IMG/VR virus record: IMGVR_UViG_3300047200_000500
Span: 1-64,000 of that record
Strand: one strand, 5' to 3'
DNA length: 64,000 bases
Source of the DNA: a virus
Shown here in pieces: positions 1-64,000 of this stretch; positions within the stretch are counted from its first letter, which is position 1; each line of letters begins with the position of its first letter. The position numbers were made by a program, and so were the translations under genes. A model generated the notes under the pieces. The model did no database searches. It was given only the letters and a program-made list of their open reading frames with translations, and had not been told where the DNA came from.

Positions 1-1
1 A

Positions 2-283
2 AATAAGGTTTATGCACTTTACAACCCAGACACTGGCGAAATCATTCCTGGGCAGACCTTTATTACTGAACAGTACTATGCACAGACCTATTCAATCATG
101 CGCCGAGCACTTCTGGATATACAGATCTTGGAACTGACGCAGGCATTAAACGTAGCAACGGCATCCCTTACCTCTCTTCAGTCAGCCGATCCCGTAGATG
201 ACGCAGCCGTAGCAGCAGCCCTGGTCGTCCAGACCGCAGCCCAGATCGCTTTGGATACAGCAAAGGCACTGCTCCCCCAGTGA
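2..283 (+). CDS. 5'-truncated hypothetical protein, Ala-rich helical C-terminus, GC-richer than the rest of the window
   Basis: Frame open from the window edge (NKVYALYNPDTGEIIPGQ...) to TGA at 283; the ORF-track start at 98 is internal. Confidence 0.6.
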   Translation, partial: NKVYALYNPDTGEIIPGQTFITEQYYAQTYSIMRRALLDIQILELTQALNVATASLTSLQSADPVDDAAVAAALVVQTAAQIALDTAKALLPQ

Positions 284-404
284 TAACTGTGGTAAGATGT
301 AATAGTTTGTTGCAGCTTGTATAATACCTGGTCCAAGCCATACAAGCTGCAACAGGAAGCTGATGTTCATTGATTTAATAAAAATTTTACGAAGTAAATA
401 AAAC

Positions 405-845
405 ATGGCCAAAGAAATAACAAATCATGTACTTATTAATACATATAAAGCTCTAACCATTTTAGAATCGAAAACTTTTGATGGTCAAGTTTCATATGCG
501 ATATATGAAATGATTTCTAATTTTAAATCTAAAGTAGAAGTAATAGAAAAATTCAAAAATTCGTTAATTTTAAAATATGCCGAAAAAGATGACAAAGGGC
601 AAAGTACTAATGCTATAAAACCAACAGATAAAAATTGGTCAATGTTTTTAACTGAATTAGACGCTATCATGAATAAAGCTGTTATTCTTGATTTTGAAAT
701 TTTTGCATTTAAGAAAGAAAATTATAATTTATCGCAAAATAAAGATATACCACCATTTGTTTTTAGTGCATTAGAATGGACAAATGTTAAAGAAGAAGTT
801 AAAGAAGAAGTGAAAGAAGAAAAATCAAAGAAAAATAAATCCTGA
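405..845 (+). CDS. hypothetical protein
   Basis: 146-aa ORF; GTAAATAA motif at 394, 11 nt before ATG. Confidence 0.65.
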   Translation: MAKEITNHVLINTYKALTILESKTFDGQVSYAIYEMISNFKSKVEVIEKFKNSLILKYAEKDDKGQSTNAIKPTDKNWSMFLTELDAIMNKAVILDFEIFAFKKENYNLSQNKDIPPFVFSALEWTNVKEEVKEEVKEEKSKKNKS

Positions 846-1574
846 TCCATTGCATTTAGCACAAATTTTGCTGTTGATTTGAGTTATTCCACTGCCCTTA
901 CATAAAGGGCATTCTTTGGCGGAACCACCACCACCTCCGCCAATTCTTCCACCTCCGCTGGCACCACCTCTAATTAAGTCAAATGTACGTTTATCAACTG
1001 CAGTTATAACTTTATTTATATTGTCAGAATTTGAATCAGCCACAGCTATAGCCGTGGTTCCCATGTCACTTCTTGAAATATGCACATTATCAATAGTTTT
1101 AACTTTTTTATTGGTCTCTGTTATAATTTTATTGTCCTTACCTTTAATAGAACTAAATGCAGGTAAAGAAGAAGCAGCATAATCACCTGCTCCATCTTCA
1201 AAACTAACATTGGCACTAGCAGATTTTAAATTTCCATCAACTGATTTAAAACCATCATCAACTGTTTCCGATTTTGTTATGGAAGTTGATTTTACAATCG
1301 GTTGATCATCTTCTACTTGAGGCGGTTTAAAATTACCACCAAGCATTTTTATTAATTCATCCTTACTAACATTCATCGATTTTGCCATATCCTCTATTTT
1401 AGTAATCAATTCTTTCTGTTGATTCTTGCCAGATTCAATTTTACCAATGATCATCTGTTTGATGATTTTCATCGGGTGCTCATCGGCCAACTTCTCTGAT
1501 ACAAGATAAACTTTACCGTCAACCATAATTTCTGTTGTCGGTCCTTCTTCTCCAGAAACAAAGCATACTGGCAT
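825..1574 (-). CDS. hypothetical protein with C-terminal DnaJ-type Zn finger
   Basis: CPLCKGSG...CAKCNGSG after a Gly-rich linker; start moved to MPVCF (1574) because of an upstream GGAG and the divergent gene at 1603. Confidence 0.65.
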   Translation of the reverse strand: MPVCFVSGEEGPTTEIMVDGKVYLVSEKLADEHPMKIIKQMIIGKIESGKNQQKELITKIEDMAKSMNVSKDELIKMLGGNFKPPQVEDDQPIVKSTSITKSETVDDGFKSVDGNLKSASANVSFEDGAGDYAASSLPAFSSIKGKDNKIITETNKKVKTIDNVHISRSDMGTTAIAVADSNSDNINKVITAVDKRTFDLIRGGASGGGRIGGGGGGSAKECPLCKGSGITQINSKICAKCNGSGFIFL

Positions 1575-1585
1575 AATCAGACTCC

Positions 1586-1601
1586 GTATATAATTATATA
1601 C
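1586..1601. promoter_or_regulatory. perfect 16-bp palindrome giving a GTATATAA promoter-like motif on both strands
   Basis: GTATATAATTATATAC between divergent starts at 1574 and 1603. Confidence 0.6.
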
Positions 1602-1602
1602 C

Positions 1603-1962
1603 ATGACAGATAAAATAACAATTAATATAGTCGATATAGGGTTTAATATCAATGAAGAAATACAAAAAACATTAAAAGCTGAAATTTCTAAAGAGACATT
1701 AGATGACATAAACGATGTCATGACGGCTATTTCTAGTAAACCAGAAAATAAAAAAGCAGTAGAAAAAGTAGAAACTGAAAAGAAACTTGAAGAAATAATT
1801 CAACACATATTGATAAATGGTAAGATAACAAAAGATGAATTATCTAAGAAAATTCCAGATAAGAACATCATAAGCATAATTGGCTTACTTAGAAATTTTG
1901 CAACTAAATTTCACAATAAAGAATTAATTAAACAAAAAGATTATTATATATTTGTAAGTTAG
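1603..1962 (+). CDS. hypothetical protein, possible C-terminal winged helix
   Basis: 119-aa ORF with motif upstream. Confidence 0.6.
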   Translation: MTDKITINIVDIGFNINEEIQKTLKAEISKETLDDINDVMTAISSKPENKKAVEKVETEKKLEEIIQHILINGKITKDELSKKIPDKNIISIIGLLRNFATKFHNKELIKQKDYYIFVS

Positions 1963-2527
1963 TTTCCGATAATTTAATTAATTTTAACATTTGTTCTAGA
2001 CTAGTATCATCACAACAATAAGTTTTATATCCATTGTTTTTATCTAATTTACCTGGCAGATATTCGACACCAATGGTGTTAGCTGATTCAACATCAAAAA
2101 TTATTATCAATTTAAATAAATCACGACTAGCTTCCATTTCTAATTCAAAATACGGACATTTATTTTTAAACTTTGTCTTATTGTAACATTTATTAATACT
2201 TGTTTTATAGATCGATTTAAAATCAATTCCTGTTTTATCAAATAGTGGTTTAAGATTATTAAATAATCCACTGGATATATCAATTTCATCTGGTGAAAAT
2301 TTAATTAACATTATTTTATTGAAATTTAATGGATTTGGACAATGTGGATCATAATGAGTGTTATTGAGAACACATTCTGTGTCACCAAGTTCACAGAGTG
2401 AACACGCTTGAATACATCTTGATAACTGCCTTAGATAGCGTTCAAATTTTTGTTCTTTTGTCTCTGAACCGGCATCTGATTTTGTTATTGGCTTAGATTT
2501 ATTAGTTGGTTCATCTTTAGTCGTCAT
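1928..2527 (-). CDS. degenerate family-4 uracil-DNA glycosylase-like protein
   Basis: CIQACSLCELG Fe-S-like motif, IYKTSINKC...CPYF; canonical GEAPG and HPS motifs not seen; ATGA overlap with upstream gene fixes start at 2527. Confidence 0.5.
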   Translation of the reverse strand: MTTKDEPTNKSKPITKSDAGSETKEQKFERYLRQLSRCIQACSLCELGDTECVLNNTHYDPHCPNPLNFNKIMLIKFSPDEIDISSGLFNNLKPLFDKTGIDFKSIYKTSINKCYNKTKFKNKCPYFELEMEASRDLFKLIIIFDVESANTIGVEYLPGKLDKNNGYKTYCCDDTSLEQMLKLIKLSETNLQIYNNLFV

Positions 2528-3480
2528 GAAATCATAATCTTCTGCTTGTTTATTAACTTTCCTATTCTCTTCAAGCAACTTCCTATATCCATCAAGGGAT
2601 CGCATTGTGCATTACTTCCTATTAATACTATGTTTTTATCTTCAAAAAATTTTTTATCATATTCATAAAGTACTGGAATCGCATCATTTATAAAATGAGT
2701 GTCCAAGATATCAAATGAATTACTAAATACTGTCTTAAAAATATTATATGGATTATCATAATAATCTTTATAAACTTCTACTAAATAAATTCCATTTTTA
2801 ATTCGTGTACATTTATTAAATGGTATCACACTATCACATACTAATACTTGATTAGCTTTTTCTAAATCAATTTTTTCATCTTTTATTACATAATAATAAC
2901 ATGGAACACTTTCACTTCTATTGGAGATTCCAACCATATCTGCTAATGGATTGAACGGTATGGTTGAAATTAACTGATCATATTCTAATGTGGTATGTCC
3001 AGTATCCGTTTTTAACCATATACAATTGTCTTTTATAAATTCTATGCCTTTAACACTTTGATGTTCAGAATAATATGACTTGATGTTGTTGAGATTATGT
3101 TTAACTAAATATTTCCATAATGTTGAAGTACTAAAATTAAAAGCAGTAAAATCAGTCTTAAAATATTGACGTGATACAGGATTTATTTCAATGTTCGATT
3201 TTTCTAAAAATGAATCAACAAAAGTAGAACTATACAGTAGTTGACCACCAAATGAAAACGGCCTTTTATAAAACATTGGAATTTTATCAAACGGCCAGTC
3301 CTTAACTAAATCTGCTATTATGTTATCATAAACAATATAATTATCACCCCAGCTTATTTTGTCTGTATAAAACCTACTTGGACCAAGAGGTATAATATTC
3401 CAATCATCTCCCAGTATTTTCCTACACGCCAAGGCTACCAGCCCACTGCCTAGGATATATTTTTTAGATCGGTTCCACAT
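2524..3480 (-). CDS. divergent FAD/NAD-binding oxidoreductase-like protein (protoporphyrinogen oxidase/UDP-Galp mutase superfamily)
   Basis: N-terminal ILGSGLVAL dinucleotide motif, YDQLISTIP, C-terminal IVLIGSNAQ. Confidence 0.5.
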   Translation of the reverse strand: MWNRSKKYILGSGLVALACRKILGDDWNIIPLGPSRFYTDKISWGDNYIVYDNIIADLVKDWPFDKIPMFYKRPFSFGGQLLYSSTFVDSFLEKSNIEINPVSRQYFKTDFTAFNFSTSTLWKYLVKHNLNNIKSYYSEHQSVKGIEFIKDNCIWLKTDTGHTTLEYDQLISTIPFNPLADMVGISNRSESVPCYYYVIKDEKIDLEKANQVLVCDSVIPFNKCTRIKNGIYLVEVYKDYYDNPYNIFKTVFSNSFDILDTHFINDAIPVLYEYDKKFFEDKNIVLIGSNAQCDPLMDIGSCLKRIGKLINKQKIMIS

Positions 3481-3913
3481 TAAATAACCCAAGTTTTACA
3501 GGATCAATGAAGTCTGATTCTGGTTCTAAATCAGGATTAATTATTTGTATTTTGTTATCTTTTGGCCCTTCATCAACCATTTTAGTTATAATATGTTTTT
3601 TATTTGCCACTATTTCAACTTTAGTAGTGTCTGGTTTTGCTTTATTAATAACTTCTATTTTATTACTTTGTTCTATTAATTCAAGCTTTGACTCAACATT
3701 TGGCTCACATTGTTTACATTTAAAAATAAATGTCCCAACATTATCCTTAATATCAACATCATATTCGTTTAACGATGAACATTTTGGGCATGTGGTCACA
3801 ATTTTTGTAATTGAAATAGGCTGACGATTTTCATCATAAGTGAAATCAATGGGCCTAGCCCGATGTTTAACCCTGGCTATTTCAATTTCTATTAGATTGA
3901 ATAAATTACTCAT
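3464..3913 (-). CDS. hypothetical Zn-ribbon protein
   Basis: CPKC...CKQC; co-oriented with neighbours. Confidence 0.6.
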   Translation of the reverse strand: MSNLFNLIEIEIARVKHRARPIDFTYDENRQPISITKIVTTCPKCSSLNEYDVDIKDNVGTFIFKCKQCEPNVESKLELIEQSNKIEVINKAKPDTTKVEIVANKKHIITKMVDEGPKDNKIQIINPDLEPESDFIDPVKLGLFNVEPI

Positions 3914-4282
3914 TTATTTCCTTATTTTCTCATTGTTAGATTTTGCTACATTAACTACTTGTTCACGCAATTTAGAGAAACAACTGTCGCATATTTTAAA
4001 TGTTACATTACTATCAACATCATTATGGTCTGGATGTACTGTTATATTATTTATTTCGACATCATTGTTTACATTAGTGTTAGATCCACACATTTTACAT
4101 GATGGTTTATTAACATTAGCTAGTATCTTTGTTAATGCTTCATTTCCTATATCTAAATCCAATACTCTGCCTTTATCTTTATTGTTGATAACAACAGTAT
4201 GGTATACTAATTTATTGTCTTTTATTAAATAATCATTTCCTGACAAGTCACAAATAATTCCTTTTTTACTTGGGTGGAGCAT
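3914..4282 (-). CDS. hypothetical Zn-binding protein
   Basis: CDLSG, CKMC, CDSC motifs. Confidence 0.6.
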   Translation of the reverse strand: MLHPSKKGIICDLSGNDYLIKDNKLVYHTVVINNKDKGRVLDLDIGNEALTKILANVNKPSCKMCGSNTNVNNDVEINNITVHPDHNDVDSNVTFKICDSCFSKLREQVVNVAKSNNEKIRK

Positions 4283-6731
4283 TTTTGTTCCTTAATGTCA
4301 TTACACTACAGTTTCTTTGTAAATTAAATGAATGATATTTTTCATTCCACTGCACGGGTACACGGACACCATTTCCAACTTTATAAATTTCTTCATCTTG
4401 AAATCTTATTGAGTCTTCCCAAATTTTTATTGGGTATGTTTCTATGCCATCACTTACTTGATAATTTCTAAATTTTTTACCATTTTTAGTTCTGTTATCT
4501 ACAAATCCTTCAACTATTCCGTCAACGTAATAATCTCCTTCTATTTTAGCATTTTCAAAATTATATTCACTATCATATTCAAATAATTGCATTGGATCAG
4601 TCCAATAAACTCCAAGATATTCTTTCTCGAACATTAATTTTTCTTTTAAAGTATAATCAACAGTTAATGCAATTACATCATTTATTGTTGGAAAATCATA
4701 CCTTGGGCCAATTTTCGGTTCCCAATTAGAAATCTTAGCAGGAATTTTCTTTTTTGGAAATGCTTTTTTGAATTCTGTTGCTTGTCTTTCCTGTTCAATT
4801 TTTATTTTGTCACCAGACCAATCTTTTTCTAATAATATCTTATTAACATCTTCCCTTACTTTATCAGTTTCTTCACTTTTCGATGTATATTTATAAATAT
4901 ACCAGTGCCACAAACCTTTCCTATTTGGCTCTATGTCATCAAAAGCGCCAAGTTTTATTAATCTTTCAGATATAGACTTACTCTTGCCATATTTTATTAT
5001 AAAATCATTAATATCAGAACAAGCACCACCATCTTTACTATATTGCAATGCTGCATTTTCTCCAATACCTTTAATCATGGCTAAGCTAGGATATACATTT
5101 AAATTTTTATCAATCACAAATTTATCTGAAAACATTCCAATTCTTAATGGTTTAAATTTAACTCCTTCTGATTTTGCAACACTCACATGTTTTGGAACTT
5201 TATCAGGGTGGCAATATGTTAAAATTGATGCCCAAAATTCTGGAGGATAATGAGCCTTCAACCATAGTGACCGATATGCTACAATTCCATATGCCATTGC
5301 ATGTGATAAATTGAAACAATATCTTCCAAAATCAACCATTCTTGACCAATATCCTTGAGCAGAATAAAAATCTGATTTTGGGTATTTTCCTTCTTCATCT
5401 GGTTCAGTTGGATCATTTTTAAAACCATTTTTAACCATAGCAGCAATAATTCTAGGTCCAAGCTTTAAGACTTCTTCTTTTTTCTTTTTAGAAACTGCCT
5501 TTCTGGCTTTTTCTGCTTCTGGAGCAGTTAAACCACCAAACTTCATCCACATTGCAGTTAGTTGTTCTTGGTAAACTACCACCCCGAAAGTTGATGCTAA
5601 CAGTTCAGCTACTCTTGGATCTTCTTTTTTCTTCCAAGATTGTTTAGTGTCATCTCTACGAGCAGCCCACTCTGGTATCATTGCCATCGGGCCTGGACGT
5701 GCCATTGCAGTATATGCTACAAGATCAAAAAATGATTTCACTCCATTTGTCAATACACCCTTAGCTACAGGAGTGTCAAATTGGAAGACGGCATCAGTTT
5801 TTATTTGATCTGCCATTTCTATAGCTTTAGGATCATTCATTAATATTTTAACTTTAGTTCCATCAGACAATACCTCATATCCAAAATATGGCTCATCAAC
5901 AGTTGGATCGCTGACACTCCAATCAATTGTTATATCACGAGTTTGTTTTATCAATTGTTCAGTATAAACATTATAAGCCATTGTTTTTAAACCAAGAATA
6001 TCAAATTTTACAAGACCAAATTTGCTCAATTGAGATGAAGCTAAACCTTCTGTCCATTGACTAACATGTTTACCGTTAATAATGCTCATTGGTACAGTAT
6101 CAGCTAAATTAACACTACTAATGATAACCCCACCAGCATGTTGACCTTGAGATTTTATTCTACCCCTCAGTTTTAGCGCCAATTCAATTACTTCACGATT
6201 AGTTTCATAGTACAATCTAAATTCTTCATTAACTGCTGTTATATCATCCAAATCCATATCATCATATTCATTTGGTAAATTCTTGGTTAAAATTAAAGCT
6301 TTGTCCATGTCACCACTGAGAATTCTAACTGAATCAAGAATAGCCTGTTTAGTCCCTAACGTATTCCAGTTACCAACTGTACAAACTTTGTCACATCCAA
6401 ATTTGTTAGATATAAACTGTTTAATTGGATCACGGGCATAGGGAAGCATATCTGAATCAATATCTGGAAATTCCGCTTCATAAGTTATTACATGATTTAT
6501 GTTGTTGACTATTGGATCAACATTGGTTATTTTTAATAAAAAAGGTAACACTAAACCATTCTTATTTGTGTCGTATTTCTTTTTATCAATTACCATCTGC
6601 ATATAATAATCGTTGGCAGCTTGCTTTTCTATTTCCTTTAATTCAAAATCTAATCTTTTAACATATTCTGGGCCAAGTTTTTCTGCCGTCTTGGTAGCAA
6701 ACGACATTATATCGGACCATTCTATAGCCAT
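4266..6731 (-). CDS. dnaE: DNA polymerase III alpha (DnaE), catalytic-Asp/fingers/HhH/OB part, no PHP domain
   Basis: FPDIDSD, GQHAGGVII, GLVKFDILGL, VFQF, YQEQ, FNLSHAMAY, LKAHYP, IKGIG, EKEYLG. Confidence 0.92.
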   Translation of the reverse strand: MAIEWSDIMSFATKTAEKLGPEYVKRLDFELKEIEKQAANDYYMQMVIDKKKYDTNKNGLVLPFLLKITNVDPIVNNINHVITYEAEFPDIDSDMLPYARDPIKQFISNKFGCDKVCTVGNWNTLGTKQAILDSVRILSGDMDKALILTKNLPNEYDDMDLDDITAVNEEFRLYYETNREVIELALKLRGRIKSQGQHAGGVIISSVNLADTVPMSIINGKHVSQWTEGLASSQLSKFGLVKFDILGLKTMAYNVYTEQLIKQTRDITIDWSVSDPTVDEPYFGYEVLSDGTKVKILMNDPKAIEMADQIKTDAVFQFDTPVAKGVLTNGVKSFFDLVAYTAMARPGPMAMIPEWAARRDDTKQSWKKKEDPRVAELLASTFGVVVYQEQLTAMWMKFGGLTAPEAEKARKAVSKKKKEEVLKLGPRIIAAMVKNGFKNDPTEPDEEGKYPKSDFYSAQGYWSRMVDFGRYCFNLSHAMAYGIVAYRSLWLKAHYPPEFWASILTYCHPDKVPKHVSVAKSEGVKFKPLRIGMFSDKFVIDKNLNVYPSLAMIKGIGENAALQYSKDGGACSDINDFIIKYGKSKSISERLIKLGAFDDIEPNRKGLWHWYIYKYTSKSEETDKVREDVNKILLEKDWSGDKIKIEQERQATEFKKAFPKKKIPAKISNWEPKIGPRYDFPTINDVIALTVDYTLKEKLMFEKEYLGVYWTDPMQLFEYDSEYNFENAKIEGDYYVDGIVEGFVDNRTKNGKKFRNYQVSDGIETYPIKIWEDSIRFQDEEIYKVGNGVRVPVQWNEKYHSFNLQRNCSVMTLRNKNAPPK

Positions 6732-6764
6732 ACTTTATAATATACTTTGATTATAAATACTGGT

Positions 6765-7262
6765 ATGAAAATGTATAAAAATAAAGAATTAATATGTGAC
6801 ATACCTGATAATTTATTGATAAATGATACAATAATTAATAAAAACAAAATATACATGATAACATCAAGAACATGGGATAATGACGATCAAGAACTATACT
6901 GTAAAGTAGAAGAATTAAAAGAAAATACACTATCCATAAGTGAGATATTAAAAGAAATATATCAATCAAATTATTTTGAAACTGTTGGGAGTAACACCAA
7001 TAATATTCAAGATAATCCTAAAACAATAATACTTTTAACAATAGCAGGATTGATAATGGAGCCTGAATATTTCAGTAACCATCATAAACGGTATAAAAAT
7101 AATATTCTGACACATTGGAATAACAAGAAAACACCATGGAATGAAATTTTTGATGACAATCCGCCAATATATATCAATGATTTGTTAGTTATTAAATCGA
7201 CAGCTGTAAAATTATTGACCGATTTAAAAATTAATAAAAATTTGTGGCCTAAATTAACATAA
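6765..7262 (+). CDS. hypothetical protein
   Basis: ORF preceded by TATAAATA (6752-6759), 13 nt before ATG. Confidence 0.6.
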   Translation: MKMYKNKELICDIPDNLLINDTIINKNKIYMITSRTWDNDDQELYCKVEELKENTLSISEILKEIYQSNYFETVGSNTNNIQDNPKTIILLTIAGLIMEPEYFSNHHKRYKNNILTHWNNKKTPWNEIFDDNPPIYINDLLVIKSTAVKLLTDLKINKNLWPKLT

Positions 7263-8475
7263 CCTTATCATCAGTCTTTGCGCCTGTCCCAATAAATAAC
7301 GTCTTTGCTCCATATTTATTGGCAACTTTACTAATGTTTTCATCGAGCCATTGTTTGGCTTTATTAGTTAATTTGTCTGAACCATTTCCACGAACTCCGT
7401 TCATTTTACCATCAACATAATTCATAAAATTGATAGATAAGAATATGTTACGGCCAGTCCTATTAAACTTTATTGAATCATCTAAACCAAGCTTCGTGAA
7501 TGTTGCAACACGTCTTGGTAGTTTTGTGACACTGGTAATTTCCATTATTTTAGTTTCTGATTCACTTAGTTTCGTGACATGATCCCAATCAACTTCAGTT
7601 TGATCTTCATACCATCCACCCGAATCGCCAATATATGTTTCAAATTTCTTACCAGCTATTTTATACTCTTCAACTTCTGCCCATGTTAAGAATTTACCAC
7701 CATCTCCAATATACTTAAAACTGCTAATTCTAATTGGGAATGTCCTATAATTAAGAATCACGTTTCCAGCATAAATTGGTGGAAGAAACATGCCATCAAG
7801 AGCAGCAGATACCGTTACATTTCTATTGGTACATGCTGGATGAAATTTATAATTCAAACTAAGTGGAAATCCTTGAGCTATTTCAAGAAGTCCTTTTTGA
7901 CCAGCATCAAGTCTTGAAATTATTTCATTTGAAACATCACATATCATTTCTTTTAATTCTGGTACATCCTTAGCATATAAGGTGTCCTTCCTTCTCAACA
8001 TTTTTCTAACTCTTGCCGGGCCTGTACCATGACAAGTAGAACCGTTTTTCTTAGTACCATCCTCTAACTTATTATATTTATTACCATCAAAATCAACTTC
8101 ACCTCTTTCATATGCCATATCTTTTTCTTGAATAATAGTAGCAAGTGGGTGAATACCAATCTTACTGATTGGAATGTTATTTTCTTCTATTTCTCTAAAA
8201 AGTGCTGGTAGTTCGATCGCTGCATCTGGCCCGATAAAAATTTTTTGATATTTATTTTGATAAGCACAACTATTGAAAGTCTGATAAAAATATGATTTGC
8301 CATTGTCAAGTTTGATCCAATGGCCTGCCTGAGCACTAAAAGCGTTGCACGCAAAATCATAATCAGCATGTTCACAAATGAATGACGCAATAGCTCCCTT
8401 ACCGCTAGAGCCTGGTGAACCATCCATTAATATTGTTAATTTGCCATTCTCAAATACAAAATTAGTGTCAAACAT
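7249..8475 (-). CDS. purZ: PurZ-type 2-amino-adenylosuccinate synthetase (PurA paralog)
   Basis: GSSGKG (Ser where PurA has GDEGKG), AGH, GSTxxG, EIAQG, RTFPIRI, TSVTKLPRR, INFMNY; AGGAG RBS. Confidence 0.85.
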   Translation of the reverse strand: MFDTNFVFENGKLTILMDGSPGSSGKGAIASFICEHADYDFACNAFSAQAGHWIKLDNGKSYFYQTFNSCAYQNKYQKIFIGPDAAIELPALFREIEENNIPISKIGIHPLATIIQEKDMAYERGEVDFDGNKYNKLEDGTKKNGSTCHGTGPARVRKMLRRKDTLYAKDVPELKEMICDVSNEIISRLDAGQKGLLEIAQGFPLSLNYKFHPACTNRNVTVSAALDGMFLPPIYAGNVILNYRTFPIRISSFKYIGDGGKFLTWAEVEEYKIAGKKFETYIGDSGGWYEDQTEVDWDHVTKLSESETKIMEITSVTKLPRRVATFTKLGLDDSIKFNRTGRNIFLSINFMNYVDGKMNGVRGNGSDKLTNKAKQWLDENISKVANKYGAKTLFIGTGAKTDDKVMLI

Positions 8476-8570
8476 GGTTTTATTCTCCTAGATTGTTTAA
8501 ATACTTGCAAAGTTATTTTTGAATCAGTATGATTATGTAAAGCATTTAACTAAAAACGCAAATTTATAAT

Positions 8571-9512
8571 ATGAATACATCACCAAAACTAGATGATCAA
8601 GCAATACAATATATAATTACAAATTATAATCACCGCAACTCTTCTGAATTAAGCAAAAAATTTAATGTGCAATTATCAACAATAGTTCACCATTTAAAGA
8701 AAAACAATGTTTATATAAAAGTCATGCCAAAACTCAATAATAACGACAAAATCAATATAATAAATGATTATAAAAGAGGGATTGATGTTTTAAAATTATC
8801 TAAACAATATGATATAGCTGTACAAAATGTTCATCGTTTATTAAAATTAAACAACATAAAAATACGTAATTCAAGAAATAAAAATGGTAGATTATATGAC
8901 TTGAATGAAAATTATTTTAGATCAATAAAAAATAGCGATGTTGCATATATAATAGGGTTAATAATAACTGATGGTAATGTAATGATTAGATATAACGGAT
9001 GTTACCTATCGATAACATTACATATAAACGATAAATATATTCTTGAAGAAATAAGCAAAAAATTAAGTTACAATGGCCCATTATACATTTATAAAAATAG
9101 AAATGCATGCGCATTAAAAATATGTTCTAAAATATTATGTGACGATTTAAAAAAATATTGCATTGTACCAAATAAAAGTTTAACTGTAAAGTTTCCTGAT
9201 ATTAACAAATATTTTTATCATTTTTTGAGAGGAGTTATTGATGGTGACGGTTCGATAATGATGTCACAAAAACGTAATAGACCAGCAATAGTTATATATA
9301 GTGGATCTTTTAATTTTACTAATGGCTTATATAAAAAATTATGTAAATTAAAAATGGAACCGGTATTTCAAAAAGTTAATGATAGAGCATACAGAATAAT
9401 TATCGGAAAAAGAAAACCAATAGTAAAATTATTAAAATTGTTATATAAAAATGCGAATATGTTTCTAATAAGAAAAAAAGAAATGGCTAATAAAATTATA
9501 GATCAATTTTAA
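8571..9512 (+). CDS. free-standing LAGLIDADG homing endonuclease with N-terminal HTH repeats
   Basis: YIIGLIITDG and FLRGVIDGDG motifs; antisense to flanking genes. Confidence 0.85.
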   Translation: MNTSPKLDDQAIQYIITNYNHRNSSELSKKFNVQLSTIVHHLKKNNVYIKVMPKLNNNDKINIINDYKRGIDVLKLSKQYDIAVQNVHRLLKLNNIKIRNSRNKNGRLYDLNENYFRSIKNSDVAYIIGLIITDGNVMIRYNGCYLSITLHINDKYILEEISKKLSYNGPLYIYKNRNACALKICSKILCDDLKKYCIVPNKSLTVKFPDINKYFYHFLRGVIDGDGSIMMSQKRNRPAIVIYSGSFNFTNGLYKKLCKLKMEPVFQKVNDRAYRIIIGKRKPIVKLLKLLYKNANMFLIRKKEMANKIIDQF

Positions 9513-10029
9513 TCATTTTAATTTTTAATTTTTTTAGCATCTTATCAGAAACTTCATCATATGGATATATATCCATATAACATACAGTTTTTATTTTACT
9601 TGGTAAAATAACATTTTTAACACAATTGTGACATGGGTAATTTGTTATAAACATTTTTGATGTTTTTGGATTAAATCTATCAATTGCTTTTATGAAATTA
9701 TTTTGCTCGGCATGTACCACATAAGCATATTTGTTATGTTTATCATCTTTATTCCTATTGTCCCATAACAAAACTTCGTCTGGGAAACCAACTGGAAAAC
9801 CATTATATCCAAGAAATAACGCTCCACTGTCATAATCATAAATTGATGAACCAACTTTTGTATTTGGATCTTTTGACCGAATTTGTGACCATAAATATGT
9901 AATTAACATTACTGATTTATCAATATCCAACTTACTTTTATAACATTTATTTACAATGTTATTTTTAAAATTTAAAATTTTATTAATATCTAGCTTGGTA
10001 TCTTTGCTATTACGTTTTGATTCATCCAT
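9496..10029 (-). CDS. dCMP deaminase family protein
   Basis: RSKDPNTKVG, GYNG, VVHAEQN, PCHNC. Confidence 0.85.
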   Translation of the reverse strand: MDESKRNSKDTKLDINKILNFKNNIVNKCYKSKLDIDKSVMLITYLWSQIRSKDPNTKVGSSIYDYDSGALFLGYNGFPVGFPDEVLLWDNRNKDDKHNKYAYVVHAEQNNFIKAIDRFNPKTSKMFITNYPCHNCVKNVILPSKIKTVCYMDIYPYDEVSDKMLKKLKIKMIKIDL

Positions 10030-10334
10030 ATAAGTTTATTTCCTTTAAATAAAATACGGGCATGCAGATGATCCAATTCTTTAACAAAACCATCTTTTAA
10101 AAATAATGGATGTTTTGTATCAACGCACATTACAGAATCACCTATTTTAAAATTCGGCAAAATAACTTCAAGAAAATTGTGAAACGGTACACCAACAGAA
10201 CAAATATCATCGCTTGTTGCTAATGAATGGTTAAATCTGTAAATGTTACCACAATTAGAACAATTAAATATTATATGTTCTGATGTAACTTCACTTTCTT
10301 TTTCATTAAAATGTTTACAATATGGACAATACAT
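9990..10334 (-). CDS. hypothetical protein, Zn ribbon plus SH3/KOW-like domain
   Basis: CPYC...CSNC, FKIGDSV. Confidence 0.55.
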   Translation of the reverse strand: MYCPYCKHFNEKESEVTSEHIIFNCSNCGNIYRFNHSLATSDDICSVGVPFHNFLEVILPNFKIGDSVMCVDTKHPLFLKDGFVKELDHLHARILFKGNKLIWMNQNVIAKIPS

Positions 10335-10335
10335 G

Positions 10336-10971
10336 TCATAATTTAGAAGCGTGCATTGAAAACATTACATTGTTTAATAACGAAATGTTTTCTGGCGCTG
10401 CCTCAAGTTTAATTTTAGCTTGAGTCATACCAATCCCTTCTCTAATTAAATTACCAACTTCTAATCTATTTTCAAACGTAACATTGACCGGAGTTACAAT
10501 TCTAATTAAATCAAATTTGATATCTTTATAACTTTCTTTAATTGCTTTGATACAATTTTCTATATGCTTGGTTCCATATGCAGTGTTAATAATCCATCTA
10601 ATAGCCATTGCTTGATTGTATTGCTTCAAGAAATTACTTACAGATTTCATCTCATTCATTAATTCTGTGTAATTTTTATTTTTAGAAAGACCTATTTCAC
10701 ACCCATTAATGTTGCCATAATTTATTTTATGCATCATTTTATTAAGGCCAAAAGTTAAGCCAAGCAAATCAATTTCAACCATGATACTATATTTAGAATT
10801 TAATCTTGTCCTCATCAAAGCAATTAAGTCACAAAATTCTGGTGATACAATTATTGCCGGGCATTTATATTTTGTGGCAAGTAAATCAATTTTAGTAATA
10901 TCTGGAAAACTTCTTTCTGGAGTTAAAATATATGGTTCAACTTTTACTGATTTATCAAGAGTTAATGGCAT
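10336..10971 (-). CDS. degenerate DeoC-like TIM-barrel protein
   Basis: Spacing of PAIIVSPEF / GCEIG / IRWIINT / FDLIRI / KIKLEA follows the DeoC strand pattern; Schiff-base Lys appears to be Arg. Confidence 0.4.
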   Translation of the reverse strand: MPLTLDKSVKVEPYILTPERSFPDITKIDLLATKYKCPAIIVSPEFCDLIALMRTRLNSKYSIMVEIDLLGLTFGLNKMMHKINYGNINGCEIGLSKNKNYTELMNEMKSVSNFLKQYNQAMAIRWIINTAYGTKHIENCIKAIKESYKDIKFDLIRIVTPVNVTFENRLEVGNLIREGIGMTQAKIKLEAAPENISLLNNVMFSMHASKL

Positions 10972-11016
10972 GGTTTATCCACTTGTTGTTTAAGAATATC
11001 CAGGACAAATTATCTA

Positions 11017-11580
11017 CTATGCTGGCCAATTATTGGGTAAGAATATCCATTTTAACTTATTTGGTTCGATTATTCCTGAATGTATTTTTATCAAATATTC
11101 TGTTAAATCATTCATTGGGCCAAAAAATGTTGTATTTATTTCAAATTGATCACCGAACTGTACTAATCTCCACATCGAATCTATTTTATCTTTATCATCA
11201 GTAAAAAACAAAACTGGTTTATTTTGATCACTGGCCTTCGCTAATTCATGAAAAGTACCAACAGTAGGGCCACCTATTTTACAAATTACAAAATCACAAG
11301 CCGAAACCAATCTTAAACAAACATTTTTTATTGAATTATTCCTGTCGAAAATATGTGATACTTTAGTTACTGCAAGATTATCAAAATTGTTATTAATGTA
11401 GTTTCTGTCAGCTTTTTGATCATCACCAGTAACACTAGACATCCAAGATGGTTTAATTAATGGATCCCATACTTTAATACCAAGTTTTTTAAGTTTTGGA
11501 GTTATTTTAACTCTCCAATCATCATCATGGTTCTCGATTGGTCCTGCCAAGTACGCCTTAGTATTGTTTAATAAATTCAT
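11017..11580 (-). CDS. nucleoside 2'-deoxyribosyltransferase / dNMP N-glycosidase superfamily protein
   Basis: YLAGPI...WR...VWDP...CDFVI...GTFHEL...KPV. Confidence 0.75.
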   Translation of the reverse strand: MNLLNNTKAYLAGPIENHDDDWRVKITPKLKKLGIKVWDPLIKPSWMSSVTGDDQKADRNYINNNFDNLAVTKVSHIFDRNNSIKNVCLRLVSACDFVICKIGGPTVGTFHELAKASDQNKPVLFFTDDKDKIDSMWRLVQFGDQFEINTTFFGPMNDLTEYLIKIHSGIIEPNKLKWIFLPNNWPA

Positions 11581-11600
11581 GTTTTATAAAATACAGCCTA

Positions 11601-12530
11601 TCATTTAGATAAATCTAAAATTTTTTGGATTGCATCTTTGTGGTCCCATTTATTGAATTTTTCTACAAAAGAAAATGGATTATAACTTGAACAGAAATAA
11701 AATTTCTTCCTCATTTCTTCTGATAAAATAGTTGCAGCGTGATTATAATGATTTGCTTCATATGTAAATCTTTGGATTCTTATTTCAGTATCAACATCTG
11801 GATTAAAACCATTTCCATAATGATGAGTTTTCCCATTGACAGCACACATATCTATACCAAATATAAATATCTTATCAAAATTCATAAATAATGCTGTTTG
11901 CATATTGGCATAAACACTACTCCTTCCTATATAATATCCATTAGTAATATCAATATTAAAACCTTGTCCTTGTATCGCCTTTATTAAAATCTGGTTTGAT
12001 CTTCTTGCTCTTACTCCTATACTATTTATCAATAATCCATTATATGATTCAAATTCTAATTTGTTCCTTTCATATTGACTTTGGTCACAAAATGCCCAAT
12101 AATCAGTTGGCCATATATAACTTATAGGTTTGTTTATTACCATTGTTCTGATATTTTTACCATTTTTTAAAGGTGAAAAATCAACTTCATTCGCAGACGG
12201 ACCACAAGCTATCATCACAAGTATTTGTCCAGTTCCAGAGTTTTTTAAACTCATTAACCTATTATAGTCTGCATCTCTAGTTATTGGGTTTTGTTGACTT
12301 CTGTTTACTTGTCTTATTGTTTTGTTGCTTACAAGTGGTTTATTTATTGGTTTGTGATTATTATTTACAAGAATTCTTGTTTGCGGTAACTGTTTTACAA
12401 ATAATCTAGAATTTTGAAGTTCTCTAGGTGGTTCTAAAACTTTTCCTATTCTTGGAATAGGCGGCTGAACACGTTTTATGATATTTTTGATATCTCTTTG
12501 CCTAACAACTGGAATAATTCTTTTGTTCAT
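11601..12530 (-). CDS. Maf/MptE-like (GT29-like fold) putative sugar transferase with basic low-complexity N-terminus
   Basis: IACGPS, VINK, FCD, SSVYANMQTALFMNFDKIFIFGIDM, HHY. Confidence 0.6.
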   Translation of the reverse strand: MNKRIIPVVRQRDIKNIIKRVQPPIPRIGKVLEPPRELQNSRLFVKQLPQTRILVNNNHKPINKPLVSNKTIRQVNRSQQNPITRDADYNRLMSLKNSGTGQILVMIACGPSANEVDFSPLKNGKNIRTMVINKPISYIWPTDYWAFCDQSQYERNKLEFESYNGLLINSIGVRARRSNQILIKAIQGQGFNIDITNGYYIGRSSVYANMQTALFMNFDKIFIFGIDMCAVNGKTHHYGNGFNPDVDTEIRIQRFTYEANHYNHAATILSEEMRKKFYFCSSYNPFSFVEKFNKWDHKDAIQKILDLSK

Positions 12531-12543
12531 TCTATATCTTTGT

Positions 12544-13002
12544 TCAATCAGAAGAATTTACGCCATCAGAATGATCATAAAAATTTGAGATATGGCTAAG
12601 CAATTCCGGGGCTTTCTCTTGAACTACTTGACGAACGAATGCGGAGTGATTCTTTTTTCTTCTTTTATCACTGTTTTTGAAAGAACAGAGAAGTCTTTGA
12701 ACAGTTGTAGTGACCAAGTTAAACACAGGACTACCACCTTGACAACTAGGCTTAAACTTCAACCTTCCAGTTCTAATCTTTTCAAAAAGTTTAGTGACAG
12801 CTTCGTTAGCAAGATTGCAATGTTCTTCATCATCTTTCGGCCTGAAATTTTTAGAGATACCTAAACAAATAAGATATAACATTTCTGACATGTGCTTCCA
12901 GTTTCGGTCATCACCAGTGTCCCTCCACCCAGCCCACCACTCTTCTAACTCTTTGGAATTAACATAAAATTTTGTTGGCTTCTTCGGCTTAATCAGTTTC
13001 AT
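12544..13002 (-). CDS. T4 gp55-like late sigma factor
   Basis: FYVNSKEL, EMLYLIC..IS, FKP...PVFNLVT pattern; region 2 only; start MKLIK at 13002 with GTATTTAA 13 nt upstream. Confidence 0.65.
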   Translation of the reverse strand: MKLIKPKKPTKFYVNSKELEEWWAGWRDTGDDRNWKHMSEMLYLICLGISKNFRPKDDEEHCNLANEAVTKLFEKIRTGRLKFKPSCQGGSPVFNLVTTTVQRLLCSFKNSDKRRKKNHSAFVRQVVQEKAPELLSHISNFYDHSDGVNSSD

Positions 13003-13024
13003 TAACCTTAAATACAGGACAAAT

Positions 13025-14212
13025 ATGAGCAGCAGTGTCGGAATGCAAATGCCAGGGTTGTATCTTCGTGGTTCATTAAAAAGAACTATGAGAGATGTAG
13101 ACCCAGAAATGAAAGCAGAAGTCGAAGAAATTATTAGCATGGTTTATAGTGATCCACAGTTGCAAGCATGTAAAATTCAATTTAAAAATGCTTTAAGAAA
13201 TACTATCGGCGGTGACTACAGATCGGATCAAGAGTCTGCTGATCAAGAATTTTTAGTAGCAGTATGGAGAGCAGCTGTTGCAGCAAAATGTGGATGGGGC
13301 AAACATCCAGCATCACAATCAACAATTGATGACAAAATACAAAGAAAGAAATTTTTTCAAACCTGGGTTTTTAACTATTTGAGACAAATGTTGTTAGAGA
13401 ACAAACCAGCAATTCAAAAAATTGAAACATATGATAATATACCAACGTACGAACATGTAAAAAACGAAATAATTCAATCTCTAGATGGTCATCAAAGAAT
13501 TATAAAAGAATATACATATGGTGAATGTGAAATATCAGTAAACACTAATATATTACCTACTTCAATAATAGCAAAACTGAATGTTCTAAGTGAACATTAT
13601 TGTGACAAAAATATCGACATTACTATTAACGATGATAAAATATTAGTCCTATCATCGTTTGAAATATTAAAAAAGAAATTAATAGAATTGTTAAATCCTA
13701 AGATAGATTATGATTCTGTTGTGAAATTCAGTGTAAGTGTCGATTTAAATCTTGTTTCAACTGAAATAATAAAATCAATGAACGAATTATTAAATAAGTA
13801 TTTTACTAAATTAGGCATAAAAATTACAAATAATTCAATTGAAATAGATAATTATGATAACGCAATATGTCAAAAGAAAGTTATCAAATCAAGTAGAGTT
13901 ATCATCAAATCAGTTCATAGGAATGACAACGATGAAGAAAATTGCATTCCGGAGATTGCCGATATGAATCCGGAAGAATTTAAGGACCCAGATACTATTA
14001 AAGTGTTTTATGAAAGTCTTTCAGATGATGCTAAAAAAATTGTTGATGTTATTATTAATCAACCAGATGAATATGAAGAAACATTTAAAACAAAGAAACC
14101 TGTACAGAAATATATTAGTGAATATCTTGGTTTTGAGCTAAATTATACTAAGCAATTATATTCAGAAATGAGAATAAAATATGTTAATTTAATTGGAAGA
14201 TCAAAAGATTAA
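13025..14212 (+). CDS. sigma70-family-like factor (region 2, duplicated insert, region 4 HTH)
   Basis: DQEFLVAVWRA...FFQTWVFNYLRQML; C-terminal SLSDDAKKIV...ISEYLG. Confidence 0.55.
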   Translation: MSSSVGMQMPGLYLRGSLKRTMRDVDPEMKAEVEEIISMVYSDPQLQACKIQFKNALRNTIGGDYRSDQESADQEFLVAVWRAAVAAKCGWGKHPASQSTIDDKIQRKKFFQTWVFNYLRQMLLENKPAIQKIETYDNIPTYEHVKNEIIQSLDGHQRIIKEYTYGECEISVNTNILPTSIIAKLNVLSEHYCDKNIDITINDDKILVLSSFEILKKKLIELLNPKIDYDSVVKFSVSVDLNLVSTEIIKSMNELLNKYFTKLGIKITNNSIEIDNYDNAICQKKVIKSSRVIIKSVHRNDNDEENCIPEIADMNPEEFKDPDTIKVFYESLSDDAKKIVDVIINQPDEYEETFKTKKPVQKYISEYLGFELNYTKQLYSEMRIKYVNLIGRSKD

Positions 14213-14670
14213 TACTTACCCATTAGTGGAGTTGTACTCATTTTTTGTCCAGATTTTTTATTAATATCATAAATGTTCGATGAATCGCCAATAAAATCAA
14301 CTATAACATCGATAATCTTTTTAATAGAAATCGGCCCATTAAAATCTTTTATTACATTTCTATTGTTTTGAATATCTGTAAAATTTTTGTGATCGGTATA
14401 TCCTAAGAAAATTCTTTTATTACCAAGTATGAACATATTCCATGCAACTTTAATAGTATTATCAATCAAGTCTATATCTTCTATGTTATATGCAACTTCT
14501 ATTGTTTTATTTGAAAAAGATTGTTCATTTAAATCTTGTAAAGATGGTGGATAAGCACATATTTCGAATGTCTTATCATACCCTTTATCATTGAAATATT
14601 TAACTAATGATCTACGGAGATATTCTCTCTGTAATATCCTAGTGATATCATCTTTGACTTTTTTATTCAT
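14209..14670 (-). CDS. hypothetical protein
   Basis: ORF coupled to the sbcC-like gene. Confidence 0.6.
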   Translation of the reverse strand: MNKKVKDDITRILQREYLRRSLVKYFNDKGYDKTFEICAYPPSLQDLNEQSFSNKTIEVAYNIEDIDLIDNTIKVAWNMFILGNKRIFLGYTDHKNFTDIQNNRNVIKDFNGPISIKKIIDVIVDFIGDSSNIYDINKKSGQKMSTTPLMGKY

Positions 14671-16906
14671 TAACAATGTATGAGTTCCCACCTTTATTTT
14701 TTACTTTAATCTGGTGTGGAAATTTATCTCTCATTATTTCTTTATGAGAAATTATAAATATATTGGTCAACCCACTATTTCTCTTAATAATGTCATCATT
14801 TAATAAAGTGACCAATCTATTAGTAGTAAATGGGTCTATTCTCCCATCAACTTCGTCTAATACCATCAAATTACATTGTGGTCCGAATACACTAGCATGT
14901 AAGTCGTTTAATGCGAACATAATACTTAAATCGATTCTCTTTTTTTCTCCTCCAGAATGAGTTTTGTATCCCCATCTGTCTATTTTAACATTTAAAAATT
15001 CGTCGAATTCAACTTTATCTTCTATTTCAAATGTGTCAAAGTAATATTTAATAAATTTATTAAATGTTGGGATTATTTCACTAATCCAGAATGCCCTCAT
15101 TTTCTTTTTATTATAATAACTATCTCTTATATAATCAACATGCATCTTTAATTTTCTTTGCTTATTTAATTCATCCTGTTGCTTTGATATATCAATTGTA
15201 ATATCATTAAGATTTGATTTTTTACCAGAAACTAATGATTCATATGGGTTTTCCGAATTTTTTATTTCGTTAATCCTGATTTGTATTTTTAATATTTCTT
15301 CTTTAATTCTAGAATTTAATTTAATTATTTCAGATTGTTTTATTTCTATGTCTTTTTTAAAATTATTATATTCATTTAATTGGTCTTTTGCTTCCTCAAT
15401 TGTCATTTGTGGTCTTGTTAAATCAACAATTTCTATTGATTTGATCTGATTTTCAATATCCTTAATGCCTGCTGCTAATTTTAATCTAGACTCATTTAAT
15501 GGATTTATTTTTAATTTTATTTCATCAGCTTCTTTGATGTTAAACTTTAATTTATCAACACTAATTTCTGGTTCATCGATTGATTCAAGTTTAATTATTA
15601 TCTCTGAGATTTCAGTTTTCTTATTTTCTAATTGTGACACTGTTGGAATCATTGAATCAATCTTTAAAGTTTTATCATTTATTATTGAGCAAACGTGGTC
15701 ATTAGTAATTTCATGAAAACATTTGGGACATAATTGTTCTTCTTTTATATTAGTAATGTTTTTAATATCATCTCTTAATTTTTGAGTATTAAATTTTAGA
15801 TCACGAACATCATCATTTATTTTTATAATATCATTTCTTAATTCTTTTAGTTTTTCAGACGCTTTGTTGAATTTATCCCATGATCCAATCAACAAATTTT
15901 CATCGATTAATTTAATATTATCTAATTTAGTAGTTAGATCTTTAAGTTCCCACCCAGTATTATTTAGTTTGTTTTCAAATTTTGATTTTAACTGATTTAA
16001 TCCTGTTATTTTAGTTAAATTGGCATCATTTGTTATTTTTGTTTTTTCATATGAATCCCATTGCTGTTTTATTTCATCAATATTCGATAATGTGAAATTT
16101 TTTATTTTACCATTTAATTCATCTATTTGCTTTTTAATATTATCAATTTGTTTATCAATAATAGACTTGTTATTTAACAGTTCTAATTTGATATTATTAA
16201 TTTTTATTGTTTTATTTTCATCAAATTCTTTGGTCTTTAATAATAATCCATTTATTTCATGTTCAAGAGAACTTTTAGAATTGTTTAAACTGCCAATTTT
16301 AGTTTCTAATACAGAAATATCTTCAGTAAGTTTGGAAACTTTATCTTTAGCTGTTAACGCAATTGCATTAAATGATGTTATTTTAATAAATCTTTCAAAA
16401 ATTGTTCTACGTTTTGCATCACTGACATTTAAAAACCCTTCGCTTAATTGACCATAAACTACGCTTACAATGAATGTCCTATAATCAATTTTAAATAAAT
16501 TGTTTAAGAAATCTTGACTAGGTACAGTTGTTGATCTTGTTATATCTTCTCCATTTTTAAGAATTATTAATTCATTACTACCAGCAACCTTTCTAGTACG
16601 AATTATTTCATATCCATCAGTAGTAGTTATTTTAGTTGAACAATTTTTTCCAGTATGCCAATTTACTACACTATCTCCTGGTTTTTCAAGATATGTAAGA
16701 TGACCAAATAAACACCATACAACTGCTTCTATTAGTGAAGACTTGCCGGAACCTATTCTTTTTTCATCACCTGGGTTAGATAAATCGTTTTCTTCAAATT
16801 CACCTAATATTTGTGATATCCCAGCATATTTGCTCAATAAAACTTTTGTTACATAATCACCATATCCAAGAAAATTTTTAAATTCAATTGATTCAATCGA
16901 TATCAT
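14663..16906 (-). CDS. SbcC/Rad50/gp46-like ATPase
   Basis: FKNFL, GSGKSS Walker A, coiled coil with CPKC hook, SGGE signature, LDE, ISH. Confidence 0.92.
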   Translation of the reverse strand: MISIESIEFKNFLGYGDYVTKVLLSKYAGISQILGEFEENDLSNPGDEKRIGSGKSSLIEAVVWCLFGHLTYLEKPGDSVVNWHTGKNCSTKITTTDGYEIIRTRKVAGSNELIILKNGEDITRSTTVPSQDFLNNLFKIDYRTFIVSVVYGQLSEGFLNVSDAKRRTIFERFIKITSFNAIALTAKDKVSKLTEDISVLETKIGSLNNSKSSLEHEINGLLLKTKEFDENKTIKINNIKLELLNNKSIIDKQIDNIKKQIDELNGKIKNFTLSNIDEIKQQWDSYEKTKITNDANLTKITGLNQLKSKFENKLNNTGWELKDLTTKLDNIKLIDENLLIGSWDKFNKASEKLKELRNDIIKINDDVRDLKFNTQKLRDDIKNITNIKEEQLCPKCFHEITNDHVCSIINDKTLKIDSMIPTVSQLENKKTEISEIIIKLESIDEPEISVDKLKFNIKEADEIKLKINPLNESRLKLAAGIKDIENQIKSIEIVDLTRPQMTIEEAKDQLNEYNNFKKDIEIKQSEIIKLNSRIKEEILKIQIRINEIKNSENPYESLVSGKKSNLNDITIDISKQQDELNKQRKLKMHVDYIRDSYYNKKKMRAFWISEIIPTFNKFIKYYFDTFEIEDKVEFDEFLNVKIDRWGYKTHSGGEKKRIDLSIMFALNDLHASVFGPQCNLMVLDEVDGRIDPFTTNRLVTLLNDDIIKRNSGLTNIFIISHKEIMRDKFPHQIKVKNKGGNSYIVNE

Positions 16907-17942
16907 CTTCTTCCTCTATTTTAGTCTGTGATCTTATGTCTTTTTCTAGAAGCAATAAAACATTTTTATCTAGTCCTTCTGGTTTGTCATAATCTATCCA
17001 TGATTCAAATATGTCTTTACCTTCTTTCATTATTGAATTTTTGTCAATTTTTATTATTTTGTCTTTTGGTTTTACTATTATTATTTTTAAAGCCCCAGCA
17101 TCTTTTAATATCTTTTTAATTTCTGACTCGTCCTGGCCTTCTTTTAATAATATTTTTACATTGTTTCCTTTAACATTTTTAATAATAGAATCAACATCAT
17201 CTGATGTTATAAAATCGGGCGGAGACGATGAATCATCATTAGGCAAATCATTAAATTCCACAAACTGATGGTCATTAATCTTTGGGTCATAAACAAAAAA
17301 TCCATGAGTTACTAATCCCTCATCAAATCTGAACGGTATTGGACTACCTGGGACCCAAGATTTTTCACCAACTTTTTGATGACAATGGAAATGTCCAGCG
17401 TATATTCTTGAAAATTTTGTTTTATCGAAATTAACTATACTCCAATTTTGAATTAAGAAACACATATTATAAGTAGCATTAGTAATTCCAACATGTGTCA
17501 GCAAAATATCATCTTCAGAAGCTTTATCATTGACAATATCAATAATTTTCATAAATGTTTGTTCTGATTCTACAAATGGAATGCACCAAAATTTTCTTCC
17601 GCCATATTCAAAATTAGAAACATTCTCTATTAAGTTAATGAATTTTCCAAATGGCTTTAATGCTGTAATTTCCCAATTAAATCTATTAAACATGTCATGA
17701 TTGCCAGGAAATAACACCATTTCAACATTATTATCGCACATTCTTTGAAATAATTCAGTTATAGCATTGCTCACATCATGAGTTAAATATTCTCTATGAT
17801 GTGTTAAATCTCCTAACATAAAAATTTTCTCAATTTTTTCTCTAATACAATAATCAAGCATTTTGTTAAATGCCCATTTTAAATCATCCAGTCTCTCTGG
17901 ATGACCAAAATGCCAATCAGCAGTTATTATTATTTTATTCAC
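16893..17942 (-). CDS. SbcD/Mre11/gp47-like nuclease
   Basis: ADWH, LGD, GNHD, TH, GHFH motifs. Confidence 0.92.
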   Translation of the reverse strand: MNKIIITADWHFGHPERLDDLKWAFNKMLDYCIREKIEKIFMLGDLTHHREYLTHDVSNAITELFQRMCDNNVEMVLFPGNHDMFNRFNWEITALKPFGKFINLIENVSNFEYGGRKFWCIPFVESEQTFMKIIDIVNDKASEDDILLTHVGITNATYNMCFLIQNWSIVNFDKTKFSRIYAGHFHCHQKVGEKSWVPGSPIPFRFDEGLVTHGFFVYDPKINDHQFVEFNDLPNDDSSSPPDFITSDDVDSIIKNVKGNNVKILLKEGQDESEIKKILKDAGALKIIIVKPKDKIIKIDKNSIMKEGKDIFESWIDYDKPEGLDKNVLLLLEKDIRSQTKIEEEDDID

Positions 17943-17945
17943 TCA

Positions 17946-18968
17946 TCATAATATACATGAAGTTGCAGCTTTAGAACGATCGAATTTATTTATCCCTCTG
18001 ATTTCATTATTTCCAATATTAAAAATCCTAAGTTTATTCACAGAATTTTTAATAATATCATCATAAATAACAAAATCAGCAGACATAGGATCAAAACCAT
18101 CAAGGAATATCGTTCTGTATCCCATAACAAATAATATTCTAATACTTGTAATCATACTACTGTAAGCCATTGTTTCATTATGAAAAAAACAATCTTCATA
18201 CCAAAAATTATCATATTGATATTTATTGTTTCTCATAAAATAATAAGTAAAAGGGCTATGAAAATTAAACACTCCATCTGGTCTCAATATTCTGGCATAT
18301 TCTAATGGCATTATTTTAACAGCTGCCGATTTTAATGTTTTGATATTAACACTATCAAATTTTAAGATGATCTTCATCTGTGATTCAAATTCATTATCAA
18401 CAGCTACACAGTGACATCTATTATAAGGTGTTGAACATTTATTTCCAACCAATATTACAGATGATCCCTTGGCATTATCTTCTAAATGAACTTTATGACC
18501 TTCTGCATCCCAAAACATTGGAACCGGAAATTGCACTCTGCCAATCACGAAACTAGTGTTTGGTTCTTTCCCCCATTCTATAGTGTGGAAATCGTTTTTA
18601 TTCTTACCTTTATTTTCAACCCATGATAATTTTAAATTATGCGTTTTATGTGCACCAATAGATGATGTTAATTTGGATAAATCAACATTTTCTTCATTAA
18701 ATTCTGATTTAAGATCTTCTGCCTGGTGTTCTTCCATTTCACCACCAACAGTGTTTTTTTGGCTTTCTTCTTTAATGTTGATTTTTGCAACATTTATTTC
18801 TGTAATATTGTGTTTTACAACATTTTCTGTATTTAAATTTTGAGGTTCTAATATGGTAGGTTTAGGTAACTCTGGTTCTGGATTTTTAAAAATTGGTAAT
18901 AATGGTCTAGCTTTCAACATTCCATTTTCATGTCTATCTTGTATTATTTTACGCCAGTTTTCAGTCAT
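17946..18968 (-). CDS. degenerate Maf/MptE-like fold protein, probable paralog of 11601-12530
   Basis: GSSVILVGN, SSMITSIRILFVMGYRTIFLDGFD; low-complexity N-terminus. Confidence 0.45.
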   Translation of the reverse strand: MTENWRKIIQDRHENGMLKARPLLPIFKNPEPELPKPTILEPQNLNTENVVKHNITEINVAKINIKEESQKNTVGGEMEEHQAEDLKSEFNEENVDLSKLTSSIGAHKTHNLKLSWVENKGKNKNDFHTIEWGKEPNTSFVIGRVQFPVPMFWDAEGHKVHLEDNAKGSSVILVGNKCSTPYNRCHCVAVDNEFESQMKIILKFDSVNIKTLKSAAVKIMPLEYARILRPDGVFNFHSPFTYYFMRNNKYQYDNFWYEDCFFHNETMAYSSMITSIRILFVMGYRTIFLDGFDPMSADFVIYDDIIKNSVNKLRIFNIGNNEIRGINKFDRSKAATSCIL

Positions 18969-19014
18969 ATTTTAACTACTATTTAAAATAAACATAAACA
19001 GGATATAAAACTAA

Positions 19015-20667
19015 ATGGTAGATCAGAACAAAATAAAAGAATGTTTTCCATATCCATCTGCAAGAAAAGGCCAGATGGAGTTGATAGAAAAAGTTATAAA
19101 TTCATTTGATAATGGTAAGAGGTTTGTTATAATAGAAGCCCCTGTTGGTGCTGGTAAGTCTGCTATTGGATATACTGTTGGAAATTATTATGATACATAT
19201 TATTATATTACAGCACAAAAATTATTGCAATCACAGTTGTCAAATGATTTTGGAGAAAATGGTAAATGGATTAATGATATTAGGCAACCAATGATAGAAT
19301 TAAAAGGTCGCAACGCATATTCTTGTAATTATTATGAAAGAAAACTTGAAATAGAAGAACGATTTCTTTCTTTAGCTGAGAAACAACACTTTCAAGATTT
19401 ATCTAAATTAGGAATTGATTGCGCACGTGGTGAATGCAAGAAGAAAAGTAAAAGTAAATTAAAGTTTTGTGAAGATACAGAGCACGGTATTCATCATTGT
19501 CCATATTTTATTCAGCGCGATAAAGCAATAGAAGCTGCAGCAACGTTAATGAATTTTCATAGTTTTATTTTTCAAACTGAAGTTTCTCAAACACCTTGGC
19601 CTTATAAAGATTTATTGATTATTGATGAAGCTCATCTTAGCGAGTCAGTATTGATGGATTTCATATCGTTATCATTTGCTGATACCCCATTTAAAATTGA
19701 GTTTCCAAAACTTGAAACTGCTGAAGAATATTTAATATTTTTTGAAGAAAATAATATTGCCGATTTAATAGCTGAAAATTTAAAAAACGCAATTGCATCA
19801 AGAAAAGACGAAGATGAAGAATATTGGAAAGGAATTATTGTAAAATATGTTAAATTTAAAACCTCAATTGTTGATGGTGAAGATTGGGTTGTCAAATATG
19901 AAAACAAGGGAAATTATAGAACAATAGAACTTAAACCTTTATTTGTAAGGAAATTCGCAAATAATATTTTGTTTAATAAAGCAGAAAAAGTGTTAATGAT
20001 GAGTGGAACCATTTTAAGCGCTAAGATAATGGCCGATTGTCTTGGTATTAAACCAGAAGATTATGAATTCATTTCAATTGATAGTCAATTTCCAGTTGAA
20101 AACAGACTAATTCATTATCAGCCAAGTGGTAGTATGAGTTATAGAAACAAACAAAAAACAATGCCGAAAATAATGTCTGATATTGAATATATTTGTAATG
20201 AACATGTTAAAGACAAAGGAATAATTCACACTCAGAGTTTTGATCTTACAGAATATGTTATGAAAAATTCAACTCATAAATTAAAAAGTAGATTCTTTTT
20301 TCAAAAGAATTATCCAAATAAAGAAGCAATGTTAGCTTCTCATTCTGCGAGTGAAAACGGCATAATTATAGCACCTGCAATGCATGAAGGTCTTGACTTA
20401 AAAGATGATTTGTCACGTTTTCAATTAATATTGAAAGTTCCATATCCATCATTTGTTGAAAATCCTCAATTAGAAATGAGAATGAAAATATCTAGTGATT
20501 ATTATAATTATCTAACAGCAATGAAAATTGTACAAAGTTATGGACGTAGCATTAGATCAGAAACAGATTTTGCGAAGACTTACATTTTAGATGAAGATTT
20601 TAAATCTTTCTTTGCGCGATCAAAACAAATTTTACCAAGATGGTTTAAACAAGCCATTGTTTGGTAA
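19015..20667 (+). CDS. DinG/XPD-family SF2 helicase
   Basis: FPY..R.GQ, APVGAGKS, KGR..Y.C, DEAH, MSGT, EGLD, KVPYP, QSYGRSIRS. Confidence 0.88.
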   Translation: MVDQNKIKECFPYPSARKGQMELIEKVINSFDNGKRFVIIEAPVGAGKSAIGYTVGNYYDTYYYITAQKLLQSQLSNDFGENGKWINDIRQPMIELKGRNAYSCNYYERKLEIEERFLSLAEKQHFQDLSKLGIDCARGECKKKSKSKLKFCEDTEHGIHHCPYFIQRDKAIEAAATLMNFHSFIFQTEVSQTPWPYKDLLIIDEAHLSESVLMDFISLSFADTPFKIEFPKLETAEEYLIFFEENNIADLIAENLKNAIASRKDEDEEYWKGIIVKYVKFKTSIVDGEDWVVKYENKGNYRTIELKPLFVRKFANNILFNKAEKVLMMSGTILSAKIMADCLGIKPEDYEFISIDSQFPVENRLIHYQPSGSMSYRNKQKTMPKIMSDIEYICNEHVKDKGIIHTQSFDLTEYVMKNSTHKLKSRFFFQKNYPNKEAMLASHSASENGIIIAPAMHEGLDLKDDLSRFQLILKVPYPSFVENPQLEMRMKISSDYYNYLTAMKIVQSYGRSIRSETDFAKTYILDEDFKSFFARSKQILPRWFKQAIVW

Positions 20668-20669
20668 CG

Positions 20670-21083
20670 TTATTTTCTAACGTCAACTAATTTACCTTCT
20701 TTAATTGCACTTATAGCCATATTCTTGCATAATTCTGTTAATTCTGTTTCAGTTTTATCAAATGTCACATTTTTTGTTTTAATAATTTCTTTAATTTCAT
20801 CAATTAAATCTTTGTTGCTTGATGGTACCTGAATATATTTATTATTTTCTTTTTTGAATATATTAATCACATAATCATTTTTTGTAAACACTGTTATATC
20901 GGGGTTCGATTTTACACTAAGTAACGCAAGTTTTAATGCTAACAAATCAGCTTGGTTAACAGAAAATTTTCCATAGGCAAAAGATCTTAACCATTTATTA
21001 TTTTGAGATATCAGTATTATAGCAAAACCGGAACCTTTATTCGGAAACGATCTGCCATCTATATGAATGTTTATATTTTGCAT
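20670..21083 (-). CDS. RNase HI-like fold protein, partly degenerate
   Basis: IHIDG, GFAIIL, NQADLLAL, N.DL. Confidence 0.6.
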   Translation of the reverse strand: MQNINIHIDGRSFPNKGSGFAIILISQNNKWLRSFAYGKFSVNQADLLALKLALLSVKSNPDITVFTKNDYVINIFKKENNKYIQVPSSNKDLIDEIKEIIKTKNVTFDKTETELTELCKNMAISAIKEGKLVDVRK

Positions 21084-21121
21084 AAAATATTTACTTAAAC
21101 TTTAATTCAAAACATATTCAA

Positions 21122-23122
21122 TTATAGAGTGTTCCATGTTACCGTAAATGTTGATGGGTGCCCTGATTCAAAGCATCGATCATATGGATGTGTATTAGTG
21201 ATTGTATAAGATGTGCCATCTGGAATGCATGTTGTTGGGTTTGTACTATAATAAGAAGGGATACCGGCAATCCATCCACTATTGCCAGACACACCGCATC
21301 CAGAACCAAAATCAAAGCTTTCGGCATAAACCCAATGTCTCTTGTTTAACCAATCAATATAAACATAAACTCTAGTCTGGGAAGTACCAAAAACATTATC
21401 AGAATAATATGTCAATTGACAAACATTGTATCCCAAAGGTGTTGAGCCAGACAAACTTGTTTTTATTGTAGATACGGTAGCCCAAGCAGAGGTAGAACTA
21501 TAACCAGGATATAAATCAGTTTCAGTAAAGTGGAATCGATGTCCGGTGAAAACACAACCATTTGTTCGACATGGGGCATCTGCTGAAGTTGAAGATGGCG
21601 ATAATGGCGATAATAATGACTCCGATGATGGTGATAACGGCGATACCGATGATAATGACTCCGATGATGGTGATGCTAATGACTCTGATGATGGCGATAA
21701 TGGCGACACTGATGATAATGATTCTGAAGAATCAGATGATAATGATTCCGATGAATAAGATAATAGTGATTGAGATGAATCAGACGAATGCGATAAAGAT
21801 GACACTGATGATTTTGACACTGATGATTTTGATGACATATTAGATAAACTTGCAGACTGGTCAGATTGGCCAGACTGGTCAGATTGGCTAGTTGAACTAG
21901 ATGAACTACTTAAAGATCCAGAAGACAAGCTGCTTAAATCATTATTGTACACTTTCTTTGGAACAAATATGCTCATACTTCCATCACACGGTCCATTACC
22001 CGAATTACCACAAAACCAGAATGGTATAGCACAACTATTAACTTTAGGTTCTGGATTAGGCAATATCTCAAATGGAAGATTTAGTTTGCTATACCAATCA
22101 AAGTTTGCCATCCCGTATCTTGATTGATCATAACATCCAGGAAGTGGGGTCCATTGAGGGAGATCAAGTGCAATTTTATCTAATATTATTTCTGGACTTA
22201 CAACTTCGATTATTTTACATGATGAAGTAGTAACCTCAACACCTATCCAGTTGCTGCCACTTAACAATTCTTGAGCGTTAACACCAAATGCACAATTAAT
22301 GATATTTAAAACTTGTTTGTTATATATAAAATTAGTTCCAATAAAATTAAAATCCAACACTGCATCTTTTACTATATCAATTTCATTTAAATAACTAGTA
22401 GCCACAACATAGTTTGTACCATCATTACCGTTATACCCTGGTAATCCTACTTGACTTATCTTTAAAATAGTGGATGGATCATTAAGTTTAGCTTTTAAAT
22501 TGTTTCCATTTAATGTTATATATTTAAAATAATGATTTTCATCAGTATATTCACCATTTAATGATAGTAATATTTCAAAAATTTTAATTCTGTACTTGTT
22601 ATATCCACGTATTGATAGTGGTCCAAAATTTTCATTATCAATATAAACGTTTACATCTATTACTCCACTTGAACTTGATATAAATTTTTCATTTGGAGCA
22701 GCTATTCCATTTTTACCAGTTTGACCTGTTTGGCCGATTTTTCCTGTTTGACCTACACAAAAAGTCCTAGCATTTATTTTAGAATTTAATTGTGATTTGT
22801 TAACTTCTACCCATAAAATATTACCATCAAAAATGAATTTCAATAGTTTGTCACTATTGTTTAATAAATAAAAATATGCTTTGCCATTAGTTAATTGGAA
22901 TGTTTTTAATTCTCCTTTATTAAATAAATTATATAATGATGATAGTTTATTTAATATTTTTGGAGTTATTAATCCATCGTTATTTTTATTGACAACTTTT
23001 TCTTTAATTAAATTACCAAATAATTTCCAAGTATTATCTTCCTTATTGAAGACAAGATAATCTTGATCAGCAGAATAATCTTGACCATCACTTGGATTAT
23101 TAGGTAATTTTACAGTAGCCAT
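21122..23122 (-). CDS. putative virion fibre/adhesin with collagen triplets and Ser-rich linker
   Basis: LPNNPSDGQ, GQTGKIGQTGQTGKNG, ~120-aa Ser-rich repeat, Cys/Thr-rich C-terminal domain. Confidence 0.6.
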   Translation of the reverse strand: MATVKLPNNPSDGQDYSADQDYLVFNKEDNTWKLFGNLIKEKVVNKNNDGLITPKILNKLSSLYNLFNKGELKTFQLTNGKAYFYLLNNSDKLLKFIFDGNILWVEVNKSQLNSKINARTFCVGQTGKIGQTGQTGKNGIAAPNEKFISSSSGVIDVNVYIDNENFGPLSIRGYNKYRIKIFEILLSLNGEYTDENHYFKYITLNGNNLKAKLNDPSTILKISQVGLPGYNGNDGTNYVVATSYLNEIDIVKDAVLDFNFIGTNFIYNKQVLNIINCAFGVNAQELLSGSNWIGVEVTTSSCKIIEVVSPEIILDKIALDLPQWTPLPGCYDQSRYGMANFDWYSKLNLPFEILPNPEPKVNSCAIPFWFCGNSGNGPCDGSMSIFVPKKVYNNDLSSLSSGSLSSSSSSTSQSDQSGQSDQSASLSNMSSKSSVSKSSVSSLSHSSDSSQSLLSYSSESLSSDSSESLSSVSPLSPSSESLASPSSESLSSVSPLSPSSESLLSPLSPSSTSADAPCRTNGCVFTGHRFHFTETDLYPGYSSTSAWATVSTIKTSLSGSTPLGYNVCQLTYYSDNVFGTSQTRVYVYIDWLNKRHWVYAESFDFGSGCGVSGNSGWIAGIPSYYSTNPTTCIPDGTSYTITNTHPYDRCFESGHPSTFTVTWNTL
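21590..21935 (-). repeat. low-complexity Ser-rich coding repeats (SESLSSVSPLSPS)
   Basis: imperfect GATGATGG(C/T)GATAA(T/C)GGCGA repeats on the + strand. Confidence 0.75.
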
Positions 23123-23156
23123 CTAACATTATATTTACATTGCGTATTATATTTAG

Positions 23157-24704
23157 TTATTTATCCATACTAATATTTAACATATTACCACCTCTAGAAC
23201 GACTAAGGAAACGATCAAATGAAAGTCCAAATTTAAGTGGATCCATACTATTTGTGATTCCAAGTAAGAAACAAACCAAACTCCCACCTGCCGAACCACG
23301 CGATGGTCCAGTTGCCCATCCACTATCATGACTAAATTTAATAATATCTCTCATGATCAAGAAATAAGATTCAAACCCCTTTTCTATAAATCTATCTAAT
23401 TCAATTTTGGCTTGCTCCGCATAAGTAACCATCTTGCTATCAACTTCATATCTTGTGGTATCTTTATACATTCCATTTCTTATTAAAGCTTTCGCCACCA
23501 ACCCCCTCAATATATTAGCTGCATCATCAACATGTGGAAGTTTTGGTTTAGTATCAGCTTTAAATGGTGAACACTTATTAGCTATTTCAAGTGTCATATC
23601 ACATGCTTTTTCAAATTGCTCATTGTTCATTATTTTATCATACCAACATTCTTTATGAGTTGCTCTTAATTCAGCACGATTTTTTAAATATAATTCGGAA
23701 CTAAAATCTTTAATCCCCTTTAAAGTGGTATTTCTCTGAATGGCCAATAATGCTTTATACAAATTAGCATCTTGTCTATTAGCATAATAAACATCATTTG
23801 TAATAACGCACTTTAATTGCTTATTATTGTCTTCCTGATATGAATCCAACAGGCTCATTAAAGTTGACATTCTATCGATATCTGAACCCCAAGGACTGTC
23901 TTGACATCTCATGGTTAGTTCAACATAAAAATCATCGCCAAATTTTTCATCAAACCATTTCATGTAATCATAAGCGCACAGTGTACCATATTCTGGGTAT
24001 TCGATCCCTTTTGTATACCCGAGTTCTATCATTTTATCTAATAAAGTTCCAGATAATATTATCAAGTTCCCATTATTAAACTTTTCAAGCATTTTTCTAG
24101 TAATACGTGGAGTGTAATAAAACCCATCAGACCACGACATTAAATTTAAATTTAACAATTCTTTATATCCCTGCTCGTTTTTAGCTAAGATCGTTATAAT
24201 CGGGGTTTTATTTTTAGAACAAGCATTAATTAAGAACGGGTGATCTTTTAATTGGTTTACAACTTTTTCTATATCATCTCCATCATCATTTTTTTCGATT
24301 GTAATTTTTTCAGATAATTCGCGTCTTTTAACTTCGTAATCACTAAAATAAGCTGATATACCAGCAATAAATTTAATTTTAGTTGATTTTGCAGATGCAT
24401 AACAGTCTGGTATACTTGACATATACCCAACTTCTGTTATTCCAAGAGTATTAACATTTAAGAATTTAGCTTTATTGAATATGTCTTCTGGTTCATCAAC
24501 TCCAGAAAGTGGGCTGAACTTAGTGTGAACATTTAAGTGTATAAAATCGCCGTTACCATATTTTTCTTCGCATTCTTCACGAGTAAGACTGAGCGATCTT
24601 TTATGAACTTTTCTGCGATAATATTTTAATAATACTTTTTGATTGTATGCTTCTTTGAATGATTTATCGTCTCCAAATACTCCGAAATTTAAAACGTCAC
24701 TCAT
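23157..24704 (-). CDS. dnaE: DNA polymerase III alpha (DnaE), N-terminal part: PHP domain plus start of palm
   Basis: FIHLNVHTKFS, LAKN..GYKEL, GFYYTPRI, TND, GPSRGSAGGSLV.FLLGIT..DPLKFGLSFDRFL; stops before the PDID motif. Confidence 0.9.
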   Translation of the reverse strand: MSDVLNFGVFGDDKSFKEAYNQKVLLKYYRRKVHKRSLSLTREECEEKYGNGDFIHLNVHTKFSPLSGVDEPEDIFNKAKFLNVNTLGITEVGYMSSIPDCYASAKSTKIKFIAGISAYFSDYEVKRRELSEKITIEKNDDGDDIEKVVNQLKDHPFLINACSKNKTPIITILAKNEQGYKELLNLNLMSWSDGFYYTPRITRKMLEKFNNGNLIILSGTLLDKMIELGYTKGIEYPEYGTLCAYDYMKWFDEKFGDDFYVELTMRCQDSPWGSDIDRMSTLMSLLDSYQEDNNKQLKCVITNDVYYANRQDANLYKALLAIQRNTTLKGIKDFSSELYLKNRAELRATHKECWYDKIMNNEQFEKACDMTLEIANKCSPFKADTKPKLPHVDDAANILRGLVAKALIRNGMYKDTTRYEVDSKMVTYAEQAKIELDRFIEKGFESYFLIMRDIIKFSHDSGWATGPSRGSAGGSLVCFLLGITNSMDPLKFGLSFDRFLSRSRGGNMLNISMDK

Positions 24705-25276
24705 TGTTTAGGCTCGTCAAAGCTAATTGATTTCATCAATTTTGACATACATTGAGCGGAAGCTATAGCGTCAGCCAAAGCTGCATGTGCTTTAGCATTT
24801 TCTACTTTAAAATGATCACATATTACGCCTAAACTATCTCCTAAATGAGATATCTTCTTTTTGATTTTATAAGCTAGCCATAATGAAATTAAGTCTATCC
24901 AATTATTGTGAATATATGGGAATACATGATAAATATCGCACTGTGAGAAAATAAAACTTTTATCAAATTCGGCGTTTTGTGCCACCATAATTGGCTTGCC
25001 ACCAGGACTTACTGATTTTAACCAATCATTCCATTCTTTTAATCCAACTTCTGGATGAACAGCAGTCTTATCCCATACTGCCTGATTATAATGCCCTATT
25101 TCTAATGCGTCAGGGTTTGCCTTATCCATATGTTGAATGATAAATCGTTTATGGAAAACATTTCTGGCATCAACAGAAAAATCATCCTTTATCAATATGC
25201 AACCAATTTCGGTAATCTCAGCGCCATCAACTGGATCTAATCCAGTGGTTTCAGTATCGAGAAAAATAATAGGCAT
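24701..25276 (-). CDS. DnaQ/epsilon-like DEDDh 3'-5' exonuclease
   Basis: FLDTETTG, AQNAEFD, AHAALAD; ATGA overlap with dnaE-N. Confidence 0.88.
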   Translation of the reverse strand: MPIIFLDTETTGLDPVDGAEITEIGCILIKDDFSVDARNVFHKRFIIQHMDKANPDALEIGHYNQAVWDKTAVHPEVGLKEWNDWLKSVSPGGKPIMVAQNAEFDKSFIFSQCDIYHVFPYIHNNWIDLISLWLAYKIKKKISHLGDSLGVICDHFKVENAKAHAALADAIASAQCMSKLMKSISFDEPKQ

Positions 25277-25291
25277 GATTTTTAAATACAG

Positions 25292-25325
25292 TTTGGCCCG
25301 CCCAATTTATAAGGCGGGCCAAAAA
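25292..25325. terminator. GC-rich stem-loop (terminator-like or stabilising)
   Basis: TTTGGCCCGCC-caatttataa-GGCGGGCCAAA just after the stop of 25331-25546; no clear 3' U tract. Confidence 0.55.
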
Positions 25326-25330
25326 GATTT

Positions 25331-25546
25331 TTACTTGGCTTTGCTTGGTTTGATGATTTCTTGAATGGCCTGCCGTATCGGCGTAATGCTCTTTTTGATA
25401 CCGTTGAAATTATTTCTGGCGTTCCTGGCTGCTGACTTGTTACCTTCCATAATCTTGGGAATTAATACCTCAGTTTCAGTGACTAAGTTCTTGATTGATG
25501 TAAACAGTTCGTTTACTGTGGTTTTGTAATCAGGGGTTTCGCTCAT
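25331..25546 (-). CDS. histone H1-like (Hc1-type) small DNA-binding protein
   Basis: GNKSAARNAR...IKK....IR signature; AAGGA RBS. Confidence 0.6.
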   Translation of the reverse strand: MSETPDYKTTVNELFTSIKNLVTETEVLIPKIMEGNKSAARNARNNFNGIKKSITPIRQAIQEIIKPSKAK

Positions 25547-25549
25547 GTT

Positions 25550-25813
25550 TTATTCCTTGGGTTGGTTGTTTTCTAATTCTTCGATTAGCTTTGTAAATTC
25601 TTTGTCATCTAATATTATAAATTCAGTATATTCATTTATTGCAGATAATTTTATTTTTAATATTTCGCGTTTCTTAATTGGTCTATTTATATACTTAGCC
25701 GACTTTAGTCTGTCAGAAAGTATTTTTCTTACAATATTTTCTAATTTTGGATTATTTTTGGTATTGTAATTTATTGCCAAGTTGGCAAAGAATAAGTCAT
25801 TTACTTGTCTCAT
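25550..25813 (-). CDS. hypothetical protein
   Basis: co-oriented overlapping ORF. Confidence 0.55.
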   Translation of the reverse strand: MRQVNDLFFANLAINYNTKNNPKLENIVRKILSDRLKSAKYINRPIKKREILKIKLSAINEYTEFIILDDKEFTKLIEELENNQPKE

Positions 25814-26192
25814 TGTTCAATGATTTAAATTTGGCTTCATCCCAAAAATCAACTACTTTGCGTGATTTTGTTTCATATGCCATATAATTACCAAATTCAT
25901 ATTTTTCATTAACTTTTCTGATATAATAATCACTACCACAATAAATCCAATAACCAATTTTAGAATTAGGATCAAAGTTTTTTATTTTGGTACCATTCAT
26001 TTTTGGCTGATTAGAAACTACAAACATGAATTTCTGTTTGGCATTAGGATTCTTTTTTAAATAATTTGTATCAACTTGACATCCGCCCTTTTCATAAATT
26101 TCAATAAGTTTGGGTTTCAATAGTTTATCAATAATATCGTCATCTACTTGTTTGAATACTTGAAGGTATTTGGGTATAGCGATTTTGGCCAT
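25797..26192 (-). CDS. hypothetical protein
   Basis: GTATATAG motif 11 nt before ATG. Confidence 0.6.
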   Translation of the reverse strand: MAKIAIPKYLQVFKQVDDDIIDKLLKPKLIEIYEKGGCQVDTNYLKKNPNAKQKFMFVVSNQPKMNGTKIKNFDPNSKIGYWIYCGSDYYIRKVNEKYEFGNYMAYETKSRKVVDFWDEAKFKSLNNETSK

Positions 26193-26233
26193 ACTCTATA
26201 TACTAGCAAAGGTAGAAGTGTATTTAAGAATAC

Positions 26234-26743
26234 GGTCTGTTTAAAACGTTCCCTTATTCTCCCAAGGATAAGCATGCAGCAATGCATGGGTTCAGACCTT
26301 AAACTCAACCGGTTCACGATTTGGGATTCGTTCTAAGAACGTCTTAAAATCCTGGAAAGACAGAGTGCCCCCGGTACAGTTAGCTAATTTACTGCCGGTC
26401 CTTTACGCAGCTACCATCGGTCGATGGGTTACCCATTTCACTATGGGTTTGCGGAGCCTAGGAACTCCGCAGCAGTTGGGCCTTTTCCAGGTCAGGGAAC
26501 TCCAAAGCCTTTTAATAGGCAACATAGGTTCAGTACCTGGCACTCCAAGCGAGATCCAACTCGCAAAAGAAAATACCCGTTGGTTTAAGACCAATGGACA
26601 AAATAAAAACAACTAAAAAATAACCAATCAGCGTAAGCTGGGTTTAGCTAGTTTTCGAAAATAATATTTGTCCTCCTGACTTGCGGGATTTAAATTTTCT
26701 TTTGCCCTCTAAGAACCTAAAATTCTTAGTTGCAGTTGGAGGG
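26234..26743 (+). ncRNA. large structured non-coding RNA of unknown class
   Basis: GC-elevated intergenic island with more than 12 helices, two GNRA tetraloops (GCAA 26279, GTAA 26633), a G-U pair favouring the + strand, and GTATTTAA at 26220. Confidence 0.7.
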
Positions 26744-26779
26744 AATTAGATCTATTTCAATCAAATGTATTTCATAAAA

Positions 26780-28186
26780 ATGAATAATTTATTTATTAAA
26801 AAAGCAAAACAAATTCACGGTAAAAAATATGATTATTCATTAGTTAATTATATTAATAATAGAATTAAAATAAAAATTATATGCCCAGTACATGGAGAAT
26901 TTGAACAAATACCACGTGATCATCTAAGTAAAAAAGGATGTATTAAATGTGGTTTAAATTTTAAATCAAAAGATGATTTTGTTAACAAAGCAATTGAGAT
27001 TCATAAAGATAAATATGATTATTCAAAAGTTGATTATAAAACTAGTAAAATTAAAGTAAAATTAATATGTAAAAAGCATGGTGAGTTTGAACAAAGACCA
27101 AACGATCATTTAAAAGGATATGGTTGTCCAAAATGTGGCTTTAATTTGTTATCGAAAAATGATTTTGCAAATAAATCTTCTGAAATTCATAATGACAAAT
27201 ACGATTATTCAAAAGTTGATTATCAGAATAATAAAATTAAGACTAAAATAATTTGTCCAGTTCATGGTGAATTTGAACAAACACCTGTCAATCATTTGCG
27301 TGGTAACGGTTGTCCAAAATGTGGCGCAGAAATTGTTATATCTAAGGCACACCAAGAGATAATTGATTTAATTGAAGAAGATAAAATTATTAATGATCGT
27401 GAAACAATAAAACCAAATGAACTGGATATTTATATCCCTTCTAAAAATATTGCTATTGAATTCAATGGTTTATACTGGCATAGCTATGACGAATTAGAAT
27501 CTAAAAAAGAAAAGTTTAAACATCATAACAAATCTTCAATTTGTTATGATAAAGGAATTCAATTAATTCAAATTTTTGAAGATGAATGGTTGTTTAAAAA
27601 AGAAATTGTAAAATCAATATTGAATGCAAAACTTGGTATTAATAATAAGATATTTGCTCGTAAGTGTTTCATAAAGGAATTAACATCAAATGAATTTAAT
27701 GAATTTTGCAATAATAATCATATTCAAGGTAAGCTTAATTCAGTAATAAAACTAGGATTAATACACGAAAATAGACTAGTTTGCGTTATTGGTTTTAATA
27801 AACACTGTGAATATGATTATGAATGCACAAGATTTTGCAATGAGCTTAATATCAACATCGTAGGTGGAGCAAGTAGACTATTTAAATATTTTTTGAATAA
27901 ATGGAAACCAAATTCAGTTTTATCATTTGCTGACAGACGATATAGTAATGGTGGTTTATATAAGCAATTAGGATTTAAATTAATTAATGTAACAAGCCCT
28001 GGTTATTTTTATACTAAAGGACTAAATAGATTATCACGCCAAAAATTTCAAAAACATAAACTTGAGAAAAAATTAGAAAATTTTAATTGGGGCCTTTCAG
28101 AATCACAAAATATGTTTAATAATGGATATAGGAGGTTATGGGATGCTGGGCATTGGAAATTCGTATGGAATGTAGATAATATATGA
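26780..28186 (+). CDS. putative homing endonuclease: three Zn-ribbon repeats, PD-(D/E)XK domain, GNAT-like C-terminus
   Basis: 3x H..KYDYS.V.Y...K.IC..HGEFEQ.P..HL..GC.KC; ELDIY...IAIEFNGLYWH; ECTRFC..GGASRL..SFADRRY. Confidence 0.75.
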   Translation: MNNLFIKKAKQIHGKKYDYSLVNYINNRIKIKIICPVHGEFEQIPRDHLSKKGCIKCGLNFKSKDDFVNKAIEIHKDKYDYSKVDYKTSKIKVKLICKKHGEFEQRPNDHLKGYGCPKCGFNLLSKNDFANKSSEIHNDKYDYSKVDYQNNKIKTKIICPVHGEFEQTPVNHLRGNGCPKCGAEIVISKAHQEIIDLIEEDKIINDRETIKPNELDIYIPSKNIAIEFNGLYWHSYDELESKKEKFKHHNKSSICYDKGIQLIQIFEDEWLFKKEIVKSILNAKLGINNKIFARKCFIKELTSNEFNEFCNNNHIQGKLNSVIKLGLIHENRLVCVIGFNKHCEYDYECTRFCNELNINIVGGASRLFKYFLNKWKPNSVLSFADRRYSNGGLYKQLGFKLINVTSPGYFYTKGLNRLSRQKFQKHKLEKKLENFNWGLSESQNMFNNGYRRLWDAGHWKFVWNVDNI

Positions 28187-28533
28187 ATGAAAATGAAATG
28201 AATATGCATCTAATAAAAGCAAAAGAATTAGTAGATGAAGCAATTAATCCATTAGAAAACAGATTCAATCTTGATAAAAGTAATGATCCAAAAGATGGAG
28301 ACTCTATCGCTCAATTAATAAGCAAATTGAGTTATACTGTTAATCAAATGTGGACTGGTCAGGACGTTCTCTATCGTATTAGATTTATGACAAAAGAACA
28401 ATTCCTTGCCGAATATAGTAAGAAACCAATCGAATTACATGATATTCTTAAGAGAGCTTGTGATTTGAATGTCCAAAGAGCTAACTTGATGGATGCGATT
28501 GATAAAGAGATTATGAAAGTCAAGGCTAAATAA
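28183..28533 (+). CDS. DUF4254-like helical protein
   Basis: SIAQLISKL..VNQMW...LNVQRANLMDAID. Confidence 0.5.
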   Translation: MNENEMNMHLIKAKELVDEAINPLENRFNLDKSNDPKDGDSIAQLISKLSYTVNQMWTGQDVLYRIRFMTKEQFLAEYSKKPIELHDILKRACDLNVQRANLMDAIDKEIMKVKAK

Positions 28534-28739
28534 TGGATACAATAGGAAATGCTATTGATAAGCTGTTCACTGTTAATCTAAAATTAATTAATAGTGATTT
28601 TAAAAATATTTCAAGAATTGATAATCTCAATACTCAACAGGTGGCGTTAATGGCTGAAATAGACAAAAATATAAACAAAGTTTTTAGTGGAGAATTATCT
28701 GAAAATGATATGGTGCGTCCCCAGCATAAAACTTACTAA
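28533..28739 (+). CDS. DUF4254-like small helical protein, paralog of the preceding gene
   Basis: TIGNAIDKLFTVNLK...LNTQQVALMAEID; TAATG coupling. Confidence 0.5.
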   Translation: MDTIGNAIDKLFTVNLKLINSDFKNISRIDNLNTQQVALMAEIDKNINKVFSGELSENDMVRPQHKTY

Positions 28740-28766
28740 TATCAAAAATAAGTTTAGGAATAACAC

Positions 28767-29393
28767 ATGACAAAGACTATCAATCCTGTTATTGAGAATA
28801 TCGTTAGTATTATCAAGTCAAGCAATTTGACTTTTGAAGAAAGATTAGCTGTTGTCCAAGACGTAAAAATCATAAAGCAATATTACAAATCAGATAAAAT
28901 GGATCTTTTAAGTGGTTTAAATAAGATTAATGAAACGATTTCAAAAACTAAGGGATGCAATGTTAAATTTATTTCTTATGTGGGTGAATCAATTAAAGAT
29001 CTCAGAGAGGAATTATCACCTCAGTTAATGAAGTCACTTTGTGAGGCTGATGAAAATATTGGTGCTGATAAAGAAGGGAATCTTCAAAAGGGTGAGGGCG
29101 AAAGCGAGTTAGATTTCAAAAAGAGACAAGAAGAGCAAGAAAAAATTCAAGATAAAAATGTTGATGCGTTTCAACAGGCTCAAGAAAAAATGAAAAAGGG
29201 TGAGACTAAACCGCTTGCTAAAGCTCTTCGCGCTAAGGGTATGTCGCAACAAGAATTAGCAGATAAGCTTGATGTTCATAAATCAACAATAAGCAGATTA
29301 AAGACTGGTAAGAGAAACCCCAGCTTTGAAATGATGGCCGAATTAGGTGAGACTCTTGGTTCTGTGGAAAATCTTTTCCCAGAACTTAAGTAG
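28767..29393 (+). CDS. protein with C-terminal XRE-family HTH
   Basis: KGMSQQELADKLDVHKSTISRLKTGKRNPS. Confidence 0.8.
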   Translation: MTKTINPVIENIVSIIKSSNLTFEERLAVVQDVKIIKQYYKSDKMDLLSGLNKINETISKTKGCNVKFISYVGESIKDLREELSPQLMKSLCEADENIGADKEGNLQKGEGESELDFKKRQEEQEKIQDKNVDAFQQAQEKMKKGETKPLAKALRAKGMSQQELADKLDVHKSTISRLKTGKRNPSFEMMAELGETLGSVENLFPELK

Positions 29394-29406
29394 TATTTTA
29401 TAGTTC

Positions 29407-30267
29407 ATGAGTATAGAAGATCTTGAAAATCAACTTGGTGTCCAGTCTAGTGAAAAAACACCAGAACAAATTAGGGATATCACTGCTAAGATTCCAGAAG
29501 AAAGAGCATCTACTAATTTAGATGATGCTCCTGAACCTATTATTAAAGTAAAGGATAAACCAGCACCTGAGATGCTGGAAAATCCCATTGTTAAAGAATG
29601 TCACCAGATTTATAAAGATGGTCGTACTAATGATGTGGAATGGAGATGGCAATTAGGCGAGAAAATTGACGGAATTTATACTGACACTTCTGATAAGAGT
29701 GAAGGTGTTCTAAAGGCTATCAGTTTTGTTCTTGATATTTCTACTTCAGATCTTAGTAGGTTTAGAAAATTCTATAAATCGTTTAAATTTGAAGATGTCA
29801 AAAAGAAAATTGACCAGGGATATTCATGGTCTCATTTTAAAATTTTAAATGATATAAAAGATACTCTTATAAAAGACAGAATCATCAATCAAATTGATAC
29901 TAAAGGTGAAGCACCTAAGACGAACGAACTCCAGGATGTAGTAAACAAGGAAAAAGAACAGCAGCTGGATCGTGCCGCAGCCTCATCTAGTGAAGATTCA
30001 AAGAAAAGTAGTATTCCATCACCTTCTAGGCCCATAAACAGTGCACTTAAGGTAGTAGAAAAGCTTGGTGATTATCTTGGTGATATTTATATTCAGATTG
30101 AATCTGGTATAGATTTCGCATCAGAAAAACAAGAAGAAAAGTATAATGAATCATTTAATGATTTAAAAGTCAGATTGGGTGAAATCATAGAAATGTCAAA
30201 TAAAATAATTAATGGGAAAAATATAACTGATGAAAAGCCCACTAAAAAAGAAGAAAATGGACCTTAA
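29407..30267 (+). CDS. DUF1016 N-terminal-like putative DNA-binding protein
   Basis: WQLGEKI...DLSRFRKFY...SWSHFKIL. Confidence 0.5.
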   Translation: MSIEDLENQLGVQSSEKTPEQIRDITAKIPEERASTNLDDAPEPIIKVKDKPAPEMLENPIVKECHQIYKDGRTNDVEWRWQLGEKIDGIYTDTSDKSEGVLKAISFVLDISTSDLSRFRKFYKSFKFEDVKKKIDQGYSWSHFKILNDIKDTLIKDRIINQIDTKGEAPKTNELQDVVNKEKEQQLDRAAASSSEDSKKSSIPSPSRPINSALKVVEKLGDYLGDIYIQIESGIDFASEKQEEKYNESFNDLKVRLGEIIEMSNKIINGKNITDEKPTKKEENGP

Positions 30268-30344
30268 AGAAGAAACTGGAAGAATAGTCCGATCTACTAT
30301 GTCGGCATCGGCTAACAAAATTGTCGAGTTAATCAAAAGTTCAA

Positions 30345-31022
30345 CTACTCAGGTGAAGAAATAAAATTAGCAGTAGTTCTACCTTTCCAATTCCTTCCTA
30401 ATTCGTCATTTCCTAAATGTATCGTGTTAATCTTTAAATTTTTTCTATTTTCGTCTGGCCATTTTCTTAAAAACATCCTATCTGATCTTCCGGCATGACC
30501 ATGATTTTCGTCATACCATTTATTATCTAAACTGGTTATTATTTTAGATTTACAATTAATCAGTTGGAAAAATCCCACTCCTATTGCTAATCTGTGACCT
30601 TGCAATGTCCATGACATATTAATTGTTCTGGTATCGCGATAATTTAACCATTCATGATATGTTGGACATATATACCTATGAGTTCCATAAATATTATCAA
30701 CATTTAAAGTTTGTTTATCTAGAGTTTCTCTAAAATTAAATGGTAAAAACATATCTGCATCTGTTATTAGAACCCAATCATTATATTTTATATGTTTAAC
30801 GCCATCATTTATTGCTTTACCTTTATTAAATTTATCGCCGTTTTCGTATAATCTATCTGTGAAAATTGTTTGTATTCCATAATTGTCACATAAATCAATT
30901 GTGTTTTTATCTTCTTTTGTTGTGACTATTATCATATTGTCAAAATGATTTTTATTAAAATCTAATATGCATGATAAATAATCAGAATAATTAACACATA
31001 CCAACAGACATTCTAGTTTCAT
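30345..31022 (-). CDS. GT-A fold glycosyltransferase (GT2-like)
   Basis: FNKGKAINDG, ITDAD, GFFQL, SDRMF, HLG. Confidence 0.8.
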   Translation of the reverse strand: MKLECLLVCVNYSDYLSCILDFNKNHFDNMIIVTTKEDKNTIDLCDNYGIQTIFTDRLYENGDKFNKGKAINDGVKHIKYNDWVLITDADMFLPFNFRETLDKQTLNVDNIYGTHRYICPTYHEWLNYRDTRTINMSWTLQGHRLAIGVGFFQLINCKSKIITSLDNKWYDENHGHAGRSDRMFLRKWPDENRKNLKINTIHLGNDELGRNWKGRTTANFISSPE

Positions 31023-31531
31023 TTTGAATAAATTCCTACACCTGTTCTATCATTAAATGAAGCTCTTAATTTATAATTGTTCTTTTCTAAATAATTTCTG
31101 GAAGATTTACCTGATCTAGCGTGCCAATCATGTATCATGATGAAACTGTTATCATTAATCATTTTTTGAGATTCGACAAATTCAATGGCTTTATCTCTAA
31201 AAAGACCATCTCCACCTGGCGGATATCCAGCACTTGAGTCGATAAATACAAAATCATAAACATCTTGCGGTATTTGGTGCCAAGTTGTGGTAATAATGTT
31301 TATTTTTGGGACATTTTTTAAAGTATCAATGATGCATTGTTGATAATGTTCCATTGCAACATAGATTTTAGGTTTTAAAGATTCATTAATAACCCATGAA
31401 GTTATTCCACATCCAAATTCTAATACCTTACAATTTTTAAAATTGCATGATGTCAGATATGTTGATATCCATATTAATTCTTTTTCTGTCGGAGCTAATT
31501 TAGAAAAAGGAAATGTTTTTGGAAAAATCAT
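31019..31531 (-). CDS. class I SAM-dependent methyltransferase
   Basis: VLEFGCG, YDFVFIDS, IMIHD. Confidence 0.75.
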   Translation of the reverse strand: MIFPKTFPFSKLAPTEKELIWISTYLTSCNFKNCKVLEFGCGITSWVINESLKPKIYVAMEHYQQCIIDTLKNVPKINIITTTWHQIPQDVYDFVFIDSSAGYPPGGDGLFRDKAIEFVESQKMINDNSFIMIHDWHARSGKSSRNYLEKNNYKLRASFNDRTGVGIYSK

Positions 31532-32379
31532 GTGTTTTCCTTAACTAGCTTTATTAATAATTTAGACATGCCAGTTGGTGAAAAATAATCACGATATAGT
31601 TGTTTTGATGCTTCAGAAAATGGCCCTGGATTTACATCTCTCAATTTTAATAAATCAAGTGGGTTAGTTAAATGATAAAAATGAATATTTGGCTTCATTT
31701 CAAAAGGATAAGTTGGGATATAACTTAATGCTATTGGCATGCCAAGTGATGAAAATTCTACTTCTCTTCTATTCTTTCCATCGTGATTTCTTTGTTTACC
31801 TTTAAGAATTATTCCCCATTTACATTCTGATAAAATATTCATGTAATCATTTTGAGGATCAGTACTCACATAATCAGTTTTAGTATAAAAGTCTTTGTGT
31901 TTAGCAGCTTCATTAACCCAAGGTTGGCGTCCAAATCTATTGTTTCTACCTGTTATTGATCCAATATATTTATGATTTTTATATGGATTCCAACTTATTC
32001 TGCCAAGTTCAAAATGATGAGTCGGCATGACAGTCCATGGTAAAACTTTAATACCAGTTTTTTCTGGAAATGTTTTATCCCAATATTCATGTTTATAATA
32101 TTGAATTTTAAAAATTATTTTTATGTCTTTTAAAATAGTGTTAAATAAACCATTATCAAGATAATGACAAGTTGGACTCCATGTGTCCCAAGTATCCAAT
32201 CCTATTCTAACACCATCTAATTCTAATGTACACCAATTACCATTTCTAACTCCTGGAATGTTTTTGTATGGGAAATCAAATTCTGATATTTCAAACAAAT
32301 TGCTCCTGGCCAACATTTTACATAAGGTCCAATTCCACCCATTATAATCTTTGTAGTTTTTCTGTAATAATAGTTTCAT
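31528..32379 (-). CDS. putative GT-B glycosyltransferase
   Basis: YMNILSECKWGI..KG...KNRREVEFSSLGMP. Confidence 0.55.
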   Translation of the reverse strand: MKLLLQKNYKDYNGWNWTLCKMLARSNLFEISEFDFPYKNIPGVRNGNWCTLELDGVRIGLDTWDTWSPTCHYLDNGLFNTILKDIKIIFKIQYYKHEYWDKTFPEKTGIKVLPWTVMPTHHFELGRISWNPYKNHKYIGSITGRNNRFGRQPWVNEAAKHKDFYTKTDYVSTDPQNDYMNILSECKWGIILKGKQRNHDGKNRREVEFSSLGMPIALSYIPTYPFEMKPNIHFYHLTNPLDLLKLRDVNPGPFSEASKQLYRDYFSPTGMSKLLIKLVKENT

Positions 32380-33968
32380 ATCTTATACTCTTGCCTGATC
32401 CCATTAACAATTTCTTTTAATGAATTTAAATCAGTGTTATTGTTAACTCCTAATTTTTTAAAATTATGCCAACACCAAGAACGTTCCGGTAATCTGGTGG
32501 CCATGTACCATAAATATGTATCGTGGCTAGGAACTGGCAATTTTTCTCCAGCTAATGATGCCGCTTCTATAACAAACTCTGTTTTATGAAGGCAGAAGAA
32601 TGATGCAAATCTTTTATGCCCATATCTGTGGCTATTTGTAGCTTCTGTTCGTTGTTTTTCATCCAGGTATATTTCGCCTTCAATATCATTAGCTTCAGCC
32701 CAATCATCTAATTTGCATATCCAAGATCCAGGTTTACTATAACGCCATTTGTGGCCTGCCATATCATAATCATAAAAATGATCTAATATTACATCGTCTT
32801 TATTACTAAAATAAGCATCTCCATCGATTTTTATCCAATATGGTGTTTCAACAAATGCTGCGGCACCAAACACAAATGATGACAACATTAATTCCCTGGC
32901 AGATTCAGAATTTTCCATGCTCCATGGTATTAATTTCACTTCTCTGCCAGTTATTTCTTTTATAAATGCCAATTCGGTTTCTGGCGATTTGAAACCATTG
33001 TGGAACACTATCATTGGATATTTTGCTAATTGTGGTTTCAGTTGCCAAGTTGGCAAAACGGTTTTAAGCTTTTCTAGATATGGTGGATTTACTGCAGTTA
33101 CTATTGTTGTTGATTTATCAATAATCATTGGTTTTTTCCCTGATTTTAAATAGATTCTCAGTTGTTTGTCATTTCCGGTTATATCTTGAATGTTCATGAA
33201 TTTTTTATTTAATGCATCATTAAATTCATTAATCCATATGTCACCATTATAAATTAATGAATTATCCTTACCAATCCTACAGTGTTTTCTCCCATGATAA
33301 TGAATTATTCTAACATCTTTATCTTTAGGATTACTGTATTTACAGGAACAATTAAATTTTTGATCAACAACTATATGTTTATATTTATGTAATACAACTT
33401 GCATTCCTGTTTCATCTGGTATGAAATTTTCTCTCCCAGGAGTTACATTCTTACACCAATCTTTCATAAATTCACAATTCTTTTTGAATGCAAATATTCC
33501 ACAATTTATTGCTGGTGCTGGTTTTAAAGCAATTTCAATTAAATTTGGATATATATTTCTCCAACTTTCTGTCCTTTTTACTATAGCACGTGTTTCAGTG
33601 GTCCAATTGCAAAATTGTGGAATTGCAAAATCATGTTTTTCTGCTAATTCGAATAATTCTTCTATATTACCTTTAACAATTGTATCAGAGTCTAAAAATA
33701 TTGATATATCATATGGTGTATGGTCATTTATAGATGCTTTTTGAAGAAATACTGAATTTTTTCCTTCTATAATATTTGGGAAATTAACAAATTTTACATC
33801 AATATTTAAACCACAATTTTTGAAATTTGAACAAAATTTATTTGATTCGTCACCTGTTGATATTATAGTGATTGGACCATTGTAATGTTTCCTCAAACTC
33901 CAAATTGCTATTACTAGTCTTACTAAACATTTACTTCCAGAATTGAAATATATGACACCTTTGTTCAT
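32376..33968 (-). CDS. two-domain GT-A glycosyltransferase (GT8-like plus second DxD domain)
   Basis: FLDSD, INCG, DE, IIHYHG; second domain KIDGD, SHDT. Confidence 0.75.
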   Translation of the reverse strand: MNKGVIYFNSGSKCLVRLVIAIWSLRKHYNGPITIISTGDESNKFCSNFKNCGLNIDVKFVNFPNIIEGKNSVFLQKASINDHTPYDISIFLDSDTIVKGNIEELFELAEKHDFAIPQFCNWTTETRAIVKRTESWRNIYPNLIEIALKPAPAINCGIFAFKKNCEFMKDWCKNVTPGRENFIPDETGMQVVLHKYKHIVVDQKFNCSCKYSNPKDKDVRIIHYHGRKHCRIGKDNSLIYNGDIWINEFNDALNKKFMNIQDITGNDKQLRIYLKSGKKPMIIDKSTTIVTAVNPPYLEKLKTVLPTWQLKPQLAKYPMIVFHNGFKSPETELAFIKEITGREVKLIPWSMENSESARELMLSSFVFGAAAFVETPYWIKIDGDAYFSNKDDVILDHFYDYDMAGHKWRYSKPGSWICKLDDWAEANDIEGEIYLDEKQRTEATNSHRYGHKRFASFFCLHKTEFVIEAASLAGEKLPVPSHDTYLWYMATRLPERSWCWHNFKKLGVNNNTDLNSLKEIVNGIRQEYKI

Positions 33969-34025
33969 TTTAACCTCATAGCTATATACTTTATAGAAAA
34001 TTTAAAGTAGTTAATAAAGGGATAT

Positions 34026-34466
34026 ATGGACATACTTTGCAACCTCAGTCATAGATTAATTAATGAAAAATATCAAGATTGTCGCATGTTTTGGATTTAT
34101 CCAATGCCAGATGACAAAAATGTTAAATGGGAGATATTTTTAACTAGTAAACCAATTTCAGGAGAAGATTTAAGCAATTGGCTTGTCGTTTTACATAAGC
34201 TAAAATTAGGTTGGAAAAAAGATTTCTCACAATGTAGAGATGCATATCAATCATTGCCGAGGGGAGTAATAGTTGATAATTACATGTATCATGGAAATAA
34301 TTGTCCCAGGAATTGCCCTTTATCTGAAGTAGCTAAAGAATATGGCGGAGAGTTGGGTAAAAATTTAACGCCAGTGTATAAAAAAGAATATGGGATAAAC
34401 AAACAACATTTGGAAGCAATGGAAAGTGTAATAGGAAATGAATTAGGCTTAATTTATACAGAGTGA
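34026..34466 (+). CDS. hypothetical protein
   Basis: 146-aa ORF, SLPRG motif. Confidence 0.6.
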   Translation: MDILCNLSHRLINEKYQDCRMFWIYPMPDDKNVKWEIFLTSKPISGEDLSNWLVVLHKLKLGWKKDFSQCRDAYQSLPRGVIVDNYMYHGNNCPRNCPLSEVAKEYGGELGKNLTPVYKKEYGINKQHLEAMESVIGNELGLIYTE

Positions 34467-34502
34467 GATATTAACTTTCAAGAGAATCTTGCTAAAAATA
34501 TT

Positions 34503-34886
34503 ATGCACGATAAACTCTTGGAGATCACTATGACCGATACATCAATCAAAAGCGTACCCATTCGCTACCTTCACCATAAGCTTCCTTGTGGTAGAGTAAT
34601 CAGCATTGGTTTTACTGCACCAGCAGAGAAAAAAGGTAAAATTTTAATGGCATTTTCTTTTTGTTCAGAACATGATAATTTTTCACGTAAACTTGCTCGT
34701 GAACGTCTTAATAAGAGAATTGAGTTTAAGCACCCCAAGGTGATAGAGACTGAACAGAAAGATGGTCAGCATATTAATGATGTTGTAATAAAGACATGGA
34801 ATGATAATAAGGACAAGCTTACTCCAATAAAGTGGCTTCAAACGGCATATCCTAGTGGTGTAATGATTGATCGACCCACTCGATGA
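34503..34886 (+). CDS. hypothetical phage protein
   Basis: SFCS..DNFSRK.AR motif typical of small phage proteins. Confidence 0.6.
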   Translation: MHDKLLEITMTDTSIKSVPIRYLHHKLPCGRVISIGFTAPAEKKGKILMAFSFCSEHDNFSRKLARERLNKRIEFKHPKVIETEQKDGQHINDVVIKTWNDNKDKLTPIKWLQTAYPSGVMIDRPTR

Positions 34887-35520
34887 TAAGGTCTATTATC
34901 TGAATATTTATGTTAGGATGGTACTGCACATATGTGTAGTATGTGCAGTACTGTCTACTATTAAAATTTATAGTGATATGTTTCTAAATGAAACATCATT
35001 AGAAACATCATTGTCACCAGAAGTATTATTGCCGCTGGAAGCGCCACAAATTGTAATGTCTGTTTCCGCAACAAAATCTCAAGTTGTTTCACAGCCAGTT
35101 CTACCGGTTAAAGTTGTCATAGCGAAAAATGAAAAAATACCAGATTGGGTAATTCAAGGAATATTGCAGGTTGAAACTAGATCATCAATTGGTAAAAATG
35201 GCAATATTAAATATGTTGATAAGCGCAGAGGATTGGCTGGTGAAAGAGGACCATTTCAAATGAGAAAGTGTTCATTTGACACAATCAAAAAGCGTGGTGA
35301 TCAATTTTGGATGTTGGAAACTGATACAGAATTTGCACAGGAAAAAGCAGAAGAATATTTGATGTATTTATACGATCATCATGCTAATAAAAATTGGAAG
35401 ACTACTGTTGCAATGTGGAATACTGGACCAAATGCATATAATGGATTATATAATATTGGTAGAAAATATGCCAGCTTAGTTTACAAAAAAGGATTGAAAT
35501 TGGTCGATCAATTTTCGTAA
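34867..35520 (+). CDS. SLT-type lytic transglycosylase with N-terminal hydrophobic anchor
   Basis: ILQVET (catalytic Glu), GPFQM, AMWNTG. Confidence 0.65.
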
Positions 35521-36446
35521 ATTACCTTTTTAAAATAATCGATTGTTTTAATTAATCCTTCGTTTAAATTAATTCTTGGCTCCCAACTAAGTAGTTTTTT
35601 AGCCATATTAATATCTGGACAGCGTTGTTTTGGATCGTCTTGTGGTAGTGGTTTAAATATTAATTTAGATTTTGATTTAGTAAGTTTTAATATTTTTTCA
35701 GCCAATTCAATTATCGTAAATTCGTTTGGATTTCCAATATTAATTGGACCATGATGTTTTGATTCCATCATTTTTACAAATCCATTGATCATATCATCAA
35801 CATATTGAAAAGATCTGGTTTGTTTTCCTTCGCCATAAATAGTAATTGGCCTATTACGCAAAGCTTGTATTATAAAATTGCTTATAACTCTGCCATCATC
35901 AACACTCATGTTTGGGCCATAAGTATTAAAAATTCTAACTATTTTAGTGTTAACTTTATTTTGAATATGATACGAATGGAATAAAGTTTCTGCGCAGCGT
36001 TTTCCTTCATCATAGCAACTTCTTGGACCTACTGTATTAACATTTCCCAAATATGATTCATTTTGTGGGTGAATTTCTGGGTCACCATAAATTTCAGAAG
36101 TAGAAGCAAGTAATATTTTAGCTTTTACACGTTTAGCTAATCCTAAAAGATTTATACTACCATGAACACTTGTTTTAACAGTTTGAACAGGGTCACGTTG
36201 ATAATGAATTGGAGAAGCAGGGCAAGCTAAATTATAAATTTCGTCAACTTCAATGAATAATGGAAATGTCACATCATGTCTTATTAATTCAAATTTTCGA
36301 TTACTAGTTAGATCAATAATATTATTTTTATTACCAGTATAAAAATTGTCTACACATATTACTTCATTACCTTCTCGTAATAATTTTCTGCAAAGATGGT
36401 TACCTAAAAAACCGGCTCCACCACAAACCAATATTCTTTTATTCAT
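35508..36446 (-). CDS. UDP-glucuronate decarboxylase (UDP-xylose synthase)
   Basis: [63 protein letters not shown]. Confidence 0.93.
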
Positions 36447-36465
36447 TACCTATATACAAATAAAA

Positions 36466-36753
36466 TTACTTTAAGACGTGTTTTTTCAATATATTAACTG
36501 TTTTTTCTAATAATTTATCGTAATTAATTTCATTTTGGCTAAATACTAATTTCTTTTTCTTGTGAACATCTTTAACAAAATTAAACAACTCATCTTTAGA
36601 TAATTTATGGGGATTTTGAAATGGGGATTTTGCGTTTTTTACAATATCATGCATTTCACCTAATAATGATTTTTCAAAATCGATCCATTCACTCCATAAA
36701 TTTTCTATTTCTTTTAAATCTTTTTGATCAGTTATTTCTAAATTTTCAGACAT
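36466..36753 (-). CDS. hypothetical protein
   Basis: co-oriented ORF. Confidence 0.55.
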   Translation of the reverse strand: MSENLEITDQKDLKEIENLWSEWIDFEKSLLGEMHDIVKNAKSPFQNPHKLSKDELFNFVKDVHKKKKLVFSQNEINYDKLLEKTVNILKKHVLK

Positions 36754-36754
36754 G

Positions 36755-37597
36755 TTATGTATCCTTGCTGTGAGTGAGCATTGAAATTTCTGTCTTCTCC
36801 TGCATTAATTTAGATTTAAGAATTTTAGCGCTGCTACCTTTAAATTTTTGATACATTTCTTCTAAAAAAGTAGTGACTAAATCATACCCAACTTCCTTAC
36901 CTGATGTTATTAATTTACCTTCATAATCTAAAAATCTTATTATTTCTACTTGGGCCGCAGCACCGTTTATTCCAATTTGACTAAAATAAATATGATTACC
37001 TTCATCAACTATGCCATTTCTCGCTCTTGCCGCTGTTATTGCTTGATCAAATGCTTTTTTAATATGGTATTGTTCTTCTTCTTTTTCAAAATCTAATTCA
37101 TCAAATGAGGTGATTTTCAATTCCTTTAGTATTGATTTATATTGTAATATGTGATTGGTAACTTTTCTAACCGCGCCAGCTATATATGACTTTGAAGATT
37201 CAAGTTCTGCCATTTTTTGTTCTAAGTCAACACATAATAATTCTTTATTTAATTTATCTTTAGTTTTTTTAATATCTCTTTGTAAAATTTTTATTTCAAT
37301 TGCTTTCTTTTTATTTTTAAAATATGCTTCTTGAAGAGCTTCTTTACTTCTGGTAATTTCTGATAAAATTTGTCTTATGTTTCTAAGTGGTGTCGGATGA
37401 GAAACAGTTAGAATATTATCCATATATTGAGATTGGGTTTTATAAAATATTGAAGTAGCTCTTTGTATTTCTGGCAGATTGGTTTTTATGATTTCAACCA
37501 TTTTTCCATGGTTTGGAATATTATTTAAAACTTCATTTACGTTTATTTCAATTAATCCATATTCTTGTTCGTTGTTTTTCATATTCATTAAATACAT
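36755..37597 (-). CDS. coiled-coil hypothetical protein downstream of the repeat protein
   Basis: KTQSQYM..TPLRNIRQIL; true start may be a slightly downstream Met. Confidence 0.65.
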   Translation of the reverse strand: MYLMNMKNNEQEYGLIEINVNEVLNNIPNHGKMVEIIKTNLPEIQRATSIFYKTQSQYMDNILTVSHPTPLRNIRQILSEITRSKEALQEAYFKNKKKAIEIKILQRDIKKTKDKLNKELLCVDLEQKMAELESSKSYIAGAVRKVTNHILQYKSILKELKITSFDELDFEKEEEQYHIKKAFDQAITAARARNGIVDEGNHIYFSQIGINGAAAQVEIIRFLDYEGKLITSGKEVGYDLVTTFLEEMYQKFKGSSAKILKSKLMQEKTEISMLTHSKDT

Positions 37598-39751
37598 TTA
37601 TAAGCCACCATGGCAATTAGAGCAAGCTGATACTATATATCTAGCTACAGTTAAATCTCCAAAATCTGTTGCATTACCAGTTGATGCTATTGTGACATAA
37701 TCGATGACATTTTTTGCTGTACCTCCTTGATTTCCCCCGCCAAATACTCCTCTTAGTGAACTAGAACATGCAGAACCCCATCCTTTATCAGTTGTTAAAT
37801 CTCCAAATGTTGTAGCATTACCAGTTGAAGCTATTGTTATATAGTCTATAAAATTAGCACTTTCTATGCCACCACCAAATAATCCTCTTGTTGAATTTGA
37901 GCAACCAGCTGGAGTACGTCTTGAAATCGCTAAATTTCCAAAATCTGTAGCATCTCCAATTGAAGATATAGTAACATAATCAATTGTATCAGTTGGTCCA
38001 GTTCCACCACCAAATACCCCACGTGTTGTACTAGAAGAACTGCCTAATGACCCTCTGGCAACAGTTAAATCGCCAAAATCTGTAGCATTACCAGTTGAAG
38101 AAATTGTAATGTAATCTATGACATTACTAGCACTGCCACCCCCAAATAGCCCTCTTGTAGAACTAGAGCAACCTGCAAAACCATCTCTTGCAACTGTCAA
38201 ATCTCCAAAATCAGTTGAATTGCCACTAGTTAATATTGTTACATAGTCAATAATATTTATTGGTGCAAATGAATCATCTTGACCACCACCGAATACCCCT
38301 CTGGTTGAACTTGAACATGATGCTGTGCCATACCTTGAAACTCCTAAATCACCGAAGTCTGTAGCATTACCAGTAAAAGCTATTGAAATGTAGTCAATGA
38401 TATTAGTGATAACAGATAATGCAGTATTATAACCACCTCCAAATATTCCTCTTTGCGAATCGCCAGATGATGAAGATTCAGACGATAAACTTCGTGAAGA
38501 TGTACTAGAAGATGAATTAGATGAAGGTGAGGTAGGTGTTGAGGCAGTTGACTTAGAGGATGAACTTGATGAATTAGATGAAGGTGAAGTAGGTGTTGAA
38601 GCAGTTGACTTAGAAGATGAACTTGATGAATTAGAAGTGGGAGAGGTGGGAGAAGTAGGTGTTGAAGCAGTTGACTTAGAAGATGAACTTGATGAATTAG
38701 AAGTGGGAGAGGTGGGAGAAGTAGGTGTTGATAAAGAAGATGATTCAGATGAAGGCGAGGTAGGAGAAGTAGGCAATGAAAGAGTTGATAAAGAAGATGA
38801 GCTTGATGAATTAGAGGTGGGAGAAGTTGGATATGAAGGAGTTGATAAACTTAATGATTCAGATGAAGGTGAGGTAGGAGAAGTAGGCAATGAAAGAGTT
38901 GATAAAGAAGATGAACTTGATGAATCAGAAGTTGGATATGAAGGAGTTGATAAACTCAATGATTCAGATGAAGGCGAGGTAGGAGAAGTAGGCAATGAAA
39001 GAGTTGATAAAGAAGATGAGCTTGATGAATTAGAGGTGGGAGAAGTTGGATATGAAGGAGTTGATAAAGAACTTGATGAGTTAGATGAAGTAGTTGATAA
39101 ACTTGATGATTCAGATGAAGGCGAGGTAGGAGAAGTTGGAGATGAAGGAGTTAATAAAGAGAGTGATGATAGTGATGAAGATAATGAATTATTGTAAGAC
39201 TTACTGGAAATTGATAGAGAAGAATCAGATTCTGATTTACTTGATGGAAAAGATTTTGAGGAAGACGAATTTGAATCATTTGATGAAGATGAAGAATAAT
39301 TTATCTCTGTTGGACCGCTAGATCCAGTTGTTGTTTTTTCAAAATGGACGAATAATGATGTTATATCTCCATAATCTTTTTGATAAATTAATAATTTGTT
39401 GTTTTTATAAAATTTACTTTCTTGTATTGATTTAATGTAGTTTACTATATCATCTAAATTGTTAATATCAATTTTATTATTTATAAACAAATAAATGCCA
39501 TATCTTGGTTTTAATAATTTACTTGTTTTTATTAAAGAGTCTTTAACCAATCTATAAACAGTGTATTCATCTGAATTTATTGATAATAATGTTATCCCTG
39601 TTAACTTTATTGATAATTTTTTATATTCATTGTTACACACTAATTCATAGTGATTATTGTTATAACTATATAAATCATCTATTTTTATTACTAATAATAA
39701 CTTGTTTAATCCTATTTCAGACGGAGAGGTTGGTTGGCCGAGGTTTGTCAC
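37598..39751 (-). CDS. putative virion fibre: Ser/Thr/Pro linker plus C-terminal ~45-aa repeats (beta-propeller-like)
   Basis: ~280-aa S/T/P tract then 6x SSTRG.FGGG...NVIDY.TI.STGNATDFGDLT.AR. Confidence 0.7.
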   Translation of the reverse strand: MTNLGQPTSPSEIGLNKLLLVIKIDDLYSYNNNHYELVCNNEYKKLSIKLTGITLLSINSDEYTVYRLVKDSLIKTSKLLKPRYGIYLFINNKIDINNLDDIVNYIKSIQESKFYKNNKLLIYQKDYGDITSLFVHFEKTTTGSSGPTEINYSSSSSNDSNSSSSKSFPSSKSESDSSLSISSKSYNNSLSSSLSSLSLLTPSSPTSPTSPSSESSSLSTTSSNSSSSLSTPSYPTSPTSNSSSSSSLSTLSLPTSPTSPSSESLSLSTPSYPTSDSSSSSSLSTLSLPTSPTSPSSESLSLSTPSYPTSPTSNSSSSSSLSTLSLPTSPTSPSSESSSLSTPTSPTSPTSNSSSSSSKSTASTPTSPTSPTSNSSSSSSKSTASTPTSPSSNSSSSSSKSTASTPTSPSSNSSSSTSSRSLSSESSSSGDSQRGIFGGGYNTALSVITNIIDYISIAFTGNATDFGDLGVSRYGTASCSSSTRGVFGGGQDDSFAPINIIDYVTILTSGNSTDFGDLTVARDGFAGCSSSTRGLFGGGSASNVIDYITISSTGNATDFGDLTVARGSLGSSSSTTRGVFGGGTGPTDTIDYVTISSIGDATDFGNLAISRRTPAGCSNSTRGLFGGGIESANFIDYITIASTGNATTFGDLTTDKGWGSACSSSLRGVFGGGNQGGTAKNVIDYVTIASTGNATDFGDLTVARYIVSACSNCHGGL
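38500..39180 (-). repeat. coding tandem repeats (~105-120 bp units and ~55-65 bp units)
   Basis: GATTCAGATGAAGG(C/T)GAGGTAGGAGAAGT recurs four times; SSSKSTASTPTSP recurs three times. Confidence 0.8.
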
Positions 39752-39941
39752 GTTGGCCCGATTGGTTAGTGCCTAAGAAATCTTGTTGATCTGGTTTTAC
39801 TGGAGTGTCTTGATTGCCTGATCTATTTATTTTTTCTGATTCATCTTTTTGGTTTGTTGCTATATCTTTATTAATAGTTGATTTAGCAGTTCTGTACTTG
39901 TCGATGGATTGCTGCAGTTTATTTATATTATCAAGCTTCAT
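39717..39941 (-). CDS. hypothetical protein
   Basis: overlapping co-oriented ORF. Confidence 0.45.
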   Translation of the reverse strand: MKLDNINKLQQSIDKYRTAKSTINKDIATNQKDESEKINRSGNQDTPVKPDQQDFLGTNQSGQRDKPRPTNLSV

Positions 39942-40428
39942 TTTTAACTGGCCTAGTATTTTTTGGTTCTATGCCAGTAAATGGTTCATTCTCACCACTA
40001 AAAGTTTCTTTAGAAGTTGGAGTTGGTGGCTTATTATTTGGTGTTTCCATTGACTTTTTGATTTTATCAAGATTACTTGGGTATCCAACATCTTCTTCTT
40101 TATATGATTTAGCAATTTTTTCAACAGCAGAAGTTGCAATATCAATATCTTTTTGTGGAACTCCTTGGGCCTTTAATTCATTTGATAACATATGTCCGAA
40201 ATGATTATCATTAATCCACTTAATACTATGAATTTTTCTGAATGAACTAGTTAATGGAAGGAAATAATCAGAGTCCTTTGCTTCTAATGCGAATTTGTCG
40301 TTTATTTCTTCCCATTGAAATTGTACATTGTGATCAGCTTCAGATGGCTTTTTGTGTTCTTCAGTGATAGGGACTAATTCTAACATGTTTTTGAATGTCT
40401 CAAGTAATAATTTTTCATTTTGGTTCAT
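39931..40428 (-). CDS. hypothetical protein
   Basis: 165-aa ORF. Confidence 0.6.
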   Translation of the reverse strand: MNQNEKLLLETFKNMLELVPITEEHKKPSEADHNVQFQWEEINDKFALEAKDSDYFLPLTSSFRKIHSIKWINDNHFGHMLSNELKAQGVPQKDIDIATSAVEKIAKSYKEEDVGYPSNLDKIKKSMETPNNKPPTPTSKETFSGENEPFTGIEPKNTRPVKNEA

Positions 40429-40467
40429 GATTTAGCCCTGTGTAAATAGATTTGATTAGGTAAAAAT

Positions 40468-40731
40468 ATGCAAAGAACTACTTTTGAAAGATTTGACATA
40501 GTATCAATTATTACTACTAAAAATGTTAAGTGGATGTGCGATTTGCCTGGTAAGTACCCAGATCCTAAAGGACCTTGGACAATAGTATGTACATTTCCTA
40601 GATCTGGTGAAATATTAATACAAAAGAACACTGCTTTAGCTAGAATTCCTGCAGCTGACACAATAAAAGTTGCAAATTATGAATTAGAGAATGTATTTAA
40701 TAAAATCGACGAATTACCTAAAGGAATATGA
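40468..40731 (+). CDS. hypothetical SH3-like protein
   Basis: ATGA-coupled to recA. Confidence 0.55.
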   Translation: MQRTTFERFDIVSIITTKNVKWMCDLPGKYPDPKGPWTIVCTFPRSGEILIQKNTALARIPAADTIKVANYELENVFNKIDELPKGI

Positions 40732-41759
40732 CCATGGCTAAGGACAAAGAAAAAGTTAAAACGAAGGAAGAAATAGAGGATCTTGATTCAGTTCTTAAAG
40801 AAATTAATGGAAAAGATGGCGGATTAATTAAACTTGGTGGTGAGACAGATAAGGTAGAATCACTTACAACTGGGTCAATATCGTTAGATCGAGCTATTGG
40901 CATTGGTGGTTTTCCAAGAGGTAGAATTATTGAAATTTATGGTCCAGAAGCTTCAGGAAAGACCACAATTGCTCTTGGTGCCATAGCAGAAGCCCAAAGG
41001 GCTGGTCATAAAGTAGCCTTTCTTGATATGGAACATGCTCTTGACCCCAAAATGGCTAGGGGTATTGGTGTTGATTGGGATAAACTTCTTTTTTCTCAGC
41101 CTAATTATGGCGAGCAATGCCTTGATATAGCTTGTAAATTAGTTGCGACTGGCAAATTAGCAATCGTGGTTATTGACAGTGTGGCTGCTCTTATTCCTAA
41201 GGTTGAATTAGATGGTGAAATGGATGATGTTCAAATGGGTGCAATGGCCAAGATGATGGCTAAAGGTCTTCGTAAGCTTGTTCCAGTATGCCAAGAGACT
41301 GGTACAATGGTAATATTTATTAATCAGCTTCGTGAGAAATTGGGAGTGATGTTTGGAAACCCAGAAACTACTCCTGGGGGTAAAGCTCTTAGATTTGCCG
41401 CTTCAGTTAGATTAGATGTTAGAAGAAAAGAACAAATCAAAGATGGTGAAAGAGTTCTTGGAAATCATCTTAAAGTTAAGGTGGTCAAGAATAAGGTAGC
41501 TGAACCGCACCATGTGGCTGAAGTTGATCTTTATTTTGGTAAGGGTATTGATAATTTGAAAGATGTTATTGAATCTGCCATTGAATTAAATATCATTATT
41601 AAAAAGGGTTCTAGTTATTTTGAATATGGTGACATTAAAGCTGCTGGTAAGGATAAATTAATCTCTGCTCTCAATGCTGAACCAGCCAAACGTAAAGAAC
41701 TTGAAGATGGTGTTCGTGCCAGATTTGGAGAACTTAAGGTAGTAATTGAGTCTGATTGA
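40728..41759 (+). CDS. recA: RecA recombinase
   Basis: GRIIEIYGPEASGKTT, DMEHALDP, VIDSVAAL, FINQLREKLGVMFGNPETTPGGKALRF, KNKVA. Confidence 0.97.
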   Translation: MTMAKDKEKVKTKEEIEDLDSVLKEINGKDGGLIKLGGETDKVESLTTGSISLDRAIGIGGFPRGRIIEIYGPEASGKTTIALGAIAEAQRAGHKVAFLDMEHALDPKMARGIGVDWDKLLFSQPNYGEQCLDIACKLVATGKLAIVVIDSVAALIPKVELDGEMDDVQMGAMAKMMAKGLRKLVPVCQETGTMVIFINQLREKLGVMFGNPETTPGGKALRFAASVRLDVRRKEQIKDGERVLGNHLKVKVVKNKVAEPHHVAEVDLYFGKGIDNLKDVIESAIELNIIIKKGSSYFEYGDIKAAGKDKLISALNAEPAKRKELEDGVRARFGELKVVIESD

Positions 41760-41790
41760 TTGGATAGATCGATAGTTCAAATCTAAGTAA

Positions 41791-42522
41791 ATGACAACCA
41801 ATAATACTAATATTATTGATATTCCAAAACCAAGATTTGGCATAAACCAGATAGTTTATATCAGGGAGAGTGCTCTTAATGGTTATTTGGAACCTCAAAG
41901 AATAGTACTGGCATATTTTGATCCTGACATAGGTAAGTATTGGTATTCTTTTAAATTTAAAAAATCTCCGCCAGTTACTCAAACAGTTGGCGATATTATT
42001 GATCTAAAAACTAAAAACCAAATCCAAATATTGGAAGATGATTTATGTAAATATGAGGAAGCACTTACTTTAAAGAGCAATTTTTTAACTGCGGAATTAA
42101 AAAAGACATCAGACCAATTACATGGTATAACTGGTGGACCAGAAATTGATGTTTTTGGTAATAATCATAATATTACAGATCATGACCTAACGCCAAGTCC
42201 AGATGACTTTACAGATTTTGGTGAACAAGTAGTTGATGATGATCTTGCCCATGGGTTAATTAGACCGCTTGAGATAAGAAATAATGGAAATTTTGATCTT
42301 CTTTTATTAGGTAATCCATTAGTTAAAATTGTTGGAGATGATGATTTCTCAGTAATTTCTCAACCAGTTGGTACAATTTCAGCAGGCACCACTTCTGTTT
42401 TTAGAATAGCATTCAAACCATTAATTATTGGTAGGAGAGTAGCAACAGTTCTTATAGCGTCCAATGATAGTAAAGACAGTATGTTTACTTTTGTTATTCA
42501 AGGGCAGGGTATTTCTCCATAG
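41791..42522 (+). CDS. protein with C-terminal Ig-like (choice-of-anchor D/ASH-type) domain
   Basis: PEIDVFGN...TP...DFTDFG...IRNNG..DL.L...DFSV.SQP...F.P...G.R.ATV.IASND...F.F.IQG. Confidence 0.65.
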   Translation: MTTNNTNIIDIPKPRFGINQIVYIRESALNGYLEPQRIVLAYFDPDIGKYWYSFKFKKSPPVTQTVGDIIDLKTKNQIQILEDDLCKYEEALTLKSNFLTAELKKTSDQLHGITGGPEIDVFGNNHNITDHDLTPSPDDFTDFGEQVVDDDLAHGLIRPLEIRNNGNFDLLLLGNPLVKIVGDDDFSVISQPVGTISAGTTSVFRIAFKPLIIGRRVATVLIASNDSKDSMFTFVIQGQGISP

Positions 42523-42536
42523 TATTTAAATATTCT

Positions 42537-43841
42537 ATGTCAGAGTTTAGCAAGTTTGAAGAAGAAAATATAATCCTATTAGCTTTAGAAAGTCCTGAAT
42601 TTTTTCATAGAATAGCTTCATTCATGAAGGCTGAATATTTTGTATCTGAAGAAGCACAATATTTGATGAAGTTATATTGTGAATATTATGAAAAATATGA
42701 TGAAGTTCCAACTAGAGAAATGGTTAAGAATATGGTTTATAAAGAATTGACTGTTGATGATCCAATATCAAAACCAATCATTGAAATAATTGACAGGGAA
42801 TTAGATCCAAGAAATGCTCCATTTATTAAACAACATATAATTAAATGGGCCAAACAAAAGCAAATTTCATTGCTTTATGATGATACAGTAATGGAAAGAG
42901 TTAAAGCTGGTGATTTTGAATCAATAGAACAAATAGTTGATGATGCGGCTAAAATCAGTGACACTATTATTAGACCGTTTAATTTTTTCAAAGATGTGGA
43001 TCAATTATTTGAAATTGAAGATAGAGATTATTTTACAACTGGGTTTCCAAGAATTGATAAAGAGATACATGATAAGGGGCCATGTAGGAGAGAGGTGATT
43101 TGTTTTGTTGCACCAACTGGTGTAGGTAAAAGTTTTACAATGGCCAATGCTGCAATAGCTAATGTAATGGCTGGAAGAAATGTGCTTCATGTTTCACTTG
43201 AAAATGACGAAAAAGTAACTGGAAATAGGTATCTTGGAGCGTTCACTAATTCACCAATAAGAACAAGAGTTGAAAATAAAAATGATATTAAAGAAAAAGT
43301 TAGAAAGATTAGAACATCAACTAATTCAGACTTGTATATTCTGTTTTTTCCAACAGATTCTATTACTGTTGATACAATTGAATTATCTATGAAGGAGTTA
43401 CGTAAACAATATAATTTTGTTCCTGATGTTTTGTGTGTTGATTATCTTGAATGTTTATTATCAAAGGTTTCATCTAAAAACAAAGATGATTATGGAAGAC
43501 AAAAATCAGTATCAAGTGAATTCAGAGCATTAGTTGCTAAAACCAATACTTTGGGAATAACCGCTAGCCAATCTAATAGAAGTTCGGTTAGTGGAGAAGG
43601 TGGCCCAATTAATTTAGATAAGTTGGCAGAATCGTTTGGAAAGTCAATGCCGATGGATGCGGTGATAAGTTTGAACCAAACAACTGAAGAATATACAGGA
43701 GCTAATGCTGGGCAACAATCTCATATTGGACGTATAAGATTATTTATGGCTAAAAATAGAAATGGTAGAAAGGGATTCATAGTTAATACTAGTATTAACT
43801 ATGCAACAATGAAAATGATGGAAGATTCAACATCTTCATGA
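42537..43841 (+). CDS. replicative DnaB/gp41-like helicase
   Basis: TGF..ID, APTGVGKS, SLE, VDY, ASQSNR, AES, KNRNG. Confidence 0.9.
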   Translation: MSEFSKFEEENIILLALESPEFFHRIASFMKAEYFVSEEAQYLMKLYCEYYEKYDEVPTREMVKNMVYKELTVDDPISKPIIEIIDRELDPRNAPFIKQHIIKWAKQKQISLLYDDTVMERVKAGDFESIEQIVDDAAKISDTIIRPFNFFKDVDQLFEIEDRDYFTTGFPRIDKEIHDKGPCRREVICFVAPTGVGKSFTMANAAIANVMAGRNVLHVSLENDEKVTGNRYLGAFTNSPIRTRVENKNDIKEKVRKIRTSTNSDLYILFFPTDSITVDTIELSMKELRKQYNFVPDVLCVDYLECLLSKVSSKNKDDYGRQKSVSSEFRALVAKTNTLGITASQSNRSSVSGEGGPINLDKLAESFGKSMPMDAVISLNQTTEEYTGANAGQQSHIGRIRLFMAKNRNGRKGFIVNTSINYATMKMMEDSTSS

Positions 43842-43844
43842 GAT

Positions 43845-44381
43845 ATGAAAATGACTAGACGATCTATAAGAGAATGGAATTTGATGTATCATTATATAAC
43901 ATTGACAGATGGCAATATTGCTGAAATTGGAGCACATAAAGGTGATACGACCATATTAATGGCAACAAATTTTCCAAATAAGACAATTTATGCTATTGAT
44001 TATACTGGCGGAATTACAATGCCAAAAGATCAGCAACATGAAAAACCACCTATAGTTGCTGAACGTGCTGTTCATATGCCAAATGTTACGGTTATAGATC
44101 ATAATTCAAGAACTTTGGACTTTAATAAATTAAATAATATAACAACGTTTTTTATTGATGGTGACCATTCATATCAAGGTGTAAAATCTGATACAGAAAA
44201 TTCTATTAAATATTTAAAGTCACATAATGGTGGATATATATTAATGCATGATTATAGACTTGATGATAAATATCCATGGATGGGAGTTAGAAAATATGTT
44301 GATGAATTGAATGAATTTGAAATAATAAAACCTTCACGTACAGTTTTGGCTATATTTAGCGTTAAGAAAGTTAAAATCTAA
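43845..44381 (+). CDS. class I SAM methyltransferase (Methyltransf_24-like)
   Basis: EIGAHKG, FIDGDHSY, MHDY, GV. Confidence 0.8.
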   Translation: MKMTRRSIREWNLMYHYITLTDGNIAEIGAHKGDTTILMATNFPNKTIYAIDYTGGITMPKDQQHEKPPIVAERAVHMPNVTVIDHNSRTLDFNKLNNITTFFIDGDHSYQGVKSDTENSIKYLKSHNGGYILMHDYRLDDKYPWMGVRKYVDELNEFEIIKPSRTVLAIFSVKKVKI

Positions 44382-45141
44382 GCCCTTCTTCTTTATTGTC
44401 CATCATTTTGTGTTTAAATTTTTTACCAGATGTTCCTAAGCATGATTTACAACAATCAAGTGGATTTTCATCTTTTATGTAATTGATCAATCTATTTTCT
44501 AGATCATTTTGATGAATTATGCAACCATCGTTTTTGTATTTTCTATTAATATTTCTAATTTTATCATAATTTTCTTGAATTAATGGTTTTGCACATTTAT
44601 AATAATAACCATTGCTAAATGTATGACAACTCCACGAATTAGTTATTTCACATTCATTGTATGTTTTTAACGTAGTTTGTTCGTCATTATCGTATTGTAA
44701 ATTGGTCAATCTAAAAGTATCATGAATTTTTAATTTGAATCTGAATTTGCTATTTAATTGTCTTTTGATTAATTCTTCTTGTATCTTGAAGTAATCAGCA
44801 TTTTTATAAATGCTAACTTCAATAAAGTCTAAATTATTGAATAATTCATCATTTTGTCTATGTAATAAAAGACCATTTGTGCATATTCCAATATCGTTTG
44901 ATATATTTGTCGATTTCGCAAACTTTAAAAAATCAATCAGTCTGTTATCTAATAATGGTTCACCACCAAGTATTCTGAATTTTTTTACTTTCAGCACCTT
45001 AGATAATTTTGTAATGTCTTGTTTAAATGATTCGAAATTAGCTTTATCATTTTTAATAAATGGCGAATCCCTGGTGCATCCCAAACATGTGTTGTTACAC
45101 ATATTTGTTATATTGAATTCAATGTATTTTCTAATAATCAT
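44371..45141 (-). CDS. radical SAM protein
   Basis: CNNTCLGC, GGEPLL, TNG, C-terminal Cys cluster. Confidence 0.85.
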   Translation of the reverse strand: MIIRKYIEFNITNMCNNTCLGCTRDSPFIKNDKANFESFKQDITKLSKVLKVKKFRILGGEPLLDNRLIDFLKFAKSTNISNDIGICTNGLLLHRQNDELFNNLDFIEVSIYKNADYFKIQEELIKRQLNSKFRFKLKIHDTFRLTNLQYDNDEQTTLKTYNECEITNSWSCHTFSNGYYYKCAKPLIQENYDKIRNINRKYKNDGCIIHQNDLENRLINYIKDENPLDCCKSCLGTSGKKFKHKMMDNKEEGLRF

Positions 45142-45155
45142 AGTATTTGAATCAT

Positions 45156-45458
45156 ATGGATTTCTTAGTTATCAATGAACATAAACAAAAAATTAATTAT
45201 TATTTGTTACCTAAAAAATCTAATGATGATCTATTAATAAATATACCGCTTATTATATTAGAACCAATTGCAGATTGGATTAATAAGAAATTTAAGTCAG
45301 ATGTTTATTTATTGTTGGGTATTTCGAAGTACACATTGAAAGATGCATATGTTAATGAACATAAAATTTTTATAAATAGATATAGTTTAGAATCTCGTGA
45401 AATAAAGGTTAAATTTAATATCATGATCAGTGGATATATAAAAAGTATTTCAAAGTAA
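45156..45458 (+). CDS. hypothetical protein
   Basis: GTATTTGA 13 nt before ATG 45156. Confidence 0.45.
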   Translation: MDFLVINEHKQKINYYLLPKKSNDDLLINIPLIILEPIADWINKKFKSDVYLLLGISKYTLKDAYVNEHKIFINRYSLESREIKVKFNIMISGYIKSISK

Positions 45459-45467
45459 GGAGAATAT

Positions 45468-46175
45468 ATGCATTTTGTCATTGGTACACCAATGTATGGA
45501 GGAATGTGCACTAGTGAATATGTTCAGTCATTGTTAGCTTTAAAAAGTGGAATGGAACAAAGTGGTCACAAAGTTACTTGTATTTTTCTTGGTAACGAAA
45601 GTTTAATACAACGTGGACGCAATACTGTTGCTTGGCATTTTTTGAATACTGACTCGACACATCTTATATTCATAGATGCGGATATTAAATTTAGGCCAGA
45701 AGATGTCGCAAAAATGATAATGGCAGATAAGCCGATCATTGTTGGACCAGCACCAATGAAAGGAATTAATTGGGATCGTGTAAGAGATGGGGCATTACAT
45801 AAATATGATAATTTATCTAAATTGACTGGAATTTTTGCTATTACAGAACTTGAAGGCCATGTCATGAAGAATAGTAACGAACCGTTTCAAATAAAACATG
45901 GCGGGACAGGATTCATGATGATTCGCAGAGATGTTTTTAAAGATTTATCAAAACATGTCGGAAAGTATAATAATGGTGGATCTAGTATACCGCCAGGATC
46001 TGAAGTGTTTGATTTTTTTCAAGTTTGTGTTAAAGATGGCATATTGTTATCTGAGGATTATTTCTTTTGTGATAAGTATAGATCAATTGGCGGAACAGTT
46101 TGGGCTGCACCGTGGTGTGAATTAGGTCATTTTGGCTCATATTTGTTTAGTGGCTGTTATTCTAGTAAATATTAA
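45468..46175 (+). CDS. GT-A fold glycosyltransferase-like phage protein
   Basis: TPMYGG, ESLIQRGRN, FIDAD, GTGFMMIRR, LSEDYFFC, HFG; AAGGAG RBS. Confidence 0.8.
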   Translation: MHFVIGTPMYGGMCTSEYVQSLLALKSGMEQSGHKVTCIFLGNESLIQRGRNTVAWHFLNTDSTHLIFIDADIKFRPEDVAKMIMADKPIIVGPAPMKGINWDRVRDGALHKYDNLSKLTGIFAITELEGHVMKNSNEPFQIKHGGTGFMMIRRDVFKDLSKHVGKYNNGGSSIPPGSEVFDFFQVCVKDGILLSEDYFFCDKYRSIGGTVWAAPWCELGHFGSYLFSGCYSSKY

Positions 46176-46189
46176 ACAAGAGAGATAAA

Positions 46190-46879
46190 ATGCCCAAATA
46201 TCAATATTCATGTGATAAATGTTCTGTACATTGCCCTATTGATGGTGGCAGTACATCAAGCAATTCGCAAATTAAAAATTATGACCCTGAAATGATGAAG
46301 CCTGGATATCATCCAGAAACCGGAGAATACATATTTTTTATTGAATGTACAATGAATGATAAACCCGCTAAACCAAAATGCCCAAACTGCAATTCTAATA
46401 AAAATGTTCATGTCAATTTTACAGATATTGGTGTGCAATGTTATGTTAGAGGTGACGGTCTTGTAAAAGACAAAGCTGGTGCTAGAAGAGATATGAATAG
46501 ACATAAGTTAAAACATGAAGATCCATATGCCACAATGAGAGTAGCAGGTGAAAAAGATTATTTAGATAATAAATTTAGACGTGGTGGAATAAATATTGAA
46601 ACTAAGAGTAATACAACTTCTATAAAAGTTGCCCAGGGGAAGAGAGCATCAGAGTTACAAAAAGAAGTAAATTCATTAAATGACATTGAAAAGAAAATTA
46701 TAGTTCACGTTTTTAAAAATGAAGAATCGACTACCACAGAGTTGTCAAAGTATTCAGATGATATAAATAAATATCTTACTGGTTTAAATAATAAGTATAT
46801 ATATTACAATTCAAAAAAACAAATTTGGTCAACGCTTGCTAGTGGTAATGGAATATATGAGACTATTATCGGTATTTGA
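46190..46879 (+). CDS. FmdB-like Zn-ribbon protein with C-terminal winged helix
   Basis: MPKYQYSCDKC...CPNC. Confidence 0.6.
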   Translation: MPKYQYSCDKCSVHCPIDGGSTSSNSQIKNYDPEMMKPGYHPETGEYIFFIECTMNDKPAKPKCPNCNSNKNVHVNFTDIGVQCYVRGDGLVKDKAGARRDMNRHKLKHEDPYATMRVAGEKDYLDNKFRRGGINIETKSNTTSIKVAQGKRASELQKEVNSLNDIEKKIIVHVFKNEESTTTELSKYSDDINKYLTGLNNKYIYYNSKKQIWSTLASGNGIYETIIGI

Positions 46880-46885
46880 TAATGG

Positions 46886-47998
46886 ATGATTGTTATCGTA
46901 GTTTCATGGAAAAATGATAAACCTACTAAATATTCTATATTTAAAGATAAAATATTAATTAAATCATCTGATCTCTGGAAATCCGGCACAAACAAGAAAA
47001 TAATAGATGTTAAAAAAGAAGAAAGCACTTTAATAAAATTATTGTTATCTCTTGATGAATTCGTCATTGTTAATTTTAAAAAATTTATAGATTATTTTAA
47101 AATAATTGAATTTAATACTGTTTATGATTATCCTGGTGATATTGAAGATGATAAGCATTTAGAATTTGTCGAGGCCAATTGGGAAGAATTTGGCAAAGTG
47201 TGGCAAAAATTAAGATCACAAGCTGCTATTGTTTATCATAAACTAGAGAGGAAAGGTGTAATGTATGAACACAAATTAATGAAACCTGCATATGATATGA
47301 ATGTCTTTAGCGGAAGGTCAAGTACAACAGGGTTTAATATTCAAGGTTGTAATAAAGAATTTAATATTACACATATTAATCCTAGAAATAATGTTTTTAT
47401 TCATTTTGACTGGATGGCTGCGGATCATAGAATAGCAGCAATTTTATCAAATGATCAAGATTTACTTGGGTGCTATAAAGATTCGGATCCTTATACTTAT
47501 ATAGTTAACATTTTGGATGGTGAAGTTGACAGAGATCAGTGTAAAAGTGAGTTCATGCAGGCTGTATATGGGCTAAATCCAGACCATGAAATTTTATCTG
47601 TATTCCCATCATTTCGTGATTGGATTGCGGAAAAGGTTAAAGAATTAAATGATATTGGATATGTCAGGTCAATGCTTGGTAGAAAATATGAAACCGATAA
47701 AACTGTAAAAGGAAACAGAAGGGCATTTAATAGTATTATGCAAGGTGGTGTGGCCCATGCTATGAATAATGTAATTTATAAGATAGATCATGAATTTGGT
47801 GAAATAATTTTAACAGAACAACATGACTCTCTTACTTTGTGTGTGAATGAATTGATGATTGTAAAAACTATTAAGGGCGTATCTGATATTATGCTACATC
47901 CATTTCATGGTATTTTAGAAAATAACCCCACTATGCCATTGCGTGTACACATAGGTAAACGTTGGCGTGAGTACAAACAAGTAAAGGAGATAAGATGA
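46886..47998 (+). CDS. minimal family A DNA polymerase
   Basis: SGRSST..NIQ, motif A FDWMAADHR, motif B R..CK....VYG, AFNSIMQG, motif C QHDS. Confidence 0.75.
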   Translation: MIVIVVSWKNDKPTKYSIFKDKILIKSSDLWKSGTNKKIIDVKKEESTLIKLLLSLDEFVIVNFKKFIDYFKIIEFNTVYDYPGDIEDDKHLEFVEANWEEFGKVWQKLRSQAAIVYHKLERKGVMYEHKLMKPAYDMNVFSGRSSTTGFNIQGCNKEFNITHINPRNNVFIHFDWMAADHRIAAILSNDQDLLGCYKDSDPYTYIVNILDGEVDRDQCKSEFMQAVYGLNPDHEILSVFPSFRDWIAEKVKELNDIGYVRSMLGRKYETDKTVKGNRRAFNSIMQGGVAHAMNNVIYKIDHEFGEIILTEQHDSLTLCVNELMIVKTIKGVSDIMLHPFHGILENNPTMPLRVHIGKRWREYKQVKEIR

Positions 47999-48459
47999 GT
48001 TGGTGGGATAAAGAAATACCTCAAGAAATTTCTGATGTACTTGTCATTTTAAGAGTTAAAATAAATGGTAAACAAGTAACTCGTGACTGGCGTAAAGATT
48101 GTGGTATTGATTATGATAGACTAGAAGATGATTTAGCTGATATGTCTAGCATATATTCTTTTTGGACAGCGGTTTTATCAGAAGCCAGGAAAAATTTAAG
48201 AATAGTTGAGTATCAAATTGATATTCGTAAATCTAAAGTGATGAGAGAAATTAAAGTACCAGAAGGTGTAAAATTAACAGTTGCAGATAAAGAAAGTATA
48301 ATTAATATAGATCCAGAAATGGGTGCACTTGTGGTAAAACAAATAGAATTAGAAAATATTGTACAAAAATTGTTTGGAATAGTAGATTCTTTGAAAATGA
48401 AAGCGGATAATTTAAGATCACTTGCGGGATTTAAGAGAGCAGAACTTTCTGGAAGTTAG
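47995..48459 (+). CDS. UvsY-like recombination mediator
   Basis: helical, LTVADKESIINID..., located just before the SSB gene. Confidence 0.5.
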   Translation: MSWWDKEIPQEISDVLVILRVKINGKQVTRDWRKDCGIDYDRLEDDLADMSSIYSFWTAVLSEARKNLRIVEYQIDIRKSKVMREIKVPEGVKLTVADKESIINIDPEMGALVVKQIELENIVQKLFGIVDSLKMKADNLRSLAGFKRAELSGS

Positions 48460-48482
48460 GCAAGTATATAAAGCAACGAACC

Positions 48483-48509
48483 GCAGAAAATGGCCAAACG
48501 GCCATCTGC
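48483..48509 (+). promoter_or_regulatory. 5'-UTR hairpin of the SSB gene
   Basis: GCAG-aaa-ATGGCC-aaac-GGCCAT-CTGC between GTATATAA (48464) and the AGGAG RBS. Confidence 0.5.
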
Positions 48510-48530
48510 AAGTAAACCCAGGAGATCATC

Positions 48531-49580
48531 ATGTCAGGCATCAATAAGTTAGATAAACAAAAGCTCTTAGAGCGCATGCGTGCTAAGCAGCAAGAACAGT
48601 CAGGATTTCATGATCCTACTGAGTGGCGACCACCCAAACTCAAAAAGGATGAGGAGAAGAGTTACAGAGTGATTGTTCTTCCGCCCCTGGAAAAGGGCGA
48701 TACGTGTACTGGTGGTACAGCCACTGAATCTATGGATTTATGGTATCGTGTGCACGGGCACCATTTCATAAATAAGAAACGTTATGAATGCCCACGTGTT
48801 CATCCAGAGAAGGGTGATTGCCCATTGTGTACAACTGGTTTCGATTTGATGCGTGAGACTGATGATAAGAAAGTAAGGTCTGCTCTTGCTAAGGAATGGT
48901 TATCAAGACAGAACTATGCTGCCAATGTTTATTTTGAAAATCATAAGGATAATCCAGAAGATCTTCGTGGTAGAGTATTCTGGTGGTCAATTCCTGAGGG
49001 GGTATTCTTAATTTGCGATAAGGCATTTAAGAATGATGACCCAGGTGATGATGACAATCCTAAGGCTCATGGTCTGTTCTTTGATCCTGATGCCGCTTTC
49101 CCATTAGTGATAGAAGTGAAAGTGAAGAATGATTTTAATAATTATGAAGGGTCACATTTCATTGGTAAGCCTCGTGCTATTGCTTCCACTCAGGAAGAAA
49201 TAAGTGCAATTCTTGCCAAACGCCATGATGTGATGAAGAAATTTGAAGATCGTGATATCAAAGTGTTAAACAAGATTCTTGAAGATAAGATCGGTGGCAC
49301 AACTAGTGGAGATTCTGGCTCATCAAATAGGCCAACTGATGGAGATGAGGGGTATATTGATCAGAAAAAGACTGAACAGAAGACTGAACAGAAGATTCAG
49401 ACCGAATCCAAGAAGACTGAACAGAAGACTGAACAGAAGACTGAACAGAAGACTGAACAGAAGACTGAACAGAAGACTAAGCCTGCTGATCCTCCAAAGG
49501 TTGACCCCCCTAAAGAGGAAGAGGCAGAAGATCCTGAATTAGCCGCTCTTCTTGCTCAGCTTAACAGCGATAAGAAGTAA
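48531..49580 (+). CDS. T4 gp32-like single-stranded DNA-binding protein
   Basis: VLPP, HGHH..CP...CPLC Zn motif, N.Y.NV, FFDP, NNYEGS, acidic tail. Confidence 0.8.
   Translation: MSGINKLDKQKLLERMRAKQQEQSGFHDPTEWRPPKLKKDEEKSYRVIVLPPLEKGDTCTGGTATESMDLWYRVHGHHFINKKRYECPRVHPEKGDCPLCTTGFDLMRETDDKKVRSALAKEWLSRQNYAANVYFENHKDNPEDLRGRVFWWSIPEGVFLICDKAFKNDDPGDDDNPKAHGLFFDPDAAFPLVIEVKVKNDFNNYEGSHFIGKPRAIASTQEEISAILAKRHDVMKKFEDRDIKVLNKILEDKIGGTTSGDSGSSNRPTDGDEGYIDQKKTEQKTEQKIQTESKKTEQKTEQKTEQKTEQKTEQKTKPADPPKVDPPKEEEAEDPELAALLAQLNSDKK
49368..49478 (+). repeat. 12-bp tandem repeat AAGACTGAACAG (2+5 perfect copies; KTEQ)
   Basis: read directly from the sequence. Confidence 0.9.
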
Positions 49581-49601
49581 TAATTGAATTAGTGGTTTCA
49601 A

Positions 49602-49637
49602 TTAAACCCCCCTGGATTAATGTCCAGGGGGGTTTAA
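49602..49637 (+). terminator. intrinsic terminator after the SSB gene
   Basis: perfect 15-bp inverted repeat TTAAACCCCCCTGGA-ttaatg-TCCAGGGGGGTTTAA. Confidence 0.8.
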
Positions 49638-49653
49638 CTTGTATTTTAGAAAA

Positions 49654-50490
49654 ATGGACATTTTAATAGATGGAAAAAATGTGGCGTTTAGAGCAATTTT
49701 TGCGTCAATGGATAAGTTAACAGGAAAACCAAAGACTGATCCTTTAATAATAGCATTTAGAATGCTTTGCAAATGGCGTAGAATTTATAAACCTGATAAT
49801 TGGGCTATTTTTTGGGACGTTCCTAAAGAAAGATTGTGGAGGAAGAAATTGTACCCTCCTTATAAAGAAGGAAGAAGCAAATCATTCATAGATAAAGATT
49901 CTTTAAATGCTTTGATGATGAAATTTACAACTATGATGATGAGTATCTGCCATAACATTAAAATGACCCAATTTATTAAAGATGAAAATGAAGCTGATGA
50001 TTTAATTTACGCTTATGTAAAAGCTTTTCCAGATAAAGAGTTATTAATTGTTTCTAGTGATGGAGATATGGTACAAACATTGTTAAAACATAATAATGTT
50101 AAACTTCATGATCCTAAAAATAAAGATGTTTTATATGAGGATAAACCAGAATATGATCCAGTTATAGTTAAATGTCTGTCTGGTGATTCTAGTGATAATA
50201 TTGATGGATATAGATTGGTTGGTGAAATAACAGCTAAGAAAATAATTCGTGATGGTAAATTAGAAAAATTTTTAGAAGAAAAAGGTAGAGAAATGTTTGA
50301 TCTCAATAAAAAACTGGTTGATTTTGACATGAATGATCATATTAATAGTAATATAGAATATATAAAATCAATTAAAAAGAATGAAAAATTTGACCTTCAA
50401 GAAATTAATAAAATAATTGATAAATATGAATTAAAGGAATTTAAGTCATTAATTTCAGATTTGATAATACCGTTTAAATATAATCCTTGA
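49654..50490 (+). CDS. 5'-3' exonuclease / T4 RNase H (FEN family)
   Basis: IDGKN, WRKKLYPPYKEGR, EADDLI, SSDGD, GDSSDNI. Confidence 0.9.
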   Translation: MDILIDGKNVAFRAIFASMDKLTGKPKTDPLIIAFRMLCKWRRIYKPDNWAIFWDVPKERLWRKKLYPPYKEGRSKSFIDKDSLNALMMKFTTMMMSICHNIKMTQFIKDENEADDLIYAYVKAFPDKELLIVSSDGDMVQTLLKHNNVKLHDPKNKDVLYEDKPEYDPVIVKCLSGDSSDNIDGYRLVGEITAKKIIRDGKLEKFLEEKGREMFDLNKKLVDFDMNDHINSNIEYIKSIKKNEKFDLQEINKIIDKYELKEFKSLISDLIIPFKYNP

Positions 50491-50517
50491 GGTAAATATA
50501 ATTAAGAGGTAATACCC

Positions 50518-50784
50518 ATGGCAGCAGCAGACGTTGAAGTAGTGAACATAATAAGAGTAAGAGTGGATGATGTTGGTACTGTGTACACATCAGATACTTT
50601 AAACAGATCAATTGCGCAAAATCTTAAATTTACTGATGACTGGAGAATTGAACCAGATTCTACTATTCCAGAAACTGCTGGATATCCAACATTAAAAGTT
50701 TTTTTAAAAGCAATGGCCAGCAGGGGTACCCCACATAGACCAATGTTTATCTCTCAGAATTTGGTTGTAACTGTTAAGGTTTAA
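50518..50784 (+). CDS. hypothetical protein
   Basis: GTAAATAT motif and GAGGT RBS. Confidence 0.6.
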   Translation: MAAADVEVVNIIRVRVDDVGTVYTSDTLNRSIAQNLKFTDDWRIEPDSTIPETAGYPTLKVFLKAMASRGTPHRPMFISQNLVVTVKV

Positions 50785-51514
50785 GTTTCTGTATCACAAT
50801 ATCGGATATAATTGAATTTTCAGTCGGCCACGGTTCAGTTAATTCTTTAGCTGTTTCCAATGACATTATTATTTTAATGGGTTTAGGATTATGTATTTCT
50901 TGCTGCGCTTTAAACTCTTCTTCCTCTTTTATTAATTTTTCTCTTTCAATTCTTGCCACTAATACTAATTCCCACCATTTAATTATATCATTTTTGTTTA
51001 TTACTATCCAAAACCCTATTTTTCCATGACTGAATATGGCACAATGTGCCAATTGTTTATTCTTATCAAGTATACTATTTTTCCAGGTAGAAATAGTGTG
51101 ATGATATAAAGTTAATACAGATGGATATCCGCCACTCCAATTATGTATTGATAATTTATCTTGAACACTGTTTTTGAGTTGATTGTATATCATTTCGGAA
51201 TTTTCATTATGGAATACCCAGATATCACTAGTTTTAGAAATTATTTTATTATTTTCCACTATTGGAAGAGTTAAGATATTTACTAATCCTTTTTTCTTAT
51301 CGTCTTTTAAAAATTTTTCCCAAAGACGAATAGCACTAAGATATGAATGTGATCTTTTTACTTCACAGAAAATAGTATTATGAGCACAGTCTGATCTTGT
51401 GGTGCCAGAATTAGCCCCACTTAATGGTATACGCCCTGATAAAGTACCTGTACGAAAACTACCTAGCCAAATTCCGGCTTTTGATTCGCTTGATTTCCAT
51501 ACAACATTTTTCAT
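50774..51514 (-). CDS. PD-(D/E)XK nuclease, Holliday-junction-resolvase-like
   Basis: WK..E, RIPLSG, SD....FCEVK. Confidence 0.5.
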   Translation of the reverse strand: MKNVVWKSSESKAGIWLGSFRTGTLSGRIPLSGANSGTTRSDCAHNTIFCEVKRSHSYLSAIRLWEKFLKDDKKKGLVNILTLPIVENNKIISKTSDIWVFHNENSEMIYNQLKNSVQDKLSIHNWSGGYPSVLTLYHHTISTWKNSILDKNKQLAHCAIFSHGKIGFWIVINKNDIIKWWELVLVARIEREKLIKEEEEFKAQQEIHNPKPIKIIMSLETAKELTEPWPTENSIISDIVIQKLKP

Positions 51515-51571
51515 GTTATATATACTAATGAAAATATATAGTTAATAAACACCTGTTAAAAGGAATAATAT

Positions 51572-51790
51572 ATGGGATGTGGATGTAACAAAAATCAAGT
51601 TAAATCTATTCCTCAATTAAATGTCCAACAGAAGAAAGTTGTCAATGTTGTATCGAGTAATTTAAGAAAATGCATTAAATGTTCATCTAATATGACTTAT
51701 AAGCAGCAATTCGTAGCCAAGTTGCGTGGATACATAAAAATATGGGAGTGTCAAAATAAATCATGCAACTTCAAGATAGTTGGTCCCTGA
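51572..51790 (+). CDS. small Cys-rich protein
   Basis: MGCGC, CIKC, C...C; AAGGA RBS. Confidence 0.55.
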   Translation: MGCGCNKNQVKSIPQLNVQQKKVVNVVSSNLRKCIKCSSNMTYKQQFVAKLRGYIKIWECQNKSCNFKIVGP

Positions 51791-52158
51791 TACAATATTT
51801 AATAATATGGGCTTCATTTGCTTTATTAACTGAAGCAATAGTTGAGATATTAATAAATGCTGGACCACTTGAAGGATTCAGAGGATGGGTTGCTAGAAGA
51901 GGAAAAATTTTGTATATTGATTTTGCAGAATTAATCACTTGTGGATATTGCTGTTCAGTGTGGGTTGCTTTTGCCTTTGCATGGATTTTACCTTCTTTTA
52001 TATTTAGTGATGCAAAATTTTGGGATAGTTATCCAGTGCTTAAAATTGTAGTCTTATTCTCTGATAAATATTTATATTGGTTTTTTAATTGGATAGTATT
52101 GCATAGATTGTCTAATATTGTCCATATTAAACTGAAACCAGTAAAGATAGAGGTGTGA
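51763..52158 (+). CDS. DUF1360-like membrane protein
   Basis: ELITCGYCCSVWVA with hydrophobic segments. Confidence 0.55.
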   Translation: MQLQDSWSLIQYLIIWASFALLTEAIVEILINAGPLEGFRGWVARRGKILYIDFAELITCGYCCSVWVAFAFAWILPSFIFSDAKFWDSYPVLKIVVLFSDKYLYWFFNWIVLHRLSNIVHIKLKPVKIEV

Positions 52159-52159
52159 A

Positions 52160-52603
52160 ATGAAAAAAGAATTTAAGTGTGTCGAAATACGATGTGTAAA
52201 TGATATCAGAAAGGCTTTGATACCATTTACAAAAAATTATAATAAAAATGATGTAGTGTTAAATGGTGAAATTGAGTGGACTGATGAAGATAAAAATGTT
52301 AAAATGAAAACTAGTTTTTCCGCTAACAATAAAGAACTTGGCTTAAAGGATCTTTTAATTGAGGGGTTTGAACAAGTCAAAGAACAAGATAAAGTTTGGA
52401 ATAATTTGCATGACGCTCTTGAAGATGATGAGTATTCTGTAACTCTTCCTCGCATTAATATCAATGATTTTCACATGCCCATTGATAGATTAATAAAAAT
52501 TAGACTTGGCGGAAAGAGAGAAGGATTAACAGTTGTCTGGGTAATCGATGGTAATAAATACATATTTGATCCTTATACTTGTGAATTTATGGGGGATCAA
52601 TGA
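52160..52603 (+). CDS. hypothetical protein
   Basis: GAGG RBS, operon context. Confidence 0.6.
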   Translation: MKKEFKCVEIRCVNDIRKALIPFTKNYNKNDVVLNGEIEWTDEDKNVKMKTSFSANNKELGLKDLLIEGFEQVKEQDKVWNNLHDALEDDEYSVTLPRININDFHMPIDRLIKIRLGGKREGLTVVWVIDGNKYIFDPYTCEFMGDQ

Positions 52604-52881
52604 GAGGAGGAGATGTTGAGGTTGAGTTATTAAAATATGCAGATTTATCAGAATGGAAACCTAAAATTGGTGACATGGTTTTTCATGATGGGTTTATATT
52701 TAGATGGTTTGCTATAATATATCAAGTGAATAATGATATGTTATCTGTTAAAAAATCTGGTAATTTAAGATTGTTAATGCAAGGTGAATATGAGGAAACG
52801 ATATTAAATTTCAGAAAAATTAAGAATTCTATGGTTGGATCATTCAGTGTCATAGGCCACAATAATGTTTATTATGTATGA
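52600..52881 (+). CDS. hypothetical protein
   Basis: ATGA coupling. Confidence 0.6.
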   Translation: MRGGDVEVELLKYADLSEWKPKIGDMVFHDGFIFRWFAIIYQVNNDMLSVKKSGNLRLLMQGEYEETILNFRKIKNSMVGSFSVIGHNNVYYV

Positions 52882-53408
52882 ATAATTATCAATTACCTAG
52901 TTTTGTGGATTATCCTGAATTTTTTAATGTCAGAGAGTATTCAAGTTTATTTAATAATTTGTTTTCATATATTATCAGTCCATATCCTATTGATAATGGA
53001 TATTCTATTTATATAGGGTCTAGAAATGATTATGTTTTTGTAAGATTATCTGATTTTAAATCTAGTGAATTGGATATTACTGACCATAAATACAAATCAA
53101 TATTAAAACATGTTGATAAATTATTGAATATAATGAAAGTGGCAAAAATTAGAGAATCTTGTTATTATTTTTCAAATCAAAATGATCCAATATTGGTAGA
53201 TGTGATGTTATCAGCGAATAAGTTTATGGGTCCAGGAATGATAAGGGATGTTTTTTCTAAAACTGTTCCAACTCAAGAAATAATGAGTGTGGAAAACTTA
53301 ATGATTGATAATTACGATAATTTCAGTGGGAAATATATTAAACCAAGCAGATTTAAATATGTGATAGAAAAAGAATATTTTAGACCATTATATGGAATGA
53401 TTAAATGA
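52878..53408 (+). CDS. hypothetical protein
   Basis: ATGA coupling. Confidence 0.6.
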   Translation: MNNYQLPSFVDYPEFFNVREYSSLFNNLFSYIISPYPIDNGYSIYIGSRNDYVFVRLSDFKSSELDITDHKYKSILKHVDKLLNIMKVAKIRESCYYFSNQNDPILVDVMLSANKFMGPGMIRDVFSKTVPTQEIMSVENLMIDNYDNFSGKYIKPSRFKYVIEKEYFRPLYGMIK

Positions 53409-55285
53409 AATATCTTTTTCAAAACCACAATAATTATACAATACAGATACCAGATAAGGCAGGGAAAACAGTAATATTTGTTAAAGGTCAAAAAATAATT
53501 TTAGATGAATACTTTAGAAGATATGTACCAAAATATTTATCAGTAATTAGGACAATAGATAATAAAATGGAAGTAAAAAGCGTTTCACTTATAAATGGGA
53601 ACCAATTAAATAATGTAAAAAACATTGTTATTAATAACGCTGTTATTAAATCAGTTATTAAACCAGTTGATGCTGTTAATTATAACAAGTCATCTAATAA
53701 AAATCTTTTAGCGAAAAAAATAGTTGGCAAAATAGTTGGAAAAGTGGGACAGTCTGGGATTAGAGCTACTGAATTCTCAGTCGCTAAGATTAAAGAAGAT
53801 ATAATACCAATTTCCAACAATATAGGAGTTGGAATATTAAGTTATAACCGTTTAAAATCATTAGCTGGTTTAATAACTTCAATCAGAAAATTTACTGATC
53901 TCACAAGAACCACTGTATTTGTTAGTGATGAAAGTACTGATCCAGCAGTGTGGGAATGGTTAAGAAATCAACATGACATAATCACATTTCATAATCCAAG
54001 AATTGGAATAGCTGGTAATACAAATAGGACACTGAGATGCCTTGATAGATTTAAGTATAAATTGCTGTTAAATGATGATGTAGAAATATTAGCAAATGGA
54101 TGGGATGTTTTTTATTTTAATAAAATGGCCACAACTGGTATAAAACATTTTTGTTATAGACAAGTCGGTGTTTATAATGCTTCTAGACCTCCTCCCAATC
54201 ACAATGGCATAATAACAGTAAATGATAAACCACATGGGGCAGTTTTAGCTCTACATGATGATGCATTTAAAAAAGTTGGATTCATGGACGAATCGTTTGG
54301 AATTTATGGTTATGAACATGTTGATTATAGTGACAGAATTTCGCGGGCTGGATTTGCACCTGCTGGATATCATGATGTAGCTGGGTCTGAAAAGTTTTTT
54401 AAAATTTATGATGATAAAACGTCTGATGAACAAAAGGGTGAACATTTTTGTAAGGCAAAGGAACTGTACAATAATATTAAAAATGATAAATCTAGAATCT
54501 ACATAGGCACTTCGAATAAAACTGAACTTCCTTCAGTGTCTTATATTATACCATTTAGAGACATTGGGAGGGCAGAGTGCATTGAAACAGTGGTTCAAAA
54601 TGTTAGAGCACAAAGATTCCCAGTTATTCAAATTATTTTATCAGAACAAGATGATAAAGAGGTGATGAATAAGGACAAACTACCTTCTGTTAATTATGTG
54701 TTTTCAAAAAATCCAAATGTTAATTTACCATTTAATAAATCACAAGCGTTTAATGATGGTGTTAATCTTGCAAAATATGATAATTTAATTCTTCATGATG
54801 CAGATATGCTGGTACGTGGCGATTATACAACAATAATTGATAAATTATTAAAAGAATATGAATCTGTTCATATTGGGGCAGATGTTTGTTATATGACAAA
54901 GGAATCAACTGATAAAATAATTTCTATTTATAAAATAGATGAAAATAGTGTTGAATCAGATAGAATAGTTAGTTATTATGAGGGAGGATCACTTGGAATT
55001 AGGAAAGGCACTTACATTAAAATAGGCGGATTTTGTGAATCATTTGTTGGTTATGGTGTTGAAGATTGTGATTTTTTCTGGAAAATAAAGAATCTAACTA
55101 AAATGTTTAATGAAAGATCTATAAGTTTATTTCATTTATGGCATGGTAGAACATCTGGTTGGGAAACGTACCACATAAAGAACAAACAAATTGGTAGCAA
55201 TAGAACGTCAAATGGAATCAATAAAGCCGCAGCCGATGATTCATGGTTTTTATCAAATAAATTTAAACTGAAAGATAGTAAATGA
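53405..55285 (+). CDS. two-domain GT2/GT7-like glycosyltransferase
   Basis: LNDDV...GFMDESFGIYGYEHVDY; IIPFR, FNKSQAFN, HDAD, GGFCESFVGYGVED, HLWH. Confidence 0.85.
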   Translation: MKYLFQNHNNYTIQIPDKAGKTVIFVKGQKIILDEYFRRYVPKYLSVIRTIDNKMEVKSVSLINGNQLNNVKNIVINNAVIKSVIKPVDAVNYNKSSNKNLLAKKIVGKIVGKVGQSGIRATEFSVAKIKEDIIPISNNIGVGILSYNRLKSLAGLITSIRKFTDLTRTTVFVSDESTDPAVWEWLRNQHDIITFHNPRIGIAGNTNRTLRCLDRFKYKLLLNDDVEILANGWDVFYFNKMATTGIKHFCYRQVGVYNASRPPPNHNGIITVNDKPHGAVLALHDDAFKKVGFMDESFGIYGYEHVDYSDRISRAGFAPAGYHDVAGSEKFFKIYDDKTSDEQKGEHFCKAKELYNNIKNDKSRIYIGTSNKTELPSVSYIIPFRDIGRAECIETVVQNVRAQRFPVIQIILSEQDDKEVMNKDKLPSVNYVFSKNPNVNLPFNKSQAFNDGVNLAKYDNLILHDADMLVRGDYTTIIDKLLKEYESVHIGADVCYMTKESTDKIISIYKIDENSVESDRIVSYYEGGSLGIRKGTYIKIGGFCESFVGYGVEDCDFFWKIKNLTKMFNERSISLFHLWHGRTSGWETYHIKNKQIGSNRTSNGINKAAADDSWFLSNKFKLKDSK

Positions 55286-56280
55286 AAATATTAGTTGCAC
55301 GTCCATCTGGTGGAGCTTATCTTTATATTGCTAGGGGTTTTATAAATGCATTTAATGCAATAGGATGTCATGCTAAATTTTGGGATGGAGATGAAAAAAC
55401 TTGGACAGATACAAAGCCAGATTTGTATATCGGTTGCAGTGGACATCGTAAAATAATTCCACAAAATCGTGGTAATGTAAAAGTTGCTATTCATGTTAAT
55501 CCATATGGCACAAGACTTGAGCCTTTGCATGGTGTCGATATAAACGAACCAAAAGAAGCAATAAATTGGACTTTATCACAAAAGCCCGACGTTGTGTTTG
55601 GTTATGGTCACCAAGATGATGCTTCAACTTTTTGGTCAAATTGGTCTAAAAATCATAATATAAAGTTCATTGGAGTTCCAACCGCTGCTGATCATACTTT
55701 GTATTATTCTTTGGAAATTGAAAAGAAAGTTAACAATATTGTTTATCTTGGCGGAAGATGGCCATATAAAGCCAATAAAATTGATCAATGGTTATTACCA
55801 TTAACTAAAGTTACAAATATTAAAATAATGGGTTGGGGAGGGTGGCAAGGTGTTAATGGTTATACTGGTGTCATTCCTGATTCAGATAGCGGAAGAGAAT
55901 TTTTAGCTAGTGGAAAGGTTGGTCCGTGTATGTGTGAGCCTCACACTACAAAATTTGGTATTGATATCCCAGAAAGATTTTTTAAAGTAGCGTTATGCAA
56001 AACACTTCCAGTTGTTGATTTTATTCCCAATTTTAATAGATATTACGAATCCGACACGTTTTTGATGGCCAGGGATCCGAATGAATATGTTGATTTGGTT
56101 TGTAATTATGCTAACAATCCAGCTTTTGAAAAAGCTCGTATCGAATTAACTGAATCAATTTTTAAACAAACTAGATTAAATCATACTTATATGAACAGAA
56201 TGAGAGATTTATGTGCAGGATTAGAAGTTCAAGAATTAGTTGAAAAATTTGATTCTAAAATTAAAGAAATCAATAATTAA
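55282..56280 (+). CDS. GT-B (CgeB-like) glycosyltransferase
   Basis: PTAAD, IVYLG, ERFFKV, HTYMNRM. Confidence 0.7.
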   Translation: MKILVARPSGGAYLYIARGFINAFNAIGCHAKFWDGDEKTWTDTKPDLYIGCSGHRKIIPQNRGNVKVAIHVNPYGTRLEPLHGVDINEPKEAINWTLSQKPDVVFGYGHQDDASTFWSNWSKNHNIKFIGVPTAADHTLYYSLEIEKKVNNIVYLGGRWPYKANKIDQWLLPLTKVTNIKIMGWGGWQGVNGYTGVIPDSDSGREFLASGKVGPCMCEPHTTKFGIDIPERFFKVALCKTLPVVDFIPNFNRYYESDTFLMARDPNEYVDLVCNYANNPAFEKARIELTESIFKQTRLNHTYMNRMRDLCAGLEVQELVEKFDSKIKEINN

Positions 56281-56543
56281 CCACCTATTCTTCGTATAAC
56301 ATTTTCTCTGCATGTAGTGTGGGCTGCCTTTAATAATTTTGTTGCAGCTATGTCATCCGGAAAATAACTTATAATTGATTTTCCCTTAACTATAAATACA
56401 CCGGCATATTCAGTTATTTTATGCTTCTTCATAAGTATTGACATTTCTTCTGTAAATTTATTTATAGCTTGCTTATCGTTATCTGATATGGCATTTTTTT
56501 GTTTATCAGTTTTTAAAGAAGTTTTCTGGATTTTGTCATTCAT
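56277..56543 (-). CDS. hypothetical protein
   Basis: GTATATAA 14 nt upstream on the - strand. Confidence 0.55.
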   Translation of the reverse strand: MNDKIQKTSLKTDKQKNAISDNDKQAINKFTEEMSILMKKHKITEYAGVFIVKGKSIISYFPDDIAATKLLKAAHTTCRENVIRRIGG

Positions 56544-56558
56544 GGTATTTTATATACT

Positions 56559-57173
56559 GTGGACAAACTCGTTCTAAAAGTTGCTCTTGAATATAAAAAT
56601 TCAATTAGCAATTGTGGTGGCCATTTTAGCTTTCCAAAAGCAGATAATATAATCAATACTTATTCATATAGGACATTTAATGCATTTGTTAATAGATGCA
56701 GATCAGATCGCTTGGAAGACAATCAGATATTAGAAATGGTTCGTATAATTGTTAAATATATGCACAGACACAGGATAATGAAAAAAGGTGTTGGGATATT
56801 GTCAAGCCCTGATATTATTGATATTTGTGTTAACGAATTAAAAGGTAATATAAATAAATCTGATAATGTCACAAAATTGATTATTGAATCTAATGATTTT
56901 TTAAATAAACAATCTAATAAGATTGAATTTTTATTAAAAAAGGTAAACAAAAATGGGTTCTCTAATTTGGTATTTCTTAGATGTAAAGGAATATTACCTG
57001 ACGTTTTTATCTGTTGTTCAAAATCTTGCATGAATGTTTATTTTAAACTTGATATAAGTGATAAATCGATGATGTTGGAACCTAAAAATTATATGATTTT
57101 GAAAATGAAAATTATTAATATTGTCGGCATCGATCATATAAAAGAAATAATGGGTGATGATTCTAATGTATAA
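56559..57173 (+). CDS. hypothetical protein (GTG start)
   Basis: GTATTTTA 14 nt upstream; precedes primase. Confidence 0.55.
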   Translation: MDKLVLKVALEYKNSISNCGGHFSFPKADNIINTYSYRTFNAFVNRCRSDRLEDNQILEMVRIIVKYMHRHRIMKKGVGILSSPDIIDICVNELKGNINKSDNVTKLIIESNDFLNKQSNKIEFLLKKVNKNGFSNLVFLRCKGILPDVFICCSKSCMNVYFKLDISDKSMMLEPKNYMILKMKIINIVGIDHIKEIMGDDSNV

Positions 57174-58203
57174 ATTTAACAAAAATAAATATTTAGCTGC
57201 CAGATCTAAAAATTCTGGATTTATACAGCCAACACCTGATCAAATAGAGAACTGGATTACTAGGAATTTTGAATATAAAACTGGGAATGAGGATCAAATT
57301 AGAATTTGTAATCCTGATGGTGATACAGAATTTAGATTGTGGATTTCAAGATCTAATGCTGTAGTACACGATTTTAGGCCAAACCACCAACAATTTGATG
57401 GATCTTTTTTGAAGTTTGTTTCCAAGTATAAAAACATAACTTTTAGTGAGGCAGTAAAAGAAGTATGCGGTAGTTCTCCTGTCATAACAAGGTACATGGA
57501 TTCAAAAGAAAAGAATGAAATACAAAATGATGATCCGATTAAAATGCCAGATGGGTCAGTATTGTTGAAAGATTCTATTGGTAAAGCAAGAGACATATGT
57601 ATGAATTATTTAACTAAAGTGCGTGGTTTTTCGGAAGACATATTGTTCAAGGCTAAAATCAATATTTGTGGCACAAGCATGATTATTCCATATTTTCAAT
57701 ATGACATGCTAGTGTTTTGGCAAATGAGATCATTGATATCAAAAATTTTCAAGTTTCCAGATGAGACTGAAACTAATAAAAAAGCTGGTGATTTTATTTA
57801 TGGTTTTGATGATATAGAACCTTGTGCTGAAGTAATTGTTGTAGAATCAATATTTAACAGTTTGAGTGTTGGCACTAATTGTACTGCCACTGGAGGTGCA
57901 ACATTGAAGGATGGGCAGCTTAAATTGTTAAAATCGTTAAATCCAAAAACTGTGATTCTTGCGCCAGATCGTGATGAAGCTGGTGTAAAATCGATTCAGA
58001 AAGATTTCTTTCATTTAAATAAAATGAGAACTGGAGATTTATTTAAAAACATCTATTATGCGATACCGCCAATAGAAGTTGCTAAAGCTGGTAAAAAAGA
58101 TTGGAATGATATGTTATTAATGGGATATGATATTTATAAATTTATACAAGAAAATAAAAGGATTGTTAATTCAAGATTATTATTTGATGGTATTAAGATT
58201 TAG
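57154..58203 (+). CDS. DNA primase (TOPRIM)
   Basis: YL..RG, IIPY, WQMR, IYG, VESIFN, APDRDEAG, KDWND. Confidence 0.85.
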   Translation: MMILMYKFNKNKYLAARSKNSGFIQPTPDQIENWITRNFEYKTGNEDQIRICNPDGDTEFRLWISRSNAVVHDFRPNHQQFDGSFLKFVSKYKNITFSEAVKEVCGSSPVITRYMDSKEKNEIQNDDPIKMPDGSVLLKDSIGKARDICMNYLTKVRGFSEDILFKAKINICGTSMIIPYFQYDMLVFWQMRSLISKIFKFPDETETNKKAGDFIYGFDDIEPCAEVIVVESIFNSLSVGTNCTATGGATLKDGQLKLLKSLNPKTVILAPDRDEAGVKSIQKDFFHLNKMRTGDLFKNIYYAIPPIEVAKAGKKDWNDMLLMGYDIYKFIQENKRIVNSRLLFDGIKI

Positions 58204-58483
58204 ACGGTATTGGCGCATGATATAATATATTTATTCTGCTTAAATATATTTCTCTATAACCTTTTTTATATGCTATTGGAGTATTTTCTCGTAACCATTT
58301 TACCTTATTTTGAAGATTATAATTATATAGTTTGTTCATATTGTTTCTGATAATAGCTGCTTCATGTTCATTAACAGCATTGTCTAATATACATATTAAT
58401 TTTTGGTTAAATTCACCTATTTTTATTACTATCAACTCTTTTTTCTCAGTTCCAAATTCATATTTTAATTGCATTAACATCAT
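58193..58483 (-). CDS. hypothetical protein
   Basis: 96-aa ORF filling the gap. Confidence 0.55.
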   Translation of the reverse strand: MMLMQLKYEFGTEKKELIVIKIGEFNQKLICILDNAVNEHEAAIIRNNMNKLYNYNLQNKVKWLRENTPIAYKKGYREIYLSRINILYHAPIPSKS

Positions 58484-58563
58484 GTCATATTTATTTTTGA
58501 TAATTCTTTTAGATAAATATAAGTATTTTATACCTGAATATTATTCATGGGCAAATATAAAAT

Positions 58564-60057
58564 ATGACTGAAAAAATAGAAATCATTTGTGAAAATTGCG
58601 GAAAAAAAAGATTAATAACAAAAAAATCTTTTTTAAGAAACAAACGTGATGGTATTAAAAAATGTATGCATTGTTATAATGATGAAAATTATAAAAGCAT
58701 GATGTCAATAAAATCAAATAAAGCTTGGTTATCAGAAGATTTAAAAAATAAAGTAAGAAATATTTCAAAAAATTGGGCATATAATAATAGAAAAATTATA
58801 TCAGAAAAAATGAAAGAAATTTGGAATGATGATGATTACAAATTAAATCAGATAATAAAACAAAAAATAACTCATCCAAAAATTATTAAAATATTAAAAT
58901 ATAAAAAATCTATTGATGAGTTAAAAAACGAAGCATCAAAAAAAACTAGTGAAATATGGAAAAATAAAAATTATATCAATAAACAAATTGAAATACATGA
59001 ACATCAAAAAGTTGATAATGATTTTAAAAGAAAAATATCGGAATCATTAAAAATAAAATGGAATGATGAAGATTATAGAAATAAAATGAAAATAATGTTT
59101 TCTGAAAGATTAAAAAAATTATGGAAAAACGATGAATATAGAATAAAAGCTATAAAAGCGATTGAATCAAGTAAAGGTAAAGTTTCTAGTATTGAAATTG
59201 TTTTAAGTTCTATTTTAGATGATTTAAAAATCAAATATGAATTTCAAAAATCAATCGGGTTTTTCATATTTGATTTTTTATTACCAGATTATAATATATT
59301 AATTGAGTGTAATGGTGATTATTGGCATTCGTTACCGAAAGCTATTAAAAATGATAAAGCTAAATCATCATATATTACAAATAATTTTTCAGAATATAAA
59401 CTACATTATATATGGGAACATGAATTTAAATGTAAGGATAAAGTTGTTGAATTAATTAAATATTGGACAGGAACCAAATTTGATATGATTGATTTTGATT
59501 TTAAAGATTTGATTATAAAAATTACTGAATTAAAAGATGCTAGATTATTTGTTGATAAATACCATTATTCTGGAACAATAGGAAATTCAACATATAGATA
59601 TGGTTGTTATTTAAATAATGAATTAATAGCTTTATGTTCATTTGGAAATATAACGAGAAATGAATCAGCAATAAGATTAAATATGAAACTTAACGAATTG
59701 CTTGAACTTACAAGATTTTGTATTCATCCAAAATATCAAAAGAAAAATTTTGCAAGTTGGTTAATTAGTAGATGTATTGATGAAATTAAAAAACTTAATA
59801 AATATAAGTGTTTAATATCTTTTGCTGATACTACTTTTAATCATAATGGTACAATATATAAGGCATCAAATTGGATAAATGATGGAGTTGTTTCTCCAAG
59901 TTATTGGTATATTGATAAAGATGGATATGTGATGCACAAGAAGACATTATGGGATAATGCAAAGAAAATGTCTATGACTGAGAATGAATATTCATGTAAA
60001 TATTGTTATAAGAAAATCTCTGGAAAAGAGAAAATCAGGTATGTTTATTATTTGTGA
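58564..60057 (+). CDS. putative homing endonuclease: NUMOD-like repeats, Vsr/DUF559-like nuclease, Mom-like GNAT domain
   Basis: ISE.LK..W repeats; SSIE, YEFQ, FDF, IECNGDYWH, IWEHE; KYHY, ELTRFC, NFASWLIS, ISFAD..HNGTIYKASNW. Confidence 0.75.
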   Translation: MTEKIEIICENCGKKRLITKKSFLRNKRDGIKKCMHCYNDENYKSMMSIKSNKAWLSEDLKNKVRNISKNWAYNNRKIISEKMKEIWNDDDYKLNQIIKQKITHPKIIKILKYKKSIDELKNEASKKTSEIWKNKNYINKQIEIHEHQKVDNDFKRKISESLKIKWNDEDYRNKMKIMFSERLKKLWKNDEYRIKAIKAIESSKGKVSSIEIVLSSILDDLKIKYEFQKSIGFFIFDFLLPDYNILIECNGDYWHSLPKAIKNDKAKSSYITNNFSEYKLHYIWEHEFKCKDKVVELIKYWTGTKFDMIDFDFKDLIIKITELKDARLFVDKYHYSGTIGNSTYRYGCYLNNELIALCSFGNITRNESAIRLNMKLNELLELTRFCIHPKYQKKNFASWLISRCIDEIKKLNKYKCLISFADTTFNHNGTIYKASNWINDGVVSPSYWYIDKDGYVMHKKTLWDNAKKMSMTENEYSCKYCYKKISGKEKIRYVYYL

Positions 60058-60072
60058 AGATAAATATAAAAG

Positions 60073-62298
60073 ATGAAAATAAATGACAATATCAATAAGA
60101 TATATACAAAGTTTAATCGTGAACGTTTGCAATCGTCATTGTTCACACGTTATCCTGGACATTATAGAGCATTAGTTGTTGAAACAAATGATCCATTAAA
60201 CATGCATAGAATCCGGTTTATAATGCCGGAGCAACACAATTTTGATCTTAAGGATAAACCAGAAAGTTGTCCGTGGGCTGTCCCAGCATTTCCACATGGT
60301 GGAAAGGGTGCTGGAGCATGGTACAGTCCATGTATCGGGGATTATGTTTGGATAGCTTTTGAAAAACAACATCCTTATGGCCCAATTTGGATAGGCCATG
60401 CTGAACCTACAAGACGTAGATTTTATAAATTACATGCTTTATTTCATAAGTCTAATGTTTATGTTGATGACGAGGGTAAGCCAAAAGATATTGATAAGAT
60501 AGATTGGGAAGATACATATCTCTCAAAAGATAATAGACCATATTCGCAGGGATTAAAAGACAGATATGGTAACATGTTTTTAATGGAAATGACTGGTTTT
60601 CATCCAGTAGAACACGAAAAGAAAGCTGCGACTGCTGGATCTGATGCCATAAAAAATTCTCCACAAGCATATAATGAACAATTAGAACAGCCTAAGAATA
60701 ATAATCCAGATTTAAAAATGATGGCGTTGGTTTCTAAATATGGCCATTATTTTGTAGTTGGTGATCAGGGATATGATTGGAAGTCAGAATTTGATGGCGA
60801 TTTTGATAAAGACCACGATAAAGAAAAAACAAGAACTAGTAACCTTAAAAAATTACTGAATGAAAATGAACCAGATAGTTCAAATAAAGATCAAAGAAGA
60901 GTTGAAATAAGAACTAGTTATGGTCATAAATTTGAATTAAGAGATGTTGGATGGTCATCTAAAAAAGGATGGGCAGCTAGTAGTGGTGCAGTCGAATCGC
61001 AAAGCAGACCAGACGATTTATTTGCTAATTCTAATCGTCAATCGTTAGACGACAAATTGGATGAGAGATGGATTAAACTGCGCACTAAAGGTGGAATGTT
61101 GTTACAATTTATGGATATGGGTTTTAACCCAAAGGAGGATGATTTTATAAAACGTTCAAGAGTTGAGGAAATTGGCGGTAAAGTTGATGAGGAAGAAAAT
61201 AATTGGCAAGATCGTGATGCTAGACAAATGAGGTTTATAACCAGATGGGGAACTAAATTTGTACTTGATGATCGTGGAAGTGATGAGAGTCAAGCTGACA
61301 CGAAAGAATCAAAACATGCTAATGGTTGGCTTATTAAAGGAAGAAGAAAAGCAACTTGGACTAATTTTTTAAATAATGCAGATGATGAAAGTTTAAAGAA
61401 TAGAGTATTAAAAAAAGTAGATCGCTCATCACCAGCTTATACTCCAAAACATAAAGATATATCAACTGAGTTAGGATTTGGAATTGATGTTAATGAGAAA
61501 AATGAATTAAATAGAATGTTATTGTATACACCAATGGCTAAAGCTATTGAATTAAATGATAGATTCGGATATGTCTTTATAACCACTGATATGCCAAAAT
61601 CAATAAGTAGACCATGGATGTACAAAAAAGAAAATGAATTTGCAACTGCCATATGTATGGGATGTGATGATCCTGAAAATAACACACATTGTCTGAAGTT
61701 AGATAGGTCTAATACATATAATGTATTATCAACACCACTTGATCAATCTTGGGAGGCAAGAGATGGATTTGATCCTTCATTAGAAGGATTCATGGAAGCA
61801 CGCGATATGGATAATCGTGCTTTGATTATGAGCAAATATTTACAACTTGCCGCATTACATGACCCGACAATATTAAAATATTTAGTTCTAGATGATTCAA
61901 CTGCTTTTATATTATTGCATAATGTTCAAAATAAAATTCAAATTTTTTCTTCAGCTGATGTTGAAATAAAGTCCGCTGCCAATATAAGATTGGATTCTGC
62001 ATCTGATACTACTATTAAATGTTCTAAGTTCATTGTCAATGCTAGTGGTACTGAGTTTGTGGTTGATGGCCAAGGATTTGGTTCAAACAATCCAATGTTT
62101 GCACCAGAAAGTCATGCTCTTCATATCGGTACTATGATAGGTCCAGGTGCTGGTCCAAGTTCTCCCAAGGGTGGTACTGCTCCGCCTGTAACCAAGGAGA
62201 AAACACCAAATATGATACCGGCATTTAGAAAGAATAAAGTTAATGGCCCTTACAATGATGTATCAGAAGAGATAATTAAGGGTGAGGAACAAATTTAA
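60073..62298 (+). CDS. baseplate hub/spike protein (gp5/VgrG-like OB fold)
   Basis: YRALVV..NDPL..RIR..P...WA.P....G....P.IGDYVWIAFE...P..PIWIG; beta-helix-like C-terminus. Confidence 0.8.
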   Translation: MKINDNINKIYTKFNRERLQSSLFTRYPGHYRALVVETNDPLNMHRIRFIMPEQHNFDLKDKPESCPWAVPAFPHGGKGAGAWYSPCIGDYVWIAFEKQHPYGPIWIGHAEPTRRRFYKLHALFHKSNVYVDDEGKPKDIDKIDWEDTYLSKDNRPYSQGLKDRYGNMFLMEMTGFHPVEHEKKAATAGSDAIKNSPQAYNEQLEQPKNNNPDLKMMALVSKYGHYFVVGDQGYDWKSEFDGDFDKDHDKEKTRTSNLKKLLNENEPDSSNKDQRRVEIRTSYGHKFELRDVGWSSKKGWAASSGAVESQSRPDDLFANSNRQSLDDKLDERWIKLRTKGGMLLQFMDMGFNPKEDDFIKRSRVEEIGGKVDEEENNWQDRDARQMRFITRWGTKFVLDDRGSDESQADTKESKHANGWLIKGRRKATWTNFLNNADDESLKNRVLKKVDRSSPAYTPKHKDISTELGFGIDVNEKNELNRMLLYTPMAKAIELNDRFGYVFITTDMPKSISRPWMYKKENEFATAICMGCDDPENNTHCLKLDRSNTYNVLSTPLDQSWEARDGFDPSLEGFMEARDMDNRALIMSKYLQLAALHDPTILKYLVLDDSTAFILLHNVQNKIQIFSSADVEIKSAANIRLDSASDTTIKCSKFIVNASGTEFVVDGQGFGSNNPMFAPESHALHIGTMIGPGAGPSSPKGGTAPPVTKEKTPNMIPAFRKNKVNGPYNDVSEEIIKGEEQI

Positions 62299-62302
62299 TT
62301 AA

Positions 62303-63010
62303 ATGATCATTAATTTTCCAACAGCATTATACACATCGGTATTACCGGGGATTAATCAACCTGGGAATATAACTTATACTATATCAAATCAAAACCCGCC
62401 CAAATCGACCAGTACATTTTTACAACTTCCAAGAACTGAAGAAATTAGAAAATCACCTCAAGCAACATATACAAAATCAGAAAAACGAAAATTCTATAGT
62501 GATCTTATATTTAACATAACCATTCCATCATTATCAACTGAGGGTAATGGGTCTAATACATTCGAAATAGGTCAATTTTTAGATTTTACAGATAATACCG
62601 AAGTGCAATCTGATCCATATTCTCTTGCATCAATAGAATTAAGACAAGACACTGGTGTCGTTAATTATAAAAAGTATGGCCTAAGCAAGAGTGAATATGA
62701 TAATATTGTTAATATAGCTGAACAAAAGATGAATGATATATCTGATGAAATAAATGTGGTAGGAACTAGATTAAATGATAATAAAGAAAATATCTCTTCT
62801 AATCAATCAGATATAAATGAATCAACTAAGCTTTATGATAATATCGTTTTAGTTTTGGGTTCTGATAGCGATGAAGCAAAGAAAGTTCAAAGTAAAATTG
62901 ATGGATACAATCAATTAAAAGCAGATTTATTAACAGAAAGAGATAATCTTTTAACCAATCTTGATGCACTTAGAACCGATTTATCCAAGATTCGTGAGGT
63001 TGTAAGATAA
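62303..63010 (+). CDS. hypothetical baseplate-operon protein with C-terminal coiled coil
   Basis: position between gp5-like and gp25-like genes. Confidence 0.6.
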   Translation: MIINFPTALYTSVLPGINQPGNITYTISNQNPPKSTSTFLQLPRTEEIRKSPQATYTKSEKRKFYSDLIFNITIPSLSTEGNGSNTFEIGQFLDFTDNTEVQSDPYSLASIELRQDTGVVNYKKYGLSKSEYDNIVNIAEQKMNDISDEINVVGTRLNDNKENISSNQSDINESTKLYDNIVLVLGSDSDEAKKVQSKIDGYNQLKADLLTERDNLLTNLDALRTDLSKIREVVR

Positions 63011-63420
63011 TGGCTAAACTGTGGGGCACTAATTTTCCTTTTTATAAAGGAAATACTCTTCTTGGAACTACTAATAAAGTGTTACCAAGACAGGAAGATT
63101 ATAGATTAATAAGAAATGATTATTTACAAGGATTAATGACCATTAAAGGTGAAAGATGGTATAGGCCAGACTTTGGTGGTGATATTCCAAGACTTCAATT
63201 TGACCCAAATGATGTTAATAGCAGAACTGCTATCGAAGATACTATTAGAGAATATACTATCAAATACCACCCAATGATAAGATTGTCAAATATTCAAATT
63301 GATGATGACATTAATGTTCCAAATAAAGTTGGAATTAAAATATATGGTAAGTGGGAAGTAACATCAGCTATGAGCGATCAACTTTTGGCAAGCATAATTA
63401 TCCCAGTCACAGGAGTATGA
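63010..63420 (+). CDS. gp25-like baseplate wedge protein
   Basis: LMTIKGERWYRPDFGG...FDP. Confidence 0.85.
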   Translation: MAKLWGTNFPFYKGNTLLGTTNKVLPRQEDYRLIRNDYLQGLMTIKGERWYRPDFGGDIPRLQFDPNDVNSRTAIEDTIREYTIKYHPMIRLSNIQIDDDINVPNKVGIKIYGKWEVTSAMSDQLLASIIIPVTGV

Positions 63421-63423
63421 TAA

Positions 63424-64000
63424 ATGGCCGTTACTACTGATACTATAAATGTTGCAATAGTATTGCCAGATTCCCCAGAGGAAGTTGGTGTAGTTTTACC
63501 ATCGTCTAGTTTAAGACGTATTGATTTTTCTGCACTAGAATTTGAAACCGCTAGAAGAATGGCGATTGAATATGTAAAAACTTACTTCAGTGCTGACTTT
63601 AATGATTTTGTTCTCAGCAATGGTACAATAATGTTTGTTGAACTTGTTTCCGCTATGACTGGAATATTATCAGAACGTTCTGATATAGTTGCTGATGAAG
63701 CTTTTTTACCGACTGCCCAATCAAGAACTGCCGTTTCTCAGCATTTGGAATTAATTGGCCAAACATTAACAGTTGCTTCTCCTGCTGTAGCTGACATAGA
63801 ATGTACAATTGGCACTCCTTCATCTTTTGATATAGCTATCCCACCTGGCTTGATATTTTCTTTAACTGGACCAGATGGTAGCCCGTTAACTTATGAATTA
63901 TTTAGATCACCAGGAGATTATAGTAGTGATATTGTAATTCCACGTGGTAAAAGAGGGATAGTTGCATTTGCTATCGAAGGACAATTTGGTTCAGATGTTA
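63424..64000 (+). CDS. gp6-like baseplate wedge protein, 3'-truncated
   Basis: own translation: MAVTTD...RRIDFSALEFET...YF..DFNDF..SNG..MFVEL...D..ADEAFLPTA..R. Confidence 0.8.
   Translation, partial: MAVTTDTINVAIVLPDSPEEVGVVLPSSSLRRIDFSALEFETARRMAIEYVKTYFSADFNDFVLSNGTIMFVELVSAMTGILSERSDIVADEAFLPTAQSRTAVSQHLELIGQTLTVASPAVADIECTIGTPSSFDIAIPPGLIFSLTGPDGSPLTYELFRSPGDYSSDIVIPRGKRGIVAFAIEGQFGSDV

Follow-up and report, generated by a model that had tools for sequence, protein, structure and literature searches.

Giant phages may build Z-DNA too: a diverged PurZ-like subfamily encoded beside NDT-like and DERA-fold proteins

The closest described relatives of the enzyme considered here are the PurZ proteins of Vibrio phage phiVC8, Acinetobacter phage SH-Ab 15497, Salmonella phage PMBT28 and cyanophage S-2L (PDB 6FM1, 7ODX), ATP-using succino-amino-deoxyadenylate synthases of 343-387 amino acids. 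The Z-genome phages that we found in the literature are small sipho- and podoviruses in seven gene-sharing groups, and two accessory toolkits are described for them, DatZ/MazZ and, in PurZ0 phages, DutZ/DmtZ. Enzymes of the nucleoside 2-deoxyribosyltransferase (NDT) family have lately been tied to dZ synthesis, namely DmtZ (PMC12884076) and NDT-M2 (bioRxiv). Our literature search found no publication placing PurZ in jumbo or T4-like phages, in line with an earlier, sequence-only reading of this DNA that had described the known Z-phages as smaller sipho- or podoviruses.

The window, the 64,000-nucleotide stretch analysed here, is part of a 169,621-bp IMG/VR record (32% GC; about 46% complete by CheckV, so that some 200 kb are missing) of a T4-like giant phage from freshwater sediment. 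The record encodes a T4 gp23-type capsid protein and a two-part DnaE, and the context first proposed for the locus, a large, AT-rich, DnaE-encoding, myovirus-like phage, is therefore borne out. Within a replication and nucleotide module (Table 1) lies the gene of a PurZ-like protein. We propose, with a probability of roughly 0.55, that this diverged PurZ makes the dZ precursor for Z-DNA and that the NDT-family and DERA-fold proteins encoded beside it control the deoxyadenylate pool. Judged from sequence, giant phages may build Z-DNA too.

Table 1. Genes of the PurZ-like locus and of the replicase, with the evidence for each assignment
Position	Strand	Feature	Evidence
4266..6731	-	DnaE polymerase core (palm/NTPase, fingers, HhH), without PHP domain	PHROG 405 E 6e-112; PF07733, PF17657, PF14579
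7249..8475	-	PurZ-like succino-amino-deoxyadenylate synthase homologue, GSSGKG subfamily, 408 aa	ORF, PF00709, PHROG 1211
8571..9512	+	Homing endonuclease, free-standing, between dCMP deaminase and PurZ-like genes	PHROG 4645 endonuclease E 6.5e-51
9496..10029	-	dCMP deaminase	PHROG 174 E 8.5e-24
10336..10971	-	DERA/DeoC-fold conserved protein, 211 aa	AF2 model, Foldseek
11017..11580	-	NDT/DNPH1-like (NDT-family) protein, 187 aa	PF05014
11601..12530	-	MptE-like (PF01973-type) protein, upstream block member	Atlas feature score 0.93-0.95; structure TM 0.6-0.73 to MptE-like clusters
23157..24704	-	PHP-domain subunit of DnaE-type replicase, separate	Pfam PHP 92.9 bits and start of PF07733
24701..25276	-	DnaQ/RNase T-type 3'-5' exonuclease, adjoining the PHP subunit	PF00929 E 4.9e-16

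Signature residues, fold and placement of the PurZ-like protein

The PurZ-like gene is an intact ORF that starts with ATG and is not interrupted by a stop codon, and its product matches PF00709 (Pfam, E 5e-15) and PHROG 1211, '2-aminooxy adenylosuccinate synthetase' (E 5e-34). All four motifs listed by the sequence-only reading, GSSGKG, TSVTKLPRR, RTFPIRI and INFMNY, are present in the translation. Alignment to PurA, PurZ0 and PurZ references gives a P-loop of GSSGKG where PurA has GDEGKG and PurZ has GSTGKG, with Ser23 at the catalytic Asp (Asp13) of PurA; VTKLPRR stands where PurA has TTGRRRR, its TKLPRR being common to the assayed PurZ of PMBT28; Leu319 falls in the column of PurA Arg303, which contacts the ribose 2'-OH (PMC8342488); and NFMNY occupies the place of PurA TKLD, where PurZ has NFCNY or NFANY. 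The residue logic by which that reading had told PurZ from PurA (Ser, Leu and NF) is thus correct. We took the roles of these signature residues from PMC8342488 and bioRxiv 2025.10.22.683976; the latter, a dZ-enrichment study, ranked W252, Y244, T262, F295 and Y298 as PurZ-specific, and all five are kept here in our reading of the alignment to 6fko. Every residue that, in the solved structures of PurZ, touches the 2-amino group or the adenine of ATP is kept too.

By sequence, the best solved relative is phiVC8 PurZ (6fko, E 7e-25), with the archaeal-type PurA PH0438 of P. horikoshii (PDB 5K7X, 2D7U) at 1.3e-23. The AF2 model (pLDDT 91.8) has the compact archaeal/PurZ-type adenylosuccinate-synthetase fold, and its top Foldseek matches are 6fm1 (phiVC8 PurZ, the first, 3.6e-22), 5k7x and 6tnh, at TM 0.72-0.73 normalised by query length; P. 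horikoshii PurA scores 1.1e-21. With PurZ the protein shares this fold, the P-loop Ser, an adenine pocket of the form NFxNY, a VTK(K/L)xRR loop, the W/Y positions that follow the PIR(V/I) strand and, in the maximum-likelihood tree, the same crown clade. It differs from PurZ in its low identity (only 27-29%), in the third P-loop residue, in its greater length, with a longer C-terminus and an insert of about 30 residues after PIRI, within the loop that gives the sugar pocket its shape (a role known from PMC8342488), and in two positions of the base pocket: the NAGH motif of PurZ reads QAGH in this subclade and, in this protein, the F12 position holds Pro, so the base pocket is not that of the assayed PurZ enzymes.

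The PurZ-like motifs are not a matter of chance, since GSSGKG, RT[FY]PIRI, TSVTKLPRRV and NFxNY vary little or not at all among 26 family members with 54-85% identity to the query. Family-wide, Ser replaces the catalytic Asp, GSSGKG is near-invariant, and N349, F350, N352 and Y353 do not vary. A search of 1.84 billion representative proteins gave 1,319 matches; GDEGKG is absent among the 150 best of them, and the 114 P-loops found there by pattern are all GSxGKG. The gene is under strong purifying selection, with a dN/dS of about 0.08 against its closest orthologue. At least 300 proteins of uncultured large phages make up the family, on contigs that reach 331 kb (the contexts of long metagenome contigs were reconstructed from IMG/VR loci), and a PurZ-clade family of this size would greatly widen the range of candidate Z-DNA viruses. 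When 185,579 species genomes were scanned with the family pattern, one distant match (28% identity) appeared in a Saccharibacteria MAG, which offers no clue to the host.

In the maximum-likelihood tree (IQ-TREE, LG+C20), whose PurA references are non-archaeal, as in our other trees, the family (support 100/99) falls in a 44-row clade (99/88) with the PurZ of phiVC8, SH-Ab 15497 and PMBT28, all of them assayed. PurZ0 and PurA lie outside this clade, and two further trees give the same topology. With PurA references that are likewise non-archaeal, an AU test did not reject a tree in which the family branches outside the rest of the Ser clade (p 0.237). The NCBIfam PurZ model NF038379 gives the protein 133.2 bits, below its cut-off of 300, the scores for comparison being 397 for phiVC8, 346 for Ghobes, 145 for Flavobacterium phage MaF61 and 128 for Salmonella PurA; an archaeal-type PurA model gives it 132 bits, about equal to its PurZ-model score. 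Asp13 and (N/T)KxD, the marks of PurA, are missing, and the score of 70.8 bits in TIGR00184 (purA) lies far under the cut-off of 395.55; in the bacterial PurA sequences that we aligned, the catalytic Asp is retained and the GTP motif is of the TKxD/TLLD type, and the family has neither. PurZ0 has a GSEAKG-type P-loop, lacks NFxNY and branches outside the crown clade, in a clade of its own (99/95) that excludes the family. Because its score (133 bits) falls short of the PurZ cut-off (300), and because of the result of the AU test, we call the protein, on present sequence data, a diverged and previously undescribed PurZ-like subfamily, not a member of curated PurZ. The identification as PurZ made from the first inspection of the sequence, and the phylogeny suggested as a check on it, accordingly hold in part: the protein groups with assayed PurZ in the tree, but it scores below the curated cut-off, and the AU test keeps a placement outside the Ser clade (p 0.24).

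Conserved neighbours and partners of the Z pathway

The best contextual support for the PurZ-like reading is given by the NDT-like and DERA-fold neighbours, which did not figure in the sequence-only reading. Of 22 related loci, 11 have an NDT-family gene beside the PurZ-like gene, and in 8 of those 11 (the window, L020, L023, L025-L027, L029 and L038) a DERA-fold gene lies between the two; in L023, L025 and L026 the ends of genes in this block touch or overlap. The NDT-like protein scores 35.5 bits in PF05014, above the cut-off of 28.8. Its Tyr10, Gly13, Pro14, Glu16 and Glu112 are invariant and its Asp96 nearly so; Tyr10 and Glu112 align with the catalytic Tyr6 and the nucleophile Glu103 of Ghobes DmtZ, and Glu16 falls in the column of DmtZ Asp12, the dAMP specificity residue, in an alignment that is poor outside the motifs. 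These family motifs are all that detectably relates it to DmtZ. The protein is a candidate dNMP N-glycosidase or transferase.

The 211-aa protein has no match in Pfam, and its fold, the TIM barrel of class I aldolases, is recognised from an AF2 model (pLDDT 88.3) whose roughly 40 top Foldseek matches in the PDB are all DERA (best 6d33, E 5.5e-8, TM 0.73). By strand order in the model, a near-invariant Arg157 lies on strand 6 and an invariant Lys188 on strand 7, where E. coli DeoC has Lys167 and Lys201, and the position of the Schiff-base lysine thus appears to hold Arg. An hhalign comparison of the alignment with E. coli DeoC gave nothing usable, and profile searches of PDB sequences with the DERA-fold and NDT-like alignments gave nothing significant. 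Such a DERA-fold partner is missing from the Z-pathway enzymes listed in PMC12884076.

Other neighbours recur as well. The MptE-like gene is conserved in 11 loci, and a dCMP deaminase gene adjoins the PurZ-like gene on its upstream side in L020 and is close to it in L031. The homing endonuclease gene is missing from the deaminase/PurZ-like junction in L020, the closest relative, whereas in L038 that junction holds a related endonuclease.

Searched with HMMs over its full length, the 170-kb record (about 46% complete) yielded no HD/YfbR-like DatZ, MazG/MazZ, DUF550 or DUF5664, which extends to the record the lack of DatZ and MazZ first reported for the window. PurB was likewise not found in the record at that completeness, no DpoZ-type polymerase was identified, and none of DatZ, MazZ, DUF550, DUF5664 or PurB was found in a 91%-complete relative (G007), where a weak DUF550 match fell away (E 0.004, then 0.039). 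In the sister subclade (MaF61, G012, G013 and G016), the PurZ-like enzyme is accompanied by a phage-encoded PurB-type lyase, as expected for a succino-purine product. The host genomes differ from those with PurZ in belonging to large phages of myovirus type, in which DatZ, MazZ and DpoZ were not found. The record resembles PurZ0 phages in having NDT-family and dUTPase-family enzymes in place of DatZ/MazZ: a distance of 2.5 kb separates its NDT-family gene from the synthetase gene, and a gene of the dUTPase family lies elsewhere (162134-162760), unlinked to the PurZ-like cluster. G007 encodes a dUTPase-family protein as well, and each of the two may be a Dut or a DutZ.

In our preferred explanation, a diverged PurZ subfamily that is common among large and giant phages known from uncultured sources would condense dGMP and aspartate, with ATP or dATP, to N6-succino-2-amino-dAMP; host adenylosuccinate lyase would convert this to dZMP and host kinases would convert dZMP to dZTP, and Z would be inserted opposite T by the phage replicase, here the two-part DnaE, with substitution that may be full or partial. 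In this phage's clade, the PurZ-like, NDT-family and DERA-fold genes form an operon-like block, and we infer that the latter two proteins act on the competing deoxyadenylate pool: dAMP would be cleaved to adenine and deoxyribose-5-phosphate, and the sugar phosphate would then be handled. The pair would do the job that DatZ/MazZ does in small Z-phages, in a manner resembling DmtZ/DutZ of PurZ0 phages. The different set of conserved neighbours points to new enzymes that control deoxypurine pools.

The alternative that survives best, which we consider unlikely, keeps the fold and chemistry of PurZ and gives the enzyme another substrate or its product another fate, in a pathway with the NDT-like, DERA-fold and MptE-like proteins that is not that of Z. 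The enzyme may aminate a different 6-oxopurine deoxynucleotide (dIMP, giving dAMP, or else dXMP or a 7-deazaguanine nucleotide), or its product may retain the succinyl group and serve as a new hypermodified base. The score below the curated PurZ cut-off, the QAGH and Pro substitutions in the base pocket, the insert in the sugar-pocket loop, the tight conservation with three proteins absent from described Z clusters and the failure to find DatZ or MazZ in the record all speak for this. Against it stand the conserved contacts both to the 2-amino group and to the ATP adenine, the nesting of the family among assayed PurZ, and the PurB of the sister subclade, on account of which the succinyl group is probably removed. 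Were the substrate nevertheless a different one, the enzyme would mark a new pathway by which giant phages modify purines.

It is more improbable still that a true PurZ serves to manipulate nucleotide pools, by making dZ nucleotides or draining dGMP and dATP, and not to rebuild the genome, in which case the DNA would hold only traces of Z or be substituted in part, or the replication or defence of the host would be disturbed. The lack, in our searches, of a dATP-removing enzyme of known kind and of a Z-selective polymerase would suit such a role, as would the lower substitution that an incomplete S-2L Z-cluster gave in E. coli compared with the full one and the ability of S-2L PurZ itself to burn dATP (PMC8342488). 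However, conserved synteny puts the gene between the replicase and nucleotide-salvage genes, purifying selection on it is strong, and S-2L is fully substituted with a non-selective PrimPol, by pool control alone, of a kind that the NDT-like gene could supply.

Replicases, base composition and the cultured relative MaF61

The DnaE core gene lies directly downstream of the PurZ-like gene, and the same adjacency occurs in L020, L021, L022 and L038. A family C replicase is not, however, the new context that the sequence-only reading had taken it for: some relatives carry PolA or PolB, and vB_BpsS-140, a 55-kb Bacillus siphovirus, already pairs a PurZ-like gene with DnaE. Nor does the weight that it had placed on AT-richness hold, as loci that carry the family span 26-56% GC. 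Because the family occurs across this range with DnaE, PolA or PolB, both features are incidental, and we dropped DnaE as the defining partner of the family, given the relatives with PolA or PolB, and PurZ as a pool rebalancer for AT-rich genomes, given the GC range. A megablast search with 25 kb of the record returned zero matches in the phage collection.

An ordinary auxiliary PurA, which would turn IMP into adenylosuccinate with GTP and, with PurB in relatives, supply adenine to an AT-rich genome, would accord with the PF00709 membership, the 32% GC of the genome, the near-equal similarity to archaeal PurA and the PurB of some relatives (PurA and PurB together forming the IMP-to-AMP branch), but it is highly improbable in view of the family-wide Ser at a catalytic Asp that 99% of PurA-clade sequences keep (PMC12884076), the adenine-binding NFxNY in place of the GTP-specifying TKLD, the Leu in place of the Arg that contacts the 2'-OH, the low TIGR00184 score and the family members in genomes of up to 56% GC.

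The family would bear on which polymerases are able to copy Z-DNA, as the replicases of its phages are of the DnaE, PolA or PolB type rather than DpoZ. A fuller and more doubtful form of the preferred reading, which we put forward tentatively, would have giant T4-like (gp23-capsid) phages of freshwater sediment replace most or all A by 2-aminoadenine without DatZ/MazZ, by means of a diverged PurZ coupled to a dAMP N-glycosidase of the NDT family and to a DERA-fold protein that lacks the lysine; non-specialised replicases, the two-part DnaE among them, would copy the Z-DNA. Z-genomes would in that case reach from sipho- and podoviruses of about 40-80 kb to jumbo myoviruses, and adenine would be excluded in a third, independent way.

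The nearest protein in an isolated phage is ORF141 of MaF61, annotated as 'putative adenosuccinate synthetase' (PQ858689), which has 36.8% identity, GSSGKG and NFVNY, and falls in the same family clade. MaF61 is a cultured myovirus of Flavobacterium sp. B330, with a contractile tail and a genome of 167.8 kb that is otherwise unrelated to the record, only 4 ORFs matching at E 1e-5; it carries a MazG-like ORF besides its PurB-type lyase and has no NDT match. Since this cultured phage carries a family member, the Z-DNA idea is directly testable.

PurZ signature residues in a phage family

The gene read as purZ from sequence is an uninterrupted ORF of 408 codons, and all four motifs reported for it (GSSGKG, TSVTKLPRR, RTFPIRI and INFMNY) are present in its translation. 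In family searches the protein hits PF00709 (adenylosuccinate synthetase, E 5e-15) and PHROG 1211 ('2-aminooxy adenylosuccinate synthetase', E 5e-34). Among sequences of solved structures its top match is phiVC8 PurZ (6fko, E 7e-25), followed by Pyrococcus horikoshii PurA (E 1.3e-23) and S-2L PurZ (E 6e-14). In an AlphaFold2 model built from 26 family sequences (pLDDT 91.8), phiVC8 PurZ (6fm1) and P. horikoshii PurA are practically tied as top folds; PurZ0, the GTP-using variant (7vf6), and long bacterial and eukaryotic PurA rank lower.

Signature residues of PurA, PurZ0, PurZ and the large-phage (GSSGKG) family
Group	P-loop	Loop after catalytic strand	Nucleotide-base motif
PurA	GDEGKG	TTGRRRR	TKLD
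PurZ0	GSEAKG	VTNKVRR	SFAD
Assayed PurZ	GSTGKG	VTK(K/L)xRR	NFxNY
GSSGKG family	GSSGKG	VTKLPRR	NFxNY

Alignment to PurA, PurZ0 and PurZ bears out the residue logic of the sequence-only reading, namely Ser in the P-loop, Leu at a PurA Arg and NFxNY for TKLD. In the S-2L and phiVC8 structures, adenine is stacked on and hydrogen-bonded by the Asn, Phe and Asn/Gln of NFxN, and guanine clashes; PurZ lacks a counterpart of PurA Arg303, the ribose 2'-OH contact, and an insertion in the loop that follows its PIR(V/I) strand drives a hydrophobic residue toward C2' (PMC8342488). In the PurZ-like protein, Leu stands in the Arg303 column, Ile is the C2'-facing residue and the insertion comprises ~30 residues. 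An association study of dZ enrichment (bioRxiv 2025.10.22.683976) ranked W252, Y244, S273, F295, Y298, S14, F12 and T262 (phiVC8 numbering) as specific to PurZ; by our reading of the 6fko alignment, six of these eight are kept, the exceptions being S273, which is Thr, and F12, which is Pro here but Phe in close relatives. All reference PurZ carry NAGH, whereas the subclade of this protein carries QAGH, and the protein is longer than every reference PurZ.

Searching 5.8 billion proteins by word index returned 297 relatives; the 120 listed share 52-91% identity and are about 360-465 aa long, and several sit on contigs of 100-331 kb. Of the 1,319 matches that an exhaustive HMMER search found among 1.84 billion cluster representatives, the best 150 include no PurA P-loop (GDEGKG); 114 of the 150 have GS[S/T/E/C/G/A]GKG by pattern search, and the other 36, mostly fragments, do not match the pattern. 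Across 26 aligned members, GSSGKG, RT[FY]PIRI, TSVTKLPRRV and NFxNY vary hardly or not at all. Against the closest orthologue dN/dS is ~0.08, with dS near saturation. A scan with the family motifs of 185,579 prokaryote species, one genome each, found one distant relative only. Hint/LAGLIDADG inteins split many members (750-824 aa), among them proteins P0121, P0122 and P0126. There are at least two insertion sites, one following roughly residue 147, ahead of the Cys of GSTCHG, and one following roughly residue 220.

Placement among PurA and PurZ

FastTree, a quick IQ-TREE and a careful IQ-TREE (LG+C20 PMSF, 63 rows), with bacterial-type PurA as outgroup, gave the same topology. The earliest branches are PurZ0 and a grade of GSEGKG sequences. 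The GSSGKG family (17 rows, support 100/99) falls within a crown clade of 44 rows (99/88), as do the enzymes of phiVC8, SH-Ab 15497 and PMBT28. The phylogeny proposed as a check therefore nests the family with assayed PurZ, but an AU test does not reject placing it outside all other Ser-clade sequences (cost 12.9 log-likelihood units, p 0.237, no archaeal PurA among the rows). The NCBIfam PurZ model NF038379 (cut-off 300 bits) gives the protein 133 bits, compared with 397 for phiVC8 PurZ, 346 for Ghobes PurZ0, 211 for the Bacillus siphovirus vB_BpsS-140, 145 for the cultured Flavobacterium myovirus MaF61 and 128 for Salmonella PurA; an archaeal-type PurA model gives 132 bits. By the NF038379 criterion the protein falls outside curated PurZ, and we have therefore filed it as a new, diverged PurZ-like subfamily.

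Replication genes and the conserved neighbour block

Positions of features in the record (window numbering) and in related loci
Feature	Position	Remark
PurZ-like gene	7249-8475 (-)	
DnaE core without PHP domain	4266-6731	directly downstream of PurZ-like gene
Separate PHP subunit of DnaE-type replicase	23157-24704	16 kb from core; adjoins exonuclease
DnaQ-type exonuclease	24701-25276	beside PHP subunit
RNase H	20670-21083	
RecA (bacterial-type)	40728-41759	
DnaB-like helicase	42537-43841	
PolA-like ORF	46886-47998	370 aa
ORFs flanking PolA-like ORF	45468-46175, 46190-46879	no Pfam match
Homing endonuclease	8571-9512	free-standing
MptE-like protein	11601-12530	
Three unknown proteins	12544-13140, 13025-14212, 14209-14691	
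gp23-type capsid frames	98135-98833, 98817-99362	span 98135-99362, beyond window
dUTPase-family gene	162134-162760	
dUTPase-family gene, relative G007	L053:996-2153	
PurB-type lyase, MaF61	L001:23673-25028	
DnaE, vB_BpsS-140	L017:31814-35421	
DnaE core, closest relative	L020:11744-15559	LAGLIDADG intein
Endonuclease, related locus	L038:8752-9960	
Intein-bearing family member	L040:3521-5893	

The description of a large, AT-rich, DnaE-encoding, myovirus-like phage is accurate: the IMG/VR virus record, found in freshwater sediment metagenomes and opening with the 64-kb window, is 169,621 bp at 32% GC (about 46% complete, CheckV), with a T4 gp23-type capsid gene and a DnaE core. The capsid match runs across two overlapping frames, which suggests a frameshift, sequencing error or programmed recoding. 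The replication module is bacterial in style, and RecA, DnaB-like helicase and RNase H accompany the T4-type capsid, not UvsX/gp41-type proteins. The match of the PolA-like ORF to the family A DNA polymerase domain (PF00476) is confined to the last third of that domain, positions 246-380; the ORF may represent a split or minimal PolA beside the DnaE system.

The sequence-only reading had suggested that this phage may replace A with 2-aminoadenine using a family C replicase, a context that would be new, and that a third hydrogen bond would thereby be added to most pairs of a very AT-rich genome. The loci carrying the family range from 26 to 56% GC, and their replicases vary, with DnaE in the window phage, L020, L021, L022 and L038, PolA in the related genome G012 and PolB in G013 and G016; DnaE, PolA and PolB were all undetected in G007. 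GenBank already holds a precedent, the 55-kb vB_BpsS-140, with a PurZ-like gene and a two-part DnaE. AT-richness and DnaE are therefore incidental, and the idea does not describe the family. The vB_BpsS-140 DnaE has the same PHP and core split, in two overlapping ORFs unannotated in GenBank.

The earlier account of the gene's context left out a block that ORF clustering identified in 11 of 22 loci (21 IMG/VR loci with the family and the first 20 kb of the window). Its order is SbcD, SbcC, three unknown proteins, an MptE-like protein, a 187-aa protein, a 211-aa protein, sometimes a dCMP deaminase and, last, the PurZ-like protein; DnaE comes next in the window, L020 and L038 and is close by in L021 and L022. 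The 187-aa protein belongs to the nucleoside 2-deoxyribosyltransferase (NDT) family (PF05014, 35.5 bits, over cut-off). Its catalytic positions hold an invariant Tyr and an invariant Glu, and another invariant Glu stands at the column of DmtZ Asp12. Enzymes of the NDT family have lately been linked to Z synthesis. In PurZ0 phages, DmtZ cleaves dAMP and moves deoxyribose-5-phosphate onto the Z base, and its partner DutZ hydrolyses dATP/dGTP (PMC12884076); an NDT from dZ-enriched contigs prefers dA (bioRxiv 2025.10.22.683976). The 211-aa protein has no Pfam match, and the top folds for its model (pLDDT 88.3) are all deoxyribose-5-phosphate aldolases (best 6d33, E 5.5e-8, TM 0.73). Its Schiff-base lysine position appears to hold a near-invariant Arg, with the second catalytic Lys kept, a placement taken from strand order because no sequence alignment to DeoC was obtained.

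In L023, L025 and L026 the NDT-like, 211-aa and PurZ-like genes abut or overlap; in the window they are set apart by a homing endonuclease, the dCMP deaminase and a small zinc-ribbon ORF. This endonuclease, just upstream of the PurZ-like gene, is absent at the L020 junction, and a related one occupies the same junction in L038. In 10-11 related loci the MptE-like and three unknown proteins are conserved, with SbcCD on one side and the NDT-like gene on the other.

A possible route to Z in DNA

We favour PurZ-type activity with Z in the DNA, at a probability of roughly 0.55. The enzyme would most likely convert dGMP, aspartate and ATP/dATP to the succino intermediate, which a lyase (the host's in the window phage, the phage's own in the MaF61 subclade) would take to dZMP and kinases to dZTP. 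A non-selective replicase would then insert Z opposite T, by analogy with S-2L PrimPol, the non-selective precedent. Adenine could be excluded if the NDT-like enzyme acts on deoxyadenylate and the 211-aa aldolase-fold protein handles or binds the sugar phosphate set free; we infer the steps beyond the synthetase and the degree of A-to-Z substitution. Related chemistry on another substrate, or with another fate of the product, is unlikely but deserves consideration; the protein scores below the curated cut-off, and its base motif is that of assayed PurZ.

The absence of a recognisable DatZ or MazZ from the window extends to the whole available record, half of the genome being missing: six-frame HMM searches found no HD or YfbR-like DatZ, MazG, DUF550, DUF5664 or PurB-type lyase there, nor in G007 (247 kb, 91% complete). 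That PurZ activity operates with no conversion of the genome is quite improbable; these missing accessory genes speak for it, and the NDT-like neighbour, which could supply pool control, speaks against it. An ordinary PurA, the second-ranked solved match notwithstanding, is very improbable with GSSGKG and NFxNY in place.

The most recent survey sorts Z-phages into seven gene-sharing groups with two known accessory toolkits; named examples in the literature read are sipho- and podoviruses, and full-text searches turned up no publication that connects PurZ with jumbo or T4-like phages. The paper describing MaF61 does not discuss the family gene or DNA composition; this cultured phage makes the Z hypothesis directly testable. 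Its distant subclade (with G012, G013 and G016) encodes a PurB-type lyase and no NDT gene, and MaF61 and G013 have a MazG-like ORF. The lyase occurs only in this subclade and NDT-bearing records lack it, a complementary distribution. Both dUTPase-family proteins are extended at the N-terminus, that of G007 by about 250 aa and that of the window phage by about 70 aa.

Follow-up and report, generated by a model that had tools for sequence, protein, structure and literature searches.

Results

The window, the 64,000-nucleotide stretch covering positions 1 to 64,000 of the IMG/VR virus record IMGVR_UViG_3300047200_000500, carries a run of minus-strand genes around a purZ-type gene. The genes named in the first-pass annotation were all confirmed at their stated positions, namely those for an NDT-fold protein of 187 residues, a DmtZ-like candidate dNMP N-glycosidase/transferase (11017..11580), a TIM barrel of 211 residues from an unannotated family (10336..10971), a small Zn-ribbon protein of 114 residues (9990..10334), a dCMP-deaminase-family enzyme of 177 residues (9496..10029), and a PurZ-type 2-aminoadenylosuccinate synthetase of 408 residues (7249..8475), followed by the 821-residue C-terminal part of a DnaE-type polymerase without PHP domain (4266..6731; PF07733, PF17657, PF14579), and all of them lie on the minus strand. 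Four further genes had been left out of that description. Two are conserved upstream members of the run: a gene that immediately precedes the NDT gene and encodes a 309-residue putative MptE-like/DUF115-superfamily protein (11601..12530, minus strand) and a conserved 198-residue open reading frame (12544..13140, minus strand), which opens the tightly spaced series; from here down to the deaminase gene the intergenic gaps are 13, 20, 45, 1, and -40 nt. The other two lie on the plus strand and break the run, namely a free-standing LAGLIDADG homing endonuclease gene (8571..9512; PF14528; PHROG 4645, 6.5e-51), whose insertion separates purZ from the deaminase gene, and a 171-residue open reading frame between purZ and dnaE (6747..7262), which has orthologs in the same place at 13 loci, matches nothing in Pfam or the PDB, and carries neither an HD nor a MazG motif.

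Conservation of the block was followed in related metagenomic contigs. The gene at 11601..12530 keeps its position in all relatives, and 9/9 orthologs scanned weakly match PF01973, with a best E of 1e-5 that falls short of the curated cut-off. Orthologs of the 12544..13140 product, which has no Pfam or PHROG family match, are likewise found in all relatives, as is dnaE at the same position, with inteins in some copies. The Zn protein, with the motifs CPYC (residue 3) and CSNC (residue 25), has orthologs in most relatives, L015, L016, and L017 among them. The homing endonuclease gene is missing from L005, L008, and L011, and a different LAGLIDADG gene occupies the insertion site in L003 and L004. 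The deaminase (PF00383, 2e-10; PHROG 174, 8.5e-24) has intact zinc and catalytic motifs, HAE at residue 106 and PCHNC at residue 132. Because its gene is absent in four relatives (L009, L010, L016, and L017), we regard the deaminase as a dispensable neighbor that is accessory to the block, and not as the core module part for which it had initially been taken.

The NDT-fold protein matches PF05014 (E 1.2e-8), and the best Foldseek matches of its AF2 model (pLDDT 86) are CtNDT, MilB, and DNPH1, with E values from 2e-6 to 8e-4. When a profile of 19 homologs was aligned to the DmtZ sequences of Ghobes, Wayne, and Spocter, hhalign returned a probability of 94% (E 1.3e-7), and the NDT-family HMM scored the Spocter DmtZ-DutZ protein at 21.6 bits, whereas no solved NDT or DNPH1 exceeded 14.5 bits and the DNPH1/Rcl and MilB group scored 12.8-14.4 bits. 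An HMM built from DmtZ only recovered, at E<=1e-3, just its three source sequences. Judged from these profile comparisons, the NDT-fold protein is a remote and very divergent homolog of DmtZ, the dAMP-specific N-glycosidase of PurZ0 actinophages that also transfers deoxyribose-5-phosphate (dR5P) onto the Z base (NAR, Feb 2026, PMC12884076).

Five residues are invariant among the 19 homologs, Y10, E16, P40, E112, and W137, and in the alignment these correspond to Tyr6, Asp12, Pro57, Glu103, and Trp124 of DmtZ. The catalytic Tyr/Glu core (Y10 and E112) is intact, and E112 also pairs with E88 of CtNDT. In DmtZ, the substitutions Y6A, E103A, D12A, and D12R abolish activity, and the essential Asp12 is the proposed acceptor of adenine N6, at a position, six residues after the tyrosine, where Arg is reported to be common in hydrolases (PMC12884076). 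The NDT-fold family carries the invariant E16 here, Glu instead of Asp, and the relatives Rcl (Arg) and TbPDT (Val) have no acid. Six residues before the catalytic glutamate, in the 5'-phosphate pocket, the window protein has T106, where DmtZ has Thr97 and Rcl a Ser, and the nucleoside NDTs CtNDT (D82) and TbPDT have Asp. The equivalent of the third triad residue, Asn77 in DmtZ and Asp in most NDTs (PMC12884076), depends on the alignment: hhalign points to the near-invariant D58, and a HMMER alignment to Rcl and TbPDT points to C/A88.

For the protein encoded at 10336..10971, a DERA-type TIM barrel fold is predicted with high confidence. Its AF2 model (pLDDT 95.3) superposes on DERA in VIA with a Z score of 18.9 and an rmsd of 3.1 Å over 198 of 211 residues; DERA structures and designs derived from them fill the first 48 places among PDB entries, and the next TIM barrels follow at Z 14.8. 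The top Foldseek matches are likewise all DERA, and an Atlas search gave a TM score of 0.77 to DeoC clusters. At the sequence level, the window protein has no Pfam, PHROG, or PDB match, none of 20 distant members of its family (171 cluster representatives) matches Pfam, PF01791 included, and hhalign of the family against a DERA alignment gave a probability of 0.5%.

Conserved positions in the barrel family are E12, D68, K78, G90, E/D92, E107, R125, and K188. Lys201 and Asp102 are the proton-relay residues of DERA, and by strand position they are matched by K188 on strand 7, present in 60/61 family members, and by E/D92 on strand 4, present in 61/61. The Schiff-base lysine of DERA is invariant on strand 6 (K167 in E. 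coli, K155 in BH1352; PMC8403123). With residues mapped by strand order and motif likeness, no invariant lysine was found at the K167 position in the barrel family (R in 43, K in 10, and another residue in 8 of 61). Two registers are possible for this column, which across the purZ-linked barrel clade holds K/K/K/N/R/K/K/K or R/R/K/T/V/T/T/R and in the window protein K152 or R157. The initial label of a DeoC-like protein holds for the fold, which is common to both, but without an invariant Schiff-base lysine in its family the protein does not qualify as a DeoC.

The synthetase (7249..8475) matches PF00709, and among PDB sequences its top hit is the phiVC8 PurZ (6fko, 7e-25). It is only 28% identical to characterized PurZ enzymes and about 45-65 residues longer. 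Its P-loop reads GSSGKG versus GDEGKG in E. coli, so that in the window, as in every relative, Ser takes the place of PurA Asp13, and this Ser is found in all 147 phage sequences of the PurZ group (PMC12884076). In a maximum-likelihood tree of 18 sequences, the window synthetase clade joins MaF61 with support of 100/99 and groups with the PurZ of phiVC8 and SH-Ab15497, away from the PurZ0 of Wayne, Ghobes, and Spocter and from E. coli PurA, this deeper split being weak (76/65). By sequence, the enzyme is of PurZ type and not PurZ0, and the phages of this lineage probably build 2-aminoadenine (Z) DNA.

Searches for DatZ, MazZ, DUF550, and DUF5664 with the profiles PF01966 (E<=0.001), PF12917, PF03819, PF04447, and PF18909 (E<=1) returned no DatZ, YfbR-like, HD, MazZ, MazG, DUF550, or DUF5664 protein in 169,621 bases of the record, in keeping with the earlier proposal that dAMP removal takes the place of DatZ; CheckV puts the record at 46% completeness and DatZ could lie in the remaining part of the genome. 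The same 169,621 bases contain an adenosine-deaminase-family gene and one dUTPase gene (162140-162547 of the record, ~150 kb from the block), and no PurB or recognized DpoZ was found in them.

The barrel gene lies directly 3' of the NDT gene on 16/16 distinct metagenomic contigs, and in many cases the stop codon of the first overlaps the start codon of the second. Of these contigs, 12 extend 4 kb or more downstream, and each of the 12 carries purZ within ~6.5 kb of the pair; on L015 a distant barrel homolog lies ~1 kb upstream of a purZ gene with two other genes between. The suggested association with purZ is seen in every relative that can be judged. However, since the linked contigs all come from a single syntenic phage lineage with a common backbone of helicase, Mre11/Rad50-like genes, and DnaE, this co-occurrence is not independent evidence, and the genes may be adjacent through inheritance of their order and not through selection for linkage. 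Flavobacterium phage MaF61, which has the closest cultured PurZ homolog, has neither the NDT nor the barrel gene, and in the megaphage LR756511 an NDT relative occurs with neither the barrel gene nor purZ in its vicinity. In relatives, Mom-like and methyltransferase genes are found next to the block.

Discussion

On balance, and with modest confidence, we favor the view that the block is a conserved nucleotide-pool module with DmtZ-like clearing of dAMP in an uncultured lineage of large, AT-rich, T4-like PurZ phages. Building on the directly established fold, homology, residue conservation, and gene linkage, we infer a pathway toward Z DNA in which the NDT-fold protein, as a distant and unfused DmtZ relative, most likely splits dAMP at its N-glycosidic bond to release adenine and dR5P, and may also pass dR5P onto the free Z base. 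Adenine deoxynucleotides would be removed at the monophosphate level, with dAMP supplied from dATP by the phage dUTPase-family or host enzymes, and this NDT-based clearing would stand in for the DatZ/MazZ/DUF550 proteins of other PurZ phages. As dR5P is both the product of DmtZ and the substrate of DeoC, and was used so in the published DmtZ assay (PMC12884076), the DERA-fold protein would belong to the same pathway, most likely binding or converting dR5P without a classical Schiff-base lysine. In a T-rich genome, the dCMP deaminase would be a routine and dispensable source of the dUMP needed to make dTMP.

Adenine removal at the monophosphate level had been put forward in the first-pass annotation as an undescribed route to a Z genome. 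The route is supported by the homology to DmtZ, the Tyr/Glu core, T106, and E16, but it is no longer undescribed, because DmtZ was published in February 2026 (PMC12884076); a link between NDTs and dZ phages has also been reported (bioRxiv 10.1101/2025.10.22.683976). What is new here is the pairing of NDT and barrel genes and the phage lineage in which it occurs.

A competing explanation, which we consider unlikely and yet worth serious attention, is ordinary nucleotide housekeeping, with the NDT enzyme acting on another (deoxy)nucleoside monophosphate or salvaging bases and lying near purZ only through the bundling of replication and nucleotide genes in large T4-like phages. There are precedents for such an activity, as DNPH1 hydrolyzes hmdUMP and MilB hmCMP, and both rank similarly to CtNDT in our fold search. 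The setting in a syntenic replication block, the PurZ homolog of MaF61 that comes without the NDT-barrel pair, and the solitary NDT relative of LR756511 would all fit this explanation. It is at odds, however, with the invariant acid at the DmtZ Asp12 position, with an NDT-fold profile that is closer to DmtZ than to solved NDTs, with the presence of purZ on every contig long enough to judge, and with the failure to find any other known dATP-clearing gene in the 169,621 bases.

Rather improbable, in our view, is that the MptE-like, NDT-fold, and DERA-fold proteins form a three-enzyme pathway of their own, independent of Z and directed at a modified nucleotide or sugar, for example by transferring (deoxy)ribose phosphate onto another base or taking part in DNA hypermodification. 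Such a pathway would accommodate the unbroken, tight succession of the three genes in all relatives and the Mom-like and methyltransferase genes close by. It would also fit a barrel that probably has a chemistry other than that of DERA, given that its family keeps no invariant lysine at the nucleophile position. Yet the MptE-like match stays under its curated cut-off, we know of no pathway that combines these three folds, and a Z pathway is the simpler account of the DmtZ-like residues. That the synthetase is not a working PurZ, so that the phage DNA has ordinary A and the neighboring genes serve no Z pathway, could be argued from its low identity and extra length and from the failure to find PurB, DatZ, MazZ, or a recognized DpoZ in the 169,621 bases, but we think this very improbable given the Ser hallmark published for the PurZ group (PMC12884076), the phiVC8 PurZ as best solved match, and the retention of the gene across divergent relatives.

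Among known systems, DeoC/DERA (EC 4.1.2.4; PF01791) is the closest fold of the barrel by a clear margin, and the barrel has the length of short DERAs and their strand-7 Lys and strand-4 acid; in contrast, it matches neither PF01791 nor DERA by sequence or profile, its Schiff-base position is variable, and the Gly-rich phosphate loop is missing from the window's clade. With the DatZ and MazZ/DUF550 scheme of S-2L, phiVC8, and SH-Ab 15497, the block would share the presumed goal of keeping dATP from the pool during synthesis of the Z precursor by PurZ, although those families were not detected in the 169,621 bases and clearance would act on dAMP instead of dATP. The NDT-fold protein shares its fold and Tyr/Glu core with DNPH1/Rcl and MilB, the dNMP/NMP N-glycosidases of the NDT superfamily, as well as Ser/Thr in place of Asp six residues before the glutamate, which fits a 5'-phosphate substrate, whereas Rcl has Arg where the NDT-fold family has the invariant E16.

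The closest parallel is DmtZ, with which the NDT-fold protein shares the fold, profile-level homology, the Tyr and Glu catalytic residues, an acid at the Asp12 position, equivalents of Pro57 and Trp124, and a Thr in the phosphate pocket, in addition to a nearby PurZ-group synthetase and a genome with a dUTPase-family gene in which DatZ and MazZ were not found (169,621 bases of a record ~46% complete). The published DmtZ clade is monophyletic, confined to PurZ0 phages, and adjoins or is fused with DutZ (PMC12884076). The window's NDT gene lacks this genomic hallmark, being neither fused to nor adjoining the dUTPase gene, and its product has low identity to DmtZ and a likeness detectable by profiles only, with Glu in place of Asp12, an ambiguous Asn77 equivalent, and a helical insertion of ~30 extra residues that form a long helix in this family. 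A DERA-fold gene always follows 3' of the NDT gene, whereas Ghobes and Wayne have none beside purZ, and the carrier, a large T4-like phage, has DnaE and a synthetase on the PurZ side, as opposed to the PurZ0 actinophage siphoviruses in which DmtZ was described.

A divergent relative of DmtZ beside a PurZ-group synthetase

The product of the NDT-fold gene (11017-11580, minus strand) matches PF05014 at 1.2e-8, and its AF2 model, built with 19 homologues (pLDDT 86), matches cyanobacterial NDT, MilB and DNPH1. The first-pass annotation had proposed removal of dAMP at the monophosphate level as a possible, undescribed route to a genome containing 2-aminoadenine (Z), but the principle has been known since 2026 from DmtZ, an NDT-family enzyme of PurZ0 actinophages that hydrolyses dAMP and transfers deoxyribose 5-phosphate to the Z base, published in February of that year (PMC12884076). 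NDT genes have also been linked to dZ contigs in a preprint (bioRxiv 10.1101/2025.10.22.683976). When the NDT-fold family was compared, profile against profile, with the DmtZ sequences of the phages Ghobes, Wayne and Spocter, hhalign returned a probability of 94% and an E value of 1.3e-7, and the family HMM scored Spocter DmtZ-DutZ at 21.6 bits, whereas no solved chain of the NDT superfamily exceeded 14.5 bits. In the alignment, Tyr6, Asp12, Pro57, Glu103 and Trp124 of DmtZ pair with Y10, E16, P40, E112 and W137, all five of which are invariant within the NDT-fold family, and the DmtZ mutants Y6A, E103A, D12A and D12R are dead (PMC12884076). Six residues ahead of the glutamate, where Rcl has Ser, DmtZ has Thr97 and nucleoside transferases have Asp, the NDT-fold protein carries T106, a residue compatible with a 5'-phosphate substrate. 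The third residue of the triad is D58 by hhalign versus C/A88 by HMMER (Rcl, TbPDT). Unlike DmtZ, the NDT-fold family contains a helical insertion of ~30 residues.

The synthetase encoded by purZ (7249-8475, minus strand) belongs to PF00709; among solved structures, phiVC8 PurZ (6fko, 7e-25) is its best match. Its P-loop reads GSSGKG, versus GDEGKG in E. coli PurA, and therefore contains the Ser-for-Asp13 change that is present in 147 of 147 phage sequences of the PurZ group (PMC12884076). A maximum-likelihood tree of 18 sequences joined the window clade to Flavobacterium phage MaF61 with support of 100/99 and placed it with the PurZ of phiVC8 and SH-Ab15497, the deeper split being weakly supported; PurZ0 of Wayne, Ghobes and Spocter grouped with E. 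coli PurA, away from the window clade. Although their gene order is the same, the relatives carry purZ genes of two deeply separated clades, one comprising contigs L008, L009, L006 and L010 and the other the window with L001, L003, L005, L011 and L015, which suggests that purZ has been replaced by recombination within a fixed neighbourhood. The L015 purZ is very close to that of the window (652 bits).

A DERA-shaped barrel from an unannotated family

The 211-aa product of the adjacent gene (10336-10971, minus strand) is predicted to adopt a DERA fold. It has no match in Pfam, PHROGs or PDB sequences, and sequence and profile searches against PDB chains gave chance matches only. A profile search recovered 171 cluster representatives at 50% identity, and a scan of 20 of the more distant ones likewise revealed no Pfam family. 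All best Foldseek matches of the AF2 model (61 sequences, pLDDT 95.3) are deoxyribose-phosphate aldolases (E 8e-8, TM 0.73). VIA-align gave a Z of 18.9 (rmsd 3.1 Å, 198 residues) and likewise listed 48 DERA or DERA-derived entries ahead of other barrels, which start at 14.8, and the ESM Atlas search reached a TM of 0.77 to DeoC clusters. The earlier description of this protein as DeoC-like, reached from sequence alone, is thus upheld for the fold, but the active site differs. Class I aldolases keep this lysine invariant; in the barrel family the position holds Arg in 43 of 61 members and Lys in 10 of 61, which argues that the barrel is not a classical DeoC.

The Schiff-base lysine of DERA is K167 in the E. 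coli enzyme and K155 in BH1352 (PMC8403123). Within the purZ-linked clade the corresponding position reads K/K/K/N/R/K/K/K or R/R/K/T/V/T/T/R, according to the alignment register, and K152 of the window barrel may occupy it, again depending on register. When an HMM of distant members was aligned to the close clade, the 'IRTD' motif could take two different registers. Comparing the barrel family with E. coli DeoC, whether as a single sequence or within an alignment of 12, hhalign paired no more than strands 2-3 (probability <1%), and the E. coli DeoC homologue search gave only sequences at least 80% identical, so that strand 6 is not mapped to one register. Residues that are invariant or nearly so across the 61 members are E12, D68, K78, G90, E/D92, E107, R125 and K188; by strand position, K188 is equivalent to K201 of DERA and E/D92 to D102. 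Neither Ghobes nor Wayne showed a member of the barrel family among the proteins encoded next to purZ.

Organization of the locus and linkage to purZ

The genes named in the first-pass annotation are all real, and their family assignments hold in ORF and family searches. They lie on an IMG/VR virus record of 169,621 bases (G+C ~30%) with a CheckV completeness of 46%, of which the window makes up the first 64 kb. A minus-strand run begins with ORF198 (12544-13140) and continues through ORF309 (11601-12530), the NDT-fold and barrel genes, a 114-aa Zn-ribbon gene (9990-10334) and the deaminase gene (9496-10029), the successive gaps being 13, 20, 45, 1 and -40 nt. No minus-strand terminator was found inside the run, and a promoter scan gave sites no more numerous than in shuffled sequence. 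Beyond a LAGLIDADG endonuclease gene (8571-9512, plus strand) follow purZ, the conserved ORF171 (6747-7262, plus strand) and a gene for the C-terminal portion of DnaE polymerase (4266-6731, minus strand). A DNA-level search found no match to the block among GenBank phages.

Relatives were gathered through homologues of the NDT protein, scans of IMG/VR and metagenomes, and two distant barrel homologues, and all loci were searched with HMMs. Single-protein scans of IMG/VR gave one close relative only; for pattern scans, a wide alignment of the barrel proved too diverse, and a narrow one gave one extra locus. On all 16 distinct NDT-carrying contigs with readable downstream sequence the barrel gene directly follows the NDT gene, often overlapping it by 1-8 nt, and the pairing is seen even on contigs of 1.2-1.7 kb. 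The expected linkage to purZ was borne out, with purZ no more than ~6.5 kb away on 12 of 12 contigs reaching at least 4 kb further, although these contigs represent one phage lineage rather than independent cases because the backbone is common to all. L016 ends 3.3 kb downstream with no purZ before its end, and L015, which starts with a distant barrel homologue, has purZ ~1 kb downstream. In the complete genome of MaF61, genes for a PurB-like lyase and a homologue of PurZ are present and the NDT and barrel genes are both absent, and a 595-kb megaphage carries an NDT relative alone. The dCMP deaminase, originally counted as part of the module, is missing in L009, L010, L016 and L017 and is thus accessory. 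We consider ordinary nucleotide housekeeping a rather improbable explanation of the block as a whole.

Several relatives differ in detail. In L016, a dCTP-deaminase-like protein fused to HNH (5187-6545) replaces the dCMP deaminase. L015 (29-3100) encodes a barrel of a distant 243-aa type and has an RNase T-like exonuclease gene between the barrel gene and purZ, an arrangement that appears to be a module assembled as a mosaic. Between the deaminase gene and purZ, the window and its close relatives L003 (12108-12941) and L004 (12385-12933) carry different LAGLIDADG genes, whereas this site is empty in more distant relatives; L006 and L008 carry inteins in DnaE and helicase. The block is a homing-element hot spot.

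ORF309 is found directly upstream of the NDT-fold gene in all relatives, and 9 of 9 orthologues match the MptE-like/DUF115 family weakly (best E 1e-5). This family takes in pyrophosphokinases and Maf-type glycosyltransferases. That the block forms a separate modification pathway, with the MptE-like ORF309 as one of its members, seems unlikely to us. Several relatives have Mom-like genes (PF25680) within the block or next to it (L006:1-311, L009:12967-14769), and further DNA modification in this phage lineage is possible.

ORF171, which is antisense and always situated between purZ and dnaE (13 loci), has conserved residues that include a DTII motif and W124/W167, and no family or solved-structure match. 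It was rejected as a hidden DatZ or MazZ because HD and EExxE motifs and any family or PDB match are absent.

A possible route for adenine clearance

Models for HD, YfbR-like (DatZ), MazG, DUF550 and DUF5664 proteins found nothing in the 170 kb of the record; neither PurB nor ThyX was found in these 170 kb. Such absences are provisional because the record covers less than half of the genome. That the Z pathway is non-functional seems to us very improbable.

One dUTPase-family gene is present (record positions 162134-162760, minus strand); its 208-aa product has a ~70-residue N-terminal extension and shares 33% identity with the Dut half of Wayne DmtZ-DutZ. If DutZ-like, it would act on dATP and dGTP. 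The record also contains an adenosine-deaminase-family gene (record positions 121329-122279; PF00962, E 8.7e-43), whose product, were its substrate adenine, dA or dAMP, would render the removal of adenine irreversible downstream of a DmtZ-like enzyme. A 370-aa PolA-like protein (46886-47998, plus strand), which matches only the C-terminal third of DNA polymerase family A (PF00476, 1.3e-10), is a possible candidate for a Z-selective polymerase; the phage also encodes a split DnaE.

Taken as a whole, we lean slightly towards a DmtZ-like mode of adenine clearance. PurZ would divert dGMP to the Z precursor, and either the dUTPase-family enzyme or host enzymes would convert dATP to dAMP. Judging from homology and residues, the DmtZ-like enzyme would then split dAMP into adenine and deoxyribose 5-phosphate (dR5P) and may load the Z base onto dR5P. 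The barrel would handle dR5P, a role suggested by the strict gene coupling, the DERA shape and the fact that dR5P is both the product of DmtZ and the substrate of DeoC (PMC12884076), and the deaminase would feed dTMP synthesis.

More tentatively, the NDT-fold enzyme and the DERA-fold barrel could form a dedicated two-enzyme, DatZ-independent adenine purge for PurZ-side phages, acquired independently of actinophage DmtZ/DutZ. The NDT-fold enzyme would split dAMP, and the barrel would be a new dR5P enzyme without the classical strand-6 Schiff-base lysine, for instance one that uses K188 as nucleophile or acts non-covalently; it would either pull the reaction forward or recycle the sugar phosphate.

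Comparison with known Z-DNA systems

If DmtZ-like clearance is confirmed, a very divergent DmtZ-like enzyme would serve PurZ-side phages of another type (large, T4-like and DnaE-replicating), which would widen the known distribution of the DmtZ route and add one more case of convergence in Z-DNA metabolism. It would also mean that an unannotated DERA-shaped family, with 171 clusters at 50% identity, no Pfam model and no invariant lysine at the aldolase nucleophile position, is strictly coupled to a DmtZ-like enzyme and is a concrete candidate for a missing dR5P-handling step. Both proteins would offer new parts for engineering Z-DNA synthesis.

In the published systems, the monophosphate-level adenine purge by DmtZ is confined to PurZ0 actinophages, and DatZ together with MazZ/DUF550 is assigned to PurZ phages (PMC12884076). 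The present locus is new in its phage type and in its PurZ-side context, which lies outside the published distribution, as well as in the great divergence of the NDT-fold enzyme, whose gene is separate from the dUTPase gene, and in its obligatory pairing with a DERA-fold protein whose family is unannotated.
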